Below are positions 1 to 64,000 of a stretch of 64,000 nt of DNA, piece by piece. The DNA is from Armatimonadota bacterium. GTDB lineage: Bacteria > Armatimonadota > UBA5829 > DSUL01. The position numbers and the translations under genes were made by a program. Below the pieces are notes generated by a model. That model was not told the DNA's origin and made no database searches. It saw nothing but the letters and a program-made list of their open reading frames with translations. The DNA lies in NCBI GenBank assembly GCA_039811685.1, contig JBDHZC010000004.1, positions 192,001 through 256,000 on the forward strand. Reading direction: 5' to 3'. Position 1 is the stretch's first letter, and every line of letters starts with the position of its first letter.

Positions 1-2
1 AC

Positions 3-821
3 TACCTGCCGCGTCGGGCGTGGGAAACAGACGTACGGCCAGCCGATGGCGCCAGTCTGGATCGATATATTGAATATATGAAAGGCCAGTTGAGTGAGCT
101 TCTTACCAACTACGGCCCAGTAGGCATTCTCTGGTTTGACGGTGGGTGGGAGCACAGCGCAGAGGAGCTACACTCTGCAGAAGTCAATGCCTTGATTCGT
201 CGCCTCCAGCCTCAGATCATCATAAATGACCGGAACAGACTCCCCGAAGACTACTCCACACCGGAGCAAAGCATTCCGGAAGATGCTCTACCAGACGGAC
301 GGCTGTGGGAAACCTGCATGACCATCAATGGCACGTGGGGATATGCGAAGAATGACACTGACTGGAAGTCCTCAACAGATCTCATTCGCAAGCTATGCGA
401 TATCGCCTCCAAGGGCGGCAACTTTCTACTGAACGTAGGGCCCACCTCAGAGGGTGTCTTTCCAGACGCGATAGATGAGCGGCTTGCAGACATCGGCCGT
501 TGGATGAAGACAAACGGAAAGAGCATTTACGGAACTGAGAAAAGTCCTCTGAAGGGTCTCCCAGCTTACGCGCGTTGTACACAGAAGGGTAGGAATCTCT
601 ACATTCAGATGTTCGAGTGGCCGGATGGACCAGGACTTCCGCTGGCAGGTCTCAAAACTCCGCCTGAAGAGGTCGTTGTACTCGGCTCTGACCAGCGCCT
701 CTCTTGTATGAAGCTCGACCTTCCCGAAGCCGAGTACTATGTTGTTGGCAAGATTCTCAAACCGGATCCGGCCGCTACAGTTCTGGAATTGCGATTCAAA
801 AGTCCTCCGGCACTGGATTAG
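3..821 (+). CDS. alpha-L-fucosidase (GH29), 5'-truncated by window edge
   Basis: Frame is open from the window start (YLPRRAWETD...YIEYM). GH29 motifs ILWFDGGW, IINDR, WETCMTIN.TWGY and SKGGNFLLNVGP. Confidence 0.9.
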   Translation, partial: YLPRRAWETDVRPADGASLDRYIEYMKGQLSELLTNYGPVGILWFDGGWEHSAEELHSAEVNALIRRLQPQIIINDRNRLPEDYSTPEQSIPEDALPDGRLWETCMTINGTWGYAKNDTDWKSSTDLIRKLCDIASKGGNFLLNVGPTSEGVFPDAIDERLADIGRWMKTNGKSIYGTEKSPLKGLPAYARCTQKGRNLYIQMFEWPDGPGLPLAGLKTPPEEVVVLGSDQRLSCMKLDLPEAEYYVVGKILKPDPAATVLELRFKSPPALD

Positions 822-914
822 ATCCTCCGTGCGCCAGTCGTGTCTTCGACCGGGCTTCGGTGGACGGAGGCAACGTATCCGAATTGATTTGCTGCCTTCT
901 GCACAGCCAGGCTG

Positions 915-1664
915 CTATCGCCGCATCGCCAGCAATTCTGGAATTGTGACAAAACGATAGCCTCTCCGGCGCAGCTCTTCAATAATCATAGGAGTCGCCT
1001 TCACGTCTTTCCAGCGACTACAGAACGTACCGTCATGGGCGAGGACTATTCCGCCACTCCGCACGTGTTTGAGCACTCTCCGGGTCATCAATTCCGGTGT
1101 AGGAGCATCGTGGTGATCAGCGCACACCGTCCAGAGAATTGTCCGGTATCCTTCTTCGTCCGCAATCTGTAGTACTGTGCCGTCTACGAGACCTCTTGGA
1201 GGGCGGAACAGATGTGCGCGCCGCCCTGTCATCTGCTCGATGATCTCTTCACATTTGTCCAGTTCCCGGATTACCTGCGCCTGAGAATCCGCCTCGATGT
1301 TGTGAGGATGAGAGAATGTGTGATTTGCCACAACGTGGCCACGCCTGACGACTTCGCGCACGATCTCCGGATGCTTCAACATTTCGCGTCCGATCATAAA
1401 AAACGTCGCCTTGATGTGGTAATGATCCAGAATCGAGAGTATTTCGGGAGTGTAGGTCGGGTGGGGGCCATCGTCAAACGTCAGAGCCACAACCTTCTGC
1501 TTTGTCGGAACCCGATATACCACAGGTGAGTCATCTCGCCCATATCCAGGGGCGCCAACCGGACGAAACCACAACAACAGTACGAGCCCGATCAGTGTGA
1601 TTTCCAGGATAGCTCGTCCTGAGCCGAGCGCCCGAGCTGAAAACCGGGTGAAGACTTCCCTCAT
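915..1664 (-). CDS. polysaccharide deacetylase (NodB/CE4), N-terminal membrane anchor
   Basis: CE4 motifs ALTFDDGP, NHTFSH, FRPPRG and IVLAHDG; N-terminal hydrophobic segment. Confidence 0.92.
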   Translation of the reverse strand: MREVFTRFSARALGSGRAILEITLIGLVLLLWFRPVGAPGYGRDDSPVVYRVPTKQKVVALTFDDGPHPTYTPEILSILDHYHIKATFFMIGREMLKHPEIVREVVRRGHVVANHTFSHPHNIEADSQAQVIRELDKCEEIIEQMTGRRAHLFRPPRGLVDGTVLQIADEEGYRTILWTVCADHHDAPTPELMTRRVLKHVRSGGIVLAHDGTFCSRWKDVKATPMIIEELRRRGYRFVTIPELLAMRR

Positions 1665-1915
1665 CGTCCCCTCTGTGCAGTGTTACGTTTCACACGAGTT
1701 ACCTGTCCAGTGTAGCTGTTGCGCCTCGACTGCCACATCCACGCTCGCTGTGCGTTCGTGTGGCAGCACTACCGCTGGCTCTTTACCATCTCTCTGGCGA
1801 GAAATGCATTTTGTCTTGACATGATTATCCGCGCACCAGCCATCGGGCCTCTCTTGACAGCGATTTATCTGCTGTCAGAGCGGGCGGAGGCCGTCACGCG
1901 AGCTACCAAGGGTTG

Positions 1916-1945
1916 ATAATACTATTCCGTTAGTGTCAAGGTCAA
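1916..1945 (-). promoter_or_regulatory. putative sigma70 promoter for the deacetylase
   Basis: Minus strand TTGACC-18 bp-TATTAT. Confidence 0.4.
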
Positions 1946-2014
1946 CGGCATCTAATCCGGATACTGTGGCGGTCACGAGGCGATGCGCGGAGGGCTCCTG
2001 GAGCGGTACCGTGG

Positions 2015-3112
2015 TCAGAAGGCAATGCGGTGGCGTCGCCGGTAGACACCCATCACCAGCCCCATTGCGGTGAGCATGGAGAGGAGGCTGCTCGGCCCGT
2101 AGCTGAAGAATGGGAGCGGCACTCCCACGACCGGCATAATGCCCATCGTCATACCAATATTCATGACGACGTGAAACAGCAGCATCGCCAGTACTCCCCC
2201 CGCCATCATGCGCCCCAGAGTCTCTTCTGTCGCCTGCATGATCATCGCTACGCGCGCAATGAGAATCCAGTACAGGATGATCAGCGCAGCAGAACCGACA
2301 AAGCCCAACTCCTCGCCCACCACCGTAAAAATGAAGTCCGTGTGTTGCTCGGGAATGAACGCATACTGGCTCTGCGTGCCGTGCCGATAACCCTTCCCGA
2401 GTAACTGGCCCGACCCGATTGCGATTTTCGACTGCTTTACGTGATATCCCGCCCCCTGAGCATCCGCCTCTGGGTGCATTAGGGTCACCACACGCTTTTT
2501 TTGATAGTCCTGAAATACGTTTGTATTCCACAAGATGAAGAAGCCGACCACTCCCATAGCAGCCAGCGCCAGCATATACTTCCAGCGCACCCCCGCTGCC
2601 AGAGAAACTCCAATCCAGATAGACGCCAGAACCAGCGATGTCCCAAGATCTGGTTGCTTGAACACAAGGAAGAGAGGCAGTGCGACGTGGACAAGTGAAA
2701 GGATGAATGTGCGAAGCTCACGAATCTCGTCATAATGCGACAGGAAAAACGCAGCCAGTGTCACGATGAGAACGACCTTGGCTGGTTCTGATGGCTGAAG
2801 CTGAAGAGGGCCCAGATCAAGCCACCGCTGCGCACCCTTGGAGTGCCGGCCAGCTATGTCGACAAACAACAGCGCTGCGACAGTCGCCCAGTAAACCCAG
2901 CGTGACAGACGCGGTAGAATGTGGTCGTCCAGACTGGCCGCCAGGGTTAGAAAGACGAGCCCCACAATTCCAGTGGCAATCTGCTTCTGAACGTAGGACG
3001 CGACGTACTTGCTCGGTGCCGCCGAATAGATCGCGAATACTCCATAGAGAATGATCGTTACAACGACTGTGAGCAAGACCCAGTCAGCACTTTTGAGAAC
3101 TCGACTACTCAT
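2015..3112 (-). CDS. rodA: rod shape-determining protein RodA (SEDS family)
   Basis: Multi-TM protein with GAQRWL, LQPSEPAK, KQPDLGT, IGSGQLLGKG, PEQHTDFIF and GVPLPFFSYG. Start moved to MSSRV (3112) to avoid a long overlap with the divergent gene. Confidence 0.9.
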   Translation of the reverse strand: MSSRVLKSADWVLLTVVVTIILYGVFAIYSAAPSKYVASYVQKQIATGIVGLVFLTLAASLDDHILPRLSRWVYWATVAALLFVDIAGRHSKGAQRWLDLGPLQLQPSEPAKVVLIVTLAAFFLSHYDEIRELRTFILSLVHVALPLFLVFKQPDLGTSLVLASIWIGVSLAAGVRWKYMLALAAMGVVGFFILWNTNVFQDYQKKRVVTLMHPEADAQGAGYHVKQSKIAIGSGQLLGKGYRHGTQSQYAFIPEQHTDFIFTVVGEELGFVGSAALIILYWILIARVAMIMQATEETLGRMMAGGVLAMLLFHVVMNIGMTMGIMPVVGVPLPFFSYGPSSLLSMLTAMGLVMGVYRRRHRIAF

Positions 3113-3134
3113 GACTTTGAAAACAGTAACTGAT

Positions 3135-4460
3135 ATGTTAGCGCCCAGCGCTCCAAAGATAACCGCGCATCTCGCCGTCTTTGCTCTTTGCGCTCTGCTT
3201 TTTGTCTGGTCCGCCACGCCTGCGCTGGCGCAACAGCCCTACGAACGCACGCTTTCCAACGGCCTGACTATTGTTGTCGCTCCGGATCCGTCTTTGAGAC
3301 TTGTAAGCGTCGATGTCTGGGTTCGCGCCGGCTCGGCCTTTGAAAACGACGACGAACAGGGAGTCGCCCATTTTCTCGAGCATGTCATCTTCAAGGGAAC
3401 GCCGACCCGGGGTCCGGGCGAGATTGACCTGGCGATTGAGAACGTCGGCGCCACGCTGAACGCCGCCACATCGAAAGACTGGGCACACTTCTTTACCACC
3501 ATTGCCACGGAATATCTTGATACAGCTCTTGATTTGCTATCAGATGCCGTCCTGCACCCTGTGTTCCGTCCGGCTGAAGTAGCTCGCGAAGCTCAGGTAA
3601 TCGCCTCTGAGATCGCCGGCCGCCGGTCCGATCCGGTGCAGTTACTACAAGATTCTCTGGCCGAAAATCTCTTTGGCTCCCATCCGTACGGAAGACCGGT
3701 CTACGGTACGCTGGAGCAGGTTCGCTCCATCAGCCCGCAGCAGCTTGCCTCCTTCCACAAACGTTGTTACGTGGGACCGGCGATGACTGTCGTTGTCGTC
3801 GGCAATGTCACACCGGATGATATATTCAAACGCGTCGAAAAGCGCTTCTCGTCAGTGCCCGATGGAACACCTGCCGCCTGGCCGCCGAAGGCCACTCCTC
3901 CAACGCAGGCCACACCAGTAGATATTCCGGAGAAAAGCGCAGGCGCCCAGTGGCTGGGTGTCTCCTTCCTTGGGCCCAGTATGGACGATCCCAGCGATGT
4001 CTGGACGATGGACGTTCTCGCTTCCATTCTGGCGCGCAAAGAGTCTGGCTGCCTCTACGATCGGCTTGTGACTGCGGATAACGTCTCAGTTGGCGTCGGG
4101 GCCAACTTCCTTACGCAGAAACTGCCTGCGATGGTTTCTCTGGTCACGGGCGCCCTGCCTGGAAAAGAGGATGAAAACCTCGCCGCAATTCGCCAGGAGA
4201 TTGCGAAGATTCGCCTCGACGGAGCATCGGCAGATGAAATGGCCGCAGCCAAGCGCTATCTGCTTGGAACAAACGCATTCGAAACAGAAACGGCGTCTGG
4301 ACAGGCCAGCAGTCTCGGGTTCTATGCTGTCATTGGCAGTGTCCGGGACAGTGTTCACTACGCTGAGAACGTGCAGAAGGTCACACTGGAAGATGTACAG
4401 CGAGTCGCCAGGAAGTATCTTGATCCGTCGCATATGGTGGTGGTGAGGTTGTCGAAATGA
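3135..4460 (+). CDS. M16 (pitrilysin-family) zinc peptidase, catalytic subunit, signal peptide
   Basis: Inverted zinc motif HFLEH; LNAATSKD; HPYGRPVYG; signal peptide ending ALA-QQ. Start uncertain (3111 or 3135). Confidence 0.9.
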   Translation: MLAPSAPKITAHLAVFALCALLFVWSATPALAQQPYERTLSNGLTIVVAPDPSLRLVSVDVWVRAGSAFENDDEQGVAHFLEHVIFKGTPTRGPGEIDLAIENVGATLNAATSKDWAHFFTTIATEYLDTALDLLSDAVLHPVFRPAEVAREAQVIASEIAGRRSDPVQLLQDSLAENLFGSHPYGRPVYGTLEQVRSISPQQLASFHKRCYVGPAMTVVVVGNVTPDDIFKRVEKRFSSVPDGTPAAWPPKATPPTQATPVDIPEKSAGAQWLGVSFLGPSMDDPSDVWTMDVLASILARKESGCLYDRLVTADNVSVGVGANFLTQKLPAMVSLVTGALPGKEDENLAAIRQEIAKIRLDGASADEMAAAKRYLLGTNAFETETASGQASSLGFYAVIGSVRDSVHYAENVQKVTLEDVQRVARKYLDPSHMVVVRLSK

Positions 4461-5818
4461 GAATGCCAGATCGCAGTTCAATAGCGGCGCTGACTCTTCG
4501 AGCGGTGTGGGTTCTAGCGCTGTCTCTTGCCGCTGCATTGCCTGTTCATGCTCAGACCAGGGACGTCAGCAAACTCATTTTCCCGAACGGTTTTCGGCTC
4601 CTGGCCAAGCCGGAGCCCGGCAAGGGGTTGATAGCCCTCGATATGGTAATCCGGGCTGGCGCTCAGGAGGAGACAGACCAGCCGGGAATGGGGCAGGTCG
4701 TCGCGAGGACGCTGTTCACAGGCGCAAGGAATCTCTCAGCGCGAAAGCTTGCGCAACTCTCGGATGAGGTGGGTGGAAGCTTTGCTGTGACGTGGGATCC
4801 GGACTATACGGAGATCTATATCGCCACAACAAAAGACCAGCTTTCTGCAGCGGTGGAATTGCTTGCAGAGACGTTGATCTCCCCGAAAATTAACGCCTCC
4901 GCCGTTGAAGCCGCAAAAACAATGCTCCGATCTGACATGGAGCGCGCCGGCAACGATGCCTTCCGCTCCGCCTATGACGAGATGCGACGGCTGCTCTATC
5001 GTGACAGCCCGTACCGGCGCCCTCTGCTGGGAGAACAAAGCGCGGTGGACAAGATATCGGCTGCGGACGTTCAGCAGTTCATCGGAAAGTGGTTTGTGCC
5101 CGGGAACATGGTGCTGGCTGTGGTGGGCGACGTGTCAGTACAACAAACGCAGGACGCGGTCAAGCTATGGTTCGGAAAGCAGCAGAGTGCCGCGGCGCCC
5201 AGGCGAGAGCCGATTGCCACTGAGAGCGGGCCTCAGCGGCCTCCGTCCTTGCTGGAAGTGGACTCGAACTCTTCCTACCTCGTTGCGGGGACACTTGCCT
5301 CTGGAATGGCATCAGCTAACTATGCCGCGGACATGGCCGCTATTACCGTCCTCGGAGGCGGCAAGGCCTCGCGCATGTTTCAGGATCTGCGGGAGCAGAG
5401 GGGTTTGGCCTATGAGCTGGGGACACTTTACCCACCGCTTCTGAATCAGTCGCACGCTCTGGCCTATGTCGTGGGCGCAACGTACACGCTTCAGCCTGAT
5501 GCCCGCGGTCAGAAGCCGACGACGGAGACTATTCGATCAGCTCTCAGAGGCGCTGTCGTAGGTCTGCGAGAGAAGCCGATCACGCAGGAAGAGCTGAATC
5601 GGGCAAAGAGCTACCTCATCGGCACGTTCGCCCTGGCGCACGAAAGGCTGCGAGAACGCGCAAAGCATCTGGCCTGGTACGAGGCGATGGGTCTGGGGTT
5701 TGGGTACGACGACCTGTATCCGCAAAAAATCCAGGCCGTAACGCTTGCTCAGGTTCGCGACAGCGCAGATCGCCTCTTTGATAGATCGGCTATGGTTGTC
5801 GTCGTCCCGAAGGAATGA
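4457..5818 (+). CDS. M16 peptidase partner subunit (no HxxEH), signal peptide
   Basis: M16 fold motifs PNGFRLL and SRMFQDLREQRGLAY; zinc motif replaced by QVVAR; ATGA overlap with the previous gene. Confidence 0.88.
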   Translation: MRMPDRSSIAALTLRAVWVLALSLAAALPVHAQTRDVSKLIFPNGFRLLAKPEPGKGLIALDMVIRAGAQEETDQPGMGQVVARTLFTGARNLSARKLAQLSDEVGGSFAVTWDPDYTEIYIATTKDQLSAAVELLAETLISPKINASAVEAAKTMLRSDMERAGNDAFRSAYDEMRRLLYRDSPYRRPLLGEQSAVDKISAADVQQFIGKWFVPGNMVLAVVGDVSVQQTQDAVKLWFGKQQSAAAPRREPIATESGPQRPPSLLEVDSNSSYLVAGTLASGMASANYAADMAAITVLGGGKASRMFQDLREQRGLAYELGTLYPPLLNQSHALAYVVGATYTLQPDARGQKPTTETIRSALRGAVVGLREKPITQEELNRAKSYLIGTFALAHERLRERAKHLAWYEAMGLGFGYDDLYPQKIQAVTLAQVRDSADRLFDRSAMVVVVPKE

Positions 5819-5919
5819 GACCCTTCCGCAGACTCAGCGTGTGCGACCGGGACGATTGGGCATTCTAATCCGGAATTCTGACCATGCGCCGAGAGAAAAG
5901 CCGCTCGCTTCAGCCCCAG

Positions 5920-7023
5920 CTATGCTGCGCGACCGCATGTTGCGCCGATTCTGCCTGCCTTGAGTCCCCGAAGCGCGCTCTCCAGAACGTCGTCCTCCTG
6001 GATACTGTCAATGCACGTGTGAAAGTTCGCGTCTGAGCACCAGCGGGAGTTGCAGCTTGTGCGGCAGCTCAGAGGCGCCATCAACACCGTGTGACGGTCG
6101 CTATCGTTGCGTTCTGGACACATCGAAGGACCAAAAATGCCGACTGTCGGAGTGTCAACTCCACGCGCCAGGTGCAAAACAGGTGAGTCATTGCTGATAA
6201 CGAGATCGAGTTGCGCCACCAGCGCCTGTATCTCCGTCCAGCTCAGGGCTCCTGGAGCGAAAACCGCGGCCATGCGGAGATCGCCGCCAACTTCCTGTGC
6301 CAGTGACCCTTCGCCTGAACCACTCGTAATCAGAATCGTGCCTCCCGTGTACCGCTCCAGCCTTCTTGCGACTGCCGTGAAGCGCTCTGTTGGCCATCTC
6401 TGAAGAAGCAGTGGGCTTCCCGGATGAATCCCGATCCACGGTCTCGGAGCCGCCTCGAGGAAGCTGTGGATGCGGCTGACGTGTTCAGGGCCGTAGGGCA
6501 GACGCACGGCGCCGGCGGTTCCACTGAAGCCCAGAGCTCGCACCAGACGAAGATGATCCAGTCTCGTGAGGCGTACGGATCGTACTCTGCTGCTGTGGGC
6601 GATTCTGTAGCGCGCGCTGGACAGTTCATGAGGCGAAGACTTACCGCCCGTGAAGTCAATAGCCAGATCGAACTTCTCTTTTCGCAAAGAGCGTATGAGC
6701 CGCGTTCTCTTCTGAATCCGTCCCAGCCACCCTTCGCCCTCCAGTGTTGAGGACAGAATGTTATGCAGCTCAGGATGTCCGCCCAGAACTTGCGCACTGT
6801 AGGGTGAAGTCAGAAATGCAATCTCAGGGCGCTGGAGCCCTTGTACCAGAGGGTGCACGCAGGGCAGCGCCTGAATAACGTCTTCGAGGAAACCCGTGTG
6901 AATACAAAGGACGCGGCGGATTTCTCCTGCTTCCCTTTCAGCGCAAAACGCCTCCAGGCGCTCCTGGCTCCAGTCGCCTGGAAGCGCCACTGTCTGATTG
7001 TCCGACGGATCTCCTGTGATCAT
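5920..7023 (-). CDS. glycosyltransferase family 9 (heptosyltransferase-like)
   Basis: FDLAIDF, IHPGS..QRWP.E.F, LVISNDSPVLHLA and PTVGIFGP motifs. Confidence 0.88.
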   Translation of the reverse strand: MITGDPSDNQTVALPGDWSQERLEAFCAEREAGEIRRVLCIHTGFLEDVIQALPCVHPLVQGLQRPEIAFLTSPYSAQVLGGHPELHNILSSTLEGEGWLGRIQKRTRLIRSLRKEKFDLAIDFTGGKSSPHELSSARYRIAHSSRVRSVRLTRLDHLRLVRALGFSGTAGAVRLPYGPEHVSRIHSFLEAAPRPWIGIHPGSPLLLQRWPTERFTAVARRLERYTGGTILITSGSGEGSLAQEVGGDLRMAAVFAPGALSWTEIQALVAQLDLVISNDSPVLHLARGVDTPTVGIFGPSMCPERNDSDRHTVLMAPLSCRTSCNSRWCSDANFHTCIDSIQEDDVLESALRGLKAGRIGATCGRAA

Positions 7024-7153
7024 TGCCGCTCAGTGTTGATCTCTTACTTCAGAATCGGCATCTCAACGGTGAAAATGAAGACCTGACGCATATCCTTCAC
7101 TCGCAACCAGAGCCTGGTCGGCGCACTTGCTGTGCAGCGTGCTACAATCGCCT

Positions 7154-7753
7154 GTGTCAAAGTCGTCTTTACTCCGAACATTCGTAGCTGTTATGCTGCC
7201 GGGAGATCTCCAGCGTACCATCGCAGACGCCGTGCGACCGTTGGAACGTTTACGAACACGTGTTTGTTTGACCAGGAAGGAGAATCTTCATATCACGCTG
7301 AAATTCCTCGGTGACGTATCCGTTGGGAAACTGCAGGAAGTGGCATCTCTGCTCATGCCCGTTGCTGGCCGGCGAGCGCCGTTTGAAATAGAGATTGCCG
7401 GCATTGGCGCTTTTCCCGATGTGGCTCGAGCGCGAATCATCTGGGTGGGGGTTAGTCGGGGCGCACAGGCGCTCAAGCTGCTTTCCCGGGATATTGAGGA
7501 GTCGCTTACGGGCGTCGGGTTTGAGGATGAAGACCGCTTCAAAGCGCACGTCACTGTGGGTCGGATCAGGCACGCCAGCCGGACGCCAGAATTGGAGACA
7601 GAACTGAAAGACCGTATCGGCACACTAGGCGGGTGCCGCGTGAGCGCGTTCTACCTTATGAAGAGCACTTTGGCTTCGGGTGGCTCGGTGTACGAAGTGC
7701 TGGAAGAGTTCCGCCTGAGTGGCGAAGAGCCATCTCCAGAGTTTGCGGGGTAA
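7154..7753 (+). CDS. thpR: RNA 2',3'-cyclic phosphodiesterase (2H phosphoesterase)
   Basis: RTFVAV; two HxT motifs (HITL, HVTV); typical position upstream of recA. GTG at 7154 chosen because it follows TGcTACAAT. Confidence 0.9.
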
Positions 7754-7763
7754 AAAACAACAC

Positions 7764-8798
7764 ATGGACAAGGAAAAAGCACTAGAGCTTGCGATAACAC
7801 AGATCGAGCGGCAGTTTGGACGGGGGTCGGTTATGAAGCTGGGACAGCGGCCGCAACTCACCATTGACGCCATTCCTACAGGGTCACTTTCGCTGGATAT
7901 CGCTCTTGGCATCGGTGGGATTCCCAAAGGCCGCATTATTGAGCTTTACGGGCAGGAGTCCTCCGGAAAAACGACGCTTGCCTATCATATCGTCGCTCAG
8001 GCGCAGAAGCGCGGTGGCACGGCAGCTTTTGTTGACGCCGAGCACGCCGTCGACCCTCTCTATGCAGCCAATCTTGGAGTGGACATCGACAATCTGCTCA
8101 TTTCTCAGCCGGATACCGCCGAGCAGGCGCTGGAGATTGTGGACGCGCTGGTGCGCAGCGGCGCTGTGGACGTTGTAGTTCTGGATTCTGTCGCTGCTCT
8201 CGTCCCGAAAGCGGAGATTGAAGGTGAGATGGGGGACTCGCACGTCGGTTTGCAGGCGCGTCTGATGTCGCAGGCCATGCGCAAGATTGGCGGATCGTGC
8301 GCCAAGACCAACACTGCTGCGATCTTCATCAACCAGATTCGAGAGAAAATCGGCGTTATGTTTGGCAATCCGGAGACGACACCTGGCGGTCGCGCGCTGA
8401 AGTTCTGGGCTTCGGTGCGTCTTGAGGTGCGGCGAATCGAGACGCTGAAGTCGGGTACGGAGCCTATTGGTAACCGAGTGCGCGTCAAAGTCGTGAAGAA
8501 CAAAGTCGCTGCGCCGTTCAAGCAGGCGGAATTTGACGTCTTCTTCCAGAAGGGAATTTCGCGGGAAGGGTCACTTCTGGACGTCGGCGTAGATCAGGGA
8601 CTCGTCACCAAGACGGGCACGTGGTTCAACTACGGTGAGGTTCGGCTCGGCCAGGGACGCGACAATTCGCGTTCTTATCTTGAGCAGAATCCGGAGATCG
8701 CCGACGAGCTGGAGAGCAAAATTCGCAGTGCGATCACCAGTACAGCAGTTCCCGTGGCCGAAGAGGAAGAGGAAGAACTGGAGCCTCTTGAAGTCTAG
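7764..8798 (+). CDS. recA: recombinase RecA
   Basis: GQESSGKTT Walker [41 protein letters not shown]. Confidence 0.99.
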
Positions 8799-8969
8799 CT
8801 TTGCTCGATATTGCCTGCCTGTGAAGGGTCGCTCTCTTCGCTCGTATCCAGGAAGCGAGGACGTTTCTCGAGGAAGGAACCGGCGCCCGTCATCGCAAAG
8901 ACTTCTTGGGCTCTACTGTTCAGATTTGGGTAGATTGCGCGGTGGCCTGGAAAGCCGTCTGGGAAGGCA

Positions 8970-9752
8970 ATGATAGTCCTGATAGTTGGAGATATCGTCG
9001 GTCGGCCTGGACGGCGGGCCTTGTCCGAAACTCTGCCGGGACTGGTTGAGGAGTTCTCGCCCGATTTTGTGATAGCCAACGGAGAAAACGCGGCCGGTGG
9101 GTCTGGCATTACGCGAGAGACAGCAGCGCCGTTGTTTTCCGCTGGCGTCCACGTACTGACGATGGGCAATCACGTGTGGAATCACCGTGAGGCAATCCCT
9201 TACATCGAAGAGGACACCAGGATTGTCCGTCCGGCCAACTTCCCGTCAGGCTCGCCGGGGCGGGGAGCAAACGTGTTTGTAGCCCGGGACGGGGTGAAGG
9301 TCGCGGTTATCAATCTTCAGGGTCGCACTTTTATGCAGCCCATTGATGACCCGTTTCGAACCGGATCACAGCTCATTGAGACGCTCAGTCAGCAGGCGGA
9401 TGTCATCATTGTGGATTTTCACGCTGAGGCTACCTCGGAGAAGATGGCCTTCGCGCATTATGTGGACGGCGGGGTTGCCTGTGTTTATGGAACACATACG
9501 CACGTGGCGACGGCTGACGAAGGGGTGCTGCCGCGGGGCACCGCATACATCACAGATATCGGCATGACCGGGCCTTCGCAGTCAATTATCGGAATGCGCC
9601 CGGATGAAATTATTGAGCGCTTCGTTACGGGGCTCCCAAAGCGTTATGAGGTGGCGGGAGGGCCCACGATGCTGAATGGAATAGTGCTGGACATTGATGA
9701 GTCCAAGGGTCTGGCCCGCTCGATCCAGCGCGTACGCAGAGATGGATCTTAG
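8970..9752 (+). CDS. ymdB: YmdB-family metallophosphoesterase
   Basis: GDIVG, NGENAAGG, TMGNH, DFHAEATSEK and GTHTHV motifs. Confidence 0.93.
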   Translation: MIVLIVGDIVGRPGRRALSETLPGLVEEFSPDFVIANGENAAGGSGITRETAAPLFSAGVHVLTMGNHVWNHREAIPYIEEDTRIVRPANFPSGSPGRGANVFVARDGVKVAVINLQGRTFMQPIDDPFRTGSQLIETLSQQADVIIVDFHAEATSEKMAFAHYVDGGVACVYGTHTHVATADEGVLPRGTAYITDIGMTGPSQSIIGMRPDEIIERFVTGLPKRYEVAGGPTMLNGIVLDIDESKGLARSIQRVRRDGS

Positions 9753-9866
9753 GACAGCAGGAACCGACCGCTCGGATCCGGACGTCCAAATGACAGTGAA
9801 GGGCGGACACTGGGCGTCACCGAATCTCTTACCATTACTAGAATCAGCCCGGCAAGGACCAAAGCT

Positions 9867-10829
9867 TTGAGTAAAACGATAAAACGGATAGCAGTACTTC
9901 GAACAGCGCTCGTTGCGAGCTTGCTGACGCTGGGCTTCTCTGCCTGCGGAACTGCTCGTGAGCTTTCCATCTACTCGGGCCAGAGTCTGGCGACGGAGGG
10001 CATATCGCTGCATTCATGGGGAAGCGGTGTGTTTGAAGAGGATGACAAGACTGGATTCGACAGCACGCACAGTATCCAGATCACTTCTCCGAGTCTGTTT
10101 GCTGGGGCCTTTTTGACGCTGCGCGAACCTGTCCAGATCGCCGATCCCGCCACAATCACACAATTTGACTACATTGAAGTCACAGTCAAGTTCAAAACCA
10201 CAACTCAGATCGGTCTCAGTCCGTCGGGTGGCGCTCCAACCGCAACCGTCACTTATCAGCCTTTTCCTCTGGATATAGTGGGTGGCAACTACGATTATGA
10301 TGAGCTTCCGCAGGTGCCGAGAGCGCGCAATCTGAAGATGATTATGTACTCGGAGGATGGTCGTGCCCTGGAGCACACAGAGCCGATTGTGCTCAAACCG
10401 AATGATGAAGAGGGCTGGATTGGCGTGGCTTTTCCGCTGGCCGCGTTCGGATTGACTGCCGACTCCGGTGGGTTCAAACTCTCGAAACTCGCGCTGTCCT
10501 GCGACTACCCTGACACTTTCTGGGTCGGGCAGATTCACATTATCACTGACAGCAGCCCTATCTTCGTCGAGTCTCTCGGAGGGTCTGAAAGCGTGGCTCC
10601 CTACGACGCGCTGGTGTTCAAAGCAAACGCGGAGGCCGGTCACACCGCGCTTCTCTACTCATGGGACTTCAACGCCAAAGATGGGATTCAGGAAGACGCT
10701 ACGGGACCCTATGCCAGCGTCAGCTACAGCACTCCTGGTGAGTACACGATCACACTGACTGTCAGTGATCCGGATGGCCTCAAGAAGCCTGCGTCAGTAA
10801 AAACGACTGTGGAGGTCACCGGCTCCTGA
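9867..10829 (+). CDS. lipoprotein with C-terminal PKD domain
   Basis: Lipobox FSAC after a hydrophobic stretch; PKD signature YSWDF...YSTPGEYTITLTVSD. Confidence 0.75.
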   Translation: MSKTIKRIAVLRTALVASLLTLGFSACGTARELSIYSGQSLATEGISLHSWGSGVFEEDDKTGFDSTHSIQITSPSLFAGAFLTLREPVQIADPATITQFDYIEVTVKFKTTTQIGLSPSGGAPTATVTYQPFPLDIVGGNYDYDELPQVPRARNLKMIMYSEDGRALEHTEPIVLKPNDEEGWIGVAFPLAAFGLTADSGGFKLSKLALSCDYPDTFWVGQIHIITDSSPIFVESLGGSESVAPYDALVFKANAEAGHTALLYSWDFNAKDGIQEDATGPYASVSYSTPGEYTITLTVSDPDGLKKPASVKTTVEVTGS

Positions 10830-10892
10830 ATTCCGGGTGCGGACAACTCTCAGAGCGCTTTAGCGAGCGGTTGTGTGGCCGGAGTTGCGTGG

Positions 10893-12068
10893 CTACGGTG
10901 CGGACGCACTGGAAGAAGTCTGCAGCTCGGAAGACCAGTAGGTGTTGCTGAAGATGGCATTCAGGGTGTCCAGACTGTCGTTCTGCGGTTTGTGCTTTTC
11001 CACTCCGGTTCGGCTGATGTCCCCGACGAAAGCAATCTGCGTTGTGGTGCCAGTGTGATCGCTCGGTAGTTCTGTATCCACCCGCACCGTGATATTGTCA
11101 ACGTTCCTGTCGGCCATCAGCGCTCCTCCCGCAACTCCCAGAGCGCTTTCCAGAATGGCTTTTCTGGTCTGCGAGGGCTGCACGTGAACCGTTACAAATA
11201 CGCGGTTGTCGCGCGGGTCGGCGACAACACTGCGAAGCGCGGCTTTGCCGCCCTGAAAGACGTCGGCTCTCTGCAGATTTCGGGCGAACTGCTGTTCAAC
11301 AGGCCTCGGGGCCACAACTGTTCCTGGCGCTGAGGGCTCAATGACAGAGCCTGTCGCGGAGCCAACAACCTGCGGAGCGGAAGTGCGGCCCTGGGGCACC
11401 GGGCTGGCCTGTGTGACAGAGCTTGATGGAACTTGCGGCGCTTCGCGCGCAGCACTGGCCGGTTGAGTCGCCGCCCCCTGTCTGAGTGGCTCCGTGGGGA
11501 GCCTGCGGTCGCGAGATCGGCTGACCATTGCGGCCAGCACAATGAGCGCAAACAGACAGACACCAGCTATCAGGACAATGTTTCTCACAGTTCCGTAACC
11601 TGCGCTCTGAACAAAGGAGTCGAGCTTCCCCTGTGGATCAGGATTGGCGGCCACCGCTGCGCCTGCTGCGGAGGTCTGGACACGTATGCTCTGCGCTTTT
11701 TGGAGCATCTCGGCACGCTCAGCCTTGCTCTTTACGCTCACGTTCTGTGGCTCAATGTCCAGCGCCATCTGGTACCATACGGCCGCATCCTTGTAGCGGT
11801 CCTGGTTCATAAAGATATCGCCCATTAGAGCGTGCGCGCCCGCATCCTCGGGAGCGATGGCCAGCGCGTCCCTGCAGACTTCCTCGGCTTCAGTGAACTG
11901 CCGCCTGGTGCGCAGCAGGTTTGCGGACACGAGCAGGGCTGTCAGGTCATGGTCCTGCGGCTCCGTGTTTCCCATTGCGGGCGCAACGGCGCCGCAATGC
12001 GGACAGAACTTCGCGGCCGGATCCACCTGTGCGCCGCATGAAGCACAGCGTACCGTTGCTGAACTCAT
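10893..12068 (-). CDS. zinc-ribbon + TPR single-pass membrane protein
   Basis: CASCG...FCPHCG ribbon; TPR-like helices (DAGAHALMGDIF..QDRY.DA); one TM; Pro/Ala/Ser linker; C-terminal external domain. Confidence 0.75.
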   Translation of the reverse strand: MSSATVRCASCGAQVDPAAKFCPHCGAVAPAMGNTEPQDHDLTALLVSANLLRTRRQFTEAEEVCRDALAIAPEDAGAHALMGDIFMNQDRYKDAAVWYQMALDIEPQNVSVKSKAERAEMLQKAQSIRVQTSAAGAAVAANPDPQGKLDSFVQSAGYGTVRNIVLIAGVCLFALIVLAAMVSRSRDRRLPTEPLRQGAATQPASAAREAPQVPSSSVTQASPVPQGRTSAPQVVGSATGSVIEPSAPGTVVAPRPVEQQFARNLQRADVFQGGKAALRSVVADPRDNRVFVTVHVQPSQTRKAILESALGVAGGALMADRNVDNITVRVDTELPSDHTGTTTQIAFVGDISRTGVEKHKPQNDSLDTLNAIFSNTYWSSELQTSSSASAP

Positions 12069-12070
12069 TC

Positions 12071-12526
12071 TTAGACTCCCGTGTGGCCGAAGCCGCCCTC
12101 ACTCCTGCACGAACTTGACAACTCTACAGTCTCTTCTATAACCGCCTGTGTTACGGGTGCGATCACGAGTTGAGCTATCCGGTCACCGCGCTGAATGTCA
12201 AAGGGCTCTTTGCCAAGATTGATGACAATTATTTTGACTTCGCCCCGGTAGTCCGCGTCAATCGTTCCCGGTGTATTGACCAGCGAGATACCGTGCCGCA
12301 GCGCCAATCCACTGCGCGGGCGCACCTGGCCTTCAAAGCCCGGAGGAATCTCAAATCTAAAGCCTGTTGGCACCAGCGCTCTCTCACCGGGTAGAAGCGT
12401 CAGGACATGTTCAACCGCAGCTGCCAGGTCCATCCCACTCGACAGCTCCGTAGCGTAGGCGGGAAGCGGCAGGTCCGCCGCACCCTCCATTCTGGTAACC
12501 TGGATTGTCACGCGCGCCATATTCAT
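12071..12526 (-). CDS. dut: dUTP diphosphatase
   Basis: [29 protein letters not shown] and [10 protein letters not shown] motifs. Confidence 0.97.
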
Positions 12527-12587
12527 CTCTGCTAACTTATACACCAGTTACCAGCCAGCGCGCATGTTGGTCCCGATTGTGCCAGGA

Positions 12588-14327
12588 CTAGCTTGTCGCC
12601 TCTTCCTGTTCAGAAGCAAACTGGGGCGGCACGAGGGGCAGCGTGAAGATGAACTTTGACCCCTTCCCAACTTCGCTCTCGATCCAAATCTGCCCTCCAT
12701 GCGCCTCAACCAGGTGCTTCACGAGGAAGAGTCCAATACCGGTGCCATAGATTTCCCGCGTATCCCGCGTGTCAACACGGTGGAATCGATCGAAGACTTT
12801 GGCCATGTGTTCTTTCGGAATGCCAATGCCCTGGTCTTCTACGCCGATCTGGACCATGCCATCCAACTGCTGACCCCGGATTGTCACCGTCCCACCGTCC
12901 GGCGAGTATTTGATCGCGTTGTTAGTCAGGTTGGTCAATATCTGGTCCACCTTATCTTCATCCGCCACGATAGTGGGAAGGCCTTCTATGCCCGCCATAA
13001 CTAGCTCGTGGTTGTGAGCGTAGGAACGCTGGGCGTTGACAACCTTTTCGACAAGTGAAGGAAGCTCGACAGGCTTCGGGTTGAGGTCCAGCGCACGCCC
13101 TGCTTCAATGCGCGAAACGTTTAGCAGATCAGAGATCAGTCGCGTCAGGCGATCGCATTCCTGATCGATAATCTCCAGAAACTCTCGCGTCGTGGCCTGG
13201 TCGTAGTAGCCTTCTGTGTCTGCCAGGAGTGTCGATACAAAGCCTTTTATAGATGTCAGCGGAGTCCTGAGCTCGTGTGAGACAGTGGAGACAAACGCAG
13301 TCTTCATACGCTCAACGCCGCGAATCTCAGTAATATCGTTGAAAATCGCGACTGCCCCAATAGTGGAGCCATCTTCGGAGCGCACAGGCGTGCTCTGCGC
13401 CTGGAAGACGCGCGGCTCTTCGCCCGGAGGTCCCGGCAGGTCTATTTCTCCCGCCGTGTCCTGTCCTTCCTTCAGGGACGTCAGCAGCATTTCCTTGATG
13501 CTGTCAATCTTGATCGCGTTCTCAAAGCTCTCTTTGGCCAGCTCGGATTTCTCCAGCCCCAGCATGTGTTTTGCGGACTGGTTGATCTGTGTGATGCGTC
13601 CATTTGCGCTGACCATAATCAGTCCCGCGTAAACGCTCTCAATGATCTGCTCGAGCTCTTCCTTCTCTTCGACAACCTCGCGGTAGAGCTGGGCGCTGGC
13701 AACAACGGCGGCGGCGTTCTTGGCCATCAGCTCCAGCAGCTTGACGTCCTCTTCGATAAACACATTGCCATAGCGCTTATTGAAGACGTGCAGCACGCCG
13801 ATGGTCGTGGTATCAATGACCCTGTTCTCAGCGTCCCGTTTCTCGACGACGAGCGGGACGCACACTCCGTTTCGCACATTCAGAAGCGCAACATTCTCTT
13901 TGAGAGTGCGCGGGTCGTTGACGGCATCGTAGAGAATCTCCGGCTTGCTTTCGCGGAAGACCTGTCCGGAGATACCAGTAGTCGCCCGCACGCGGAAGCG
14001 CTTGAGCTCCTCATCCGTGAGCCCGAGCGCCGGTTTCGTTGCCACAAGTTCGCCGGATTCCTTGTCAAACAGCATGAACACGCACTTTTCAGCCTGAAGC
14101 ATCATTGAGATGCGGCTGTTCATGCGGTTGAGGATCTCTTCAAGCTCGGTAATTGGAGCTGACGCTTCGGAAGCTTCGGAGACGCTGCGGACTTTTGCCT
14201 CAAGTTCCTTGTTTGCGTCTTCGAGGATCTTTATATATCCTCGCTTCTTCTCAAGCTCCTCTGTGAGCAGGCGAATCTGCTCCTGGGCGTCAATGGTGGT
14301 GGTATGTGGTGTGTTTTCTACGCTCAA
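12588..14327 (-). CDS. cytoplasmic sensor histidine kinase (coiled coil-GAF-PAS-HisKA-HATPase)
   Basis: H-box [22 protein letters not shown] and GTGIGL; GAF motif [14 protein letters not shown]; no TM segment. Confidence 0.93.
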
Positions 14328-14406
14328 ATTTCAGGCTCCAGCGCCCGGCCCATCCACGGGTCCCGGCGTGCGCGGGTACAACTTCCCTGCGCTCATCAGG
14401 TGTTGT

Positions 14407-14637
14407 CTACGCGTTCCCCAGCTTGTGAGCGGCCGACTTGCGCTCGATACAGGTGGGACGTCCATCTGTACTGCAGTCACGCTCTGCTGCTCTCACGCGT
14501 ACATTATTGGCAAATCTCATTGTGAACTGACTGCGAAAGGACGGCTTGCCAAGTTGGGCCGCCTCTGGCCAGTTTTCAAATACTGTTTGATAGACGCGGC
14601 CAGGTGTGCGTGTGTTCAACTCCTTCTCATCACTCAT
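14407..14637 (-). CDS. possible small hypothetical protein (76 aa)
   Basis: AGAGGT Shine-Dalgarno 7 nt upstream of ATG (MSDEKELN...); fills the gap upstream of the kinase; no recognisable domain. Confidence 0.35.
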   Translation of the reverse strand: MSDEKELNTRTPGRVYQTVFENWPEAAQLGKPSFRSQFTMRFANNVRVRAAERDCSTDGRPTCIERKSAAHKLGNA

Positions 14638-14708
14638 TATTTTGACCTCTTTCACTCTGTAATGACTACCTGAAAGTCACTCCAGCAATCGTGCCCGGCA
14701 TTAGCGCC

Positions 14709-14738
14709 TTGTGCAAGCATGCAGGGGAGTGATATGAT
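14709..14738 (+). promoter_or_regulatory. putative promoter for the small basic ORF
   Basis: TTGTGC-18 bp-TATGAT with extended -10 TG. Confidence 0.45.
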
Positions 14739-14773
14739 AGGTGCCGTAGAGAAAACTTGAGAGGAGGCACTTG

Positions 14774-14923
14774 ATGTTACTTCGCCAGAAAGAACTGCGC
14801 CGTCGCCGCAAACGCGCCCTGGAGCGCTACAAAGCTCGAGCGCGACAGCAGAGTCCAGAGCAACCCAAGCCCACCGCTAAGAGTAGATCGACAAAGCGGA
14901 CGAAAGATCAGAGTAGCGCCTGA
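14774..14923 (+). CDS. small highly basic protein (49 aa), not in ORF track
   Basis: GAGGAGG SD, then MLLRQKELRRRRKRALERYKARARQQSPEQPKPTAKSRSTKRTKDQSSA*; candidate promoter directly upstream. Confidence 0.7.
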   Translation: MLLRQKELRRRRKRALERYKARARQQSPEQPKPTAKSRSTKRTKDQSSA

Positions 14924-14962
14924 CCGAGCATAGATGGATCGCTGCGGCGATTCCAGTTCCGG

Positions 14963-15172
14963 TCAGATCTGTCGAGGCTCCTCTGTGGAGCCTCCTTTTT
15001 CCTGTTGGCTGCCGGAAGCGTCTTGCTCGGGAGTCAGAGTCCTCGCCTTACATACGCCGCCGCAACTGATACACCTGGGCCCCTCGTATTCCAGGCACTG
15101 CATAAGGCCGCAGTCACGGCAGACGACGGGAGTGATCACGGAATGCCAGCAGATAGGGCAGGCTACTTGCAA
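14963..15172 (-). CDS. small Cys-rich putative metal-binding protein
   Basis: AAAGGA SD before TTG; CPIC, CRDC and CISC motifs plus two extra Cys. Confidence 0.5.
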   Translation of the reverse strand: MQVACPICWHSVITPVVCRDCGLMQCLEYEGPRCISCGGVCKARTLTPEQDASGSQQEKGGSTEEPRQI

Positions 15173-15251
15173 GACAGGATATCCTTTTAGTCGTAGAGTA
15201 CTGGAGGCATATTACCGCAAGCTGTACAGGCCGCGCAACCGTCGCCAGCCT

Positions 15252-15920
15252 CTAGGCAGGCGAGGTCTCTGAGGAATCCTCAGCATGGGTGAACGCTCGT
15301 AACGGTGCTTCCCGTGGCACGCTTACGCGCAGAACCAGCACGCTGAGCGCCAGACCCGCTAAGCGCCACACGACATGTCCCCACGAAATCTTGTCCGCGT
15401 CCGCAGAGGCAGTGCTGAGCGTGAAGCATCCGCAGTCAATATCCAGTCCACGCATCAGTGCGCTTGCCATGGCGATGGAGAACGTCAGATAGAGAATGGC
15501 GCTCACCAGCGCCGCTCCTCGCGTTACCAGCCCGAGAATGAGAAGTACGCCAGTTACAAACTCCACCCAGACCAGCGAGATCGTGAAGACGTTCACCAGA
15601 GCTCTTGGAAGAAGGCGGTAGTTTTCTACCTTGTTGGCAAAGGGCTGCGGGTCAAAGAGCTTGTTGTAGCTGGCGTAGATGAAAATCACGCCAAGCATCA
15701 AGCGCAGGGCGAACACGACGGCCTTCCTGCCAGCCAGCGCCGCACCCAACAGCACTGCGATCAGCAGCGCGAGCTGGAAAGGTTTGGAGAGATAGGCGCC
15801 TATCCTGTCTGACCCTCCCGCGAGTCCTCCGGATTGCCATTCTAGCGCCACGCGAATCGCCAGCGCTGCCAAAGCCACGGCCATCACCGCACAACCGGCT
15901 CTCGCGCGACCTGCGCTCAA
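15252..15920 (-). CDS. MauE/DoxX-family membrane protein
   Basis: RLMLGVIFIYASYNK and GLDIDCGCF motifs; TM helices. Confidence 0.85.
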   Translation of the reverse strand: MSAGRARAGCAVMAVALAALAIRVALEWQSGGLAGGSDRIGAYLSKPFQLALLIAVLLGAALAGRKAVVFALRLMLGVIFIYASYNKLFDPQPFANKVENYRLLPRALVNVFTISLVWVEFVTGVLLILGLVTRGAALVSAILYLTFSIAMASALMRGLDIDCGCFTLSTASADADKISWGHVVWRLAGLALSVLVLRVSVPREAPLRAFTHAEDSSETSPA

Positions 15921-16390
15921 GGCGCGGCTCCCTCAGACACTGGCATGCTTCGCTCGTTCACCCAACTGTTATAACCATCTCTGTAGTAGGTTACGTGCTT
16001 CCAGCCGTGTTGCAGGAGGTAGCCGCTGACCTTTTTTGACAGATCACAGCTCTCTGACTCGTCACAGTAGACGATGACAGGCTGATCCTTTGGGATGCGC
16101 TTCTCGATGGACGGCAAATACTTCTCACGCTCCTCCCACGGCAGAAGAAGCGCTCCCTGAATATGCCCCGTTTCATATTCGACTCTGGGTCGCGCATCCA
16201 CAAACACAGCCTTGTGTTCGTCAAAGGCCGCGGCGGCCTCTTCGAACGCAATCGCTTTGGCCGCTTTGGGGAGTGGAGGAGTCACCAGAGGGATGCCCTT
16301 AGGAGCCGCAGCGTTGGCGATTAACCCCACCGCTGAGGCCCCCAGAACAATGAGAATCGCAGAACCGAAGACTGAGCCAGCACGGCGCAT
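15917..16390 (-). CDS. rhodanese-like domain protein with N-terminal TM
   Basis: FVDARP..EY..GHI.GA, IVYCD and DGYNSW motifs. Confidence 0.88.
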   Translation of the reverse strand: MRRAGSVFGSAILIVLGASAVGLIANAAAPKGIPLVTPPLPKAAKAIAFEEAAAAFDEHKAVFVDARPRVEYETGHIQGALLLPWEEREKYLPSIEKRIPKDQPVIVYCDESESCDLSKKVSGYLLQHGWKHVTYYRDGYNSWVNERSMPVSEGAAP

Positions 16391-16475
16391 CAGACTACCT
16401 CAGCTTTCGCGACACAGCTTCGTGGTCGTGCATCGAGTCGAAATGACCTGAATCTCCTGTCACGCCGGAGAGATT

Positions 16476-17180
16476 CTAGCTAGACGCCAGCGTGCCGGTG
16501 ACCGTCTGCACGACAGGAGCGCCGTTGGCCTCGTTGGAGCGAATCAATATGCTTTCATAGACGCGGCCGGAGTTCGTGCCGTTGTTCTTTACGGTCACTT
16601 TGATTTCCCACGCGCCCTTCTCCGAGCCGTGTTTCACCGGCTTACCGAGAGTAATGAAGTTGGCCTGAGTCTCGGCGCTGGTAACCCAGATTTTGGCCGG
16701 ATTGCTGGATTTGACAATTATCGTCTGCTGAAAGGTCTTGCCTGGTTTGAGGGTTCCGAAGTTCACGCGCTGGGGGAATACATCGAGCGGCGGCTGGATC
16801 AGGCCCGCTGCCGTAAGCGAAACAGTGCCGTTCTGTGGATCATTTGTCTCCACTGTGATGCTCTTCATCACTTTGCCGCGGTAGCCAGCGGAGTTGAATA
16901 CGGCTGTGATCTTGGCAGACTTGCCCGGCGCTATTGTTTTTGTGGATGCCTGTGCGTTGGTGCACCCGCAAGAGGTGCGAACGTTGTTGATTGTCAGAGT
17001 CTGATCGCCTGTGTTCTTGAAGTCCCAGACGAGATTCACTTTGGCGCCCTGAGGCTCTTTTCCCCAGTCGTACTTCGTGTTTGAGAAAGCAATCTTGGGG
17101 GCGGCTGAAGCCATGGAGGCGCTTAGAGCCACCACAACGGCAAATGCAGCCACAAGACCACTGTATCTGTGCATTCTCAT
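16476..17180 (-). CDS. DUF1573-type secreted Ig-like protein
   Basis: Signal peptide; FKNTGDQTLTINNVRTSCGCT; IAPGKSAKI; K.I.V.TNDP. Confidence 0.85.
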   Translation of the reverse strand: MRMHRYSGLVAAFAVVVALSASMASAAPKIAFSNTKYDWGKEPQGAKVNLVWDFKNTGDQTLTINNVRTSCGCTNAQASTKTIAPGKSAKITAVFNSAGYRGKVMKSITVETNDPQNGTVSLTAAGLIQPPLDVFPQRVNFGTLKPGKTFQQTIIVKSSNPAKIWVTSAETQANFITLGKPVKHGSEKGAWEIKVTVKNNGTNSGRVYESILIRSNEANGAPVVQTVTGTLASS

Positions 17181-17374
17181 CTAATCTTATCTCCTGTAGT
17201 TCACATACGCGCCTGACAGAGTTCTCTGCGCAAAATGTAGTCAACCGGGCGCGCGCAATGCTATCCTATATACGCACAAAGAACCGGAATCTCTCCCTCC
17301 GGCCGAAAATGCCCGTATTTCTATCAGGCTAGCACAGGCTCAGTTGCCTCGTCAATGCATCAAGCCTGACAAGA

Positions 17375-17403
17375 TTGACAGGCTATCTTCCGGGGATTAT
17401 ACT
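17375..17403 (+). promoter_or_regulatory. sigma70 promoter
   Basis: TTGACA-17 bp-TATACT, about 240 nt upstream of the ABC ATPase start. Confidence 0.6.
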
Positions 17404-17641
17404 CCCCAAGCAAGGGATAGCAAGCCGCAGAACACCATCTGAACACGCTGATAGCGTCCGGTTGGTAGATGGCTTTCGGCGCTCGAGAACTTTGTTCCGT
17501 GTTTTCCCGTAAACCAATTGGGACTTCATCGTGCCCAGCGGTGCTGTTGAATCCCATATCACCGCCCGGAGCGTTCTGACAGGCGCATTGTTGCGCCAGA
17601 GGACAGCCGGGTGTGAGCACACTGAGGCGTTATACGATTCT

Positions 17642-18568
17642 ATGGAAAACGCGATTGAGATCCGCGATCTAACGAAGTCGTTTCACAATATGCTGACAAA
17701 AGAAGATGTTATCGCCGTTGATCATCTTACTCTGGATGTTCCCCCTGGTCAGATTTTTGGCTTCCTCGGCCCAAACGGCGCAGGCAAGACCACGACAATA
17801 AAGATGCTTCTCGGGCTGATTTTTCCGGACTCAGGCACCGCGCATATTTTTGGGCAGCCGGCCGGCGACATAGACGTCAAGAGGAAAATTTCTTACCTTC
17901 CGGAAAGCCCCTACTTTTACGAGCACCTGAGCGGCTACGAAGTGATGGACTTTTATGGACGTCTCTTCAACATCCCGGCCAAAGCGCGCAAGAAGCGCGT
18001 AGAAGAGCTACTGGAACAGGTTGGGCTGGGGGCGCAGATGCACAAACGGCTCCGGCACTACTCCAAAGGGATGCTGCAACGTGTGGGATTGGCTCAGGCG
18101 CTGATAAACGATCCGCAACTGCTGTTTCTCGATGAGCCCACGTCTGGCCTTGACCCGATAGCGCACCTGGACATCCGGGACCTCATCCTGCGGCTGCGAG
18201 AAGAGGGCAAGACCCTGTTTATCAGCTCTCACCAGCTTTCGGATGTTGAAATGGTCTGCGACCGCGTATCCATTCTCAATCACGGAAAGCTGCTCAGAGT
18301 TGACAATCTCAGTGCGCTGCTGGCAGGGGAGACAACTCAGGTCAGGGCGGCTAACATCACGGATGAAGTTTTCCAGGGCGTAAAAGAGATCGCGCCCGAA
18401 TCCATGGTGTCAGATGGCGCTCTCTCTGCGCGGATCGACCCAGAAAAGGTGGATGAGCTCGTTGACTACATCCGGCGAAGTGGAGGTTCAGTCGTCGCCG
18501 TGACGCCTGTCCAGCGGACTCTGGAAGACATATTTATCGAGACGGTACGGGGAGGGAATCTCTCTTGA
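17642..18568 (+). CDS. ABC-2-type transporter ATP-binding protein
   Basis: GPNGAGKTT, YSKGM signature, LLFLDEPTSGLD and SSHQL; start MENAIE. Confidence 0.93.
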   Translation: MENAIEIRDLTKSFHNMLTKEDVIAVDHLTLDVPPGQIFGFLGPNGAGKTTTIKMLLGLIFPDSGTAHIFGQPAGDIDVKRKISYLPESPYFYEHLSGYEVMDFYGRLFNIPAKARKKRVEELLEQVGLGAQMHKRLRHYSKGMLQRVGLAQALINDPQLLFLDEPTSGLDPIAHLDIRDLILRLREEGKTLFISSHQLSDVEMVCDRVSILNHGKLLRVDNLSALLAGETTQVRAANITDEVFQGVKEIAPESMVSDGALSARIDPEKVDELVDYIRRSGGSVVAVTPVQRTLEDIFIETVRGGNLS

Positions 18569-19413
18569 GCACGTGGATTATCGCTCTGAACACTTTTGGG
18601 GAGGCTATGCGCAAGAAGATTCTGAACGTCTTCCTGATCCTTGCGCTCGGGTCGGTCATCATCTCGCTCACGTTTACGTTTCTGACATTCCGCCAGCAGG
18701 TGGATATCCTGAAGAGCTTTGGCCTGGGAATGATTCAGTTCTGGGGGCTGTTCATCGCGATTATCATGGGCATTACGCTGATACCGCAGGACATGGATCA
18801 GCGCACGATCTATACCATTCTGTCCAAGCCCGTGAAGCGCTATGAATACATTGTAGGGCGCTTCCTGGGCGCCGCAATGACGCTCGGCGTCAATGTTTTG
18901 CTGATGGGGCTTGCGTTTCTCGTAGTGTTTCTCATCAAAGTGAACACGGGGGACGACAGCGCAATGGATGCCCTTGCCAATTACCACATTGGCGAGTTCT
19001 TCTCGCGCTTCCACTGGTCGGCTGAGATTCCGGGGCTGATCGGCGGCATACTGATGGTGTTTCTAAAGCTGCTCCTGCTGGCCGCCGTGGCGATCTTCTT
19101 TTCTGTGTTCATCAGTATGACTGTGAACTTCTTTCTGACGGCTGCGGTGTTCATTGTTGGCAGCATGTCCAGTGTCACGGAGTCCATGGCCAACAATCCG
19201 GAAACGTCGCCTCTGTTACGCGTTATCTACAAGGGTTTTCACCTTCTGGTTCCCAACTTCGGCAACTACGACATCCAAAATCCTCTCATCCATCCGGATG
19301 TTCCGCAGTCTGATATCGGCATGTATATGGTGAAAGCGGCCCTTTACGGGCTCGCGTACACGATCGTACTCATCGTTCTGGGCGTTCTGGTTTTTGAGCG
19401 GCGGGAGGTATGA
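18565..19413 (+). CDS. ABC-2-type permease
   Basis: Six TM helices; RTIYTILSKPVKRYEYIVGRFLG motif; coupled to the ATPase gene. Confidence 0.9.
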   Translation: MSTWIIALNTFGEAMRKKILNVFLILALGSVIISLTFTFLTFRQQVDILKSFGLGMIQFWGLFIAIIMGITLIPQDMDQRTIYTILSKPVKRYEYIVGRFLGAAMTLGVNVLLMGLAFLVVFLIKVNTGDDSAMDALANYHIGEFFSRFHWSAEIPGLIGGILMVFLKLLLLAAVAIFFSVFISMTVNFFLTAAVFIVGSMSSVTESMANNPETSPLLRVIYKGFHLLVPNFGNYDIQNPLIHPDVPQSDIGMYMVKAALYGLAYTIVLIVLGVLVFERREV

Positions 19414-20690
19414 TGGATACCGGTCGATCCAGGAGACAGGGGCTGATAGGGCTGGTTGTCGTGCTGCTTGTGTTCGTCGCCTATATGCAGTCTGTTCTGG
19501 ACCCCCAAAGACAGAAGTATCAGCCAGGAAAGGTGACACGGGTTGAAATTGGTACGGAGTTTATTGCCGCAACGCTGATCGGTCTGAAAGAGGTTGTCGC
19601 CGGACTATTGTGGGTGCGTGCGGACGAGTTCTTCCACACGGGCAACTATGAAGCCATTATTCCAATGGTGCGCATTATCACCTGGCTGGATCCTCATCAG
19701 CTCGATGTATACGACACAGGCGCGTGGCATCTTGCGTACAACTTCACGGATTCTCAAGAGCGATCGGACCGGCGCTATATACCGGCTGCCCGCGCGCTCC
19801 TCGAGGAGGGGATTCACAATAACCCGAACATCTTCGACCTCTACTTTTCGCTGGGATGGACGAATTTCCAGAAAATCCAGGACTACCCTGATGCTGTCAA
19901 GTGGTTCAGGTTAGCCAACACCAAGGGATCAATCGATCCAGCCACAGGTAAGATACGCCCGCCGAAGGCGCAGTTCAAAGATCGTCCGCAGTTTGTGGGA
20001 CACAGCCTTGCGCATGCGTACGAACGCGCGGGAGATATCGATCAGGCTATTGCACAGTGGAAGCAAAACATTCGCGACAATCAGGCTTATGCCAGACAAT
20101 ACCCGAAGGATCAGGGCAACAAGGCGATGATAGACGTCGCGAACAACAATTTACATGCGCTGGAGTTTGAGAAGAAGGTACGTGCAGAAATCAGGCCTGT
20201 GAAGAACGTGCACTTCGACGCCCATTTTCAGCGCCTTGGTCCGCGCAAGTTCAGAGTTTTTGGAACGCTCGACCTGCCAACCGGAGCCCGCGTCAGAGTA
20301 CGTTTGGCGGACAAAGATTTCCGCGAGCAACAGTTCAAGACCTTTACCTATGACATCAATGACAAGCAGACCATTCTGATTGACGATCTCTACGTTCGCG
20401 ACGGAAAGTTCGATCGGGTTATTGATATTCAGAGAGATGCTGCCATCTATCCTCTCAGGTCAAAAGATTATACTCTGACTCTGTCGTTCAACCCGCTTTC
20501 TGCACCGGATTTCGTGCAGGGTATGCCGGCGGAACAGAAGATTGACGGGGGTCGCAGAGGAGAAAAGCTGCAGTACGGCGCGGTAGGCTGGCACGGTGAG
20601 GGATTGGCTGACCAGAAGTATCTTGTGGTCAAAAACGGCGTTCGAATGCTGGAAAAGCAGATCCCTTTGACACGCGCCGACCTGGCCTGA
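19410..20690 (+). CDS. membrane-anchored TPR-like protein co-transcribed with the ABC exporter
   Basis: N-terminal TM; AGLLWVRADEFFH; ITWLDPH; TPR-like helices; ATGA overlap. Confidence 0.75.
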   Translation: MMDTGRSRRQGLIGLVVVLLVFVAYMQSVLDPQRQKYQPGKVTRVEIGTEFIAATLIGLKEVVAGLLWVRADEFFHTGNYEAIIPMVRIITWLDPHQLDVYDTGAWHLAYNFTDSQERSDRRYIPAARALLEEGIHNNPNIFDLYFSLGWTNFQKIQDYPDAVKWFRLANTKGSIDPATGKIRPPKAQFKDRPQFVGHSLAHAYERAGDIDQAIAQWKQNIRDNQAYARQYPKDQGNKAMIDVANNNLHALEFEKKVRAEIRPVKNVHFDAHFQRLGPRKFRVFGTLDLPTGARVRVRLADKDFREQQFKTFTYDINDKQTILIDDLYVRDGKFDRVIDIQRDAAIYPLRSKDYTLTLSFNPLSAPDFVQGMPAEQKIDGGRRGEKLQYGAVGWHGEGLADQKYLVVKNGVRMLEKQIPLTRADLA

Positions 20691-20819
20691 CTTCGACAGA
20701 ATGCTGCTCGGATCTCTCCACCGCTTGACGGACGGTGTTTGCGTCAGTATTATGGTGTGCGCCTGTCCGCTCTCAGCCCGGTGCAGCTTCACAATATCTT
20801 GTTTCGGAGCAACTGATTA

Positions 20820-21851
20820 TTGACAACTAGACAGCCCGTCCGCAAGACTACTTCCACGCGCTCGCAGCGGCCTGGAAAATCCACCTCCCGTCGCCGGAAA
20901 AAGCCTTCCCTTTTCAGCGTAGTCTGGAAACTCTTTCTAGTTGCTGTCTTCGCCGCTGTCTCTCTGGCTGTTGGGGTCGCAACGTACTGGACAGTCAAGA
21001 GTCCGTCCATTCGTCAGGCTGCCACGGCGGCGGTTACGGGCGGGTTGTCACCCGACAAGGCCTTTCCAGGGCGTAGTGAGCTTAATATTCTGCTGCTCGG
21101 CCGGGACGAGGACCGCGACAACAAAGATCGTGTCATGAACACGCGCGGACGCACCGATACGATAGTCCTCGCCCATCTCGATTTTGCCCAACGGCAAGTG
21201 AATCTCCTCTCCATACCGCGTGATACGCTGGTGCGGATTCCTGGCTACTCCGGCCGGCACAAGATTAACGCAGCGAACGCGCTCGGCGGTCCGGAGTTGA
21301 CGGCGCAGACTGTCGAAAACCTTATAGACATCAAACCTGACGGCTATGTTCTGGTTGACTACAAGGTGTTTCAGACACTGATTGACCAGGCTGGCGGAGT
21401 TCAAGTGAATGTCCCGAAGCAGCTCGACTATGACGACAACTGGGGCAATCTGCACATCCATCTCAAGCCCGGGCCGCAACATTTAAACGGGGAGCAGGCG
21501 CTCGGGCTGGTGCGCTTCCGGCACTCTAACGACGGTCGCGCGGACTCTGACCAGGAGCGCATCGCGCGCCAGCAGATGCTTCTCGCCAGCGCCCGCCACC
21601 AGTTTACGCGTCCAGCGATGCTGCTTCGTTTGCCTGAGGTCTTTTCGACTCTTATGGAGCAGACCGATACCACGCTAACAACAGACCAGGCGCTGTGCCT
21701 GGCAAATTTTGCGCGCAGTGTCGGCAGCAACATGCGCATGGAAGTGTTGCCTTCAATTCCGGCGCGGTCCGCGCTGCGTATGGATCGAGTCCGCGCGCGG
21801 CAGCTTGTGGAAGAGATGTTCATCAAAGGACAAAGCAAAGAGTCCACGTAG
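20820..21851 (+). CDS. LCP (LytR-CpsA-Psr) family protein
   Basis: Basic N-tail plus TM; RTDTIVL, SIPRDT, KINAA, VRFRH and D.ERIARQQ motifs. Confidence 0.93.
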   Translation: MTTRQPVRKTTSTRSQRPGKSTSRRRKKPSLFSVVWKLFLVAVFAAVSLAVGVATYWTVKSPSIRQAATAAVTGGLSPDKAFPGRSELNILLLGRDEDRDNKDRVMNTRGRTDTIVLAHLDFAQRQVNLLSIPRDTLVRIPGYSGRHKINAANALGGPELTAQTVENLIDIKPDGYVLVDYKVFQTLIDQAGGVQVNVPKQLDYDDNWGNLHIHLKPGPQHLNGEQALGLVRFRHSNDGRADSDQERIARQQMLLASARHQFTRPAMLLRLPEVFSTLMEQTDTTLTTDQALCLANFARSVGSNMRMEVLPSIPARSALRMDRVRARQLVEEMFIKGQSKEST

Positions 21852-21881
21852 GCGCCCTGACGCCTGCGTTGCTTACGGACT

Positions 21882-22316
21882 GTGACGGCTCCTATTGACC
21901 ACGTCTGGACTCCATCGTTCCAGATTTCCCCAGATACCGCACTTGCCCTGATAGCGCCTCATCTCGATCTGGCGATACCGGCGCCACTGTTTGTGGGTGA
22001 AGCTGACGGCAGCCACCCTTGCGCATTCTCCGGCTACCGCTACATTCCAGACCGGACGGCTTGTGCGCTTGACCGATCAGACGAGATGTTTCAGAACTCC
22101 GCCGAAGATTTAGGACGCTTTCTGCGTCCTGCGCAACATACGCTCTTCAGGGCTGTTTACGGGTTGGGAGAGGGCGACCCGGCCCTGTGGAAGCGCGCAG
22201 GGCGGAGGAGTCTGGTCTACGGGGTCACCCAGACAAGCTACGGCGCGGCGATATCGGACAGCGCCCTTCAGGCTGCTGGAAAATCGGCTCTTCTCGGGGC
22301 GATTCACATCTCTTGA
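21882..22316 (+). pseudogene. probable internally deleted phosphotransferase (APH-like) remnant
   Basis: Segments resemble the APH-family N-terminus, hinge (LAIPAPLFVG...GYRYIP) and C-terminus (FRAVYG...WKRA), but there is no HGD catalytic loop; only 144 aa. Confidence 0.5.
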
Positions 22317-22353
22317 TGTCAGAGGCAGCTGGAGACTCATTACGGGTCTCGGC

Positions 22354-22386
22354 AAACAAAAACACCCGGTGGCCGCTACCGGGTGC
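22354..22386 (-). terminator. rho-independent terminator of csp
   Basis: Minus strand CACCCGGT-loop-ACCGGGTG followed by TTTTTGTTT. Confidence 0.75.
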
Positions 22387-22458
22387 TATCCAATCGTCTC
22401 TATTCACCTCAGAACGCTTTGCCGCGGGGCATCAGTACGCTCCAGGGATTTCTCTGTG

Positions 22459-22659
22459 TTACAGAGCCGATACGTTATTGGCCTGCGGACCCTTCGGACC
22501 CTGCACAACCTCAAACTGGACTGACTGTCCCTCTTTCAGCGTGCGGTGGCCATCCCCGTTGATTGCGGAAAAGTGTACAAATACGTCTTTTCCATCCTGA
22601 ACGGAAATGAAGCCATAGCCCTTGGAGTCACTGAACCACTTAACAGTGCCGGTCTCCAT
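22459..22659 (-). CDS. cold-shock protein (CSD)
   Basis: GTVKWF, KGYGFI (RNP1) and VFVHFS (RNP2); 66 aa; SD GGAAAG. Confidence 0.97.
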
Positions 22660-22782
22660 TGCTTTCCGACCCTTCCATAACCATGACACATGAGAAGCGC
22701 GTCCGAACTGATATTCCTGGCTGCGGAAGCAAGCGACCGTTGCAAATCCGAATCAGAATCTCACGTTGCGTCCGAGCTACCG

Positions 22783-22811
22783 ACTATACTCCGACGGAAG
22801 CTGGGATCGAA
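22783..22811 (-). promoter_or_regulatory. putative csp promoter
   Basis: Minus strand TTCGAT-17 bp-TATAGT, giving a ~120-nt leader as is typical of csp genes. Confidence 0.4.
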
Positions 22812-22962
22812 TTCCCACCTCACACCGATCCTTTTGCGCGAGTTTTTCAGATTCCTTCTAAGAGTCTCAAAAAAAGTCGGAATAATTCTTCTTAGCGGTG
22901 GGAATGTGTCCGAATTGCAATAGAAGTGAAGCGGCCGACGTTCAGGCTGGCTTCCACGCAGG

Positions 22963-23301
22963 CTAACCCCTCTGACTGAAATGCCGGATTTCAGCTTCAA
23001 ATTCGCGGCGCATCTCATCCATGCGGTTCTCCGCTTCTTCTTGCGTCTGCTTCAGTCGCTCCAGCAGTCCAAGAATTACCTCAACGCCTGCAAGATTTAC
23101 TCCCAGATCCTGCGTCAGCCGTTGGATTTGTTGAAGTCGCTGAATGTCTTCTTCTGAGTATAGCCGGTTGCGTCCGTTGCGCCGCTGCGGCTGCACAAGT
23201 CCCAGGCGCTCGTACAAGCGCAGAGTCTGGGGGTGCATGTGGCACAGCCGAGCAGCAATACTGATCATGTAAACTGGCTCGTCCTTGTGTTGTGTACTCA
23301 T
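22963..23301 (-). CDS. hspR: heat-shock repressor HspR (MerR family)
   Basis: [10 protein letters not shown]...[23 protein letters not shown]; last gene of the dnaK operon. Confidence 0.9.
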
Positions 23302-23375
23302 TGTCGCTCAAACCTCCAGTCTGCATTTCCCACGCGGAGATGAGTCCCGCCGGCGCCGCTAGTTGGTTCGGAAGC

Positions 23376-24353
23376 TTATCCAGCTTTCAACCCTTGAGCG
23401 ATTGCCAGCTCCGTCAGCACCTCCTGTTCTCTTGCTGACAGCGGTTTCGGAACTGTAATCATCACTCTCGCCATCAGATCGCCGCTGCCTTCCCCCTTCA
23501 GCTTTGGCATTCCCTTGCCTTGCAGCCGCAAAGTCTGCCCGCTCTGTACGCCTGCTGGAACCTTCATGGTGACGCGCCCGGTCATCGTTGGCACAGCAAT
23601 CTCTCCCCCCAGCGCTGCCAGCAGATAGGGCACCTGGACATCTTCAGTGAGGTTGTCCCCATCACGTTTGAATCGCACGTGTGGTTTGACGACTACGTTC
23701 AGGATGACGTCTGCCTTCTGCCCGTTGGCGCCAGGAGCTTCGCCAGCCAGCCTGATCTTGGAGCCCGTATTCACGCCTCGCGGTATCTTGACTGTCAGCC
23801 GCCGTCCACCTACGCTAATCTGACGCTCTGAGCCTGAGTACGCTTCTTCCAGGGACACCTGCACTTCCGCCTGAACGCTTTGTGGCTGAGGCGCAAAGTT
23901 TGCCCCGAAGCCCCCAAAGCCGCCCTGGTCTACGTGGAACCGTCCGCCTCGTCCTCGGGTTGCGCCACCGAACAAGCCTTCAAAGATGCTCCCGATATCA
24001 GGGCCGCCTGCGCCGCTTCCAAATCCGACATCGTCAAAATTGCCGTCGAAGTGGAACCCACCGCCACCCGGGCCGTACGCTTCAAAATCCGTTGCTGTGG
24101 CGCCTGCCTTCTGCGCTTGCTGCCACTGTTCCCACTGTGGGCCAAAGCGGTCGTACGCCTTGCGATTCTCCGGATCTTTGAGGACCTCATAGGCTTCGCT
24201 CACGAGCTTGAACTGCTCTTCCGAAGCTTTATCGCCGGGGTTGACATCCGGGTGGTGTTTGCGGGCGAGCTTGCGGTAAGCCGACTTGATCTCTTTTTCT
24301 GTCGCGCTTTTAGGAACGCCAAGAATTTTGTAATAGTCCTTGCTTGCCGCCAT
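23376..24353 (-). CDS. class B J-domain protein (DnaJ/CbpA-like, no zinc finger)
   Basis: KDYY.ILGV; HPD motif; G/F region; C-terminal domains; lacks CxxCxGxG repeats. Confidence 0.92.
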   Translation of the reverse strand: MAASKDYYKILGVPKSATEKEIKSAYRKLARKHHPDVNPGDKASEEQFKLVSEAYEVLKDPENRKAYDRFGPQWEQWQQAQKAGATATDFEAYGPGGGGFHFDGNFDDVGFGSGAGGPDIGSIFEGLFGGATRGRGGRFHVDQGGFGGFGANFAPQPQSVQAEVQVSLEEAYSGSERQISVGGRRLTVKIPRGVNTGSKIRLAGEAPGANGQKADVILNVVVKPHVRFKRDGDNLTEDVQVPYLLAALGGEIAVPTMTGRVTMKVPAGVQSGQTLRLQGKGMPKLKGEGSGDLMARVMITVPKPLSAREQEVLTELAIAQGLKAG

Positions 24354-24453
24354 CGTATGCCTCAAACTACTGCCGAACCAGGATTGGAACGGTAGAGGAA
24401 GCGGGTGTTGCCCCGCCTCCCTTTTACAATCACCACCTCATCGCCGGCGATCC

Positions 24454-24888
24454 TCAACCGACTTCGATGTCAATCTTCTTCGGCCTGACGGCCTGTGATT
24501 TGGGGATGGTCACCTGCAGCAGCCCATCCCGATAGACCGCTTTCACATTCTGGACATCCACCGGAATACCGATAGAGAATGACCGTGAAAACGGACCATA
24601 CTGACGCTCAACGCGTACCCATTGCCCGTCATCCGGTTGCGGAAGGCTGCGTTCACCAGAGACGTTCAGCGTATCTGCCGTGACTTCTATGTTGATGTCT
24701 TCCATCTTTACGCCAGGCACTTCGCAGACAACAACGATATCGTTGTCGCTCTCACGCACATCGCACTCCGGCGTCCAACTTGAACTCCGCGCCTCTTCCG
24801 CTCCGCCACGCCGCGCGCCGTGTCGCCACGGCTCAAACAGCTCCGCAATTTCCCTGAACGGATCTCGTCCCCTTACATCCATTCGCAT
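24454..24888 (-). CDS. small heat-shock protein (Hsp20/alpha-crystallin)
   Basis: WTPECDV.E, EVPGV, ERQYG.FSRSF and AVYRDGLLQVTIPK motifs. Confidence 0.95.
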   Translation of the reverse strand: MRMDVRGRDPFREIAELFEPWRHGARRGGAEEARSSSWTPECDVRESDNDIVVVCEVPGVKMEDINIEVTADTLNVSGERSLPQPDDGQWVRVERQYGPFSRSFSIGIPVDVQNVKAVYRDGLLQVTIPKSQAVRPKKIDIEVG

Positions 24889-25000
24889 CTGCTTTCACCT
24901 CTCAAGTAGTCTTTGTGAATGTTTTTGTGGCTTCTACCCTGCTCCTCTGGGGAGGAGATCAGCCTGGCGCAGTTGCAACTGCGCCAGGTGTCGTGTGTGT

Positions 25001-26827
25001 TTACTCCTCTTTGTACTCGGCCTCGATCACGTCTTCGCCGCCGTTCGACGCGGCGGCTGCCCCTGCCGGTTCCTGTTCCGGAGACTCCTGTTCCGCGCTC
25101 TGCCGGTAGAGAATCTCGCTAAGCTGATAAGCTGCCTGCTGCAGCTCTTCTGTGGCCGACGCGATATCCTGCTGGTTATCGCCCTTCAGCGCTTCCTGCA
25201 GCTTGTCGCGCGCGCTCTCCACGCGGGCGCGGACGTCTTCCGGCGCTTTGTCACCAAGGTCTGTCAGCGTCTTGTTGGTATTGTAGATAAGGCTGTCAGC
25301 GCGGTTCTTGATCTCCGCAACCTCTTTGGCCTTGCGGTCATCATCAGCGTGCGACTCCGCCTCGCGCACCATCTTTTCGATATCGCCCTTATCCAGATTA
25401 CTGGAGCCGGTAATCGTGATACTTTGCTCGCGTCCGGAAGCCCGATCCTTCGCGCTCGCATGCAGAATGCCGTTGGCGTCAATGTCAAAGGTCACTTCGA
25501 TCTGCGGGATACCACGAGGCGCGGGTGGAATTCCAGACAGGTGGAACATTCCGAGGCTCTTGTTGTCGCGGGACATCTCGCGCTCACCCTGAAGCACGTG
25601 CACTGTAACTTCGGTCTGCCCGTCAGCGGCCGTCGTGAATGTTTCAGATTTGCGCGTAGGGATCGTTGTGTTTCTCGGAATGAGCTTGGTGCACACGCCG
25701 CCCAGAGTCTCGATGCCCAGTGAAAGCGGTGTCACGTCCAGGAGCACAACATCCTTCACTTCACCCGCCAGAACGCCAGCTTGGATAGCAGCGCCTACTG
25801 CCACGACCTCATCCGGATTAACGCCCCTGTGCGGGTCCTTGCCAATGAGCTTCTTGACCAGCTCCTGCACCTGTGGCATTCGGGTTGAGCCGCCAACCAG
25901 AATCACTTCATCAATGTCTTTGTCCTCGAGTTTGGCGTCTTCAATAGCCTGCTTGTACGGCTTCACGCAGCGGTCCAGCAGGTCCGCAGTCAGCTCCTCA
26001 AACTTTGCTCGGGTGAGCGTGACATCCAGGTGCTTTGGGCCGTTAGCGTCGGCCGTAATGAAGGGCAGGTTGATGTTCGTCTGGACCACGTTAGACAGCT
26101 CAACCTTCGCTTTCTCAGCGCCTTCGCGAAGCCTCTGAAGCGCCTGCTTGTCTGAGCGCAGATCAATTCCAGATTCTTTCTTGAACTCATCAGCCACATA
26201 CTCGACAATGCGCTCATCCCAGTCATCGCCACCCAGATGCGTATCGCCATGCGTGGACTTGACTTCGAACACGCCTTCGCCCACCTCCAGGATGGACACG
26301 TCAAACGTTCCCCCTCCAAGGTCCCAAACCAGAATGGTTTCGTTTTCCTTTTTGTCCAACCCGTACGCCAGGGCGGCAGCAGTTGGCTCGTTGATAATCC
26401 TCAGTACCTTGAGCCCTGCGATCTCGCCTGCGTTCTTGGTCGCTGTGCGCTGGGCGTCGTTGAAGTAAGCCGGTACAGTGATCACCGCGCTCTCCACTTT
26501 GTCCCCAAGGTAGGCTTCCGCGTCTGTCTTCAGCTTCTGAAGAATCATGCTGGATATCTCTTCAGGAGAATAGTTCTTGCCGTCGATCGAAACGCGCTTG
26601 TCCGTTCCCATATCGCGTTTGATCGAGATCACGGTGCGCTCGGGGTTGACGATAGCCTGACGCTTTGCCTGCGTCCCTACCAGCCGTTCGCCATTCTTGG
26701 TGAATCCAACAACGCTCGCCGTAATTCTGGAGCCTTCGGCGTTTGGGATGACGGTGGGCTCGCCGCCCTCCATAACCGCGACGACCGAGTTAGTGGTGCC
26801 AAGATCGATACCAACTGTTTTTGCCAA
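25001..26827 (-). CDS. dnaK: molecular chaperone DnaK
   Basis: [41 protein letters not shown] and IEAEYKEE tail; GGAGG SD before TTG at 26827. Confidence 0.99.
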
Positions 26828-26943
26828 TGCAATCACCTCCGCCCGGAACTCGTCCGGTCTTTTTCACTGTGTAATCCGTGTGGAGCAGGCTCTGTTCTGA
26901 ACCGCTCTCCAGTGGTTTTTACCCACATCTTTTTATCGCAGGG

Positions 26944-26974
26944 ATTATCAAGTATTGAGTCTAATATTGTCAAT
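26944..26974 (-). promoter_or_regulatory. dnaK operon promoter with overlapping HAIR-like HspR operator
   Basis: Minus strand TTGACA-18 bp-GATAAT. Inverted repeat ATTGAGT-N7-TGTCAAT (26954-26974) resembles the HAIR consensus CTTGAGT-N7-ACTCAAG. Confidence 0.75.
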
Positions 26975-27136
26975 GCTCTTGCTAACAGCATTGTTCCCTT
27001 CTGCGAAGATTTTTATCGTTTTTTTGGTTCGGCCGCGCTTCGTTCGCACTTTGGCGGCGTCCGGCCGCGCACAGAGCTATCATAGGCTGCAGAAACGGGC
27101 AGTTCTGCCCGGACTCTTTACACATTCAGGAAACTA

Positions 27137-28036
27137 ATGAAACTTGCTTTGATTGGAACAGGTACAATGGGAGCGGCGATGGGGCGGCGATTTCTGGAAG
27201 CCGGGCACGACCTGGCTGTCTGGAACCGCACGGCTGAGCGAGCCTTACCTCTCAAAGAGCGCGGAGCAACTGTGACGCGCACTCCTCGAGACGCCGCACA
27301 GAACGCTGCGATAGTCCTGTCTTCTCTGAAAGATGACGAAGCCATTTGCGAGGTCGCACTTGGAGAGGATGGCATTTTGCGCGGGCTTCAGGATGGGGCC
27401 GTGCACTGTGATACAAGCACTATCTCCCCTTCTGTAGCCTTCGATCTGTCCCAGTCGTATCACAACTCCAACCGCTTCTTTGTCCACTGTCCGGTGCTTG
27501 GAAGCAGGAGGCAAATCGCTGAGGGCGCCCTGCTGATGTTCGCAGCCGGGTCGGCTGAGGCTGTTGACACGCTGGAGCCAGTCCTCAGTCTTCTCGGGAA
27601 GCGGACGTGGCGATTTGAACAACCTTCCGCAGCGGCGTCGCTGAAGCTGGCCTGCAATATGCTCATCGTGAGCATGATCTGTGGCTTTTCTCAATCACTG
27701 GCCTTTGCGCGTAAGAGCGGTTTGGATCCGGCCCTTTTCACGGAAGTCATCCAGTCTTCCGCTCTTGCTTCGCCGATGTACGCCAGCAAGGCCCGGCAGA
27801 TTATGGAGGGGGACTGGTCGGCAAACTTCATTGTCAACAACATTATCAAGGATATCGACCTTGCTCTGGCAGCAGGAGACACTGAGAACGTCCCGCAGCC
27901 AATGCTGGCGATGATGCGCCAGTTCTTCGCCGCCGCCAGCGCCTCCGGGTATGCCGAGGAGGACTACTCCGCAGTCAGCAAGGTCTTCGCCCGGCTGGCC
28001 GGAGTCGACCCTGAGGCGTCAGCGGGAGGTGAATAA
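27137..28036 (+). CDS. beta-hydroxyacid dehydrogenase family NAD(P)-dependent oxidoreductase
   Basis: IGTGTMG Rossmann motif; WNRT; DTSTISP; PVLG; LKLACN. Confidence 0.9.
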   Translation: MKLALIGTGTMGAAMGRRFLEAGHDLAVWNRTAERALPLKERGATVTRTPRDAAQNAAIVLSSLKDDEAICEVALGEDGILRGLQDGAVHCDTSTISPSVAFDLSQSYHNSNRFFVHCPVLGSRRQIAEGALLMFAAGSAEAVDTLEPVLSLLGKRTWRFEQPSAAASLKLACNMLIVSMICGFSQSLAFARKSGLDPALFTEVIQSSALASPMYASKARQIMEGDWSANFIVNNIIKDIDLALAAGDTENVPQPMLAMMRQFFAAASASGYAEEDYSAVSKVFARLAGVDPEASAGGE

Positions 28037-28039
28037 ACA

Positions 28040-28507
28040 GTGCCTTCAGAAGTTTTGGAGACTGTGGAGAACCGAAGCCGCAGTGGGTGCGGGTGCCGGA
28101 ACGGGCTGCTTAGATGCCTGGTCGCCCTGTTCATCATGGCGGCAGTAGGCTTTGGCGCCTTCTACTGGGTTGTGGCACAGATTTCCAGGGATCTCGATCG
28201 CTACAGTGTCCGCATGACGGCCCCCTCGCCGGACGGACGCTTTGTCGCAAGTGTTGTGACGCATGGCTTCGGCGCGTCTGTCTCTCATAAAGAGGTAGGC
28301 GTCTATCTGCGCCCGCAGGAGCAGGAACCCGTCTATCAGGACCGCGCGGACTATGTTTTGTATGGAAAGCGCGACGATCTGACTGTGCGCTGGGCCTCCT
28401 CCGAGACGCTGGTAATTACGTTGCCTCCTGCTGGCCCCAGGTCCGAGTTTACCGTGTATCGAACTGTCTGGAGGAAGATCAAAATCAAGTACGTCTCCCG
28501 GCAGTAA
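28040..28507 (+). CDS. hypothetical single-pass membrane protein
   Basis: TM helix followed by SPDG and ..VRW.S.ETL.I beta-rich domain; 3 nt after the previous stop. Confidence 0.65.
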   Translation: MPSEVLETVENRSRSGCGCRNGLLRCLVALFIMAAVGFGAFYWVVAQISRDLDRYSVRMTAPSPDGRFVASVVTHGFGASVSHKEVGVYLRPQEQEPVYQDRADYVLYGKRDDLTVRWASSETLVITLPPAGPRSEFTVYRTVWRKIKIKYVSRQ

Positions 28508-28564
28508 ACATCCGGGAACCACTTTCAGATATGCGGAGTTATTCCTGCGGAGGAGCAATCCGAG

Positions 28565-30802
28565 ATGGCCGTCCAAGAGCACAGCGTCCATACCGCCCCT
28601 GAGGGCGAAGTTTGCGATCTGAGTATCGGTGGAATGCACTGCGCGTCGTGTGTGGCTAACGTCGAGCGCGCTTTGAAAAAAGTCCCCGGCGTCGAGTCTG
28701 CTTCTGTCAATTTTGCGACGCAGGAAGCCCGCGTTCACACCTCTTCGCATGTCAGCCCTGACGTCCTCGCGCAGGCGGTGCACAAGGCTGGCTATGAGGC
28801 GGAAGTCATCGTGCCGGAAAGCGCTGGGCACGACCATTCCCATATGCGCGATGAGTACCCGGACACCGTCCGCAGCTTCAGAACCGCCGCCGTTCTGACC
28901 GTTCCAGTTTTCATCCTTGGGATGTTCTTTATGAACTGGTATCCGGGGCACTGGATATCGCTTGTACTGACTACGCCCGTCGTTTTCTGGTCCGGGCGCG
29001 GGTTCTATACGGGTGCGTGGGCGGCGCTGCGCCACAAGTCTTCGGACATGAACACGCTGATTGCGATGGGCACGTTCGCGGCGTACGCCTACAGTCTGGT
29101 TGCGCTGGTGGCGCCCGGTCTGCTGCACTCGATGGGTGGTCATCCCCATGTGTACTTTGAGACAGCCGCCGTCATCACGACTCTGATTCTCTTTGGCCGG
29201 ATGCTGGAAGCCCGGGCGCGCGGGGAGGCCTCCACCGCTATCCGCAGTCTGATGGAACTCCAGGCAAGAACCGCGCGGGTTGTTCGCGGTGGGCAGGAAG
29301 TGGATATTCCTGTGGAGCAGGTCGTCACGGGTGACCTGGTCATTGTCCGCCCGGGGGAGAAGGTGCCGGTTGACGGTGTTATCACAGAAGGCGCTTCTTC
29401 GCTTGATGAGTCTCTCATGACCGGAGAGTCCGTGCCTGTTGAGCGCGGAGTAGGCGATGAGGTCATTGGAGGCACGCTAAACGCCGCGGGCTCTTTCACG
29501 TGCAAAGTCACGCGCGTTGGGCGGGAGACCGCCCTGCAGCAGATTGTGGAGCTGGTGCGCCAGGCTCAGAGTGAGAAAGCGCCCATCCAACGCCTGGCGG
29601 ACCTTATCAGCGCCTGGTTTGTCCCCACCGTCATCGCTATTGCCGTTGTTACTTTTCTCGTCTGGTACAACGTGCGTCCGGTAGACACTCGCTTGACGGA
29701 TGCATTGGTCTCCTTCGTCGCTGTTCTCATTATCGCCTGTCCCTGCGCTCTTGGGCTTGCCACTCCGGCGGCCATTATGGTCAGCAGCGGCGTTGGCGCG
29801 AAGCTTGGCATTCTCATCAAAGGCGGAGAAATCCTCGAGCGGGCAGGGCGCATCCAGACCGTAATACTGGACAAAACTGGCACTATAACGTCCGGAACAC
29901 CGCAGGTGACAGATGTCATTGGATTTGGAATAGAGCGCCTGGACGCGCTGCGGCTGGCCGCTGCTGTTGAGCGCCGCTCCGAACATCCCATCGGCGAGGC
30001 CATCGTACGCGCGGCTGAGTCAGAGGGCGCCGTACTTCCGGACCCTTCCGATTTTCAGTCTCTAGCGGGCTTTGGTGTTTCTGCAGCAGTAGAAGGCCAA
30101 TCTGTTCAGGTCGGTAGTGTGCGGATGAACGCCACGCAAGGGGACCTGCCGGACAGCGTTCAGACGCAGGCCAGAACCCTGGCTGCTGATGGCAAGACTC
30201 CTGTGGTCCTCTGGGTGGAAGGCCGGCCCCTGGCTCTGATCGCCGTTGCGGACACCGTCAAACCGGGCTCTGCTGACGCTGTGTGCCACCTGAAAGCCCT
30301 TGGGGCAAAGGTAGTAATGCTCACAGGTGATGACCGCCGCACAGCGCAGGCTGTGGCGGACCAGGTTGGCATCCAGCACGTTCTTGCGGAAGTTCCGCCG
30401 GATGGCAAGGCTACTCAGGTGAAAGCCGAACAGGCCACTGGCGCAGTGGTCGCGATGGTGGGGGACGGAGTGAACGATGCTCCTGCGCTGGCGCAGGCGG
30501 ACGTAGGTATCGCTATTGGCGCCGGAGCGGACGTAGCGCTGGAAGCCTCCGACATCACTCTGATGCGTGGAGACCTTTCAGACGTTGTGAACGCTGTGCG
30601 CCTCTCACGAGCTACACTCTCCACTATCAAGCAAAATCTCTTCTTCGCCTTTATCTACAACGCCATTGGGATTCCCGTAGCCGCCGGCGTTCTCTACCCG
30701 GTTACCGGCTGGCTCCTCAATCCGATGATCGCCTCCCTTGCCATGGCCATGAGCTCCGTCTCCGTCGTCACCAACAGCCTGCGCCTGCGCGGGTTCAGGT
30801 AG
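28565..30802 (+). CDS. copA: copper-translocating P1B-type ATPase
   Basis: HMA motif [43 protein letters not shown]/MxxSS Cu(I) ligands. Confidence 0.96.
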
Positions 30803-30805
30803 GCA

Positions 30806-30878
30806 ACCCTCACACGTCGTACACCTTCAGCACCTCGTCGCCGTAGTGGTTGATGACTTTGACGGCGATTTTGCCGGA
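30806..30878 (-). repeat. 73-bp direct repeat copy 1: detached 3' end of the methyltransferase gene
   Basis: 70/73 identical to 34539-34611; encodes SGKIAVKVINHYGDEVLKVYDV*. Confidence 0.97.
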
Positions 30879-30908
30879 CCGCGATGCTGGCGAAATCCTT
30901 GGCGTTCC

Positions 30909-32102
30909 TTACAGGATATCTATGTCGTCAGTTGTCAATGACTGGCCAGTGGGTTTGACTTCCTCTCCTTTCTGCCTGACGCTGACACTGCGCCCGATCT
31001 CCGGTTCTAGCCATTCAAGCTGCGGCAGCGGAGTTCCACTTGTACTCATATACACCCAGTCCTGTGCGCGTGTAGTGCCAACAAAAAGGAGATCCTCTGG
31101 CGGTGTGGGCACGTTCTCAAAGCGGTGCCACGAGAGGTAAGGCATGAAAACACTGTTGAATGTGAGTCCTTTTGCCGAGTAGTAGGTCATCACTTTTGGA
31201 GCGTCTGATGTGTGGTCCGCCTCTTTATTAAACTCAGCTGGGATTCCCGCTTCCTGCAGACCCTTGGTGTTTCCGATCGCTAGACGGTTTGTGGGTACAA
31301 GAATTGCAACTCGCTCTCCCATGTTCACCCGCTCTCGAACAAGTCGGATCAGATTCTCCGACTCGTCGTGGTAGTCTGCTGCTTTGTACAGGACCACCGT
31401 TTCGCTCTGCTTGGTTGGGGTGTATTTCTGTGCCAGGAACTTCCCTCGCTCAGCCTCGTCGAGTAGGAAACACGCTGCCGCATTATGAACGTGGGGGCAG
31501 CACCGGAAGGCATTGATAAGGGCTATATTCTCCTGCTTTAGCCCCAGGGCTTCCAGCACCTGCCGCTCGTCAGTACCCTCTTCGTAGAGTCGCTGCTTCT
31601 GATCCATCGCTACCATAAGATGTCGACTGATCAAGGTGAGCGTGCTCAAGGATTCGGCATCAATATCCTGTGCTTCGTCCACGAGAACAAACTCATACAG
31701 TGGGCGAGGTAATCGCCGGGCTAGTAGATGGCTTCTCACTGCAGCTCTCATCTCCGTGAACGCAGGACATCTATCATTTCTGTTCCATGGAAGCTGCCGG
31801 CCAATGTGGTCTCTGTAGTAATCGCAACACCAGCTGTCCCAGGTGCAAACACTATCTTCCGGGAGATCAATCAAAGTGGAGTCGGCCTGAATGTACTCTT
31901 TCAGCGCATTTGTATAGACAAACAACTTGAAACTGTCGGGAGGAAGACCGTACTTTGTTCGCAAATAGTCCGCGCGATGCACAAGAACCATGGACTTGCC
32001 AGAACCAGGAGGCCCGGTGATAGCTCGGCTTCCGTCCATAGGTTGCTCCACGGCCCGCTGCTGTTCGGGTGTCAGGCGTGCAAAAGGCACGAGCCAAGCC
32101 AT
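30909..32102 (-). CDS. compact UvrD-like superfamily 1 helicase/ATPase
   Basis: LTPEQQ (Q motif), GPPGSGKS (I), LVDEAQD (II), MDQKQRLY (III), FRC (IV), MTYYSAKGLTF (V) and LFVGTTRA (VI); 397 aa. Confidence 0.88.
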   Translation of the reverse strand: MAWLVPFARLTPEQQRAVEQPMDGSRAITGPPGSGKSMVLVHRADYLRTKYGLPPDSFKLFVYTNALKEYIQADSTLIDLPEDSVCTWDSWCCDYYRDHIGRQLPWNRNDRCPAFTEMRAAVRSHLLARRLPRPLYEFVLVDEAQDIDAESLSTLTLISRHLMVAMDQKQRLYEEGTDERQVLEALGLKQENIALINAFRCCPHVHNAAACFLLDEAERGKFLAQKYTPTKQSETVVLYKAADYHDESENLIRLVRERVNMGERVAILVPTNRLAIGNTKGLQEAGIPAEFNKEADHTSDAPKVMTYYSAKGLTFNSVFMPYLSWHRFENVPTPPEDLLFVGTTRAQDWVYMSTSGTPLPQLEWLEPEIGRSVSVRQKGEEVKPTGQSLTTDDIDIL

Positions 32103-32105
32103 TTG

Positions 32106-34499
32106 CTACTCCTTCCCGCTGGGACCGATTGGGAGCACCCCTCCTCCGTCTTCTCCATTGCCACCCATCTTTCGGCGACGGCTTTCTTCGTCACAAGCCG
32201 AAAGGAGTTTGTTGTCTCCTACCATACGCGCTGCAAGGCGCAGCCAGCCCACCTCCCAATCCTCCAGAGCTTCAACAGGTCCGAACGTCTCAAGAGCTTG
32301 CGACAGCGCTGCATCTCGCCCGTCCTTGTCGCCTTGCCCGCTTAGGATTTTAGCGTAGAGAACGAGGTAGCCTGCTTCCCGTTCGCGTTCCAAAGCTTGC
32401 TCAACCAACAAACGCGCTTTTTGAAGTTCACCGCGATGCTCGAGAGAATCGGCGAGGTTAAATAGGGGCCCACCCCAGTTTGTGCCAGCTTGGGCCGCGG
32501 CCGTGTAGAAAGTCTCCTCCCGTTTATGATCGCCTAACCGCCCTGCGTAGATTCCGGCCAAGTTCAGCAGGCCCGGTTGCGGAGTACCGGCGATTGTATT
32601 TGCTGTCTTTAGATGACTGAGAGCCCGCTCGAATTGCCTTACCTCTGCACAGAGTACCGCGAGCTCCCGGAACGCGGCCACGCGGGCCCATCCCGCGTAA
32701 TCTCCTGTTCTAATCTTTTCCTCGATCTCAATAATCTTACCGCGAGTCTCGTTTGGGTCGACCACGTGGGTCAGAGGCCGTTCAACTGTGAGGCCGAATG
32801 GACTCCCCGGCGCTCCAGCGCGAAATGCCCGTATTGCCAGCATCTGGTTGTCGTCCATATGATACTGAACTACTAGGGATTCCCCCTTGGTCACCGGTCC
32901 CGAGATCCTCCAAATCGCAGATTGCAGCCGACGCTGGGCACGTCCGTCGTCAGCCGTCAGATCGATCCGAAGATCCAATGATTCAGCTGTCTCCGGTATG
33001 CTAAGGGTGTCTATCTGGCCCCAGCCGTCCGCAGGATATGGCACAGCTTCGCCCTTGGGAATCAGGGTGAGAATCCCATCTCTTGTGCGGAGGCCGATGC
33101 TATCGCTCAGAACTGGCTGAATAAGACCCGCGCCAAAAAGGCGCAGTGCCAATGAGTGCAAGGCTGCCCCCTCGGCGACGGCAGTCTGTATCTGTCCGTG
33201 GTCGTCAAAAGTCCGCACTTGTGCTTGAGGCCCCAGGTGTTGTTCCAGCGCCTCCACAACCTGTGGAATCAGGCTGCTGCCGCCGACGAGTAGCACTGTA
33301 TCCACGTCGGTTGGTCGCAAATTAGAGCGGGCTAGCGCATCATCCAGCGGCGCAAAGATGGAGCATGTGACGCCGTAATCACCCTCAATAGGCACTGTGA
33401 TGTCTTCGTCGAGAAACGGAGCGAGGATTGCCTCGAACTGTTCTAGCGTGAGAGAGGGGCTGGGTAGCAGAAGCTGCCTGCCATTTAACACACACTGATG
33501 GCTTGATGGAAGTACTGCAGTGTGGCGATCGGTATCTGTCGGATCGAAACGCTTGAAATCCTTGAGCCTTCGTACGCTGTTGCACAGCGATATCTTCAGT
33601 GACTCAGCCACGCCGAGAAGGGCTGGCTCCAGGAAGTACTTTCGCTCCTTGAACTCTATTTCGCTGGACGATATCCCATTTGCTTCGAGCAATGCAGGAA
33701 TCAGGACTTCATGTACAATGGAGTTATCAATGTCACCACCACCAAGCCGGTGGTAACGAGACACCGCTAGCGGAGCCACGCTTATCGGACGCTCCGGTGA
33801 CTGGCGCGTGAGCTGAAGTACCGCTATGTCGCAGGTGCCGCCGCCGAAGTCGAACACCACAAGGCGCGACGAGCCGCAGCGCTGCAGGGGATCCTCGTCT
33901 GGTAGGCCGTTGAGAAAAGTCAGAAACGCTCCAATCGGCTCATCAAGCAGATCCCCCGGCATTATCTGTATGCCTGCTTCGCGTGCCGCCTCCACAGTGT
34001 CCGAGCGCTGGGGCACCTGGAACGAGGCAGGTACCGTAACGACGGCCCTCTGAATGGCCGTGTCGTCGCGCAGCGTTTCCACCAGACACCCTAAAACTTT
34101 CGCTGCGATGTCGCGTGCGCATCGAAAGCCTTCCGGCGCCTGGTTGTAAGTGCGCGTAATGCCCATTTCATTCTTGCATTCGTAGAACAGGTCCCGGTAA
34201 GGTAAGAGGTTATACTCGGTGCTCTCAGCTCTTAGCCGCTTGGCGCCTTCCCCGACAAGTACCCGGTTTGGCAGAACAGCCACCACCGAAGGGAACAGCG
34301 GACTCGTAGTATTGCCGGCATTTAGTGTCTCTTGGGGAATATCGAGGCAACGCACCTGGACGCTCTCTGGCTGGTTTGGATCCCAGCTTGCCTCGGCGAC
34401 AGTTGAATTCGTTGTACCGAGATCAATGCCAATTCCCGTTACGGCTTCATCGGGTACGTCGTTCTGTCGTGCTGCCATAAGTTCACTGAAGTAGCTCAT
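32106..34499 (-). CDS. divergent Hsp70-family ATPase with C-terminal TPR-like repeats
   Basis: [48 protein letters not shown] and AVAEGAA motifs; C-terminal helical repeats (e.g. PLFNLADSLEHRGELQKARLLVEQAL); SD AAAGGA. Confidence 0.88.
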   Translation of the reverse strand: MSYFSELMAARQNDVPDEAVTGIGIDLGTTNSTVAEASWDPNQPESVQVRCLDIPQETLNAGNTTSPLFPSVVAVLPNRVLVGEGAKRLRAESTEYNLLPYRDLFYECKNEMGITRTYNQAPEGFRCARDIAAKVLGCLVETLRDDTAIQRAVVTVPASFQVPQRSDTVEAAREAGIQIMPGDLLDEPIGAFLTFLNGLPDEDPLQRCGSSRLVVFDFGGGTCDIAVLQLTRQSPERPISVAPLAVSRYHRLGGGDIDNSIVHEVLIPALLEANGISSSEIEFKERKYFLEPALLGVAESLKISLCNSVRRLKDFKRFDPTDTDRHTAVLPSSHQCVLNGRQLLLPSPSLTLEQFEAILAPFLDEDITVPIEGDYGVTCSIFAPLDDALARSNLRPTDVDTVLLVGGSSLIPQVVEALEQHLGPQAQVRTFDDHGQIQTAVAEGAALHSLALRLFGAGLIQPVLSDSIGLRTRDGILTLIPKGEAVPYPADGWGQIDTLSIPETAESLDLRIDLTADDGRAQRRLQSAIWRISGPVTKGESLVVQYHMDDNQMLAIRAFRAGAPGSPFGLTVERPLTHVVDPNETRGKIIEIEEKIRTGDYAGWARVAAFRELAVLCAEVRQFERALSHLKTANTIAGTPQPGLLNLAGIYAGRLGDHKREETFYTAAAQAGTNWGGPLFNLADSLEHRGELQKARLLVEQALEREREAGYLVLYAKILSGQGDKDGRDAALSQALETFGPVEALEDWEVGWLRLAARMVGDNKLLSACDEESRRRKMGGNGEDGGGVLPIGPSGKE

Positions 34500-34538
34500 G
34501 CGATTCCTTTCTTGCCAAGTTTGTGATGAGTTCCTTCC

Positions 34539-34611
34539 ACCCTCACACGTCGTACACCTTCAGCACCTCATCACCATAGTGGTTGATGACTTTGACGGCG
34601 ATTTTGCCGGA
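34539..34611 (-). repeat. 73-bp direct repeat copy 2 (current 3' end of mod)
   Basis: Matches 30806-30878 with three synonymous differences. Confidence 0.97.
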
Positions 34612-37338
34612 TTCGGGACGGGCGAAGGGGCGGCTTGTGGTGAGGTAGAGATCGGCCCACGCAGCTTCGTCCACCTCCGCTCGGAGCGCTCTCTTCAGTT
34701 TGTCGTATGGCTCGCCTGCGCCTGTGAAATAGGCGTGGCGCACGAAGAAGCTCTCTTCGTTGTAGCTCGTGTCTATGAACCAGGCGGCGATCTCGTCGGT
34801 TGCGTCTGACCGGAGCTCGCCAGTCGTCGGATCGTAGATGTCCACACCGCGGATAGTCACCTGCACCTGGTCGCCAGACAAGTGGCTCACCACGATATCC
34901 GGCTCTCCGAAGATCATGAAGAGGTTTCCGGCGCCGGTTTTCTTCAGGAGTTCGTCGCCCATCGTGAGGTCGGCGTTGATCCTTGTGGGAAGGACGACGA
35001 GGTTTCCGTAGCGCTTCGTCTCCTCGCCGACGTGTGGATCGAAGGCGAGGCCGGCGATGAGGAGCGTGTCGAATCCAGCGCCCTTCACAGCCTCCTTGGC
35101 GGCTTCACGTACGAGGTCCGGCGTGACGGTCCCAAACTCCGGGCCCACACAGACGGCCACCCGCTTTGTGGTCTCCCCTTCCGTATATTCACCGGCCGCG
35201 TGCAACCACTCGCCAGGGTAGATGTCCAGACGGTCGAACTTCAGCCGCTCACCCTTGACGGTGTTCTGGACACCGGCCTTCTTCATGTTTTCGATGATGG
35301 TGACGCCAAACTCGCCCGCTCCGCGGATAGAGAACTGGTAGCCGTCCTCCGTCGGCTTTTCAAGCTCTTTTTTGCTCTGCACGGATATCTGGCGGTGAGG
35401 AGACAGGCTTTCGACGGTGAAAGGGCCTGTAACGCGGATGCGCTTGTTGTCTTCGTAGGGCTTGTCGTAGAGAAACTCGGCGTCGGCCCGGCGGGCGATG
35501 CTGGCGTCAATCTCCTGCTGGCGCTCCCGGCGCAGGTCCCACCATTTCTTCAGCAGGGCCTCCGCCTCACTGCCCACTGGCTTCTTCCCGCTGTCCCCTG
35601 TCCGCGGCACTTCCCACTCTTCCCAGCTCTTTCCGAAGGCCTGGTTGATTTTTGCTCGCAAGTCCTCCAGCGCGGGCTGCCACTTTTCGTGGATGGTGTC
35701 TATCTCTTCGTTGTTGGCGATGGATTTCAGCGTGATGTGCGGCACGCGCTGGTAAACAAAGCCGCGCTTGATGTCGTGGCCAGTGGTCAGTGATTGGTGG
35801 TCAGTGGGCAGTGAGGCGTGGTCGGCTTCCAGCCCTCTGATTTCGGACTCTTTCTTGCGCCCCTCGGGGGAATCGGCCAGCAGGTAGTAAGGAAACTTCG
35901 CGCACATAAGGCGTGTGCGGGCAAGGGTCAGCGCTACGCGAGAGGTGTCGCAGGTGATCCAGCGGCGTCCCCACTGCTCCGCTACGTACGCCGTCGTGCC
36001 GCTGCCGCAGGTGGGGTCCAGGACGAGGTCGCCGGGGTCGGTGGTCATGAGGAGGCAACGCTCGATCACACGGCGCGCGGTCTGGACCACATACTGCTTG
36101 TCTTCGCTCCAGCCTGCTATGACGGTGTCAGTCCAGAGAGCGTTCAGTGGGACAGCACCGAAATCGTCGAGGAACCTAATGTACCCTGCCGAACTGCGCC
36201 GCGCGGAAACGCGACCGGCAGTGATCAGACGCGCCATACCTTCAGGGTTCGACTTGTAGCTGTTCGCATATGTGCGCCCGTTCACTACCACCTCGAATAC
36301 AGGGTTGCCTTGTGTCGCCAAATTGTCGTGGCGGAACAGCTTGCTGCCGGCCGGCAGCTGTTGTATCGCAGCTAAATCATCTGTCGGGAGTGTGCGGGTA
36401 CTTCCGTCAGGCAGCATTGCATAGCGGTATTCTGCTGTGCCGCCACCGCCCAACTCCTTGTTTAGGTAAAGCTGATGGTACTTCACAGCCTCTCGGTTCT
36501 TCGTGTACCACAGCAGATAGTCTGCAACCCCGGTCAGCAAGCGCGACTGGAAACCGCTGGTTTTCGCAAAGACTATCTCGCCGCAGGAATTCTCACTCCC
36601 AAACACCTCGTCCAGAAGGCACCGCACCAGGTGCACGTTCTCATCACCAATCTGCACGAACACGCTGCCGGATTCAGTGAGAAGCTCGCGGGCGACGACC
36701 AGCCTGTCGCGGAGATACGCGAGGTACGAGTGGATGCCGTACTCCCACGTGTCCCGGAACGCCCGGACCTGCTCCGGCTGGCGCGTCAGGTCAGAGGCTG
36801 CCCCGTCCTTCACATCGCGCTTGCGCGTGGACACCTGCCAGTTGCTGCCGAACTTGATGCCGTAGGGCGGGTCTATGTAGATCATCTGGACCTGCCCCTT
36901 CAGCCCCTCCTTCTCCGCCAGCGAGTTCATCACCAGCAGGCTGTCGCCCAGGATCATCCTGTTGGACCAGTGGTTGGCGTGCTCGTAGAACTGAATCTGT
37001 TCCTCGAACGGCAGGCCGTTGAAGGCATCGCCGAACAGATCGAGCTGGGCGGGGGGCGCTGGAGACGCTTGGGCGCTCGCCTGCCGCCGGAAGTCCTCGA
37101 TAATCGCCTGCGGGTGAATCTTCTCCTGAATGTAGATGGGGACAGACAGCACGGACAGGTCCTCAGCGTCCTGCTGGTCCTTGCCCTTCCACACAAGCTG
37201 GGGGTCCAGCGACGGATCGCGCGGATACAGCACCGCCTTCGGCTTCTGCTCGTCCTCGCTTACAAACCCTCGAAGCTCCTCCGTCGGTATGTTCGGCCGG
37301 GTGTCGGAATGGGTGATGTTCTCAATCTTCTTGTTCAT
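34543..37338 (-). CDS. mod: type III-like R-M DNA methyltransferase (beta-class amino-MTase, Mod)
   Basis: YIDPPYG (motif IV) precedes VLDPTCGSGTT (motif I) with a variable TRD between; downstream of res; start MNKKIE. Confidence 0.92.
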   Translation of the reverse strand: MNKKIENITHSDTRPNIPTEELRGFVSEDEQKPKAVLYPRDPSLDPQLVWKGKDQQDAEDLSVLSVPIYIQEKIHPQAIIEDFRRQASAQASPAPPAQLDLFGDAFNGLPFEEQIQFYEHANHWSNRMILGDSLLVMNSLAEKEGLKGQVQMIYIDPPYGIKFGSNWQVSTRKRDVKDGAASDLTRQPEQVRAFRDTWEYGIHSYLAYLRDRLVVARELLTESGSVFVQIGDENVHLVRCLLDEVFGSENSCGEIVFAKTSGFQSRLLTGVADYLLWYTKNREAVKYHQLYLNKELGGGGTAEYRYAMLPDGSTRTLPTDDLAAIQQLPAGSKLFRHDNLATQGNPVFEVVVNGRTYANSYKSNPEGMARLITAGRVSARRSSAGYIRFLDDFGAVPLNALWTDTVIAGWSEDKQYVVQTARRVIERCLLMTTDPGDLVLDPTCGSGTTAYVAEQWGRRWITCDTSRVALTLARTRLMCAKFPYYLLADSPEGRKKESEIRGLEADHASLPTDHQSLTTGHDIKRGFVYQRVPHITLKSIANNEEIDTIHEKWQPALEDLRAKINQAFGKSWEEWEVPRTGDSGKKPVGSEAEALLKKWWDLRRERQQEIDASIARRADAEFLYDKPYEDNKRIRVTGPFTVESLSPHRQISVQSKKELEKPTEDGYQFSIRGAGEFGVTIIENMKKAGVQNTVKGERLKFDRLDIYPGEWLHAAGEYTEGETTKRVAVCVGPEFGTVTPDLVREAAKEAVKGAGFDTLLIAGLAFDPHVGEETKRYGNLVVLPTRINADLTMGDELLKKTGAGNLFMIFGEPDIVVSHLSGDQVQVTIRGVDIYDPTTGELRSDATDEIAAWFIDTSYNEESFFVRHAYFTGAGEPYDKLKRALRAEVDEAAWADLYLTTSRPFARPESGKIAVKVINHYGDEVLKVYDV
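35563..35600. repeat. heptamer array A inside mod
   Basis: ctcactg-cccactg-gcttctt-cccgctg-tcccctg; 35563-35579 is the exact reverse complement of 35802-35818. Confidence 0.8.
35781..35818. repeat. heptamer array B inside mod (inverted relative to A)
   Basis: cagtggt-cagtgat-tggtggt-cagtggg-cagtgag. Confidence 0.85.
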
Positions 37339-37927
37339 GGGTCCTCTGGGCCTCATGGGACGCACGCTGAATGTTACGTTGCCGCAGCCGCGCCCGCGTC
37401 ATGCGCTCGCGCAGGCCACCTTCCTCAAGGAAGGACTTCTCCAGGCTTCTCAGCAGGCGGTCCAGCAGATAGTTCGTCTGGTGAATCAGGCAGATGATGG
37501 TGTTTGCCGCGACCTCCGGAGGCGCGTGGGCCACACGAGTCTCATAAGTCTTATAGGACACATGCTCCCCGTACGCCAGCTTCCGGATTACCTGCGCCTG
37601 CGGGTGGTTTTTGTCCCACGCCGGCAGTTTGCGCGTGCGCAGAAAGTCGCGGTAGTCCTCCAGAAGCTCCTCCAGACTGGCGCGCGCGACGTTCATCAGC
37701 TTGATTTCCGTCTCTTTGGAGGTCGCCGAAGCCATGCTCCCTTCCACGATGTTTTGCTTGCCAGACCTTGCCGCCTGAATCATCTGATCGTGTGTCCGGC
37801 TGCGCCTGTCAACAAAGCGCTGACAAAAGGCGGCCGTCGCGTCATAGACGATCCTGGCTTTCTGGTAGGCCGCAAGGTCCTGGTAGCCTCCGTGCTTCGG
37901 GATGAAGCCTGCTTCAGACATCGGCAT
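37322..37927 (-). CDS. four-helix-bundle protein with suffix domain (23S rRNA IVP/Avd-like superfamily)
   Basis: HGGY..L.AYQK, DQMIQAARSGKQNIVEG, ARASLEELL.DY.DFLR and suffix AANTIICLIHQTNYLLDR...F.EEGGLRERM motifs. Confidence 0.88.
   Translation of the reverse strand: MPMSEAGFIPKHGGYQDLAAYQKARIVYDATAAFCQRFVDRRSRTHDQMIQAARSGKQNIVEGSMASATSKETEIKLMNVARASLEELLEDYRDFLRTRKLPAWDKNHPQAQVIRKLAYGEHVSYKTYETRVAHAPPEVAANTIICLIHQTNYLLDRLLRSLEKSFLEEGGLRERMTRARLRQRNIQRASHEAQRTHEQED
37336..37364. repeat. 29-bp direct repeat at the four-helix/mod junction
   Basis: catgggtcctctgggcctcatgggacgca; 26/29 identical to 37925-37953. Confidence 0.9.
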
Positions 37928-40919
37928 GGGTCTTGTGGGTCTCATGGGACGCATGATGGAGCCAGGCCCGTATCGTCTGCTTCGCATCCCACGGATCGCT
38001 TATCTCCAGGAACGCCCAGCGGCCGTAGCCGCCGTGGTTGTTGATGGCTGGAACCCACAGTGTCCGGGCCGTAGCGGTCTTCGCCGTCTTGTCCTTTCTC
38101 TTTTCACCGGAGCACTCGAGGATCAGGTTCAGCGTCTGTCCGTCCCCCTGCCGGACGTGGCAGATGAAGTCCGGGATGTAGCTGCGCTCCTCCCCGGAAA
38201 GCGAATAGGGAATTGTGAAGCCGAGGTTGTGGTTCTTGACGTAGTGTGCGACTTCGACCATCTCCTCCAGCGCCTGCGCAAGTTTTTGCTCCCACGACTC
38301 CGTGTCGGCCACGACGTGCGAGATGTGGCACTTTTCCGGATCGGTCGCATACACCGGGCGCGTTGTGTCGAAGTCCACGTAGCGCGTGGAGCCGACGGTG
38401 TCATACGGTCGCAGGATCGGTATCAGCCGCTTTTCGCCCTCCTGGGACGCCACAATCGCCCTGTAGATACGGTCGGCGGCGTCGTGCTGAAACTGGGTCA
38501 GGAGCATAAGCTGCGGGAAGCAGTTGTCCTTGCAGGTGAGGCATTCCTCAAGCCAGCGGCGGGCGATTTCGACCAGATCCGGGAAGTACCAGTGTTTGAT
38601 ATTACCCTCTTCGTCCCGGAAGTACGCCTCGAGCGTCCGTTTGGCCAGGATAAAGGCCACCTCTTGCATTCGGTGTTTGCGAAGGTCATCCAGGTTGTGA
38701 ATAACGGTTTCACCGACAAAGGCGCCCATCTTCGTGCGAGTGGTAACATCTTCGGTCGTGAGGGCGAAGCGTGAATCCTCTGTGAAATCTGCGGTCAGCC
38801 GCTCCGCGGGAAACTCATAGCGGTATCCCGAAACACGCGGGAAGGTGATCTCGCATGCAATCCGGTCTTCCAGCGCCCGGACGCGCGTGGGGATCGGTCC
38901 GGGTTTCGGGTCGGTCATCGAACCGGCCGCCGGGATAAAGGAAAACGGAACGCCGTACACCTCTGCGTATTCTGCGGGGAACAGCCCGTTGTCATCCGGC
39001 TGATGGCTCATTCGGCGCAGCCCGCGTCCAACCACCTGCTCACAGAGGAGCTGTGTCCCAAATGCGCGTACCCCGAGGATATGGGTCACGGTGTTCGCAT
39101 CCCAGCCTTCGGTGAGCATTGAGACTGAGACAACGCAGCGCACATGCTCCCCCAGCTTTCCCCGTTTACCGACCGTGTTCATAACCTCGCGCAGCAGGTC
39201 CTCATCGGTCAACTTGCTGGCGTCGCGTCCAGGGAAGCGCGCTACATACTCCGCCTTGAACTCCTCGATCTCGGCGGCGGCTATCTTCTTGAACTCATCG
39301 CTCATCGCCTCGCCCGATTCGAGCTGCTCGCTGTCAATCAGAATCGTGTTCGGACGGTGCAGCCACTGGCCGTGCTCGACATTGCTGAAAAGAGGGAGCG
39401 CCCCGGGCACATTGACCGTCTGGCCATCTTCGAGCGGTTTCTCCCATCCGGCGATGAAGTCGAAGACGAGCTTCGAAACGTTCGTGTTGTTGCAGACGAC
39501 AATGAACACCGGCGGAACGCCGGAATTACCGGCGTCATCTGTGCTCTGCTCCCACTGCCGGTAGTATTTCTCGTAGTTGCCGTAAAGGCTGCGAATGGCG
39601 CCTTCCAGCTCTGCTGGCAGCTTTGGTTCAACGGGAGCAGCCTCCGTGCCGCGGCCTTTTTTCGGGAGATCGTCCCGGATGCGCGTCCACAGATCGCGGT
39701 ACGTCGGCTGGTCGCCCGTCATGGAATCGTCCGCTACGGGCACGCGCGGGACTTTCACGATGCCGGACTCGATGGCGTCCACGAGAGAGAAGTCCGAGAC
39801 AACCCACGGGAACAACATCCCTTCCGGATAGCCTGACCCGCGAAGGAAGAACGGTGTTGCGGACAGATCGTAGATGGCCTTTACACCTATCTTGTTCTTG
39901 ACCGCCTCAATGCCTGATATCCAGACGCGGGCTGCTTCGTCGCGCTTCTGCGCCTCTTTGCGCTCATCGCCGGTCAGCTTTTCTTCGGGGGCTTCCGGCT
40001 TGCGCCTGTAGCAGTGGTGCGCTTCGTCGTTGATGACGATGATGTTCTTCTTCGAGCCAAATTGCCGGCACACTCTGCGCACCATTTCATCGGGCGTCTC
40101 CGTGAACGTCGAGCTTGACGAACCTCCACGCGACTGCAGCACCTCTTTGGTGAGCTTCCCGGCCGAGATCTTTTCCCGGTGGAGGAATGCGTGGTAGTTC
40201 GTGATGAGGATATTGGCCTGACCGAGATCTTCGCGCATGTCGGCGGGCACAACATCCATAGTCCGGTAGTAGTTGTCCCCGTCGTTTGGGAGCAACACGC
40301 GCAGGCGGTCTTTGATGGTGATTCCCGGCGTGATAATCAGAAAAGTATCGGAAAAGCGCGTGTCCTGCCGGTTTGCCAGCTTGTTGAGGGTGTGCCAGGC
40401 GATAAGCATGGCCATAACGACCGTCTTGCCAGTTCCCGTGGCCATCTTGAGCGCAAGGCGGTCCAAACCGGGATTGCTGGCGTTGTTGAAGTCTTTCAGC
40501 TTTGTGGCCAGGGACGCATCGCCCATTTTGCCCGCGCACTCGGTTAGGTAGATCAGAGTCTCCAGCGCTTCGATCTGGCAGAAGTAGAGCCGCCGCTCGC
40601 GATCTTCAGCGGTCCAGTGCGCAAGAAGCTGCCGGGTAACGGGGGTAACGCCTGGTCTGCCCTCCCGCCGCCACAATCCCACGCGCTCGCGCACCAGATT
40701 GATGAAGGTATTCTCTTCGATTCGCTCCTGCGTCCATTCCGTAGCCAGCACAAGCTGTTTGCTTTTCTTCTTGGCTTTTGGGACGGGAATGAAGTAGGAG
40801 CTGCGCCTGCGGCTTTCGACGATGTCGCTCGTGATGCCATCTTCATCGAAGCGGAAGTGGCGGCGGGGCTCCTCAAAAGGAGAGTTGATAACGGGGTTTT
40901 CGATTACGACCTGAGCCAT
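37914..40919 (-). CDS. res: type III-like restriction endonuclease (Res; SF2 helicase + PD-(D/E)xK nuclease)
   Basis: MATGTGKT, DEAHH, LSATP, SMLTEGWD and EQVVGRGLRR motifs; C-terminal YIPDF...LILECSG nuclease motif. Confidence 0.93.
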   Translation of the reverse strand: MAQVVIENPVINSPFEEPRRHFRFDEDGITSDIVESRRRSSYFIPVPKAKKKSKQLVLATEWTQERIEENTFINLVRERVGLWRREGRPGVTPVTRQLLAHWTAEDRERRLYFCQIEALETLIYLTECAGKMGDASLATKLKDFNNASNPGLDRLALKMATGTGKTVVMAMLIAWHTLNKLANRQDTRFSDTFLIITPGITIKDRLRVLLPNDGDNYYRTMDVVPADMREDLGQANILITNYHAFLHREKISAGKLTKEVLQSRGGSSSSTFTETPDEMVRRVCRQFGSKKNIIVINDEAHHCYRRKPEAPEEKLTGDERKEAQKRDEAARVWISGIEAVKNKIGVKAIYDLSATPFFLRGSGYPEGMLFPWVVSDFSLVDAIESGIVKVPRVPVADDSMTGDQPTYRDLWTRIRDDLPKKGRGTEAAPVEPKLPAELEGAIRSLYGNYEKYYRQWEQSTDDAGNSGVPPVFIVVCNNTNVSKLVFDFIAGWEKPLEDGQTVNVPGALPLFSNVEHGQWLHRPNTILIDSEQLESGEAMSDEFKKIAAAEIEEFKAEYVARFPGRDASKLTDEDLLREVMNTVGKRGKLGEHVRCVVSVSMLTEGWDANTVTHILGVRAFGTQLLCEQVVGRGLRRMSHQPDDNGLFPAEYAEVYGVPFSFIPAAGSMTDPKPGPIPTRVRALEDRIACEITFPRVSGYRYEFPAERLTADFTEDSRFALTTEDVTTRTKMGAFVGETVIHNLDDLRKHRMQEVAFILAKRTLEAYFRDEEGNIKHWYFPDLVEIARRWLEECLTCKDNCFPQLMLLTQFQHDAADRIYRAIVASQEGEKRLIPILRPYDTVGSTRYVDFDTTRPVYATDPEKCHISHVVADTESWEQKLAQALEEMVEVAHYVKNHNLGFTIPYSLSGEERSYIPDFICHVRQGDGQTLNLILECSGEKRKDKTAKTATARTLWVPAINNHGGYGRWAFLEISDPWDAKQTIRAWLHHASHETHKTHADV
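37925..37953. repeat. 29-bp direct repeat at the res/four-helix junction
   Basis: catgggtcttgtgggtctcatgggacgca; built from 9-bp units. Confidence 0.9.
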
Positions 40920-41143
40920 GGTATCTCGTGTCAGCCGTGTAGTCCGCGCACGCTGATCAGCTTAATATAGCGAATCACCGGCCTGCGGTCAATCAGAAGC
41001 TGAAGGAGAGAGCGCAATACAGCCCAATTTCGTCCCCTGGAACCTGCCCCCGACTTTTGTTCGTTGGGCTAAAATGGAGTGGTTCGCACAGCCGCTCCCA
41101 GTGCGTCAGCATCCGCTCGGTCAACAGTAGGGGTTTTGTGTCT

Positions 41144-44107
41144 ATGTCTCAAGACAAAATCATCATTCACGGCGCGCGCCAGCACAACCTTAAAGATATC
41201 GATCTTGAGATTCCGCGCGACAAATTGGTGGTGATTACGGGACTGTCCGGCTCGGGCAAGTCTTCGCTGGCCTTTGACACCATTTATGCGGAGGGGCAAC
41301 GCCGGTATGTAGAGTCGCTCTCAGCCTACGCGCGGCAGTTTCTGGGGCAGATGGACAAGCCGGATGTTGACGACATTCAGGGGCTGTCACCCGCCGTCTC
41401 CATCGACCAGAAATCCACCACGCGCAATCCGCGCTCTACTGTTGGCACGGTGACGGAGATTTATGACTACCTGCGCCTGCTGTTTGCCAGGGTGGGGACC
41501 CCGCACTGTCCGAAGTGCGGTCAGGCGGTTGCCCAGCAGACCACAGAGCAGATTGTGGATACCGTCCTCAGCCTGCCGGAGGGTAGCCGGCTTCAGATTC
41601 TCGCTCCTCTCGTGCGTGGTCGCAAAGGCACGTATCAAACGGTTATTGACGACGTCCGCCAGCAGGGGTACGTCCGCGTGCGCGTTGACGGGCAGATGCA
41701 CGAGGTGACCGACGACATTGAGATGGATCGCTACAAGCAGCACACCATCGAGGTTGTCATTGACCGCATCGTGCTGCGCTCGGACGCCGGGCAGCGCATC
41801 TCTGATTCTATCTCCACGGCCCTGCGCTTGGCCGGTGGCAACGTGAGCGTTTTCGTTCAGTCCCGTAAAGAAGGCGACCAGGACGGCTTTGATGAGCAGG
41901 AGCTCACCTTCAGCGAACACTTCGCATGCCCGAACTGCGGCGTCAGTCTGGAAGAGGTCGCACCTCGTAACTTCTCCTTCAACTCTCCCTATGGCGCCTG
42001 CCCTGAGTGCCACGGGCTGGGTGCGTTTCAGAAGATAGACGCCGACCTTGTCATCCCGAACAAAAAGCTGTCAATCAATCAGGGAGCTATTGCGCCACTC
42101 GCTCGCTCGACCAGCGAATACTGGCAGAAGGTTCTAAAGGGAGTTGGCGAGGCGTACGGCTTTACAATGGATACGCCTGTTGAAGACCTGACTGCCAAAC
42201 AGTTTCAGATTTTGCTCAACGGTTCCGATCGGCAAATCGAAATACACTCTGAGAGCAGGTATGGGCGCGGGAGCGTGTGGCAGACCCGCTTTGAGGGCGT
42301 GCTCAACTGGCTGGACAGGCGCTACAGAGAATCGACGTCTCCTCAGCTTCGCGAAGAGACCGAAAGACTGATGACCAGCCACCCGTGTCCGTCCTGTCAC
42401 GGCGCTCGCCTGAAGCCGGAGAGCCTGGCCGTAACACTGGGGGATCGCAATATTTCGCAGGTGACGGAGCTGTCAGTCAGCGCCGCACTGGACTTCTTCG
42501 ACGGACTCGCTCTTTCTGAGCGTCAGCAGATTATCGCGCGGCAGGTCGTCAAAGAAATCAAAGTACGTCTAGGTTTTCTACGAGATGTTGGACTGACCTA
42601 CCTGACTCTCAACCGTGCAGCAGGCACGCTTGCGGGGGGCGAGGCTCAGCGCATCCGTCTTGCGACGCAGATAGGCTCCGGCCTGATGGGCGTCTTGTAC
42701 ATTCTGGACGAACCAAGCATCGGGCTTCACCAGCGCGACAACCATCGCCTCATTGAGACTCTTGTGCGCCTGCGCGATCTCGGGAACACGATCATCGTTG
42801 TGGAGCATGACGAGGACACGATGCGGGCCGCGGACTGGATCATTGATATTGGTCCGGGAGCCGGAGAGCACGGCGGCTTTGTCGTGTCCGCAGGTCCGAT
42901 CGAGGAGATTATCAGAAATTCGGAGTCTTTTACCGGCCGCTACCTCGCCGGAGTTGAGCGCATCGAAGTCCCGGTTGAGCGCCGATCGCCAAACGGCAAG
43001 TTTGTCGAAGTCAAAGGCGCTACGCAGCACAACCTTAAGAACATAGACGTGCGCATCCCGCTTGGAGTATTTACCTGCGTGACCGGAGTCTCTGGTTCTG
43101 GCAAGTCGACTCTGATTCAGGAGACTTTGTATCCGCGGCTGATGCGCGAAGTCTATGGAACCTTCCGTGGCGCGGGCAAGCACAGAGAAATGAAGGGGGC
43201 GGAGAACGTCGACAAGGTCATCGACATCAATCAGTCCCCGATCGGTCGCACGCCGCGTTCAAATCCAGCCACCTACACGGGTGTTTTCGATATGATCCGG
43301 CAACTCTTCGCTCAGACTCCGGATGCCCGTATGCGTGGGTACAAGCCCGGCCGTTTCAGCTTCAACGTGAAGGGAGGCCGCTGCGAGTCATGCCACGGGG
43401 ATGGGATCATCAAGATTGAGATGCACTTCCTGCCGGACGTCTATATTCCGTGCGAGGTGTGCAAAGGCAAGCGTTATAACCGGGAAACGCTGGAGGTTCG
43501 CTACAAAGGCAAGACAATCGCGGACGTTCTGGACATGACCGTCCAACAGGCGCTGGAGTTCTTCCGAAATATTCCTCCCATCGCGCGAAAGCTCTCGACA
43601 ATTCACGATGTTGGACTGGACTATATCAAGCTGGGACAACCCGCGACACAGCTTTCGGGGGGTGAGGCCCAGCGCGTGAAGCTGGCTACGGAACTGGCCA
43701 AGCGCGGCACAGGGAAGACCCTGTATATTCTCGATGAGCCCACCACCGGACTCCATTTCCACGACATCAAGAAGCTGCTGGAAGTCTTGCAGCGCCTGAC
43801 TTCTCAGGGCAACTCTGTACTGGTTATTGAGCATAACCTGGACGTCATCAAGACAGCAGACTGGATTATTGATATGGGGCCGGAAGGTGGCGAGCAGGGC
43901 GGTACAGTCGTGGCGCTGGGGACACCAGAAGCTGTCGCCGCGTGCGAAGCCAGTCATACCGGACGCTTTCTCAGGCCCATGCTGGACGCAGAGAAAGTGC
44001 AGCAGGCGGCGTTGAATGCCTCCATAGATTCAGCCTCCGAGAACGGCAGCGGCCGACGTCGTCCGGCTAGAAAAAGCGCGGTGAAAAAGGTGGAGGCTGC
44101 CGCTTAG
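41144..44107 (+). CDS. uvrA: excinuclease ABC subunit A
   Basis: Two ABC modules ([18 protein letters not shown]); LSGGEAQR; zinc fingers; start MSQDKI. Confidence 0.99.
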
Positions 44108-44116
44108 AGGGACGCC

Positions 44117-44782
44117 CTAGCTCTCCCGCTCGAAGACGACGCGGGCCGGGCTTCCGTCTGCGCCTGCGAACTTGGCGGGCAGGCAGATCATCTTCCACCA
44201 CCCACCGCCGACGTCCGTCAGATCCAGCCCTTCCACCGCAATGACGCGCGCGCCAAGGACGATATCGTGGACAGTATGCGAGCCTGTGTTGAAGCCTTCG
44301 ATAGAGAGATAGTCAACGCCAATCAGGCGAATTCCTCTCTCCACAAGCCAGCGTGCCCCCGACTCTCCAATGTGCGCATAGTCCCGGGTAAAATCTCTGA
44401 TTCGCATCAGACCTCGAGTCGTATTGGAAGTTCGCAGAATCAGGCGCTGGCATTCAGGCGTATTTTGCAGATCATTCGCTTCAATTGCGCCCCTATGCTG
44501 TGCCAGATCCAATACATAGGCGGGGCCAATCAGGGTGTCAAGATTGAGGGTATCCACTCCTTCATCGCAATCGACAAAGTGGCATGGGGCGTCGAGGTGG
44601 GTTCCGGCATGGGCGGAAAAGCGCGCGTGAGTGAGGTTGCAGGAGTCACCGTTGCGGATTGAGGAAATGCGTTGTAACTCAACGGGTGGGTCTGTCGGCC
44701 AGACCGGCGTACCCGGCCCAAGCGGGACGGAAGCGTCTACGCGGGTTGTCCGGCGTGCATCCTGCATTGTGGAGCGGCTCAC
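44117..44782 (-). CDS. cyclase family protein (kynurenine formamidase-like)
   Basis: HAGTHLDAPCHF, IGVDYLS and DGSPAR motifs. Confidence 0.92.
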   Translation of the reverse strand: MSRSTMQDARRTTRVDASVPLGPGTPVWPTDPPVELQRISSIRNGDSCNLTHARFSAHAGTHLDAPCHFVDCDEGVDTLNLDTLIGPAYVLDLAQHRGAIEANDLQNTPECQRLILRTSNTTRGLMRIRDFTRDYAHIGESGARWLVERGIRLIGVDYLSIEGFNTGSHTVHDIVLGARVIAVEGLDLTDVGGGWWKMICLPAKFAGADGSPARVVFERES

Positions 44783-45018
44783 TCCTGGATCAGTATTCGG
44801 ATTCGACTTCTCAGAGTCTCAGGACACCGGCACTCCTGTCCCTTTTCTCTCACAACTTTCCAGAATGAGGCCTCGAACTCGAACAGCCCGCAGCAGTGTC
44901 TGCAAATGTTCAGGTGCTCTTCGACCTCTTCAAGTGATGCAGTCGCGCCTTCCCTGTCAAGGAATTCGTACAACCGCGCGACTGCCTCCCGGCAGCTAAT
45001 CTGTCTGCGTTCCGACAT
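44779..45018 (-). CDS. zinc-binding anti-sigma factor (zf-HC2, RsrA-like)
   Basis: [11 protein letters not shown]...HLNICRHC (HxxxCxxC); directly after the ECF sigma gene. Confidence 0.88.
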
Positions 45019-45577
45019 ATCCCATTTCACGAGCCTGCTCGTAAAGCAATTTCTGTAAGAGTTTGCGCCCTCGATAGAGCCGAGAGCGGACGGTGCCAAT
45101 TGGAATCCCGAGAATGTCCGCGATTTCCTGATACGCGAATCCTTCCACAGCGTTCAGAATGACAACCATTCGGAACTCCTCTGGGAGCTTGTCGATGGCG
45201 GCCATAATGTCCTCGTGGACGAACTTCCCCAGGACCTGGGATTCCGGGTTTTCCGATCCCTGATTGTTGCGGCTGACTTCATTGAGAAAGTAGAAGTCTT
45301 CAACTTCTGGCAGATCAACACGTTCTGGCTCTCTGGATTTCTTTCGGTAGCTGTTGATGAACGTGTTGGCCAAAATTCTAAACAGCCACGCCCTGATGTT
45401 TGTTCCGCGTTTGTACTGATCAAAGTGACGAAATGCAAGCAGCATTGTCTCCTGAACCAGGTCTTCGGCCTCCGCGGGGTTGCGCGTCATGCGCATTGCG
45501 CCCGAATAGAGGCTGTCCAGGTGCGGAATGGCCAGTTCTTCAAATTCTCTGCGTGTGCTGTTATCTGTTGCCGTCAT
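44996..45577 (-). CDS. ECF sigma factor (SigR/SigH-like)
   Basis: [28 protein letters not shown] and YQEIA.IL.IP.GTV.SRL.RGR motifs. Confidence 0.93.
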
Positions 45578-45769
45578 GGTCGCATGCCCTGCTGCAGCTT
45601 CGTGGGCACAAGTTCGCCTGTTCTGGAGCGCCGCATCTCCAGCTAGCCGGAGTATACCCAAGCCACTCGGATAAGGCTACAGCGAACGGCCTGATACTCC
45701 GCTCGGCCTGAATTCTTGTTTGCGCAATGCGCCGACTGCAGTACAGAGTGTAGGGCGAGGTCTAATTCA

Positions 45770-46300
45770 TTGTCAGATCTATTTCCCATCTACTGCCGCT
45801 CGTGCCACAAGCAGATTGACGCCTCAGCTCGCGTCTGTCCGTTTTGCGGAGAGGCGCAGGGACTGAGCGGCGCCACTCCATCTCCTCCCGCATATACACC
45901 CGGCCCTTCGCAGCAAGCCTCTCAGAGCGCTACCGCAACCCAGACGTCTGCCGGCGCCCTGGATTTTTGCCCGTATTGTCAGACGCAGGTCACTTCTGGA
46001 GATATTTACTGTCGCGCATGTGGACATGCGCTTGTGCCCGGTGTCCGGATGTCCGACTCAGATGTCGCGCAGGCCTATGCTATCAGCGCTGTCATAGCAG
46101 CTCTGCTGTGCGCTTCCCCGGCGGCGGTCGTTCTTGGCTTGATTGCGATGGTTAAGGGGTCTCGCGGTCTGGGCTGTGCGGCTATTGTTCTGTTTCTTAT
46201 GGTCAGCGCCGTGTTGGCGTGGATGTCATTTGGCGCTGTGCACTCTCTGCTTCCACACGCTCTTCCCAGGTCTTTGCCCGGGCTGGGGCTGCCCGAGTGA
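45770..46300 (+). CDS. double zinc-ribbon membrane protein
   Basis: Two CxxC..CxxC ribbons, a Pro/Gln linker and two C-terminal TM helices; GAGG SD before TTG at 45770. Confidence 0.65.
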   Translation: MSDLFPIYCRSCHKQIDASARVCPFCGEAQGLSGATPSPPAYTPGPSQQASQSATATQTSAGALDFCPYCQTQVTSGDIYCRACGHALVPGVRMSDSDVAQAYAISAVIAALLCASPAAVVLGLIAMVKGSRGLGCAAIVLFLMVSAVLAWMSFGAVHSLLPHALPRSLPGLGLPE

Positions 46301-46330
46301 ACCAAAGACGCTGGATTTTCGGTATTATTA

Positions 46331-46753
46331 GTGTGGCGGATGTCGAGCGGCCGACTGACCTGTGTCAATCGGTACAGTGTCAGTAGGAAAGTCCGGGCTC
46401 CACAGGGCAGGGTGCCGGATAACGTCCGGGGCCGGACGGGGCTGCGCTCCCAGAGCGCTCAGGCCTCCAGGAGCGATACGCGTCCGGTACGGAAAGTGCC
46501 ACAGAAAAGAAAACTCTGACGCGCGGTTGGGATTTCCCGCCAGCGCTCAGAAAAGCTGAAACGGTGGTGTAAGAGACCACCAGGCCCGTCGAGAGGCGGG
46601 CGCTGGGTAAACCCCACCTGGAGCAAGGCAAGGAGAGGGAGCCCGCGGCCCGCGGTTTCCTCTCCGGTGCAGACCGCTTGAGCCGCAGCGCAAGCTGCGG
46701 CCTAGATAGATGGCCGCATAGAACAGAACCCGGCTTACGGACATCCGCCACGC
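46331..46753 (+). ncRNA. rnpB: RNase P RNA (type A)
   Basis: AGGAAAGTCCGGGCTC, GGAAAGTGCCACAGAAA, GGTAAACCCCACCTGGAGCAAG and ACAGAACCCGGCTTAC; P1 pairing GTGGCGGATGTC/GACATCCGCCAC. Confidence 0.97.
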
Positions 46754-46923
46754 TTTCGGTCCTGCCAGGACATGTTCGGACTGTCTGCTCTGATTTCCCG
46801 TTGGGCCGCCTTTTCACTTGGTAAGACACCGTCCGCGCTGTAGTTTGTATAAGTTATCTCAACATAGTTGTATTCACCTGGACTGTTAAGAGGGGTTGGT
46901 AAGGGCACTGAACTAACAGCCAC

Positions 46924-47508
46924 TCACGCACTCTTATCGCTGAGTGCCCGCTCAATTCTTGTATCTGGAATCAGCCACATAACAGCTACCAGCACAAAGA
47001 TTGTCTGAGCCAGCCATGGCCGCACGAAAGCAAGTGCGAACGCCAGCAAATACAGCAGTGTTGATGCCTTCCCCTTCTGATCTTTGCCGATGGCCTTCTT
47101 GAGAACTGAATCCGTGCCCTGAGAGCGGATGATCGCTGCTTGAAGAACAAAGTAAGCAGTGGCTGTGGCCAGAAGATCGATCGCGTAAACGGCGGTCGGA
47201 AGGGTCGAATCGTGGTTGTTTCCCATCCATCCTGTAGTCACGGGCAATAGCGACAGCCAGAAGAGCAGATGGAGATTCGCCCAGAGAATCGCTCCCGTCA
47301 CGCGTTTACATGTGTGCAGCATGTGATGGTGGTTGTTCCAGTAGATACCAACATAGATGAAGCTCAGCACGTAGCTGAGAAAAACCGGCAGAAGCCCGGA
47401 CAAGGCGCCAGCTGTATTGCCGTGCGGGACTTTGAGCTCCAGGACCATAATCGTGATGATTATCGCCAGTACGCCGTCGCTGAAAGCCTCCATCCGTCCT
47501 GTGCCCAC
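46924..47508 (-). CDS. TMEM175-family potassium channel-like protein
   Basis: RMEAFSDGVLAIIITIMVLEL and YWNNHHH motifs. Confidence 0.93.
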   Translation of the reverse strand: MGTGRMEAFSDGVLAIIITIMVLELKVPHGNTAGALSGLLPVFLSYVLSFIYVGIYWNNHHHMLHTCKRVTGAILWANLHLLFWLSLLPVTTGWMGNNHDSTLPTAVYAIDLLATATAYFVLQAAIIRSQGTDSVLKKAIGKDQKGKASTLLYLLAFALAFVRPWLAQTIFVLVAVMWLIPDTRIERALSDKSA

Positions 47509-47627
47509 TGCTGTCTTGCTCCACCCTCCTCTTGGCTGACGCGCGCATTATAATCAAGGCAAATATCGCCCGGCACGCTGCGCTCGCGGGCAAGCTGGTC
47601 CTGCCTTGGCAGTAGTAAGATGAGCCT

Positions 47628-48236
47628 ATGACTACTGAGAGACTCCAGCAACAGATAGGATTCATCCTTGAGATCGACAAGCTCAAACGGGTATTGCGGC
47701 AGACTGTGCTCACCGATGCCTCGCGTCCGGAAAACAGCGCCGAACACTCGTGGCACATTGCGCTGATGGCCTTTCTTCTTCAGGACTACGCCGCGGGCGA
47801 TATCGACCCAATGCGCGTGGCAAAAATGCTCCTCATTCACGACATCGTGGAGATCGATTGCGGAGACACGTATTGCTACGACGAGCAGGGGATGATCGGC
47901 AAGTACGAACGTGAGCAGGCGGCGGCAAAGCGGATTTTCGGTCTTCTGCCAGCGGATCAGTCAGCAGAGCTTCTGGAGCTTTGGGAAGAGTTCGAGGCGC
48001 GAGAGACGAATGACTCCCGATACGCCAATGCGCTGGATCGCTTCCAGCCATTGCTGCACAACTTTGCGACTGAGGGACTGACGTGGCGCGACCACGGCGT
48101 AACTGCGGACAAAGTCCTGGCGCGCAACCAGCACATTGCGGATGGCGCGCCGGATGTGTGGGAGTATGCCAGAGAAATGATCCGGGAAGCAGTAGCTCGG
48201 GGCTATCTTCTTGAGTCGAAAAAGTCTCCTCTCTGA
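47628..48236 (+). CDS. HD-domain hydrolase (YfbR/HDDC2-like)
   Basis: DKLK.VLR, ENSAEHSWH, IHDIVE and LW.EFE motifs. Confidence 0.92.
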   Translation: MTTERLQQQIGFILEIDKLKRVLRQTVLTDASRPENSAEHSWHIALMAFLLQDYAAGDIDPMRVAKMLLIHDIVEIDCGDTYCYDEQGMIGKYEREQAAAKRIFGLLPADQSAELLELWEEFEARETNDSRYANALDRFQPLLHNFATEGLTWRDHGVTADKVLARNQHIADGAPDVWEYAREMIREAVARGYLLESKKSPL

Positions 48237-48353
48237 GTGCCGCGCGCGGAAGGTCTTGACAGGGCAATTCTCGAAGCTTTTCCAACATACAGGCGGCTGT
48301 GCCGCTATCTGTCCATGGTACGATCCGGTGATTCACAGTTGGTAGAGGTGCGA

Positions 48354-49364
48354 GTGAAGGTTAAGCTTCTGATGACTGCGTTTGTTTGCGCTGCGGCTGT
48401 TTATATGGCCGGGTGCTCAAAAACGCGATCTGAAAATCCTGCCCGGAGCAGTCGTAGCGCGTTGACGATTGCCGTGATTCCGAAGGGCACCACGCACGAT
48501 TTCTGGAAAGCGGTGCATGCCGGCGCCGAGAAAGCCGCGCGAGAGCTCGACGTAAAAGTGAGCTGGCAGGGGCCGCTCAAGGAAGACGACAGAGAGGCGC
48601 AAATCCGCACTGTCGAAGACTTTGTCAACTCGGGTGTCTCCGGCATCTGCCTGGCGCCGTTGGACGACACCGCTCTGGTGACTCCGGTCAACAGCGCTGT
48701 GCAGCAGAATATCCCCGTCGTTATCTTTGATTCTGACCTCAAGAGTGACCGCTACACCAGTTTTGTCGCCACAGACAACTACAAAGGCGGGCAGCTTGCC
48801 GGTCACCATATGATCAGTCTGCTGAACGGCAAAGGGCGCGTGCTGGTCCTGCGTTATCAGGAAGGCAGCGACAGTACTTTCAGGCGGGAATCGGGCTTTC
48901 TGGACGCACTCAGGAAGAGTCCGGGAATAAAGGTCATCAGCGCGAATCAGTACGGCGGTGCGACGCGAGATTCGGCGCTGCGTGCCAGTGAAGACCTCCT
49001 GACGCCGCTGAAGCAGGGCGCAGGAATCCAGGTCGACGGCATCTTCTGTCCAAATGAGTCAACAACCTTTGGAATGATGCGAGCGCTGGAAAACGCCAAA
49101 GTCGCAGGCACTGTCAAGTTTGTCGGCTTTGACAGCGCTCACGAACTGGTGGACGGACTGAAAAACGGACACGTGAATGCCCTCGTCGTCCAGAATCCAC
49201 TGAAAATGGGTTATCTGTCTGTCAAGACGATGGTACAGCATATCCGGGGCGAAGCAGTCCCAAAACGCATTGATACTGGCGTGGAGCTTGTGACGCGGGA
49301 CAACATGGATCAGCCTGCTGTCAAGGATCTGCTGAATCCTCCAATTGAGAAGTGGCTGAAGTAG
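48354..49364 (+). CDS. sugar ABC transporter substrate-binding lipoprotein (RbsB-like)
   Basis: Lipobox MAGC; IPKGTTHDFW; VATDNYKGG; VGFD; VQNP..MGY. Confidence 0.92.
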   Translation: MKVKLLMTAFVCAAAVYMAGCSKTRSENPARSSRSALTIAVIPKGTTHDFWKAVHAGAEKAARELDVKVSWQGPLKEDDREAQIRTVEDFVNSGVSGICLAPLDDTALVTPVNSAVQQNIPVVIFDSDLKSDRYTSFVATDNYKGGQLAGHHMISLLNGKGRVLVLRYQEGSDSTFRRESGFLDALRKSPGIKVISANQYGGATRDSALRASEDLLTPLKQGAGIQVDGIFCPNESTTFGMMRALENAKVAGTVKFVGFDSAHELVDGLKNGHVNALVVQNPLKMGYLSVKTMVQHIRGEAVPKRIDTGVELVTRDNMDQPAVKDLLNPPIEKWLK

Positions 49365-49398
49365 CCGCACGGCACAGACTTCGGAGCTGCCGGGGCTG

Positions 49399-50394
49399 GT
49401 GAGCGTCTGCAACAGGCTACTCGCTGCAGCGGAAAAAGCTCTGTTGGTCGCCTGGGTAGGCCCCGGACTTGGTCTTGTCTTCGTCTATCTTCTCTTCTTT
49501 TTTCACGCTCAGCCCTCGTTTCACAGTTGGGGAAACACGGAGACGATCTTCCGTCAGACGTCTATCGTTGGCACGGCGGCTATTGGCCTGACCCTGGTCA
49601 TCATTGCTGGCGGTATTGACCTGTCGGTGGGATCGGTTGTCGCTGTCTGCACAGTTGCGACCGCGCTGCTGCTGCGTGCCGGGGCGCCCTCTATTGTCGC
49701 GGGGCTGGCGTCTATCTTTCTCGGCCTGATCACGGGCTTTATAAATGGCCTCATCATCACAAAGCTGCGCGTCGTACCGTTCATTGTCACGCTTGGCACT
49801 CTGTCGGTATTCCGTGGACTCGCCAAGGGTCTGGCGCTGGAGCAGACCGTAAGCGCCCCCTCCACCTGGATCAATGGTATCCTCGCCGCGCTCAGCCCGG
49901 ACAAGCGCTGGATGTTGTTTCCGATTGGCGTCTGGGTTATGGCGCTTGTGGCAGCTCTGGTCGCAGTACTCTTGCGCGTGACAAGGCTCGGCCGCTACTT
50001 CTTTGCGATTGGCTCAAACGAACAGGCGGCAAGGCTCAGTGGGGTGCCGGTAGACCGGGCAAAGGTTTGTGTTTACACGCTGGCAGGCGCTCTGGCTGGT
50101 CTTGCCGGGTTGATGCAGTTCTCCCGCCTGACGGTCGGTGACCCGACTGTCGCTGTTGGACTCGAGCTCGACGTGATCGCCGCCGTCGTGATAGGAGGTG
50201 GAAGCCTCAGCGGCGGGCAGGGTTCGGTACCCGGATCGCTCTTTGGCGCGCTTATCATGACGGTTATCAGCAACGGTTGCCGCCAGGTTACTCCTCCGTT
50301 GCCAAACTGGACTCAGGAAATCATAACAGGCGCCATCATTGTTCTCGCCGTTGCTGTTGATCGCCTCAGACAGAGCCGCCGCATGGCACATTAG
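49399..50394 (+). CDS. sugar ABC transporter permease (RbsC-like)
   Basis: GGIDLSVG, PFIVTLG, AIGSNEQAARLSG and IAAVVIGG.SL.GG.G motifs. Confidence 0.93.
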   Translation: MSVCNRLLAAAEKALLVAWVGPGLGLVFVYLLFFFHAQPSFHSWGNTETIFRQTSIVGTAAIGLTLVIIAGGIDLSVGSVVAVCTVATALLLRAGAPSIVAGLASIFLGLITGFINGLIITKLRVVPFIVTLGTLSVFRGLAKGLALEQTVSAPSTWINGILAALSPDKRWMLFPIGVWVMALVAALVAVLLRVTRLGRYFFAIGSNEQAARLSGVPVDRAKVCVYTLAGALAGLAGLMQFSRLTVGDPTVAVGLELDVIAAVVIGGGSLSGGQGSVPGSLFGALIMTVISNGCRQVTPPLPNWTQEIITGAIIVLAVAVDRLRQSRRMAH

Positions 50395-50473
50395 GCTTTT
50401 CGACGTTCTCACTCTCGACGTCTCCTCTTATGAAGAAACGCTCACCAATGCTGATACAATGACTGTATCTGTC

Positions 50474-51610
50474 ATGAACGCGCCGACTTCCGCCTACATC
50501 CATATCCCGTTCTGCGCTGCCAAGTGTGGGTACTGCGATTTCAACTCTTACGCGGGGTTGATGCCGTTGGCCGACCGCTATGTGGAGGCGCTGTGCCGCC
50601 ACATCGAGACTGCAAATGCACACCTTCGAGCCCCTCTCAAGACAGTCTTTTTCGGCGGAGGGACGCCCAGCATCCTTCAAGCCCGTCACCTCGAGCGCAT
50701 TCTCCACTGTCTGCGGCAGACCTTTGGCCTCGATCCGGATGCGGAAGTCACTCTGGAAGCCAACCCTGAATCGGCGACCTTTCAAAAGCTGTGCAAGACA
50801 CGGGAAGCTGGCTTCAATCGCATCAGCATCGGCGCGCAGTCCTTTGACGACAGTGTTCTTGAGTCGCTCGGCCGCGTGCACACGCATCAGCGCTTTCTGA
50901 GCGCTTTGGCAGATGCGAGGCGCGCGGGTTATGCGAATATAAGCTTCGATCTTATGTTCGCTCTGCCCGGGCAGACACTCCAGAATGTGCTTGAGACAGT
51001 GCGTCAGGCTATCCAGCTCGCGCCTGAGCACATTTCAGCCTACTGTCTCACAGTCGAAGAGGGCACGGACTTTCACAGGCTTCACCGTCTGGGCAAACTG
51101 GAGTTGCCGGACGAAGACCTGCAGGCCGAGATGTTCCTCTCCATCCAGTCAGCCCTGACTCAAGCGAACTTTGAACACTATGAAATCTCCAATTATGCCC
51201 GCCCGGGCTTTCGGTGCCGGCACAACGAAGTTTACTGGCGCAATGAACCCTACTGGGGTTTCGGGACAGGGGCTGTCGGCTACGTTCAGGGACAGCGTAC
51301 AAAGTGGGAGATCAATCCGCGCGACTACATTGAACAGATTGAGCAAGCCGGTCAGCCGAGGGTAGAGGAATCAGAAAAGCTGGAGGGCAGGGCGCTACTT
51401 GGAGAGACTATCATGCTGGCGCTTCGTACGGCGGAGGGGATCGATCTCGACAGTGTATCACAGCGCTTTGGCACAGACGTCGCTGCGTGTTACTCGGGCG
51501 AGATTCAGCGATTCTCTGCGGCTGGAGTCCTGCAGCGCTCTGGAAGCACGCTTTGCCTGACAAAAGACGGTCTTCTGCTGGCAAATGAGATTCTTTGTGA
51601 GTTCCTCTAG
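50474..51610 (+). CDS. hemW: radical SAM heme chaperone HemW
   Basis: YIHIPFCAAKCGYCDFNS, FFGGGTPS, YEISNY and HN..YW motifs. Confidence 0.92.
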   Translation: MNAPTSAYIHIPFCAAKCGYCDFNSYAGLMPLADRYVEALCRHIETANAHLRAPLKTVFFGGGTPSILQARHLERILHCLRQTFGLDPDAEVTLEANPESATFQKLCKTREAGFNRISIGAQSFDDSVLESLGRVHTHQRFLSALADARRAGYANISFDLMFALPGQTLQNVLETVRQAIQLAPEHISAYCLTVEEGTDFHRLHRLGKLELPDEDLQAEMFLSIQSALTQANFEHYEISNYARPGFRCRHNEVYWRNEPYWGFGTGAVGYVQGQRTKWEINPRDYIEQIEQAGQPRVEESEKLEGRALLGETIMLALRTAEGIDLDSVSQRFGTDVAACYSGEIQRFSAAGVLQRSGSTLCLTKDGLLLANEILCEFL

Positions 51611-51645
51611 TCGGCGGACTACGGGCGGTGAACGCGATTTCGTCC

Positions 51646-51674
51646 TTGACAGCAGCCTGTGCGTGACTTATATT
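51646..51674 (+). promoter_or_regulatory. sigma70 promoter of the large secreted hydrolase
   Basis: TTGACA-17 bp-TATATT. Confidence 0.65.
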
Positions 51675-51912
51675 TGAAGTAATTCAAAGAGTGGCAGCGG
51701 TCCTGGCTCGCTGCCCGCGTTATTCAGCAGCCCGGCCCCAAGCGACTGGCCGTCGGGGTTTTCCGGCGGTAGCCGCACGGTTCGCGGCTCTGAGGTCCGA
51801 CTCATCTCACTCACACGTTTCCTTGCGCTGGCTGACGTCCAGCGGACTGGTGTGAGAAATCGATTACGCCGCGAATACGCCTGCCGGCTGTGGAACACTA
51901 CTGACAGAAACT

Positions 51913-54900
51913 ATGACTCTGACACTGAAGATATCTACCACCCTGCGAGCCCTTCGCTCAATCACCCTCGCGATAGCACTCACTCTCGCTCTTACAGCGT
52001 CCAGCAGATCTGCAGAATTGCGAGGCTGGTGGGTGGATGCGTTTGGCGCGGGCGCCCGCAGCCAGTCCGAGGTCACCAAACTGCTGGGGACGCCCGGCGT
52101 TGCCTCCAGCAAAGGGGACATTCGCAACGCCAACTGCAATGCGGTGTTTGTTGAGGTTCGCCGTCGAGCTGACACAATGTATCCATCCGGAATGGGTGAG
52201 CCTTACATGTCTGGCCTAAGCCCGTCCAACTTCAACGCGCTGCAGGCCATTATCAACGCCGCCCACGACACAACCGGCGGAAAGCAGCGCATCGAGGTGC
52301 ACGCCTGGATTGTCACGTTCGCAACGGCCACCGGCTCTTCGGTCAGCCCGGTTTACTACCAGCACAACAACCCGAATGACCCGGACAACTACTGGATCAC
52401 GCTGGATGATGCGGGGAACGAAACGGATGACAAAGCATTCGATCCGGGACATCCGAAGGCCGCGCAGTATATTCACGATGTCTGCATGGATCTCGTCAAT
52501 AACTTTGACATTGACGGTCTTCACTTTGACTATATTCGCTTTACCGGCATAAACCAGGGTTACAATCCGACCAGCATCAGCCGCTTTCGTCAGCAGTTTC
52601 CTAACAAGCCGGCGCAGATTCCCTACACTGATGACGATTTTGAGCAGTGGCGCCGCGACCAGGTAACTGCTGTCGTTCGCAATGTCTACGCAAGCGTTCA
52701 GCAGTCCAAACCATGGGTCAAAGTATCCGGCGCGTTTGTCGGAGGCGCACCTGGCCCAACAGCCTCCACGCGCAACGCTTTCAAGAACACGCGGCCTTAT
52801 TATCAGTACTACTCCGACTGGGACAGTTGGCTGCAGGAAGGCATCATTGACATGGCGGTGCCGATGATGTACTTCGACCAGGCGGGCTCTTACGCGGCGG
52901 ATTACACGCGCTGGATGAACTTCGGCAAAGATCGCAAGGCCAGCCGCCAGATGGTGATCGGTCCCGGAGTGTACCTTAACTCTCTTTCCAACGCTATCTC
53001 ACAGATTAAGCAGACGCGAAACCCCTCTCCATCCGGCAACTATGCGGATGGTTTTGCGGGTTATTCCTACCGCGTTCCGTATGCCGGAGGCACGTGGGCA
53101 GGGTTTGCTCCCAGCCTAGTGTCACAGGTGACGCCGTCGCCGACCGATATCCCCACAATGCCATGGAAAACAGCACCGACGAAAGGGCACATACGCGGTC
53201 ATATCTTTGACGGATCCACGGGCGCTCCCGTGGATGGCGCCAGTGTAACAGTCACTGGCCCGGTAACCCGTACTCAGAAATCTGACGGAACAGGGCACTA
53301 TGCCTTCATAGACTTGCCGCCCGGCACTTACACTGTCTCGGTCGCAAAGCCTTATTTTGCTTCTGCTTCAGCGCAGCAGGCTGTGGCGGCCGGAACGATG
53401 GCTGTGCGTAACTTCACTTTGTCTCCAAGCGGCTGTACGTACGCGACGATATCCGGTGTAACAGCGCAAGGGATCAGCACGCAGTTTGCCACAATCCTGT
53501 GGACAACCGACTTACCTTCAGACAGCCGGGTGGAATACGGCACTACTGCCTCTTATGGCTCTATGACGCTGCTCGATCCCGCCCTGGTTACGAATCACAG
53601 TGTGGTGCTCTCCGGTCTCTCCGCCAATACACTGTACTACTATCGCGTGATATCTACTCCAGGTGGTGGTTGTAGCAGCGTGTCGTCCGGCTCCACTTTC
53701 ACCACAACAGGCGTAGCAGTGCCGGACGTCGTCATAGAGTCCAGAAAATCGAATGGCACGCTCACGCCGTCCCCATCCTACACAGAGGCAGGTTCGTGGG
53801 GTGACAGCACTGCCAAGAGTTCCGCTCAGGGTCTCAGCGGTTCTGGATCCCGATACGCAACCAATTTCACAGGCGCTACGGCCACATTCGTGCCCAGTCT
53901 GCCTTATTCGGGACCGTACGAGGTTTACGTCACATGGGGGGCTTCATCCAACGGCGCCAGCACCAACTTCAAAGTCATCTCCGGGGGCTCTGTAGTCTAC
54001 AACCATAACTGGGATCAGAACAATGCGCAGCCTTATGAAAATCAGTGGCAGTACGTGGGAGAATACACGTTCAATGCTGGCCAGTCGGCTTCAAATGCCA
54101 GTGTCAAGATTGACGGAAACGCTTCCTCGAAGGGGACTACAGGCGGTACTCCCAGGCTGATGTCCGATGCGGTGAAGTTTGTGTTCAAGGGGTCGGCAGG
54201 TGACGTAGAGCCTCCATCGCGTCCCGCGGGGCTGCAGGTGCAAAGTGTCACTACCAGCGAAGTTCACCTCTCCTGGACGGCCTCCACGGACAATATCGCG
54301 GTAACCGGTTATCGCATCTACAAGGATAATCAGCCTGTTGCCACTGTGTCAGAACCTGAGTACACAGATGTCGGGCTCTCGGCAAATACCTCATTCAGCT
54401 ACGGTGTCTCCGCTTATGACGCAGGGGGCAATGAGTCCGCTATTTCTGTTCCAGCCACCGCTGTTACGCTCTCAGAGGCTCCGACACCCGAGACAATCAC
54501 CTGCAACAAGAATGCTGGAGACTGGTACACCACGAGCGACTTTGTGTTCAGCACTCAGGGCGGGTTTGGCCCCGGTCGGGTGGCGAAATACCGCGTTGCC
54601 TGGGATAAATCGCCTACACACACCTGGGGAGGTTCTGGGGAAAGTGACTGGACTCAGTTGGGACTGCTGAAGTACGCTTCGTCGGAAGGCAGTTGGTACT
54701 TCCATGCCCAGAGCTACAATTCTGCCGGAGTCCCCAACGGGTCATACGACTTCGGCCCCTACAACTTCGACGCAACCGCACCCACCATCCCTGCCGTTAC
54801 AGATGATGGCGCGACGACTACCAGCGTTTCCAGCCTGCACGCCTCTTGGAGCGCTACCGATCCGGGAAGTGGGGTCGCGGAGTATGAGTACCGGCTCCTG

Positions 54901-55677
54901 GAGCAGGGTGGGCCAGTCATAAGGGATTGGACCAGCGCCGGTTCCGCGACTGAAGTGACCGTCACTTTCCTGTCCTTAGCCCCTGGTAAGACCTATGTTT
55001 TTGAGGTCAGGGCGACCAATGCCGCCGGTCTGACCAGTGGTGTCGGGACGTCTGACGGGATCACAGTTGTTGCCGGGCAGAGTGTGGCGCGAATTGGGCA
55101 GCTCAAACAGCTTGAGGATGATACTGTCATTCAATTGAGCTCCGCCAAGCCCGTCTGTGCTGTATTTGGCTCTGAACTGTACATCTGTGAGTCAGATCGA
55201 AGCGCCGGTATCAGCGTGGTGGGTAACGGATTTTCTCCTGGTGATCTGGTCAGTGTCAGTGCGACGCTCACGACAACCGCGTCTGGTGAACGCCAGTTGA
55301 AAGATGCCATCCTTACGCCTGCCGGGAGTGGATCGCCCCTGAAAGCGCTCAGCGTGTCAGTTGCGTCGCTCGGAGGAGTCTGGTCCGGTGTGTACACTCC
55401 GCCAGTTGGCGGCGCGCCGGGGCTGCAGAATACGGGGCTTCTGGTTCAGGTTACTGGGCGCGTGACTTTTGCGGGGGCCGACTTCTTCTACCTGGACGAC
55501 GGGTCCAGCATCAGCGATGGCTCCGGGTATATCGGAGTAAGGGTCTATTGTCCGATTGACGCTGTTCCTGCTGTGGGGACGACAGTTTCAGTCACTGGTA
55601 TCAGCTCGTCCTGGAAGTCTGGCGCGCAAGTGTGGCCGATGATCAAGGAGGTCTCCGGAGGAATCTCTACGCCGTAG
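51913..55677 (+). CDS. large secreted GHL10/DUF187-type glycoside hydrolase with accessory beta-sandwich/FN3 domains
   Basis: Signal peptide; ELRGWWV, IEVHAW, DGLHFDYIRF and PMMY motifs; carboxypeptidase-regulatory-like domain; FN3 repeats (W.ASTDN.AVTGY.IY); C-terminal G.VT...FYLDDGS domain. Confidence 0.88.
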   Translation: MTLTLKISTTLRALRSITLAIALTLALTASSRSAELRGWWVDAFGAGARSQSEVTKLLGTPGVASSKGDIRNANCNAVFVEVRRRADTMYPSGMGEPYMSGLSPSNFNALQAIINAAHDTTGGKQRIEVHAWIVTFATATGSSVSPVYYQHNNPNDPDNYWITLDDAGNETDDKAFDPGHPKAAQYIHDVCMDLVNNFDIDGLHFDYIRFTGINQGYNPTSISRFRQQFPNKPAQIPYTDDDFEQWRRDQVTAVVRNVYASVQQSKPWVKVSGAFVGGAPGPTASTRNAFKNTRPYYQYYSDWDSWLQEGIIDMAVPMMYFDQAGSYAADYTRWMNFGKDRKASRQMVIGPGVYLNSLSNAISQIKQTRNPSPSGNYADGFAGYSYRVPYAGGTWAGFAPSLVSQVTPSPTDIPTMPWKTAPTKGHIRGHIFDGSTGAPVDGASVTVTGPVTRTQKSDGTGHYAFIDLPPGTYTVSVAKPYFASASAQQAVAAGTMAVRNFTLSPSGCTYATISGVTAQGISTQFATILWTTDLPSDSRVEYGTTASYGSMTLLDPALVTNHSVVLSGLSANTLYYYRVISTPGGGCSSVSSGSTFTTTGVAVPDVVIESRKSNGTLTPSPSYTEAGSWGDSTAKSSAQGLSGSGSRYATNFTGATATFVPSLPYSGPYEVYVTWGASSNGASTNFKVISGGSVVYNHNWDQNNAQPYENQWQYVGEYTFNAGQSASNASVKIDGNASSKGTTGGTPRLMSDAVKFVFKGSAGDVEPPSRPAGLQVQSVTTSEVHLSWTASTDNIAVTGYRIYKDNQPVATVSEPEYTDVGLSANTSFSYGVSAYDAGGNESAISVPATAVTLSEAPTPETITCNKNAGDWYTTSDFVFSTQGGFGPGRVAKYRVAWDKSPTHTWGGSGESDWTQLGLLKYASSEGSWYFHAQSYNSAGVPNGSYDFGPYNFDATAPTIPAVTDDGATTTSVSSLHASWSATDPGSGVAEYEYRLLEQGGPVIRDWTSAGSATEVTVTFLSLAPGKTYVFEVRATNAAGLTSGVGTSDGITVVAGQSVARIGQLKQLEDDTVIQLSSAKPVCAVFGSELYICESDRSAGISVVGNGFSPGDLVSVSATLTTTASGERQLKDAILTPAGSGSPLKALSVSVASLGGVWSGVYTPPVGGAPGLQNTGLLVQVTGRVTFAGADFFYLDDGSSISDGSGYIGVRVYCPIDAVPAVGTTVSVTGISSSWKSGAQVWPMIKEVSGGISTP

Positions 55678-55709
55678 GCGCGCAACGGATCATCGCTTCA
55701 GGAGTAGCA

Positions 55710-55737
55710 ACGGCCGCCTGCAAACGCAGGCGGCCGT
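55710..55737. terminator. hairpin between convergent genes (probable terminator)
   Basis: 12-bp perfect stem ACGGCCGCCTGC-AAAC-GCAGGCGGCCGT. Confidence 0.7.
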
Positions 55738-55779
55738 CCTTTCACCGGGTTGGCCGCAGTGCGGCCATTTATGCAACTT

Positions 55780-56592
55780 CTACCTGGGTATCGGTGGCGC
55801 CGGGTTGTCTGGTTTCGCGCTGCCCTTCTCCAGTTTCAGCGCCCACTTGATTCCGTGAAGAATATGCTGCTGATAAACCGGGTTTTCCCAGACATCTATC
55901 CGGTGTCCGAGCGATGTGTAAAACACCCGGCCCTTCCCATAGTCTTTCACCCAAGACACCAGAAAGTCACCAGCAGCCGGGGTGTCAGCGCACGGGTCGG
56001 TTGTCGTGCTGAGCAGCACATGCACGTCCGGTCTATTGTTTTCTTTGAAGAGATAGATCTCATCGAAGATTGTCCAGCTCTTGCCGAGCTGCTTCACCGC
56101 CGGATGCTTCAGATCGTTGACGATCGCCTCGATCGAACACTGCTTTCGATGCGTCCTGAACTCACCACCCAGCATCTCAACATAGCTTCTGTCGCCTTGA
56201 ACCTCAGAAGGGTGATAAGTGTCGGATGCGCTGTGCATCCCCACAAAGCCCTTGCCTGTCTTCAGCCAGTCCAAAAAGCCGTGCAGATCCGGGATACCGA
56301 GGTTTCCCGTAGTATTGGCGAATACCACGCCGTCATAGGCCTTCAACGCAGCTACCGACATCTTTTGTTTGACTTCGGCTTCATCCCTGGCGTAGTCCAC
56401 GTCGTAAATTCCGCTCTTAGCTCCCAGGTCTGCCAGTACTTCTTCAGCGGTCGGGATGGAATCGTGCCGGAATGCTGCGGTATGAGTCACGACCAGAAGA
56501 TGTTTCGTTGCTTTGGGAGCGGCGAAACACTGAGACCCCGCAACAGTCAACGCCACCACCGCAACCGCCATCACAATGGACGATTTCTTCAT
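55780..56592 (-). CDS. ThuA-like domain secreted protein
   Basis: Signal peptide; FRHDSIP, GFVGMHSASDT, DEIY and GRVFYTSLGH motifs. Confidence 0.9.
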   Translation of the reverse strand: MKKSSIVMAVAVVALTVAGSQCFAAPKATKHLLVVTHTAAFRHDSIPTAEEVLADLGAKSGIYDVDYARDEAEVKQKMSVAALKAYDGVVFANTTGNLGIPDLHGFLDWLKTGKGFVGMHSASDTYHPSEVQGDRSYVEMLGGEFRTHRKQCSIEAIVNDLKHPAVKQLGKSWTIFDEIYLFKENNRPDVHVLLSTTTDPCADTPAAGDFLVSWVKDYGKGRVFYTSLGHRIDVWENPVYQQHILHGIKWALKLEKGSAKPDNPAPPIPR

Positions 56593-56631
56593 TATGCTCT
56601 CCCATCTTGACAGCGCGGATGTCTTGTCTGT

Positions 56632-57801
56632 CTAGCTGTTAACCGAGGCAAACTCAACTGGAGGAGTCTTCGAACCAACCGGTCGAAGCGCCTGCACGCT
56701 CACCTCTGCAGCTATTTCCGACGCGATAGACCGGTATTCCTCCGCCACGCGCGACTCCGGCGCTGCAATGACAGTGGGAACTCCCTTGTCTGAATCCTCG
56801 ACAATGCGCGGGTCAAGTGGCAGCCGTCCCAGGAAGCGCACGCCAAAGTCCTTCGCCGCCTGCTCCGCGGCGCCTTTGTGCCCGAAGATATCGGTTTCAT
56901 TCTGGCAGTGCGGGCAGACAAACGTAGCCATGTTCTCAATAATCCCAAGCACCGGAACTGTCAGATTCTCAGATCGGAACATACGCACCGATTTGCCAGC
57001 TATCTTGGTTGCCAGGTCCTGTGGAGTCATAACAACTACAACACCGCTCAAAGGGACTTGCTGTGCCAGGCTCATTGGAGCGTCTCCGGTTCCCGGCGGC
57101 AGATCAACAATGAGATAGTCCAGGCTCCCCCAGTACGTATCTGTCAACATCTGCCTAACTGCGCTGGCGACCAGCGGGCCACGCCAGATTACAGCCGTGT
57201 CTGAAGGCGCCAGGAATCCGAGAGACATCAGCTTGAGGTCGTACTTCTCCAGCGGGATCATCTTCCGCTTGACCTCACCTGTGTTGTGATCCGGAATATC
57301 CTCGAGCATCGGCTGTTCATGAATGTCGAGCATCATCGGGAGGCTGGGGCCGTAGATATCGCAGTCCAGAAGGCCCGTATTCGCGCCAGCTTTCTGCAGG
57401 GCGGCCGCTATATTTACGGACACAGTGGATTTGCCCACGCCGCCTTTGCCGCTGGCGACTGCGATAACATTTTTGACGCCGGGCAGCGCCTGTTGTTCAA
57501 AAGACTTGGGAACCTGGCTGGCCCAGCGGATATTGACCTTCTCAACGCCGGGCAGCGCGCTGACAGCAGCCGTGCAATCGTCCTCAATCGTGTTCTTCAA
57601 AGGACACGCGGGTGTCGTCAACACTACTTCAAAATCTACAACACCGTCTGTAACAATGATGTCCCGCACCATGTTGAGCTCGACAAGCGAGCGGTGCAAT
57701 TCTGGATCATTAACTGTGCGCAAGACTTCCAGAACTGCCTCTGAGGTCAGGCCGGAATCCTTAGCGCCACTTTCCTGCTGGTTTTTACGACCGAAAATCA
57801 T
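56632..57801 (-). CDS. apbC: Mrp/NBP35 Fe-S carrier ATPase
   Basis: N-terminal DPEL...TTPACP domain; SGKGGVGKST; WRGP; DLPPGTGD; CPHC. Confidence 0.93.
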   Translation of the reverse strand: MIFGRKNQQESGAKDSGLTSEAVLEVLRTVNDPELHRSLVELNMVRDIIVTDGVVDFEVVLTTPACPLKNTIEDDCTAAVSALPGVEKVNIRWASQVPKSFEQQALPGVKNVIAVASGKGGVGKSTVSVNIAAALQKAGANTGLLDCDIYGPSLPMMLDIHEQPMLEDIPDHNTGEVKRKMIPLEKYDLKLMSLGFLAPSDTAVIWRGPLVASAVRQMLTDTYWGSLDYLIVDLPPGTGDAPMSLAQQVPLSGVVVVMTPQDLATKIAGKSVRMFRSENLTVPVLGIIENMATFVCPHCQNETDIFGHKGAAEQAAKDFGVRFLGRLPLDPRIVEDSDKGVPTVIAAPESRVAEEYRSIASEIAAEVSVQALRPVGSKTPPVEFASVNS

Positions 57802-58539
57802 GAAGACCTCCGAGTGGATTATCACTAAAGAGACTGATGTGTGGCAAACCGCGGGTCAATGGCGTGACTCTTCGGTTCTCCACCCTGTCTCTCCCTGCAG
57901 AGCTGCTGGCATCTTACAGACTCCGCATGCCTTGCTGGATATTTCGCCTGCCCGGCATGGGCTTCTGGCAGCACCTGGACCAAAACTCGGGGGGATAGCA
58001 AGGCTTACAAGACCGTTGAGGCGAGGCGGATATGGCAGCGCCGGGTCAGCATATTTGGTTCCAGTCTCCGGAAGGATTGTGGAACAAACAACTAGCCCCG
58101 GTACGGCCGAGGGGGATGTTTGCTCCCGTGCCGGGATAGCCCACTTCGGGTTCTGTTTTTCGCGCAGCAGAGTCTGTGAGCGCGCCCAGTCGTGACAGAT
58201 AGCCGGAGCGGCCAGAGGCCGAATCTCGGCTGAGAGGTCTGCCAGAGTCGTAAGCTGTTTGTGTGGGTGCTTTACAGCCACCGAGCGCGTTGAGCTTTAG
58301 CGCGAATGCCGGTGAAGTCTTCTTGCAGACCTCACTTGCGTGAAACTGTTTACAATTTAGATTCGTGCAGTTGGGACAAAAGGGTGCGCGCGTCGCAGCG
58401 CCCTTTGACGGGGTATCCAACTCTTTCATAGCGGCCAGGATTTGACGTCGCCGGAGGAGCTGGATCGGCAGTAAAGCGCTAGCCGACTGCACTGAGATGG
58501 TCTGGTGCGGATGCGCCGCTGCGACGATGGGAGGGATAG

Positions 58540-59424
58540 TTGGACCAGAGTAAGCCGCTTTACACTAGAAGCATAGACATTCCAAGCCTGCCAAGTGGCA
58601 TGGCCAGTATTGTCTCCGTGGCCAGTTCAGACAGCGCGACGGCTGATGACGTCGCCAACGCGATCATGCTGGACCCAGCGCTCTCGACCAAAGTGCTCCG
58701 GATGGCCAACTCGGCCTTCTACGGGCGCTTGACGAAGGCCGAGACCGTCACGCAAGCCGTAGTCACACTCGGGTTCAGCGCTGTCAAGACCGTTGCGCTG
58801 GCTGCCTCTGTGGTTGACCACGTACTGCCGGAAACCGGCGTTCCAGGTCTCAGTTGGCAGTCTTTCTGGCAGCACTGTGTCGCAACGGGCGCCGCTGCGG
58901 AAATCATTGCCCGCTATCTCACTGGTTCCAGACGGGGAAGTGAGTCTGCCTTTGTTGCGGGTCTGTTGCATGACGTCGGCAAACTCATCATTGCCCGCAA
59001 TTCTTCTGAAGACTTCGGAAAAGCTGTCTGGATCGCATCAGGAACAAATGGCGATATGCGCTTTGCCGAACGCAAGGTCTTCGGGACTGATCACGCGACT
59101 GTCGGCGCCCTTCTTGCGCAAGAGTGGCGGATTCCAGAAGCGATCGGCCGCCCGATCGGGCAACACCACGATATGAATCCTGGCGCCGATCCGATGGTGC
59201 TGGCTGTCAGCGGAGCGAACCTGCTTTCAAAAGCCATGTATGGCGGATATCTTACAGACTGTAAGGTCCAGGTGAGCGCTGCAGAGGTGACTCGCGCCTG
59301 TGGATTGGAAGAGTCAGCTTTGCAGAGTGTGGCGTCCGAAGTGCCTCAGCGGCTGAGTGAGTGTGGCGAAGTCTTGTCCTGGGCGGCAAATATGCCCGAA
59401 GGCGGTGCGCTCAAAGCCGCATAA
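58540..59424 (+). CDS. HDOD domain protein
   Basis: DPALSTKVLRMANSAFYG, FWQHC, AGLLHDVGK and DHA.VG..L...W motifs. Confidence 0.92.
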   Translation: MDQSKPLYTRSIDIPSLPSGMASIVSVASSDSATADDVANAIMLDPALSTKVLRMANSAFYGRLTKAETVTQAVVTLGFSAVKTVALAASVVDHVLPETGVPGLSWQSFWQHCVATGAAAEIIARYLTGSRRGSESAFVAGLLHDVGKLIIARNSSEDFGKAVWIASGTNGDMRFAERKVFGTDHATVGALLAQEWRIPEAIGRPIGQHHDMNPGADPMVLAVSGANLLSKAMYGGYLTDCKVQVSAAEVTRACGLEESALQSVASEVPQRLSECGEVLSWAANMPEGGALKAA

Positions 59425-59459
59425 CTCACCTTTGATCCTTGGCCTCCCTCTCCAGAAAC

Positions 59460-59488
59460 CGGCCCTGAGAAATCTCGGGGCCGTTTTG
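59460..59488 (+). terminator. rho-independent terminator
   Basis: CGGCCCTGAG-AAAT-CTCGGGGCCG followed by TTTT. Confidence 0.75.
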
Positions 59489-59565
59489 GTTTGTCTTACA
59501 GGTGACTGTGCTGGAATTCTGAGGCTCTGATATTGTAAGGTATGGGGGGAGGTTATTTCGAGGAT

Positions 59566-60711
59566 ATGCGGGCTTTCTTCTTTCGATTGATAATCGGGTT
59601 GGCGACGCTGAGCCTTGTCGGGATGTGCGCTTCAATAGCTGAGGCCGGTCTGGTTGTTGGCGGGGTTGTGGTGGACGCCTCTACAGGTGCGGCCCTAACA
59701 GGAGCCACCGTTGCGCTTTTCGATGACAGTGGAGACGTGGTTGGTACAGATCTCACAGATGGCGACGGGACGTGGGCCATTGAGACTGAGTGGAAGCACG
59801 CGCATCTCAAAGCTCCCTCCAGCGGTGGCAGTCTCTTCTCATCGTTGATTGGCGTTGTCACCTGGCCGGTTCGCACAACCGCTCGCTTCGTCGGCGGGTC
59901 TACAAAGGCGCTTTTCAAGGGCGCGGCGAGAGCGGCTGGTGGCGCGGCGGTTGCCGGGGTGTCTGTGGCGGCTGTATCGGGCGCAGGCCCTGTAGCGGAA
60001 GCGGCCGTGGGACAGATAGGCCGCACCGTTGGACGCGCGGCCTCCGATGCTGTGGTGGGAGCTCTGGACGATGACTCGCCCGAGGACGAGCGATCTGACC
60101 AGATGCGGAACAGTGACCCTCAACCCGGAGAGGTCACAGTGCGCGTGTGGAAACAGGGAGCCAAAGACTATCATGGTCGTGTGTCGGTCTATGCTCTCGA
60201 ACGCTTCCGCGATGAGAACGGGCACAGCAAAGCTGCGGCGACTGTTGACCCCGTCCTGCTCGCCTCTGAAGAATCAGGTGGTGTGTCGTCCGCTCCGCGC
60301 CACTTTGGGATTCTCAACCACGTCTCAGCCGATCCTATGATCGTCGAGGCGGGCGCTACAGTCAGGCTCAGTTGTCAGATGCCTCTGCCTGACGAGATGC
60401 TATCTTCGACCTGCGTCGTCGCGTGGGACCTGTCGACACGCCAGCGGCAGTCACTGACTCGTACGGAGGAGGGAGCCTGGCAGGGAGAAATGGAGCTTCC
60501 GAAAAAAGGCCCTTACAGAAACCATGAAATCACCATCGTTGCCTATCGCAACCTGGATCAAAAAGCCGGTGGTGACGAAAAGTTGGAAGCGCGTCTCTGG
60601 GACAAAGATGCGTGGAATCCGAGGAAAGCCTACCCGGTTGACCCGGTGCTTCTGGTTTCGCGCAATCGAGGCCAGGTGACGGTCACCGTCATCAAGCCGC
60701 CCAGGCCCTAG
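59566..60711 (+). CDS. secreted hypothetical protein (carboxypeptidase-regulatory-like N-domain, Gly/Ala-rich insert)
   Basis: Signal peptide; G.VVDA.TG..L.GATV...TD.DG; GGAAVAG-rich stretch. Confidence 0.7.
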   Translation: MRAFFFRLIIGLATLSLVGMCASIAEAGLVVGGVVVDASTGAALTGATVALFDDSGDVVGTDLTDGDGTWAIETEWKHAHLKAPSSGGSLFSSLIGVVTWPVRTTARFVGGSTKALFKGAARAAGGAAVAGVSVAAVSGAGPVAEAAVGQIGRTVGRAASDAVVGALDDDSPEDERSDQMRNSDPQPGEVTVRVWKQGAKDYHGRVSVYALERFRDENGHSKAAATVDPVLLASEESGGVSSAPRHFGILNHVSADPMIVEAGATVRLSCQMPLPDEMLSSTCVVAWDLSTRQRQSLTRTEEGAWQGEMELPKKGPYRNHEITIVAYRNLDQKAGGDEKLEARLWDKDAWNPRKAYPVDPVLLVSRNRGQVTVTVIKPPRP

Positions 60712-60742
60712 ATCGATCTAGCTCACAAACGATTGGCGATCT

Positions 60743-61639
60743 CTATGCTGTCTGGGCGACGGGATCGGCAAAGAGCGATTCGACGAACTCCTCCGGATTG
60801 AACACTTTCAGATCGTCCAGTTGTTCGCCAGTGCCGACCAACTTAACCGGCACTCCCAGTTCATCACTGATACTGATGACTGTCCCACCGCGAGCGGAGC
60901 TGTCCATTTTTGCCAGTACAAGGCCCGTAATATCGACAGCCGACAGAAACTCCCGTGCCTGCGATATCGCGTTCTGCCCTGTAGTCGCGTCCAGTACCAG
61001 AAGCGTCTCATCCGGACCTCGCCCATTGGCCTTCTCCACTGCGCGCGTGATCTTCTTCAACTCTTCCATCAGGTTGGATCTGGTGTGCAGGCGCCCGGCC
61101 GTGTCCACGATAACGATGTCGACGCCTCTGGCCTTGGCCGCGGATACGCTATCGAAGACGACAGCGGCCGGGTCGGCGCCCGGAGCGTGCTTGACAATCT
61201 GACAGCCCACACGCTGCGCCCAAATTTCAAGCTGATCGATCGCCGCCGCGCGAAACGTGTCCGCAGCGGCAAGCAACACCTGCTTTCCCTGCTGCGTGTA
61301 CATATACGCCAGCTTCGCAATGCTTGTTGTCTTGCCAACTCCGTTGACGCCGGCAACGAACACGACGGTGGGAGGAGTGTCTCCTGTGGCGATTTCCTGC
61401 GACGTATTCGCCCCCATCATACCTGCCAGCGTCTCTTTCAGCGCCGCCTGTACGCCGTCTGCGTGCTGTCTGGACTCTCGTATGCGCTCGAATATCTTCT
61501 CGACCGTCTCGTAAGAGACATCTGCGCTCAGCAATGCCTCTTCCAGCTCCTCTTCCGTCGCCGCGTCGAGAATCGTCTTGCCCTGAATCTTACGAGCAAT
61601 GTTCTTGAATACGCCCAAAAACCGCATTCGCCGTGTCAA
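60743..61639 (-). CDS. ftsY: SRP receptor FtsY (NG domain only)
   Basis: GVNGVGKTT, DTFRAAA, DTAGR and GTGE motifs. Confidence 0.97.
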   Translation of the reverse strand: MTRRMRFLGVFKNIARKIQGKTILDAATEEELEEALLSADVSYETVEKIFERIRESRQHADGVQAALKETLAGMMGANTSQEIATGDTPPTVVFVAGVNGVGKTTSIAKLAYMYTQQGKQVLLAAADTFRAAAIDQLEIWAQRVGCQIVKHAPGADPAAVVFDSVSAAKARGVDIVIVDTAGRLHTRSNLMEELKKITRAVEKANGRGPDETLLVLDATTGQNAISQAREFLSAVDITGLVLAKMDSSARGGTVISISDELGVPVKLVGTGEQLDDLKVFNPEEFVESLFADPVAQTA

Positions 61640-61731
61640 ACCCCTCTTAGTGTAGTCTTCAGGATGTTAGACCCAGAGTTGTGCCAGGCGCAAGTCGCTC
61701 GTGGCCCGATAACCGCCCAGTTGCGTTGTCG

Positions 61732-62697
61732 TCAGGGAGAGCTCATCAGCTTTAGGCCCGGCGTACGCGTCCTCATTTTGAGCAGAGAGTCCGTTGTCGG
61801 GTCGGTGATGTAGAGAGTCTTTCGATCGGGACCGGCGAAGGCGATATTGCTTGGCCCGTGCCCTGGGCCTGTCGGCATCACATAGCTATCGAAGGTTTCT
61901 CCACGCGGGGAAATCACCAGCACCTGATGCGCTCCAAAGTGCGCGACCCACAGATTGCCTGCAGTATCAAACGCTATACCGTCCGGCTCTCCTTTCCCTG
62001 CGCTGGACAAGTCTGCGAATTCCTGCGCCCTGCCAAGCATGCCGTTGCTCCGCACGGAGAATCGCAAAATCCGGTTCTTTTGAGACTCAGCCACATAAAG
62101 CCAGCGCCCGTCCGCACTGAACGCCAGGCCATTAGGGAAGGCCAGACCGTCTGCTACGCGCGTGACTTTGCGCGTCGTAGCTTCCACTCGGTACACGCAC
62201 CCTGTGGGATTGCGGAGTCCCGACCCTGCAGGGTCTGTAAAGTACAGATTGCCCTTCGCATCAAAGGCCAGATCGTTTGGCCCCCGGAAGCCTTTCACGC
62301 GGTATTTTTCGGCGTATATCTCGCAGCGTCCATCTGGATGGATTCTCACGATGGCGTTCCGTTCGTTGTCGCACGCAAAAAGCGAGCCGTCTTTGTAGAA
62401 CGCAAGGCCGTTGGTATTCCTGAACTGGAGTGGGTTGTCAATGCGGCTACTCTTCAGCCATTGCGCTTCACATTCTCCGTCCAGAGAGACTCGCGCAATT
62501 GCGTTTCCTGATGCCTGCGAGCATACGACATGCTGCTTTCCATCGTAAGCGGGGCCTTCGGGAAACTTCAGACCCACGCAGACCTCAGTCACTTCTGCCA
62601 GGCTTATCTGAGCGCAAATTACCCCACAAACCACTGTCATCGCGGCAATCCTGAGCCGTTTCCACCGTATCTTCATTCCCATCTCCGCTTTGCGCAT
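61732..62697 (-). CDS. SMP-30/gluconolactonase family beta-propeller, secreted
   Basis: FPEGP, GPNDL, FPNGLAFS, PDGIAFD and NIAFAG motifs; start uncertain. Confidence 0.9.
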   Translation of the reverse strand: MRKAEMGMKIRWKRLRIAAMTVVCGVICAQISLAEVTEVCVGLKFPEGPAYDGKQHVVCSQASGNAIARVSLDGECEAQWLKSSRIDNPLQFRNTNGLAFYKDGSLFACDNERNAIVRIHPDGRCEIYAEKYRVKGFRGPNDLAFDAKGNLYFTDPAGSGLRNPTGCVYRVEATTRKVTRVADGLAFPNGLAFSADGRWLYVAESQKNRILRFSVRSNGMLGRAQEFADLSSAGKGEPDGIAFDTAGNLWVAHFGAHQVLVISPRGETFDSYVMPTGPGHGPSNIAFAGPDRKTLYITDPTTDSLLKMRTRTPGLKLMSSP

Positions 62698-62899
62698 TTC
62701 GACGCCACCTGTTCTCTCTTCCTTACCACTTTCCACCCCACTGAGTAGATAGCCGTGGCCCGCTTCCCGCGCCAAAGCCGAGTTCTGCTCAGTTGACAGG
62801 CCACAGATCGTGGCAGTCTGTACTCTGTGTTGATGTATACTGACTATACCTCTCTGTAGCCAGACGTGTATCCCAACGGCGGCGATAAGGAGTTATGAA

Positions 62900-63697
62900 G
62901 TGGCTTTTCAACTCAATGACAATGATGTTATGTCGTACCATCGCGACGGTTTTCTGCTTGTCCCTCGACTTTTTGACAGTGAGCTGATTGCGATGCTTTC
63001 CCATACGGCGCGAGCAGATCAGCGCTACCAGTCCCTGGCGGTAGATAGAAGCGATCGAGAAGGCGCTGCGTCGCGTCTGTCCTTGCGCTATGATCTGCCT
63101 GAGGATCTGTACGGTGGTCTGGTGCGCTCAGAAGACATCGTTCTGACCACGGAGAGGCTTCTGGGTGAAGAGGTCTACCACTATCACCACAAGATGATGA
63201 TGAAGGAGCCGTTTGTTGGAGGCGCATGGGAGTGGCATCAGGACTACGGCTACTGGTATCACGGGTGGTTCCTGTCTCCCGCAATAACAAGCTGTATGAT
63301 AGCCGTTGATCGGGCGACCCGCGCGAATGGCTGCTTACAGGTTATTCCTGGATCGCACGCTCTCGGCCGCATCGACCACGGGGGCGTGGGAGATCAAATG
63401 AGCGCCAACCAGGAGCGCGTGGACGCTATTCTGTCTCGCTACGAAAAGACCTACGTGGAGATGGATCCGGGAGATGCTCTCTTCTTCCATTCAAACCTTC
63501 TGCACCGCTCAGACCAGAACACGAGTCCGGATCCGCGCTGGGTACTCATCTGCTGTTATGCCGCCCGCTCAAACGAACCGGCCAACGGCCTGCCTCCGGC
63601 TTACGAGTATCTGGAGCGCTGGAGCGTAGATCGTATCAAGGAAATTGGCAAGCAGCACCTGATGAGTCTCACCGGGTCTTCATCGGCCAGCCCATAA
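62900..63697 (+). CDS. phytanoyl-CoA dioxygenase-family Fe(II)/2OG enzyme
   Basis: WHQD, NGCL.VIPGSH and GDALFFHSNLLHRS..N motifs. Confidence 0.92.
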   Translation: MAFQLNDNDVMSYHRDGFLLVPRLFDSELIAMLSHTARADQRYQSLAVDRSDREGAASRLSLRYDLPEDLYGGLVRSEDIVLTTERLLGEEVYHYHHKMMMKEPFVGGAWEWHQDYGYWYHGWFLSPAITSCMIAVDRATRANGCLQVIPGSHALGRIDHGGVGDQMSANQERVDAILSRYEKTYVEMDPGDALFFHSNLLHRSDQNTSPDPRWVLICCYAARSNEPANGLPPAYEYLERWSVDRIKEIGKQHLMSLTGSSSASP

Positions 63698-63733
63698 AGA
63701 CTTCGCAGAGACGCTAACCGCTATGGGCGGGAG

Positions 63734-64000
63734 CTACTTGCCCATCTTTCGCAGATTCTCGAGACACTTGGCAACAGCCTCGAGTGGAGCGCAAGGATAG
63801 GATTCCTGCTCGACGATGTACCACTCGGTGCTGCCGATGTTCTCGCACAGGTCAAAGATGAGCGGCCAGTTCACGTCTCCTTCACCAACCAGAGCCTTGT
63901 CGTTAGTTGCGGAGTGTTCTTTCAGGTGGACAGTAAGCGCGCGGCCGGGGTAGCGCTTGAGAATAGGCGCTGGGTCTGCGCCTCCCACCAGCGCGTTGCC
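63734..64000 (-). CDS. sugar phosphate isomerase/epimerase (TIM barrel), 5'-truncated by window edge
   Basis: VHLKE, VGEG.V.W and YIVEQE motifs. Confidence 0.8.
   Translation of the reverse strand, partial: GNALVGGADPAPILKRYPGRALTVHLKEHSATNDKALVGEGDVNWPLIFDLCENIGSTEWYIVEQESYPCAPLEAVAKCLENLRKMGK

Follow-up and report, generated by a model that had tools for sequence, protein, structure and literature searches.

An Hsp70-TPR protein and a minimal UvrD-like helicase encoded behind a type III restriction-modification operon: a candidate anti-phage cassette

A two-gene cassette of 3.6 kb, in which an Hsp70-like protein bearing a TPR array is coupled to a minimal UvrD-like helicase, can be described as an unnamed, credible candidate anti-phage module in a 64,000-nucleotide window (the whole stretch analysed) of an Armatimonadota genome. 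The chances appear about even that it is a defence module directed against mobile elements, i.e., a mobile two-gene unit captured behind a res-mod operon, with the defensive role suggested by genomic context. In such a role the pair would probably combine an ATP-driven sensor or regulator with a DNA-motor effector, which may back up the restriction-modification (R-M) system.

An earlier sequence-only reading had placed both genes on the minus strand downstream of mod, in the same direction and bracketed by a duplicated mod 3' end, and the ORF calls and repeats agree with this layout. The mod stop (34543–34545) lies 43 nt 5' of the Hsp70 ATG, and a 3-nt gap separates the two cassette genes (the Hsp70 gene ends in ...AAG GAG TAG, followed by CAA and then the helicase ATG), with the helicase Shine-Dalgarno sequence AAGGAG sitting within the final Hsp70 codons. 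The canonical dnaK is indeed a separate nearby gene (25001–26836; 826 bits to Pfam HSP70) and belongs to a set spanning 23376–26836 that also contains the adjacent hsp20 and dnaJ. The genes and repeats of the locus are:

30806..30878, minus strand: mod 3'-end remnant comprising the final 21 codons, the stop and 4 nt; one copy of the 73-nt direct repeat D1 (copies 96% identical)
30909..32102, minus strand: minimal UvrD-like SF1A helicase gene (P0001, 397 aa); Pfam UvrD-helicase 8.9e-11 and UvrD_C 6.3e-9, AF2 model with pLDDT 91.9, Foldseek, profile matches and conserved motifs
32106..34499, minus strand: Hsp70-TPR gene (P0002, 797 aa); ORF call and translation, Pfam HSP70 2e-26 and TPR_2, NCBIfam DnaK 95 bits against a cut-off of 822, AF2 model with pLDDT 83.5
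34539..34611, minus strand: functional mod 3' end, which is the other copy of repeat D1 (73 nt); repeat and sequence reading
34543..37365, minus strand: type III mod methyltransferase (P0003), probable start ATG at 37338; PADLOC MTase_III 1015 bits, Pfam N6_N4_Mtase 4e-29
37322..37987, minus strand: small ORF between res and mod (P0274), probable ATG at 37921; Pfam 23S_rRNA_IVP 30.7 bits, below the cut-off of 33.8
37914..40919, minus strand: type III-like res endonuclease (P0004); 1226 bits with the NCBIfam BPTD_3080 restriction endonuclease family (cut-off 800), Pfam ResIII

Judged from its sequence, the host locus is a type III R-M system, its operon encoding both the Mod methyltransferase and the Res helicase-nuclease; the cassette does not belong to what defines such a system. 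The three mismatches between the copies of the mod 3' end are all synonymous in the mod frame (tac/tat, ggc/ggt and gac/gat), and this pattern indicates that a secondary insertion brought in the 3' end of a second mod allele. The remnant lies 3 nt from the stop of a convergent P-type ATPase gene. The 3' end of P0274, which resembles a 23S-rRNA-IVS four-helix-bundle protein with a Pfam score under the cut-off, in turn duplicates the 3' end of res (repeat D4). The nested mod and res duplications offer a concrete picture of add-on insertion without loss of operon coupling, and capture of the cassette at the 3' end of the res-mod operon, as part of the whole defence-cassette reading, is about as probable as its opposite.

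Within the two proteins the following parts can be distinguished:

33135..34442, minus strand: Hsp70 nucleotide-binding domain (NBD), residues 20–455; AF2 model, match to the Ssb1 ATPase domain at VIA Z 33.4 (rmsd 3.1 over 351 aligned residues), invariant catalytic motifs
32781..33122, minus strand: DnaK-type beta-sandwich (SBD-beta-like), residues 460–573; strands in the AF2 model, BiP and DnaK alignments
32169..32750, minus strand: TPR array, residues 584–777, in place of the Hsp70 lid; 11 paired helices in the model, phmmer, VIA
32109..32168, minus strand: disordered C-terminal tail of the Hsp70-TPR protein with a conserved G-x-L-P motif; pLDDT below 50, homologue alignment
30912..30971, minus strand: disordered linker and acidic-hydrophobic C-terminal tip (...TTDDIDIL) of the helicase; pLDDT below 50 for residues 386–397

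P0002 has the fold of the Hsp70 superfamily, with an actin-like NBD that keeps its catalytic residues and an SBD-beta (Pfam HSP70, 92.8 bits against a cut-off of 20.6). The ATPase motifs are retained as had been read—the residues that correspond, in DnaK numbering, to phosphate-1 IDLGTTNS, K87, E187-P188, D217-FGGGTCD-224 and G406-G407-S408 are invariant in 18 homologues. The further claim that the protein lacks both the DnaK linker and the acidic tail stands for the tail, while the linker part needs correcting: the AF2 model has a hydrophobic GLIQPV and a full beta-sandwich, a domain overlooked in the first reading. Model residues 16–569 align to ATP-state BiP with NBD and SBD-beta together (VIA Z 31.6), and the model also aligns with full-length DnaK, SBD-beta included. 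The TPR-like C-terminal helices are likewise present in the model and replace only the helical lid and acidic tail; they give a phmmer match of 7.5e-5 to a designed consensus TPR and VIA Z scores of 18–19 to the TPRs of OGT and APC/C. Among the 18 homologues, the TPR residues N646 and N681 and the tail residue P790 are invariant and G787 and L789 nearly so, and G-x-L-P is visible in most of 50 homologue tails. Mean pairwise identity falls from 52% in the ATPase domain to 37–38% in the beta-sandwich and TPR array, and this faster divergence fits a role of the latter two as a sensing surface.

The helicase packs the complete motif set into 397 aa, as previously noted (Q14, GxxGxGK36, D142-E-x-Q-D146, D167/Q170, R200, K311-G-L-x-x-D316 and R345-A346), and these residues are invariant or nearly invariant in 38 homologues. 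With motifs Q, I, Ia and II–VI and two RecA-like domains, it belongs to the UvrD/Rep/PcrA group of SF1A: among solved structures PcrA, UvrD and Rep match it best, with UPF1 lower in the ranking; Foldseek places PcrA and UvrD first (E 4e-17), and profile matches reach 1e-32 for PcrA and 4e-30 for UvrD. Its length and model indicate that little or nothing is left of the 1B/2B accessory domains. The absence of an obvious nuclease was confirmed in that Pfam, PADLOC-DB and NCBIfam profile searches found no nuclease domain. From the invariant Hsp70 and SF1 motifs, both proteins are predicted to be catalytically competent.

Two further features of the helicase were overlooked in the first reading, namely its conserved C-terminal tip and its natural fusions. 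The tip has the consensus [DE]-D-D-L-x-D-[LF]-[LF], and 45 of 50 full-length homologues end hydrophobic with at least two D/E among the last 8 residues. In the two fusions, P0164 (876 aa) and P0167 (842 aa), an Hsp70 ATPase domain is joined directly to the helicase, with no beta-sandwich, TPR array or acidic tip.

The two genes travel together: the helicase directly follows the Hsp70-TPR gene in 55 of 60 informative loci, i.e., those with a complete Hsp70-TPR match and at least 1300 nt of downstream DNA, with kin loci (L073, L075 and L076; L001, L005 and L006) overstating the independence of such counts. Of these helicases, 52 are near full length and start 3–126 nt past the end of the Hsp70 match, and three matches are partial (L010, L019 and L055); the helicase is missing from the remaining five loci (L037, L061, L062, L071 and L074). 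The pairwise identities of the two proteins are correlated (Mantel r 0.675 over 48 pairs, with 0 of 999 permutations as high). More than 470 loci exist in total, the neighbourhood counts covering subsets of 80 or fewer, and homologues occur in MAGs labelled with many different phyla; of 41 related genomes, only 3 have a full-length homologue (43–46% identity). The pair is a conserved two-gene unit with a patchy distribution, and its horizontal mobility, taken jointly with the defence reading, is about an even call. Against that defence reading, the cassette has no nuclease, toxin or membrane effector and, among 80 loci, no conserved third gene, and searches of 72,556 plasmids and 50,697 phages at E<=1e-40 turned up no copy.

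The proposal that homologues are enriched near defence genes is borne out, since 43 of 198 neighbour ORFs match PADLOC models at E<=1e-30 against 1 of 42 ORFs in a small control, an enrichment of about ninefold, where the control is a single window of one genome with UvrA as its sole match and the PADLOC models take in generic ATPases, helicases and methylases (UvrA matched a MADS model at 2e-105). At that threshold, 27 of 63 loci have a defence-model match among the four nearest ORFs, and the other 36 do not, which counts against a defensive role. The matches include R-M types II, IIG, III and IV, Hma, Dnd, DarTG, Hachiman and Cas6. That the pair rides on an R-M locus is a tendency rather than a rule: of the 49 loci with at least 3 kb of upstream DNA, 22 carry R-M or modification genes upstream in the same orientation. 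The mod/res family seen here recurs at one other locus only (L016), and 5 related genomes have mod/res homologues and no cassette. At L069 the pair is placed between the two genes of an HKD-Snf2/IIG-methylase system, and in a related genome (G001) it lies 43 nt behind a system of this type.

The pair matches no named system, in line with the sequence-only reading: P0002 matches none of the 5027 models of PADLOC-DB v2, and P0001 gives only weak, partial GajB and NERD+UvrD matches. Full-text literature searches found neither a published description of an Hsp70-TPR and UvrD-like helicase pair nor a phage-protection experiment on the cassette. A parallel might be struck with Gabija, where GajB is also a compact UvrD-like NTPase in defence without a nuclease of its own (PDB GajB match 6e-14). 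However, the best GajB model reaches only 1.9e-14 (51 bits) over residues 128–293, far below the PcrA/UvrD scores, and the partner is an Hsp70-TPR protein rather than GajA, the OLD-family ATPase-TOPRIM nuclease; the helicase is flanked by the Hsp70-TPR gene and by the mod remnant followed by the P-type ATPase gene, and no GajA model matched among four proteins scanned. P0001 is also no HelD (21.7 bits against the NCBIfam HelD_BACSU equivalog cut-off of 419). P0002 shares with DnaK the two-domain fold (NBD and SBD-beta) and the catalytic residues, but has the lid replaced by TPRs, lies in a cassette without a J-protein or GrpE that is sparsely distributed among related genomes, and scores well below the DnaK equivalogs (TIGR02350, 95.5 bits against 822.55; NF001413, 95.2 against 648). 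A central NTPase followed by superstructure-forming repeats also recalls the switches of conflict systems, i.e., STAND NTPases and their Hsp70/Hsp90-like substitutes, in which a repeat array is thought to sense invader molecules and signal to an effector (bioRxiv 10.64898/2026.10.19.760177); unlike in these, no effector domain is fused to P0002, and the effector would be the separately encoded helicase. The present pair is not described in the available portions of that preprint or of the works it cites, PMC7159879 and PMC8195603.

Of the proposed mechanism the anatomy alone is established, and each functional step is conditional. The Hsp70-like protein would act as an ATP switch, with the beta-sandwich and TPR array as its binding or sensing surface, and in the resting state it would hold its partner helicase, most likely by docking of the flexible tail and acidic-hydrophobic tip onto the TPR array or beta-sandwich. 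An invader trigger, be it a phage protein or a DNA-protein intermediate, may then shift the Hsp70 cycle, such that the helicase is released or loaded and, as a nuclease-free UvrD-type ssDNA motor, unwinds the invader's replication or recombination intermediates or clears proteins off them. The cassette would act beside whichever restriction system adjoins it, with no dependence on one particular enzyme. Two known motifs resemble the helicase tip: the DDDIPF end of bacterial SSB and the EEVD-type ligands that TPR co-chaperones bind. A more specific version, which must be rated very unlikely, is that the TPR array clamps the tip and so keeps the helicase inactive until similar acidic tails or surfaces of phage proteins displace it, whereupon the Hsp70 cycle would free the helicase onto invader DNA; the displacers could be SSBs of phages or DNA-mimic anti-restriction proteins directed against the adjacent R-M enzymes.

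An unlikely alternative to the defence reading is that the pair is a housekeeping accessory of R-M, which removes or recycles stalled DNA-bound restriction motors or relieves chromosomal self-restriction, much as ClpXP alleviates restriction by type I enzymes. The same-strand position directly behind modification-based systems in the 22 loci (43 nt behind mod here), the placement inside one such operon at L069, the lack of a toxic effector and the kinship of the helicase to the protein-displacing motors UvrD, PcrA and HelD would all fit, but the partner systems are unrelated in type (II, IIG, III, HKD-Snf2, Hma, Dnd) and therefore a specific protein-protein relation to the restriction enzyme is improbable. 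Moreover, 27 of the 49 loci show no R-M or modification gene in that upstream position, the neighbourhoods also contain DarTG, Hachiman, type IV enzymes and CRISPR genes, and the 5 related genomes keep mod/res without the cassette. A function outside defence, belonging to a mobile element or to genome maintenance, is distinctly unlikely; the pair would then be, e.g., a replication or recombination helper, or a selfish cassette that recombines into conserved gene ends and finds in defence islands no more than permissive landing sites. Such a function would account for the patchy distribution and the 36 loci without a nearby defence match, and the 73-nt flanking duplication would fit single-crossover integration of a circular DNA carrying a mod 3' end; DnaK-type chaperones, too, act on phage replication helicase complexes (lambda O/P-DnaB). 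Against this, the pair has no conserved neighbour that is a recombinase, replication initiator or transfer gene, bracketing repeats were found at 0 of 40 other cassette loci, no copies were found on the plasmids and phages searched, and the ninefold enrichment, over its small control, favours defence.

The closest analogue is found in the type III-B and III-C CoCoNuT systems, where, as described in the accessible part of Bell et al. (eLife 2024, PMC11090510), CnuD joins an Hsp70-like NBD/SBD to HEAT-like repeats and has degenerate Walker A-like motifs and coiled coils, CnuH is a UPF1-like SF1 helicase with a large helical insertion and an OB fold, and the whole, defined by an NxD McrB GTPase and McrC, is a prediction untried in experiment. 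On that account the likeness lies in an Hsp70-fold NBD and SBD followed by alpha-helical repeats, an adjoining SF1 helicase and restriction-rich surroundings, yet the cassette is no CoCoNuT. No McrB-like (NxD) GTPase or McrC/DUF2357 lies in the operon (30.9–41 kb), nor McrBC in the window; P0001 is UvrD-like rather than UPF1-like, with Pfam UvrD N- and C-terminal domains in a 397-aa core and no extra domain; and P0002 has intact, invariant ATPase motifs and repeats that match TPR, CnuD being compared by its description and not its sequence. A reduced relative of CoCoNuT, in which the Hsp70-like protein binds RNA- or ribosome-associated targets and the pair detects aberrant or viral RNA on behalf of a restriction partner, McrBC-like or other, is suggested by the parallel architecture and by a related genome (G031, locus L094) where McrB-like (AAA_5) and McrC genes lie 3 nt after the pair; with McrBC adjoining the pair in only this one examined locus, and no HEPN or other RNase found, such a relationship is very improbable indeed.

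Hsp70 is one of the best understood protein machines, and we know of no Hsp70-based immune system with demonstrated activity in bacteria; CnuD, itself a prediction, was the only comparable proposal in the literature searched. The cassette is directly testable in a laboratory host, being small, conserved in MAGs of many labelled phyla and furnished with intact catalytic motifs in both partners, and it offers mutational handles in the Hsp70 ATPase residues, the Walker A lysine of the helicase, its C-terminal tip and the TPR asparagines. Were displacement of the tip by phage tails to prove true, the pair would be the first immune sensor to exploit the chaperone cycle of Hsp70, as well as a general backup to restriction. 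If protective at all, it would represent a new sensor-effector logic, in which a chaperone cycle gates a DNA motor, and would help to explain how accessory modules attach to restriction operons.

The Hsp70-TPR gene (P0002, 797 aa) and the UvrD-like helicase gene (P0001, 397 aa) in the window constitute a real, conserved and unnamed two-gene cassette, which is a secondary addition to a type III restriction-modification (R-M) operon. The mod stop is separated by 43 nt from the start of the Hsp70-like gene, and the stop of the latter by 3 nt from the helicase ATG, with an AAGGAG within the final Hsp70 codons. Together with a 73-nt repeat of the mod 3' end, these gaps bear out the sequence-only reading, which had seen a coupled minus-strand pair behind mod bracketed by a duplicate of the mod 3' end; the canonical dnaK that it placed nearby is likewise a true one, lying with hsp20 and dnaJ at 23376-26836.

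Genes of the block, its flanks and the canonical chaperone set
37914-40919, minus strand: res (P0004), NCBIfam BPTD_3080 restriction endonuclease, 1226 bits against a cut-off of 800
37322-37987, minus strand: small ORF (P0274), with a probable start at an ATG (37921) that overlaps the res stop
34543-37365, minus strand: mod (P0003), PADLOC type III methyltransferase model, 1015 bits
32106-34499, minus strand: Hsp70-like gene (P0002), from the ORF
30909-32102, minus strand: helicase gene (P0001), from the ORF
28565-30802, convergent to the cassette operon: P-type metal ATPase gene (copA), flank of the block
41057-44107, plus strand: uvrA, flank of the block, Pfam UvrA_inter and UvrA_DNA-bind
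25001-26836, minus strand: true dnaK, Pfam HSP70, 826 bits
24454-24888, minus strand: hsp20, canonical chaperone set
23376-24365, minus strand: dnaJ, canonical chaperone set

Between the helicase stop and the stop of copA lies a second mod 3' end (30806-30878), one copy of a 73-nt direct repeat of 96% identity. A gap of 3 nt separates this remnant from the stop of the ATPase gene, from which it follows that the ancestral operon ended there and that 3,733 bp were added later. None of the three differences between the copies changes an amino acid when read in the mod frame, which implies two diverged mod alleles. The arrangement fits the integration, via crossover in short homology, of DNA that would have carried a mod 3' end together with the cassette. 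The small ORF, which shows a weak likeness to 23S-rRNA-IVS four-helix-bundle proteins (30.7 bits, below the cut-off of 33.8), has at its own 3' terminus a 34-nt duplicate (85%) of the end of res (37336-37369 and 37925-37958); this repeats the 3'-end-duplication signature and hints at a common route by which genes were added to the operon. Elsewhere, none of 40 homologous cassette loci is bracketed by an exact direct repeat of at least 14 nt, so the duplication is special to the locus in the window. A synteny check of the relatives G001 and G004 places copA near dnaK and uvrA elsewhere, and no clean empty site is definable from them. In three public DNA runs, from different studies, contigs of high identity cover the cassette and break at the 73-nt repeats; none among those listed joins copA directly to mod, so that they show no cassette-free allele. 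Contigs from an RNA library (X20) touch 32277-32583 and 30750-30907, which is not proof of transcription. A contig of 3763 nt (3733+30) from the run X4 extends exactly from repeat to repeat (window 30806-34568) and has A at 30837, 30840 and 30843, the mod-side alleles; it may represent identical repeats in that population, a cycle in the assembly graph or the cassette in circular form.

The Hsp70-like protein can be ruled out as DnaK or HscA, falling far under the curated equivalog cut-offs (95 bits against 822 for DnaK). Despite this low score, the Hsp70 fold is present in its AF2 model (pLDDT 83.5), which resolves it as follows.

Domains of P0002 in the AF2 model
residues 20-455: ATPase domain
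after the ATPase domain: hydrophobic linker
residues 460-573: beta-sandwich
residues 584-777: eleven TPR-type helices
window 32109-32168, minus strand: floppy C-terminal tail

The ATPase domain and beta-sandwich fall on full-length DnaK, BiP and Hsp110 in Foldseek and VIA alignments, the latter scoring Z 33.4 against the Ssb1 ATPase domain and, for residues 16-569, Z 31.6 against BiP in its ATP state, and the last domain matches TPR proteins by both sequence and structure. The earlier statement that the DnaK linker is lacking must accordingly be withdrawn, given the hydrophobic linker and beta-sandwich in the model; what it said of an absent acidic tail and a TPR-like end stands, with only the helical lid and acidic tail being replaced. 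So does its claim of retained ATPase motifs, the phosphate-binding and catalytic residues being invariant in 18 homologues. The beta-sandwich and TPR region (37-38% identity) diverge faster than the ATPase domain (52%). In the disordered tail a G-x-L-P motif is present in most homologues, with P790 invariant and G787 and L789 nearly so; it could be a pseudo-substrate or docking motif.

The partner is a UvrD-type SF1A core of 397 aa (AF2 pLDDT 91.9). Among proteins of solved structure it ranks closest to PcrA, UvrD, Rep and HelD, GajB being a more remote match; identity as GajB or HelD itself is ruled out by scores under the curated cut-offs. As had been read from the sequence, it has all helicase motifs, which are kept across 38 homologues, and no nuclease domain was found by Pfam, PADLOC and NCBIfam profile scans. 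A disordered stretch of ~20 residues closes the protein, with DDIDIL at the very C-terminus. In 45 of 50 full-length homologues this tip, with consensus [DE]-D-D-L-x-D-[LF]-[LF], finishes on a hydrophobic residue and has two or more acidic residues among its final eight positions.

The Hsp70-TPR proteins make up a large family: the 120 best listed have 774-854 aa, and each aligns with 93% or more of the query at 43-49% identity. When one genome of each species was scanned, at least 470 stretches encoding such a protein turned up, and 80 loci were retained, among whose record titles are Acidobacteriota, Desulfobacterota, Gammaproteobacteria, Verrucomicrobiota, Planctomycetota, Clostridia, Chloroflexota, Ignavibacteria, Poribacteria and others. 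Sixty loci combine a complete Hsp70-TPR match with 1300 nt or more of downstream sequence, and in 55 of them a helicase homologue follows immediately, thus affirming co-occurrence as a pair; 52 of these are near full length and three partial (L010, L019, L055), while the remaining five loci have none there (L037, L061, L062, L071, L074). Sequence identities within one protein family track those within the other (Mantel r 0.675, a value reached in 0 of 999 permutations), and the helicases form a distinct family with 151 representatives at E<=1e-30, mostly of ~400 aa. Among these are two natural fusions (P0164, P0167) that link an Hsp70 ATPase domain and the helicase directly in one polypeptide, which points to a direct functional link. 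These lack the beta-sandwich, TPR array and acidic tip, fitting the idea that tip and TPR/beta-sandwich might serve as a tether in the two-gene form. Longer, fused forms of the helicase were not found at E<=1e-20 in a word-indexed collection, which is weak evidence; P0164 and P0167 show that such forms exist. A complex prediction with Hsp70-TPR residues 456-797 and the whole helicase, both as alignments, scored 0.00, below the mark, in a run without controls, and so argues neither in favour of binding nor against it. Neighbour clusters across the loci include no conserved third gene.

At 63 loci, the two closest ORFs of 150 aa or more on either side of the cassette were compared with PADLOC-DB at E<=1e-30. 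Matches were found for 43 of 198 neighbour ORFs, in 27 loci, against one of 42 window ORFs outside the island, which upholds the expected enrichment near defence genes within the limits of a small control, generic families in PADLOC and close kinship of some loci. The single control match is UvrA (mad3 at 2e-105 and mad8 at 1e-40 among the MADS models), a false positive via its ABC ATPase, which warns against taking a match between an ABC-type ATPase and a single PADLOC model as a sign of defence. The neighbours comprise type II, IIG, III and IV restriction genes, HKD-Snf2/DrmD-like helicases, Hma, Dnd, DarTG, Hachiman, SngC, Cas6 and several PDC candidate systems; at 36 of the 63 loci the four nearest ORFs have no match at this threshold. 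When PADLOC matches and Pfam-typed neighbour clusters are combined, 25 of the 80 loci have R-M or modification-type genes upstream in the same orientation, as do 22 of the 49 whose upstream DNA reaches 3 kb or more; the description of the pair as riding on an R-M locus thus holds as a tendency, though not universally. At L069 (4750-15182) the pair separates the HKD-Snf2 helicase-nuclease gene of one such system from its type IIG/ISP-like methylase gene, with every gene in the same orientation, and hence sits inside a restriction operon rather than at its end. In the relative G001 it lies 43 nt behind an HKD-Snf2/IIG-methylase-type system; in G031 (L094, contig C65, 1259-9899) an AAA_5 McrB-like gene follows 3 nt after it and then McrC, on one strand. 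The G031 cassette is preceded on the same strand by DprA-like (DNA_processg_A) and Mrr_N-domain genes, and DprA-like genes also lie upstream of the pair at L028 and L042. A DUF3800 gene (cluster c8) recurs beside it at L010, L065 and L026, loci with the HKD-Snf2/IIG-methylase system.

Within the family and class to which the window belongs, three of 41 genomes have full-length cassette homologues (the window's own, G001 at 43% and G031 at 46%), other Hsp70-TPR matches being at DnaK level. Homologues of mod are present in six, none of which except the window's carries the cassette. The Hsp70-TPR protein has no match at E<=1e-40 in plasmid and phage collections.

No description of the pair was found in full-text literature, a search outside which lie the CoCoNuT and PADLOC/DefenseFinder supplementary tables; PHROGs offers only generic helicase and Hsp70/actin-like families, and a cluster look-up gave no names. 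Gabija is ruled out, there being no GajA and only weak, partial GajB matches. Aravind-group papers on Hsp70-like NTPases in conflict systems describe, in their Hsp70 passages, other arrangements (PMC7159879, PMC8195603, bioRxiv 10.64898/2026.10.19.760177).

These patterns suggest that the cassette is probably part of the anti-mobile-element repertoire. The Hsp70-like protein would act as sensor and regulator and the helicase as a DNA-directed effector, held through its tip by its partner until an invader component binds the beta-sandwich/TPR surface, whereupon it would be released or loaded in an ATP-dependent manner. It might then displace proteins, unwind replication or recombination intermediates, or consume nucleotides, as GajB reportedly does. 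Consistent with this are two catalytically intact NTPases, strict pairing, co-variation, fusions, the conserved flexible tip, the faster divergence of beta-sandwich and TPR region and the defence-island context.

The cassette might instead recycle restriction motors or relieve self-restriction, which we consider unlikely, the variety of the partner systems speaking against such a role. A non-defence function of a mobile element is less probable still. Least credible is a reduced, RNA-directed module akin to CoCoNuT, in which CnuD (Hsp70 NBD/SBD with HEAT-like repeats) and the UPF1-like helicase CnuH accompany NxD-McrBC (PMC11090510): the architecture is analogous, but the cassette lacks each testable defining feature of that description. 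Under the sensor-effector reading, a combination of NTPase sensor and helicase effector is one already known from defence islands; what would be unusual here is that the core is an Hsp70, a chaperone that is well understood.
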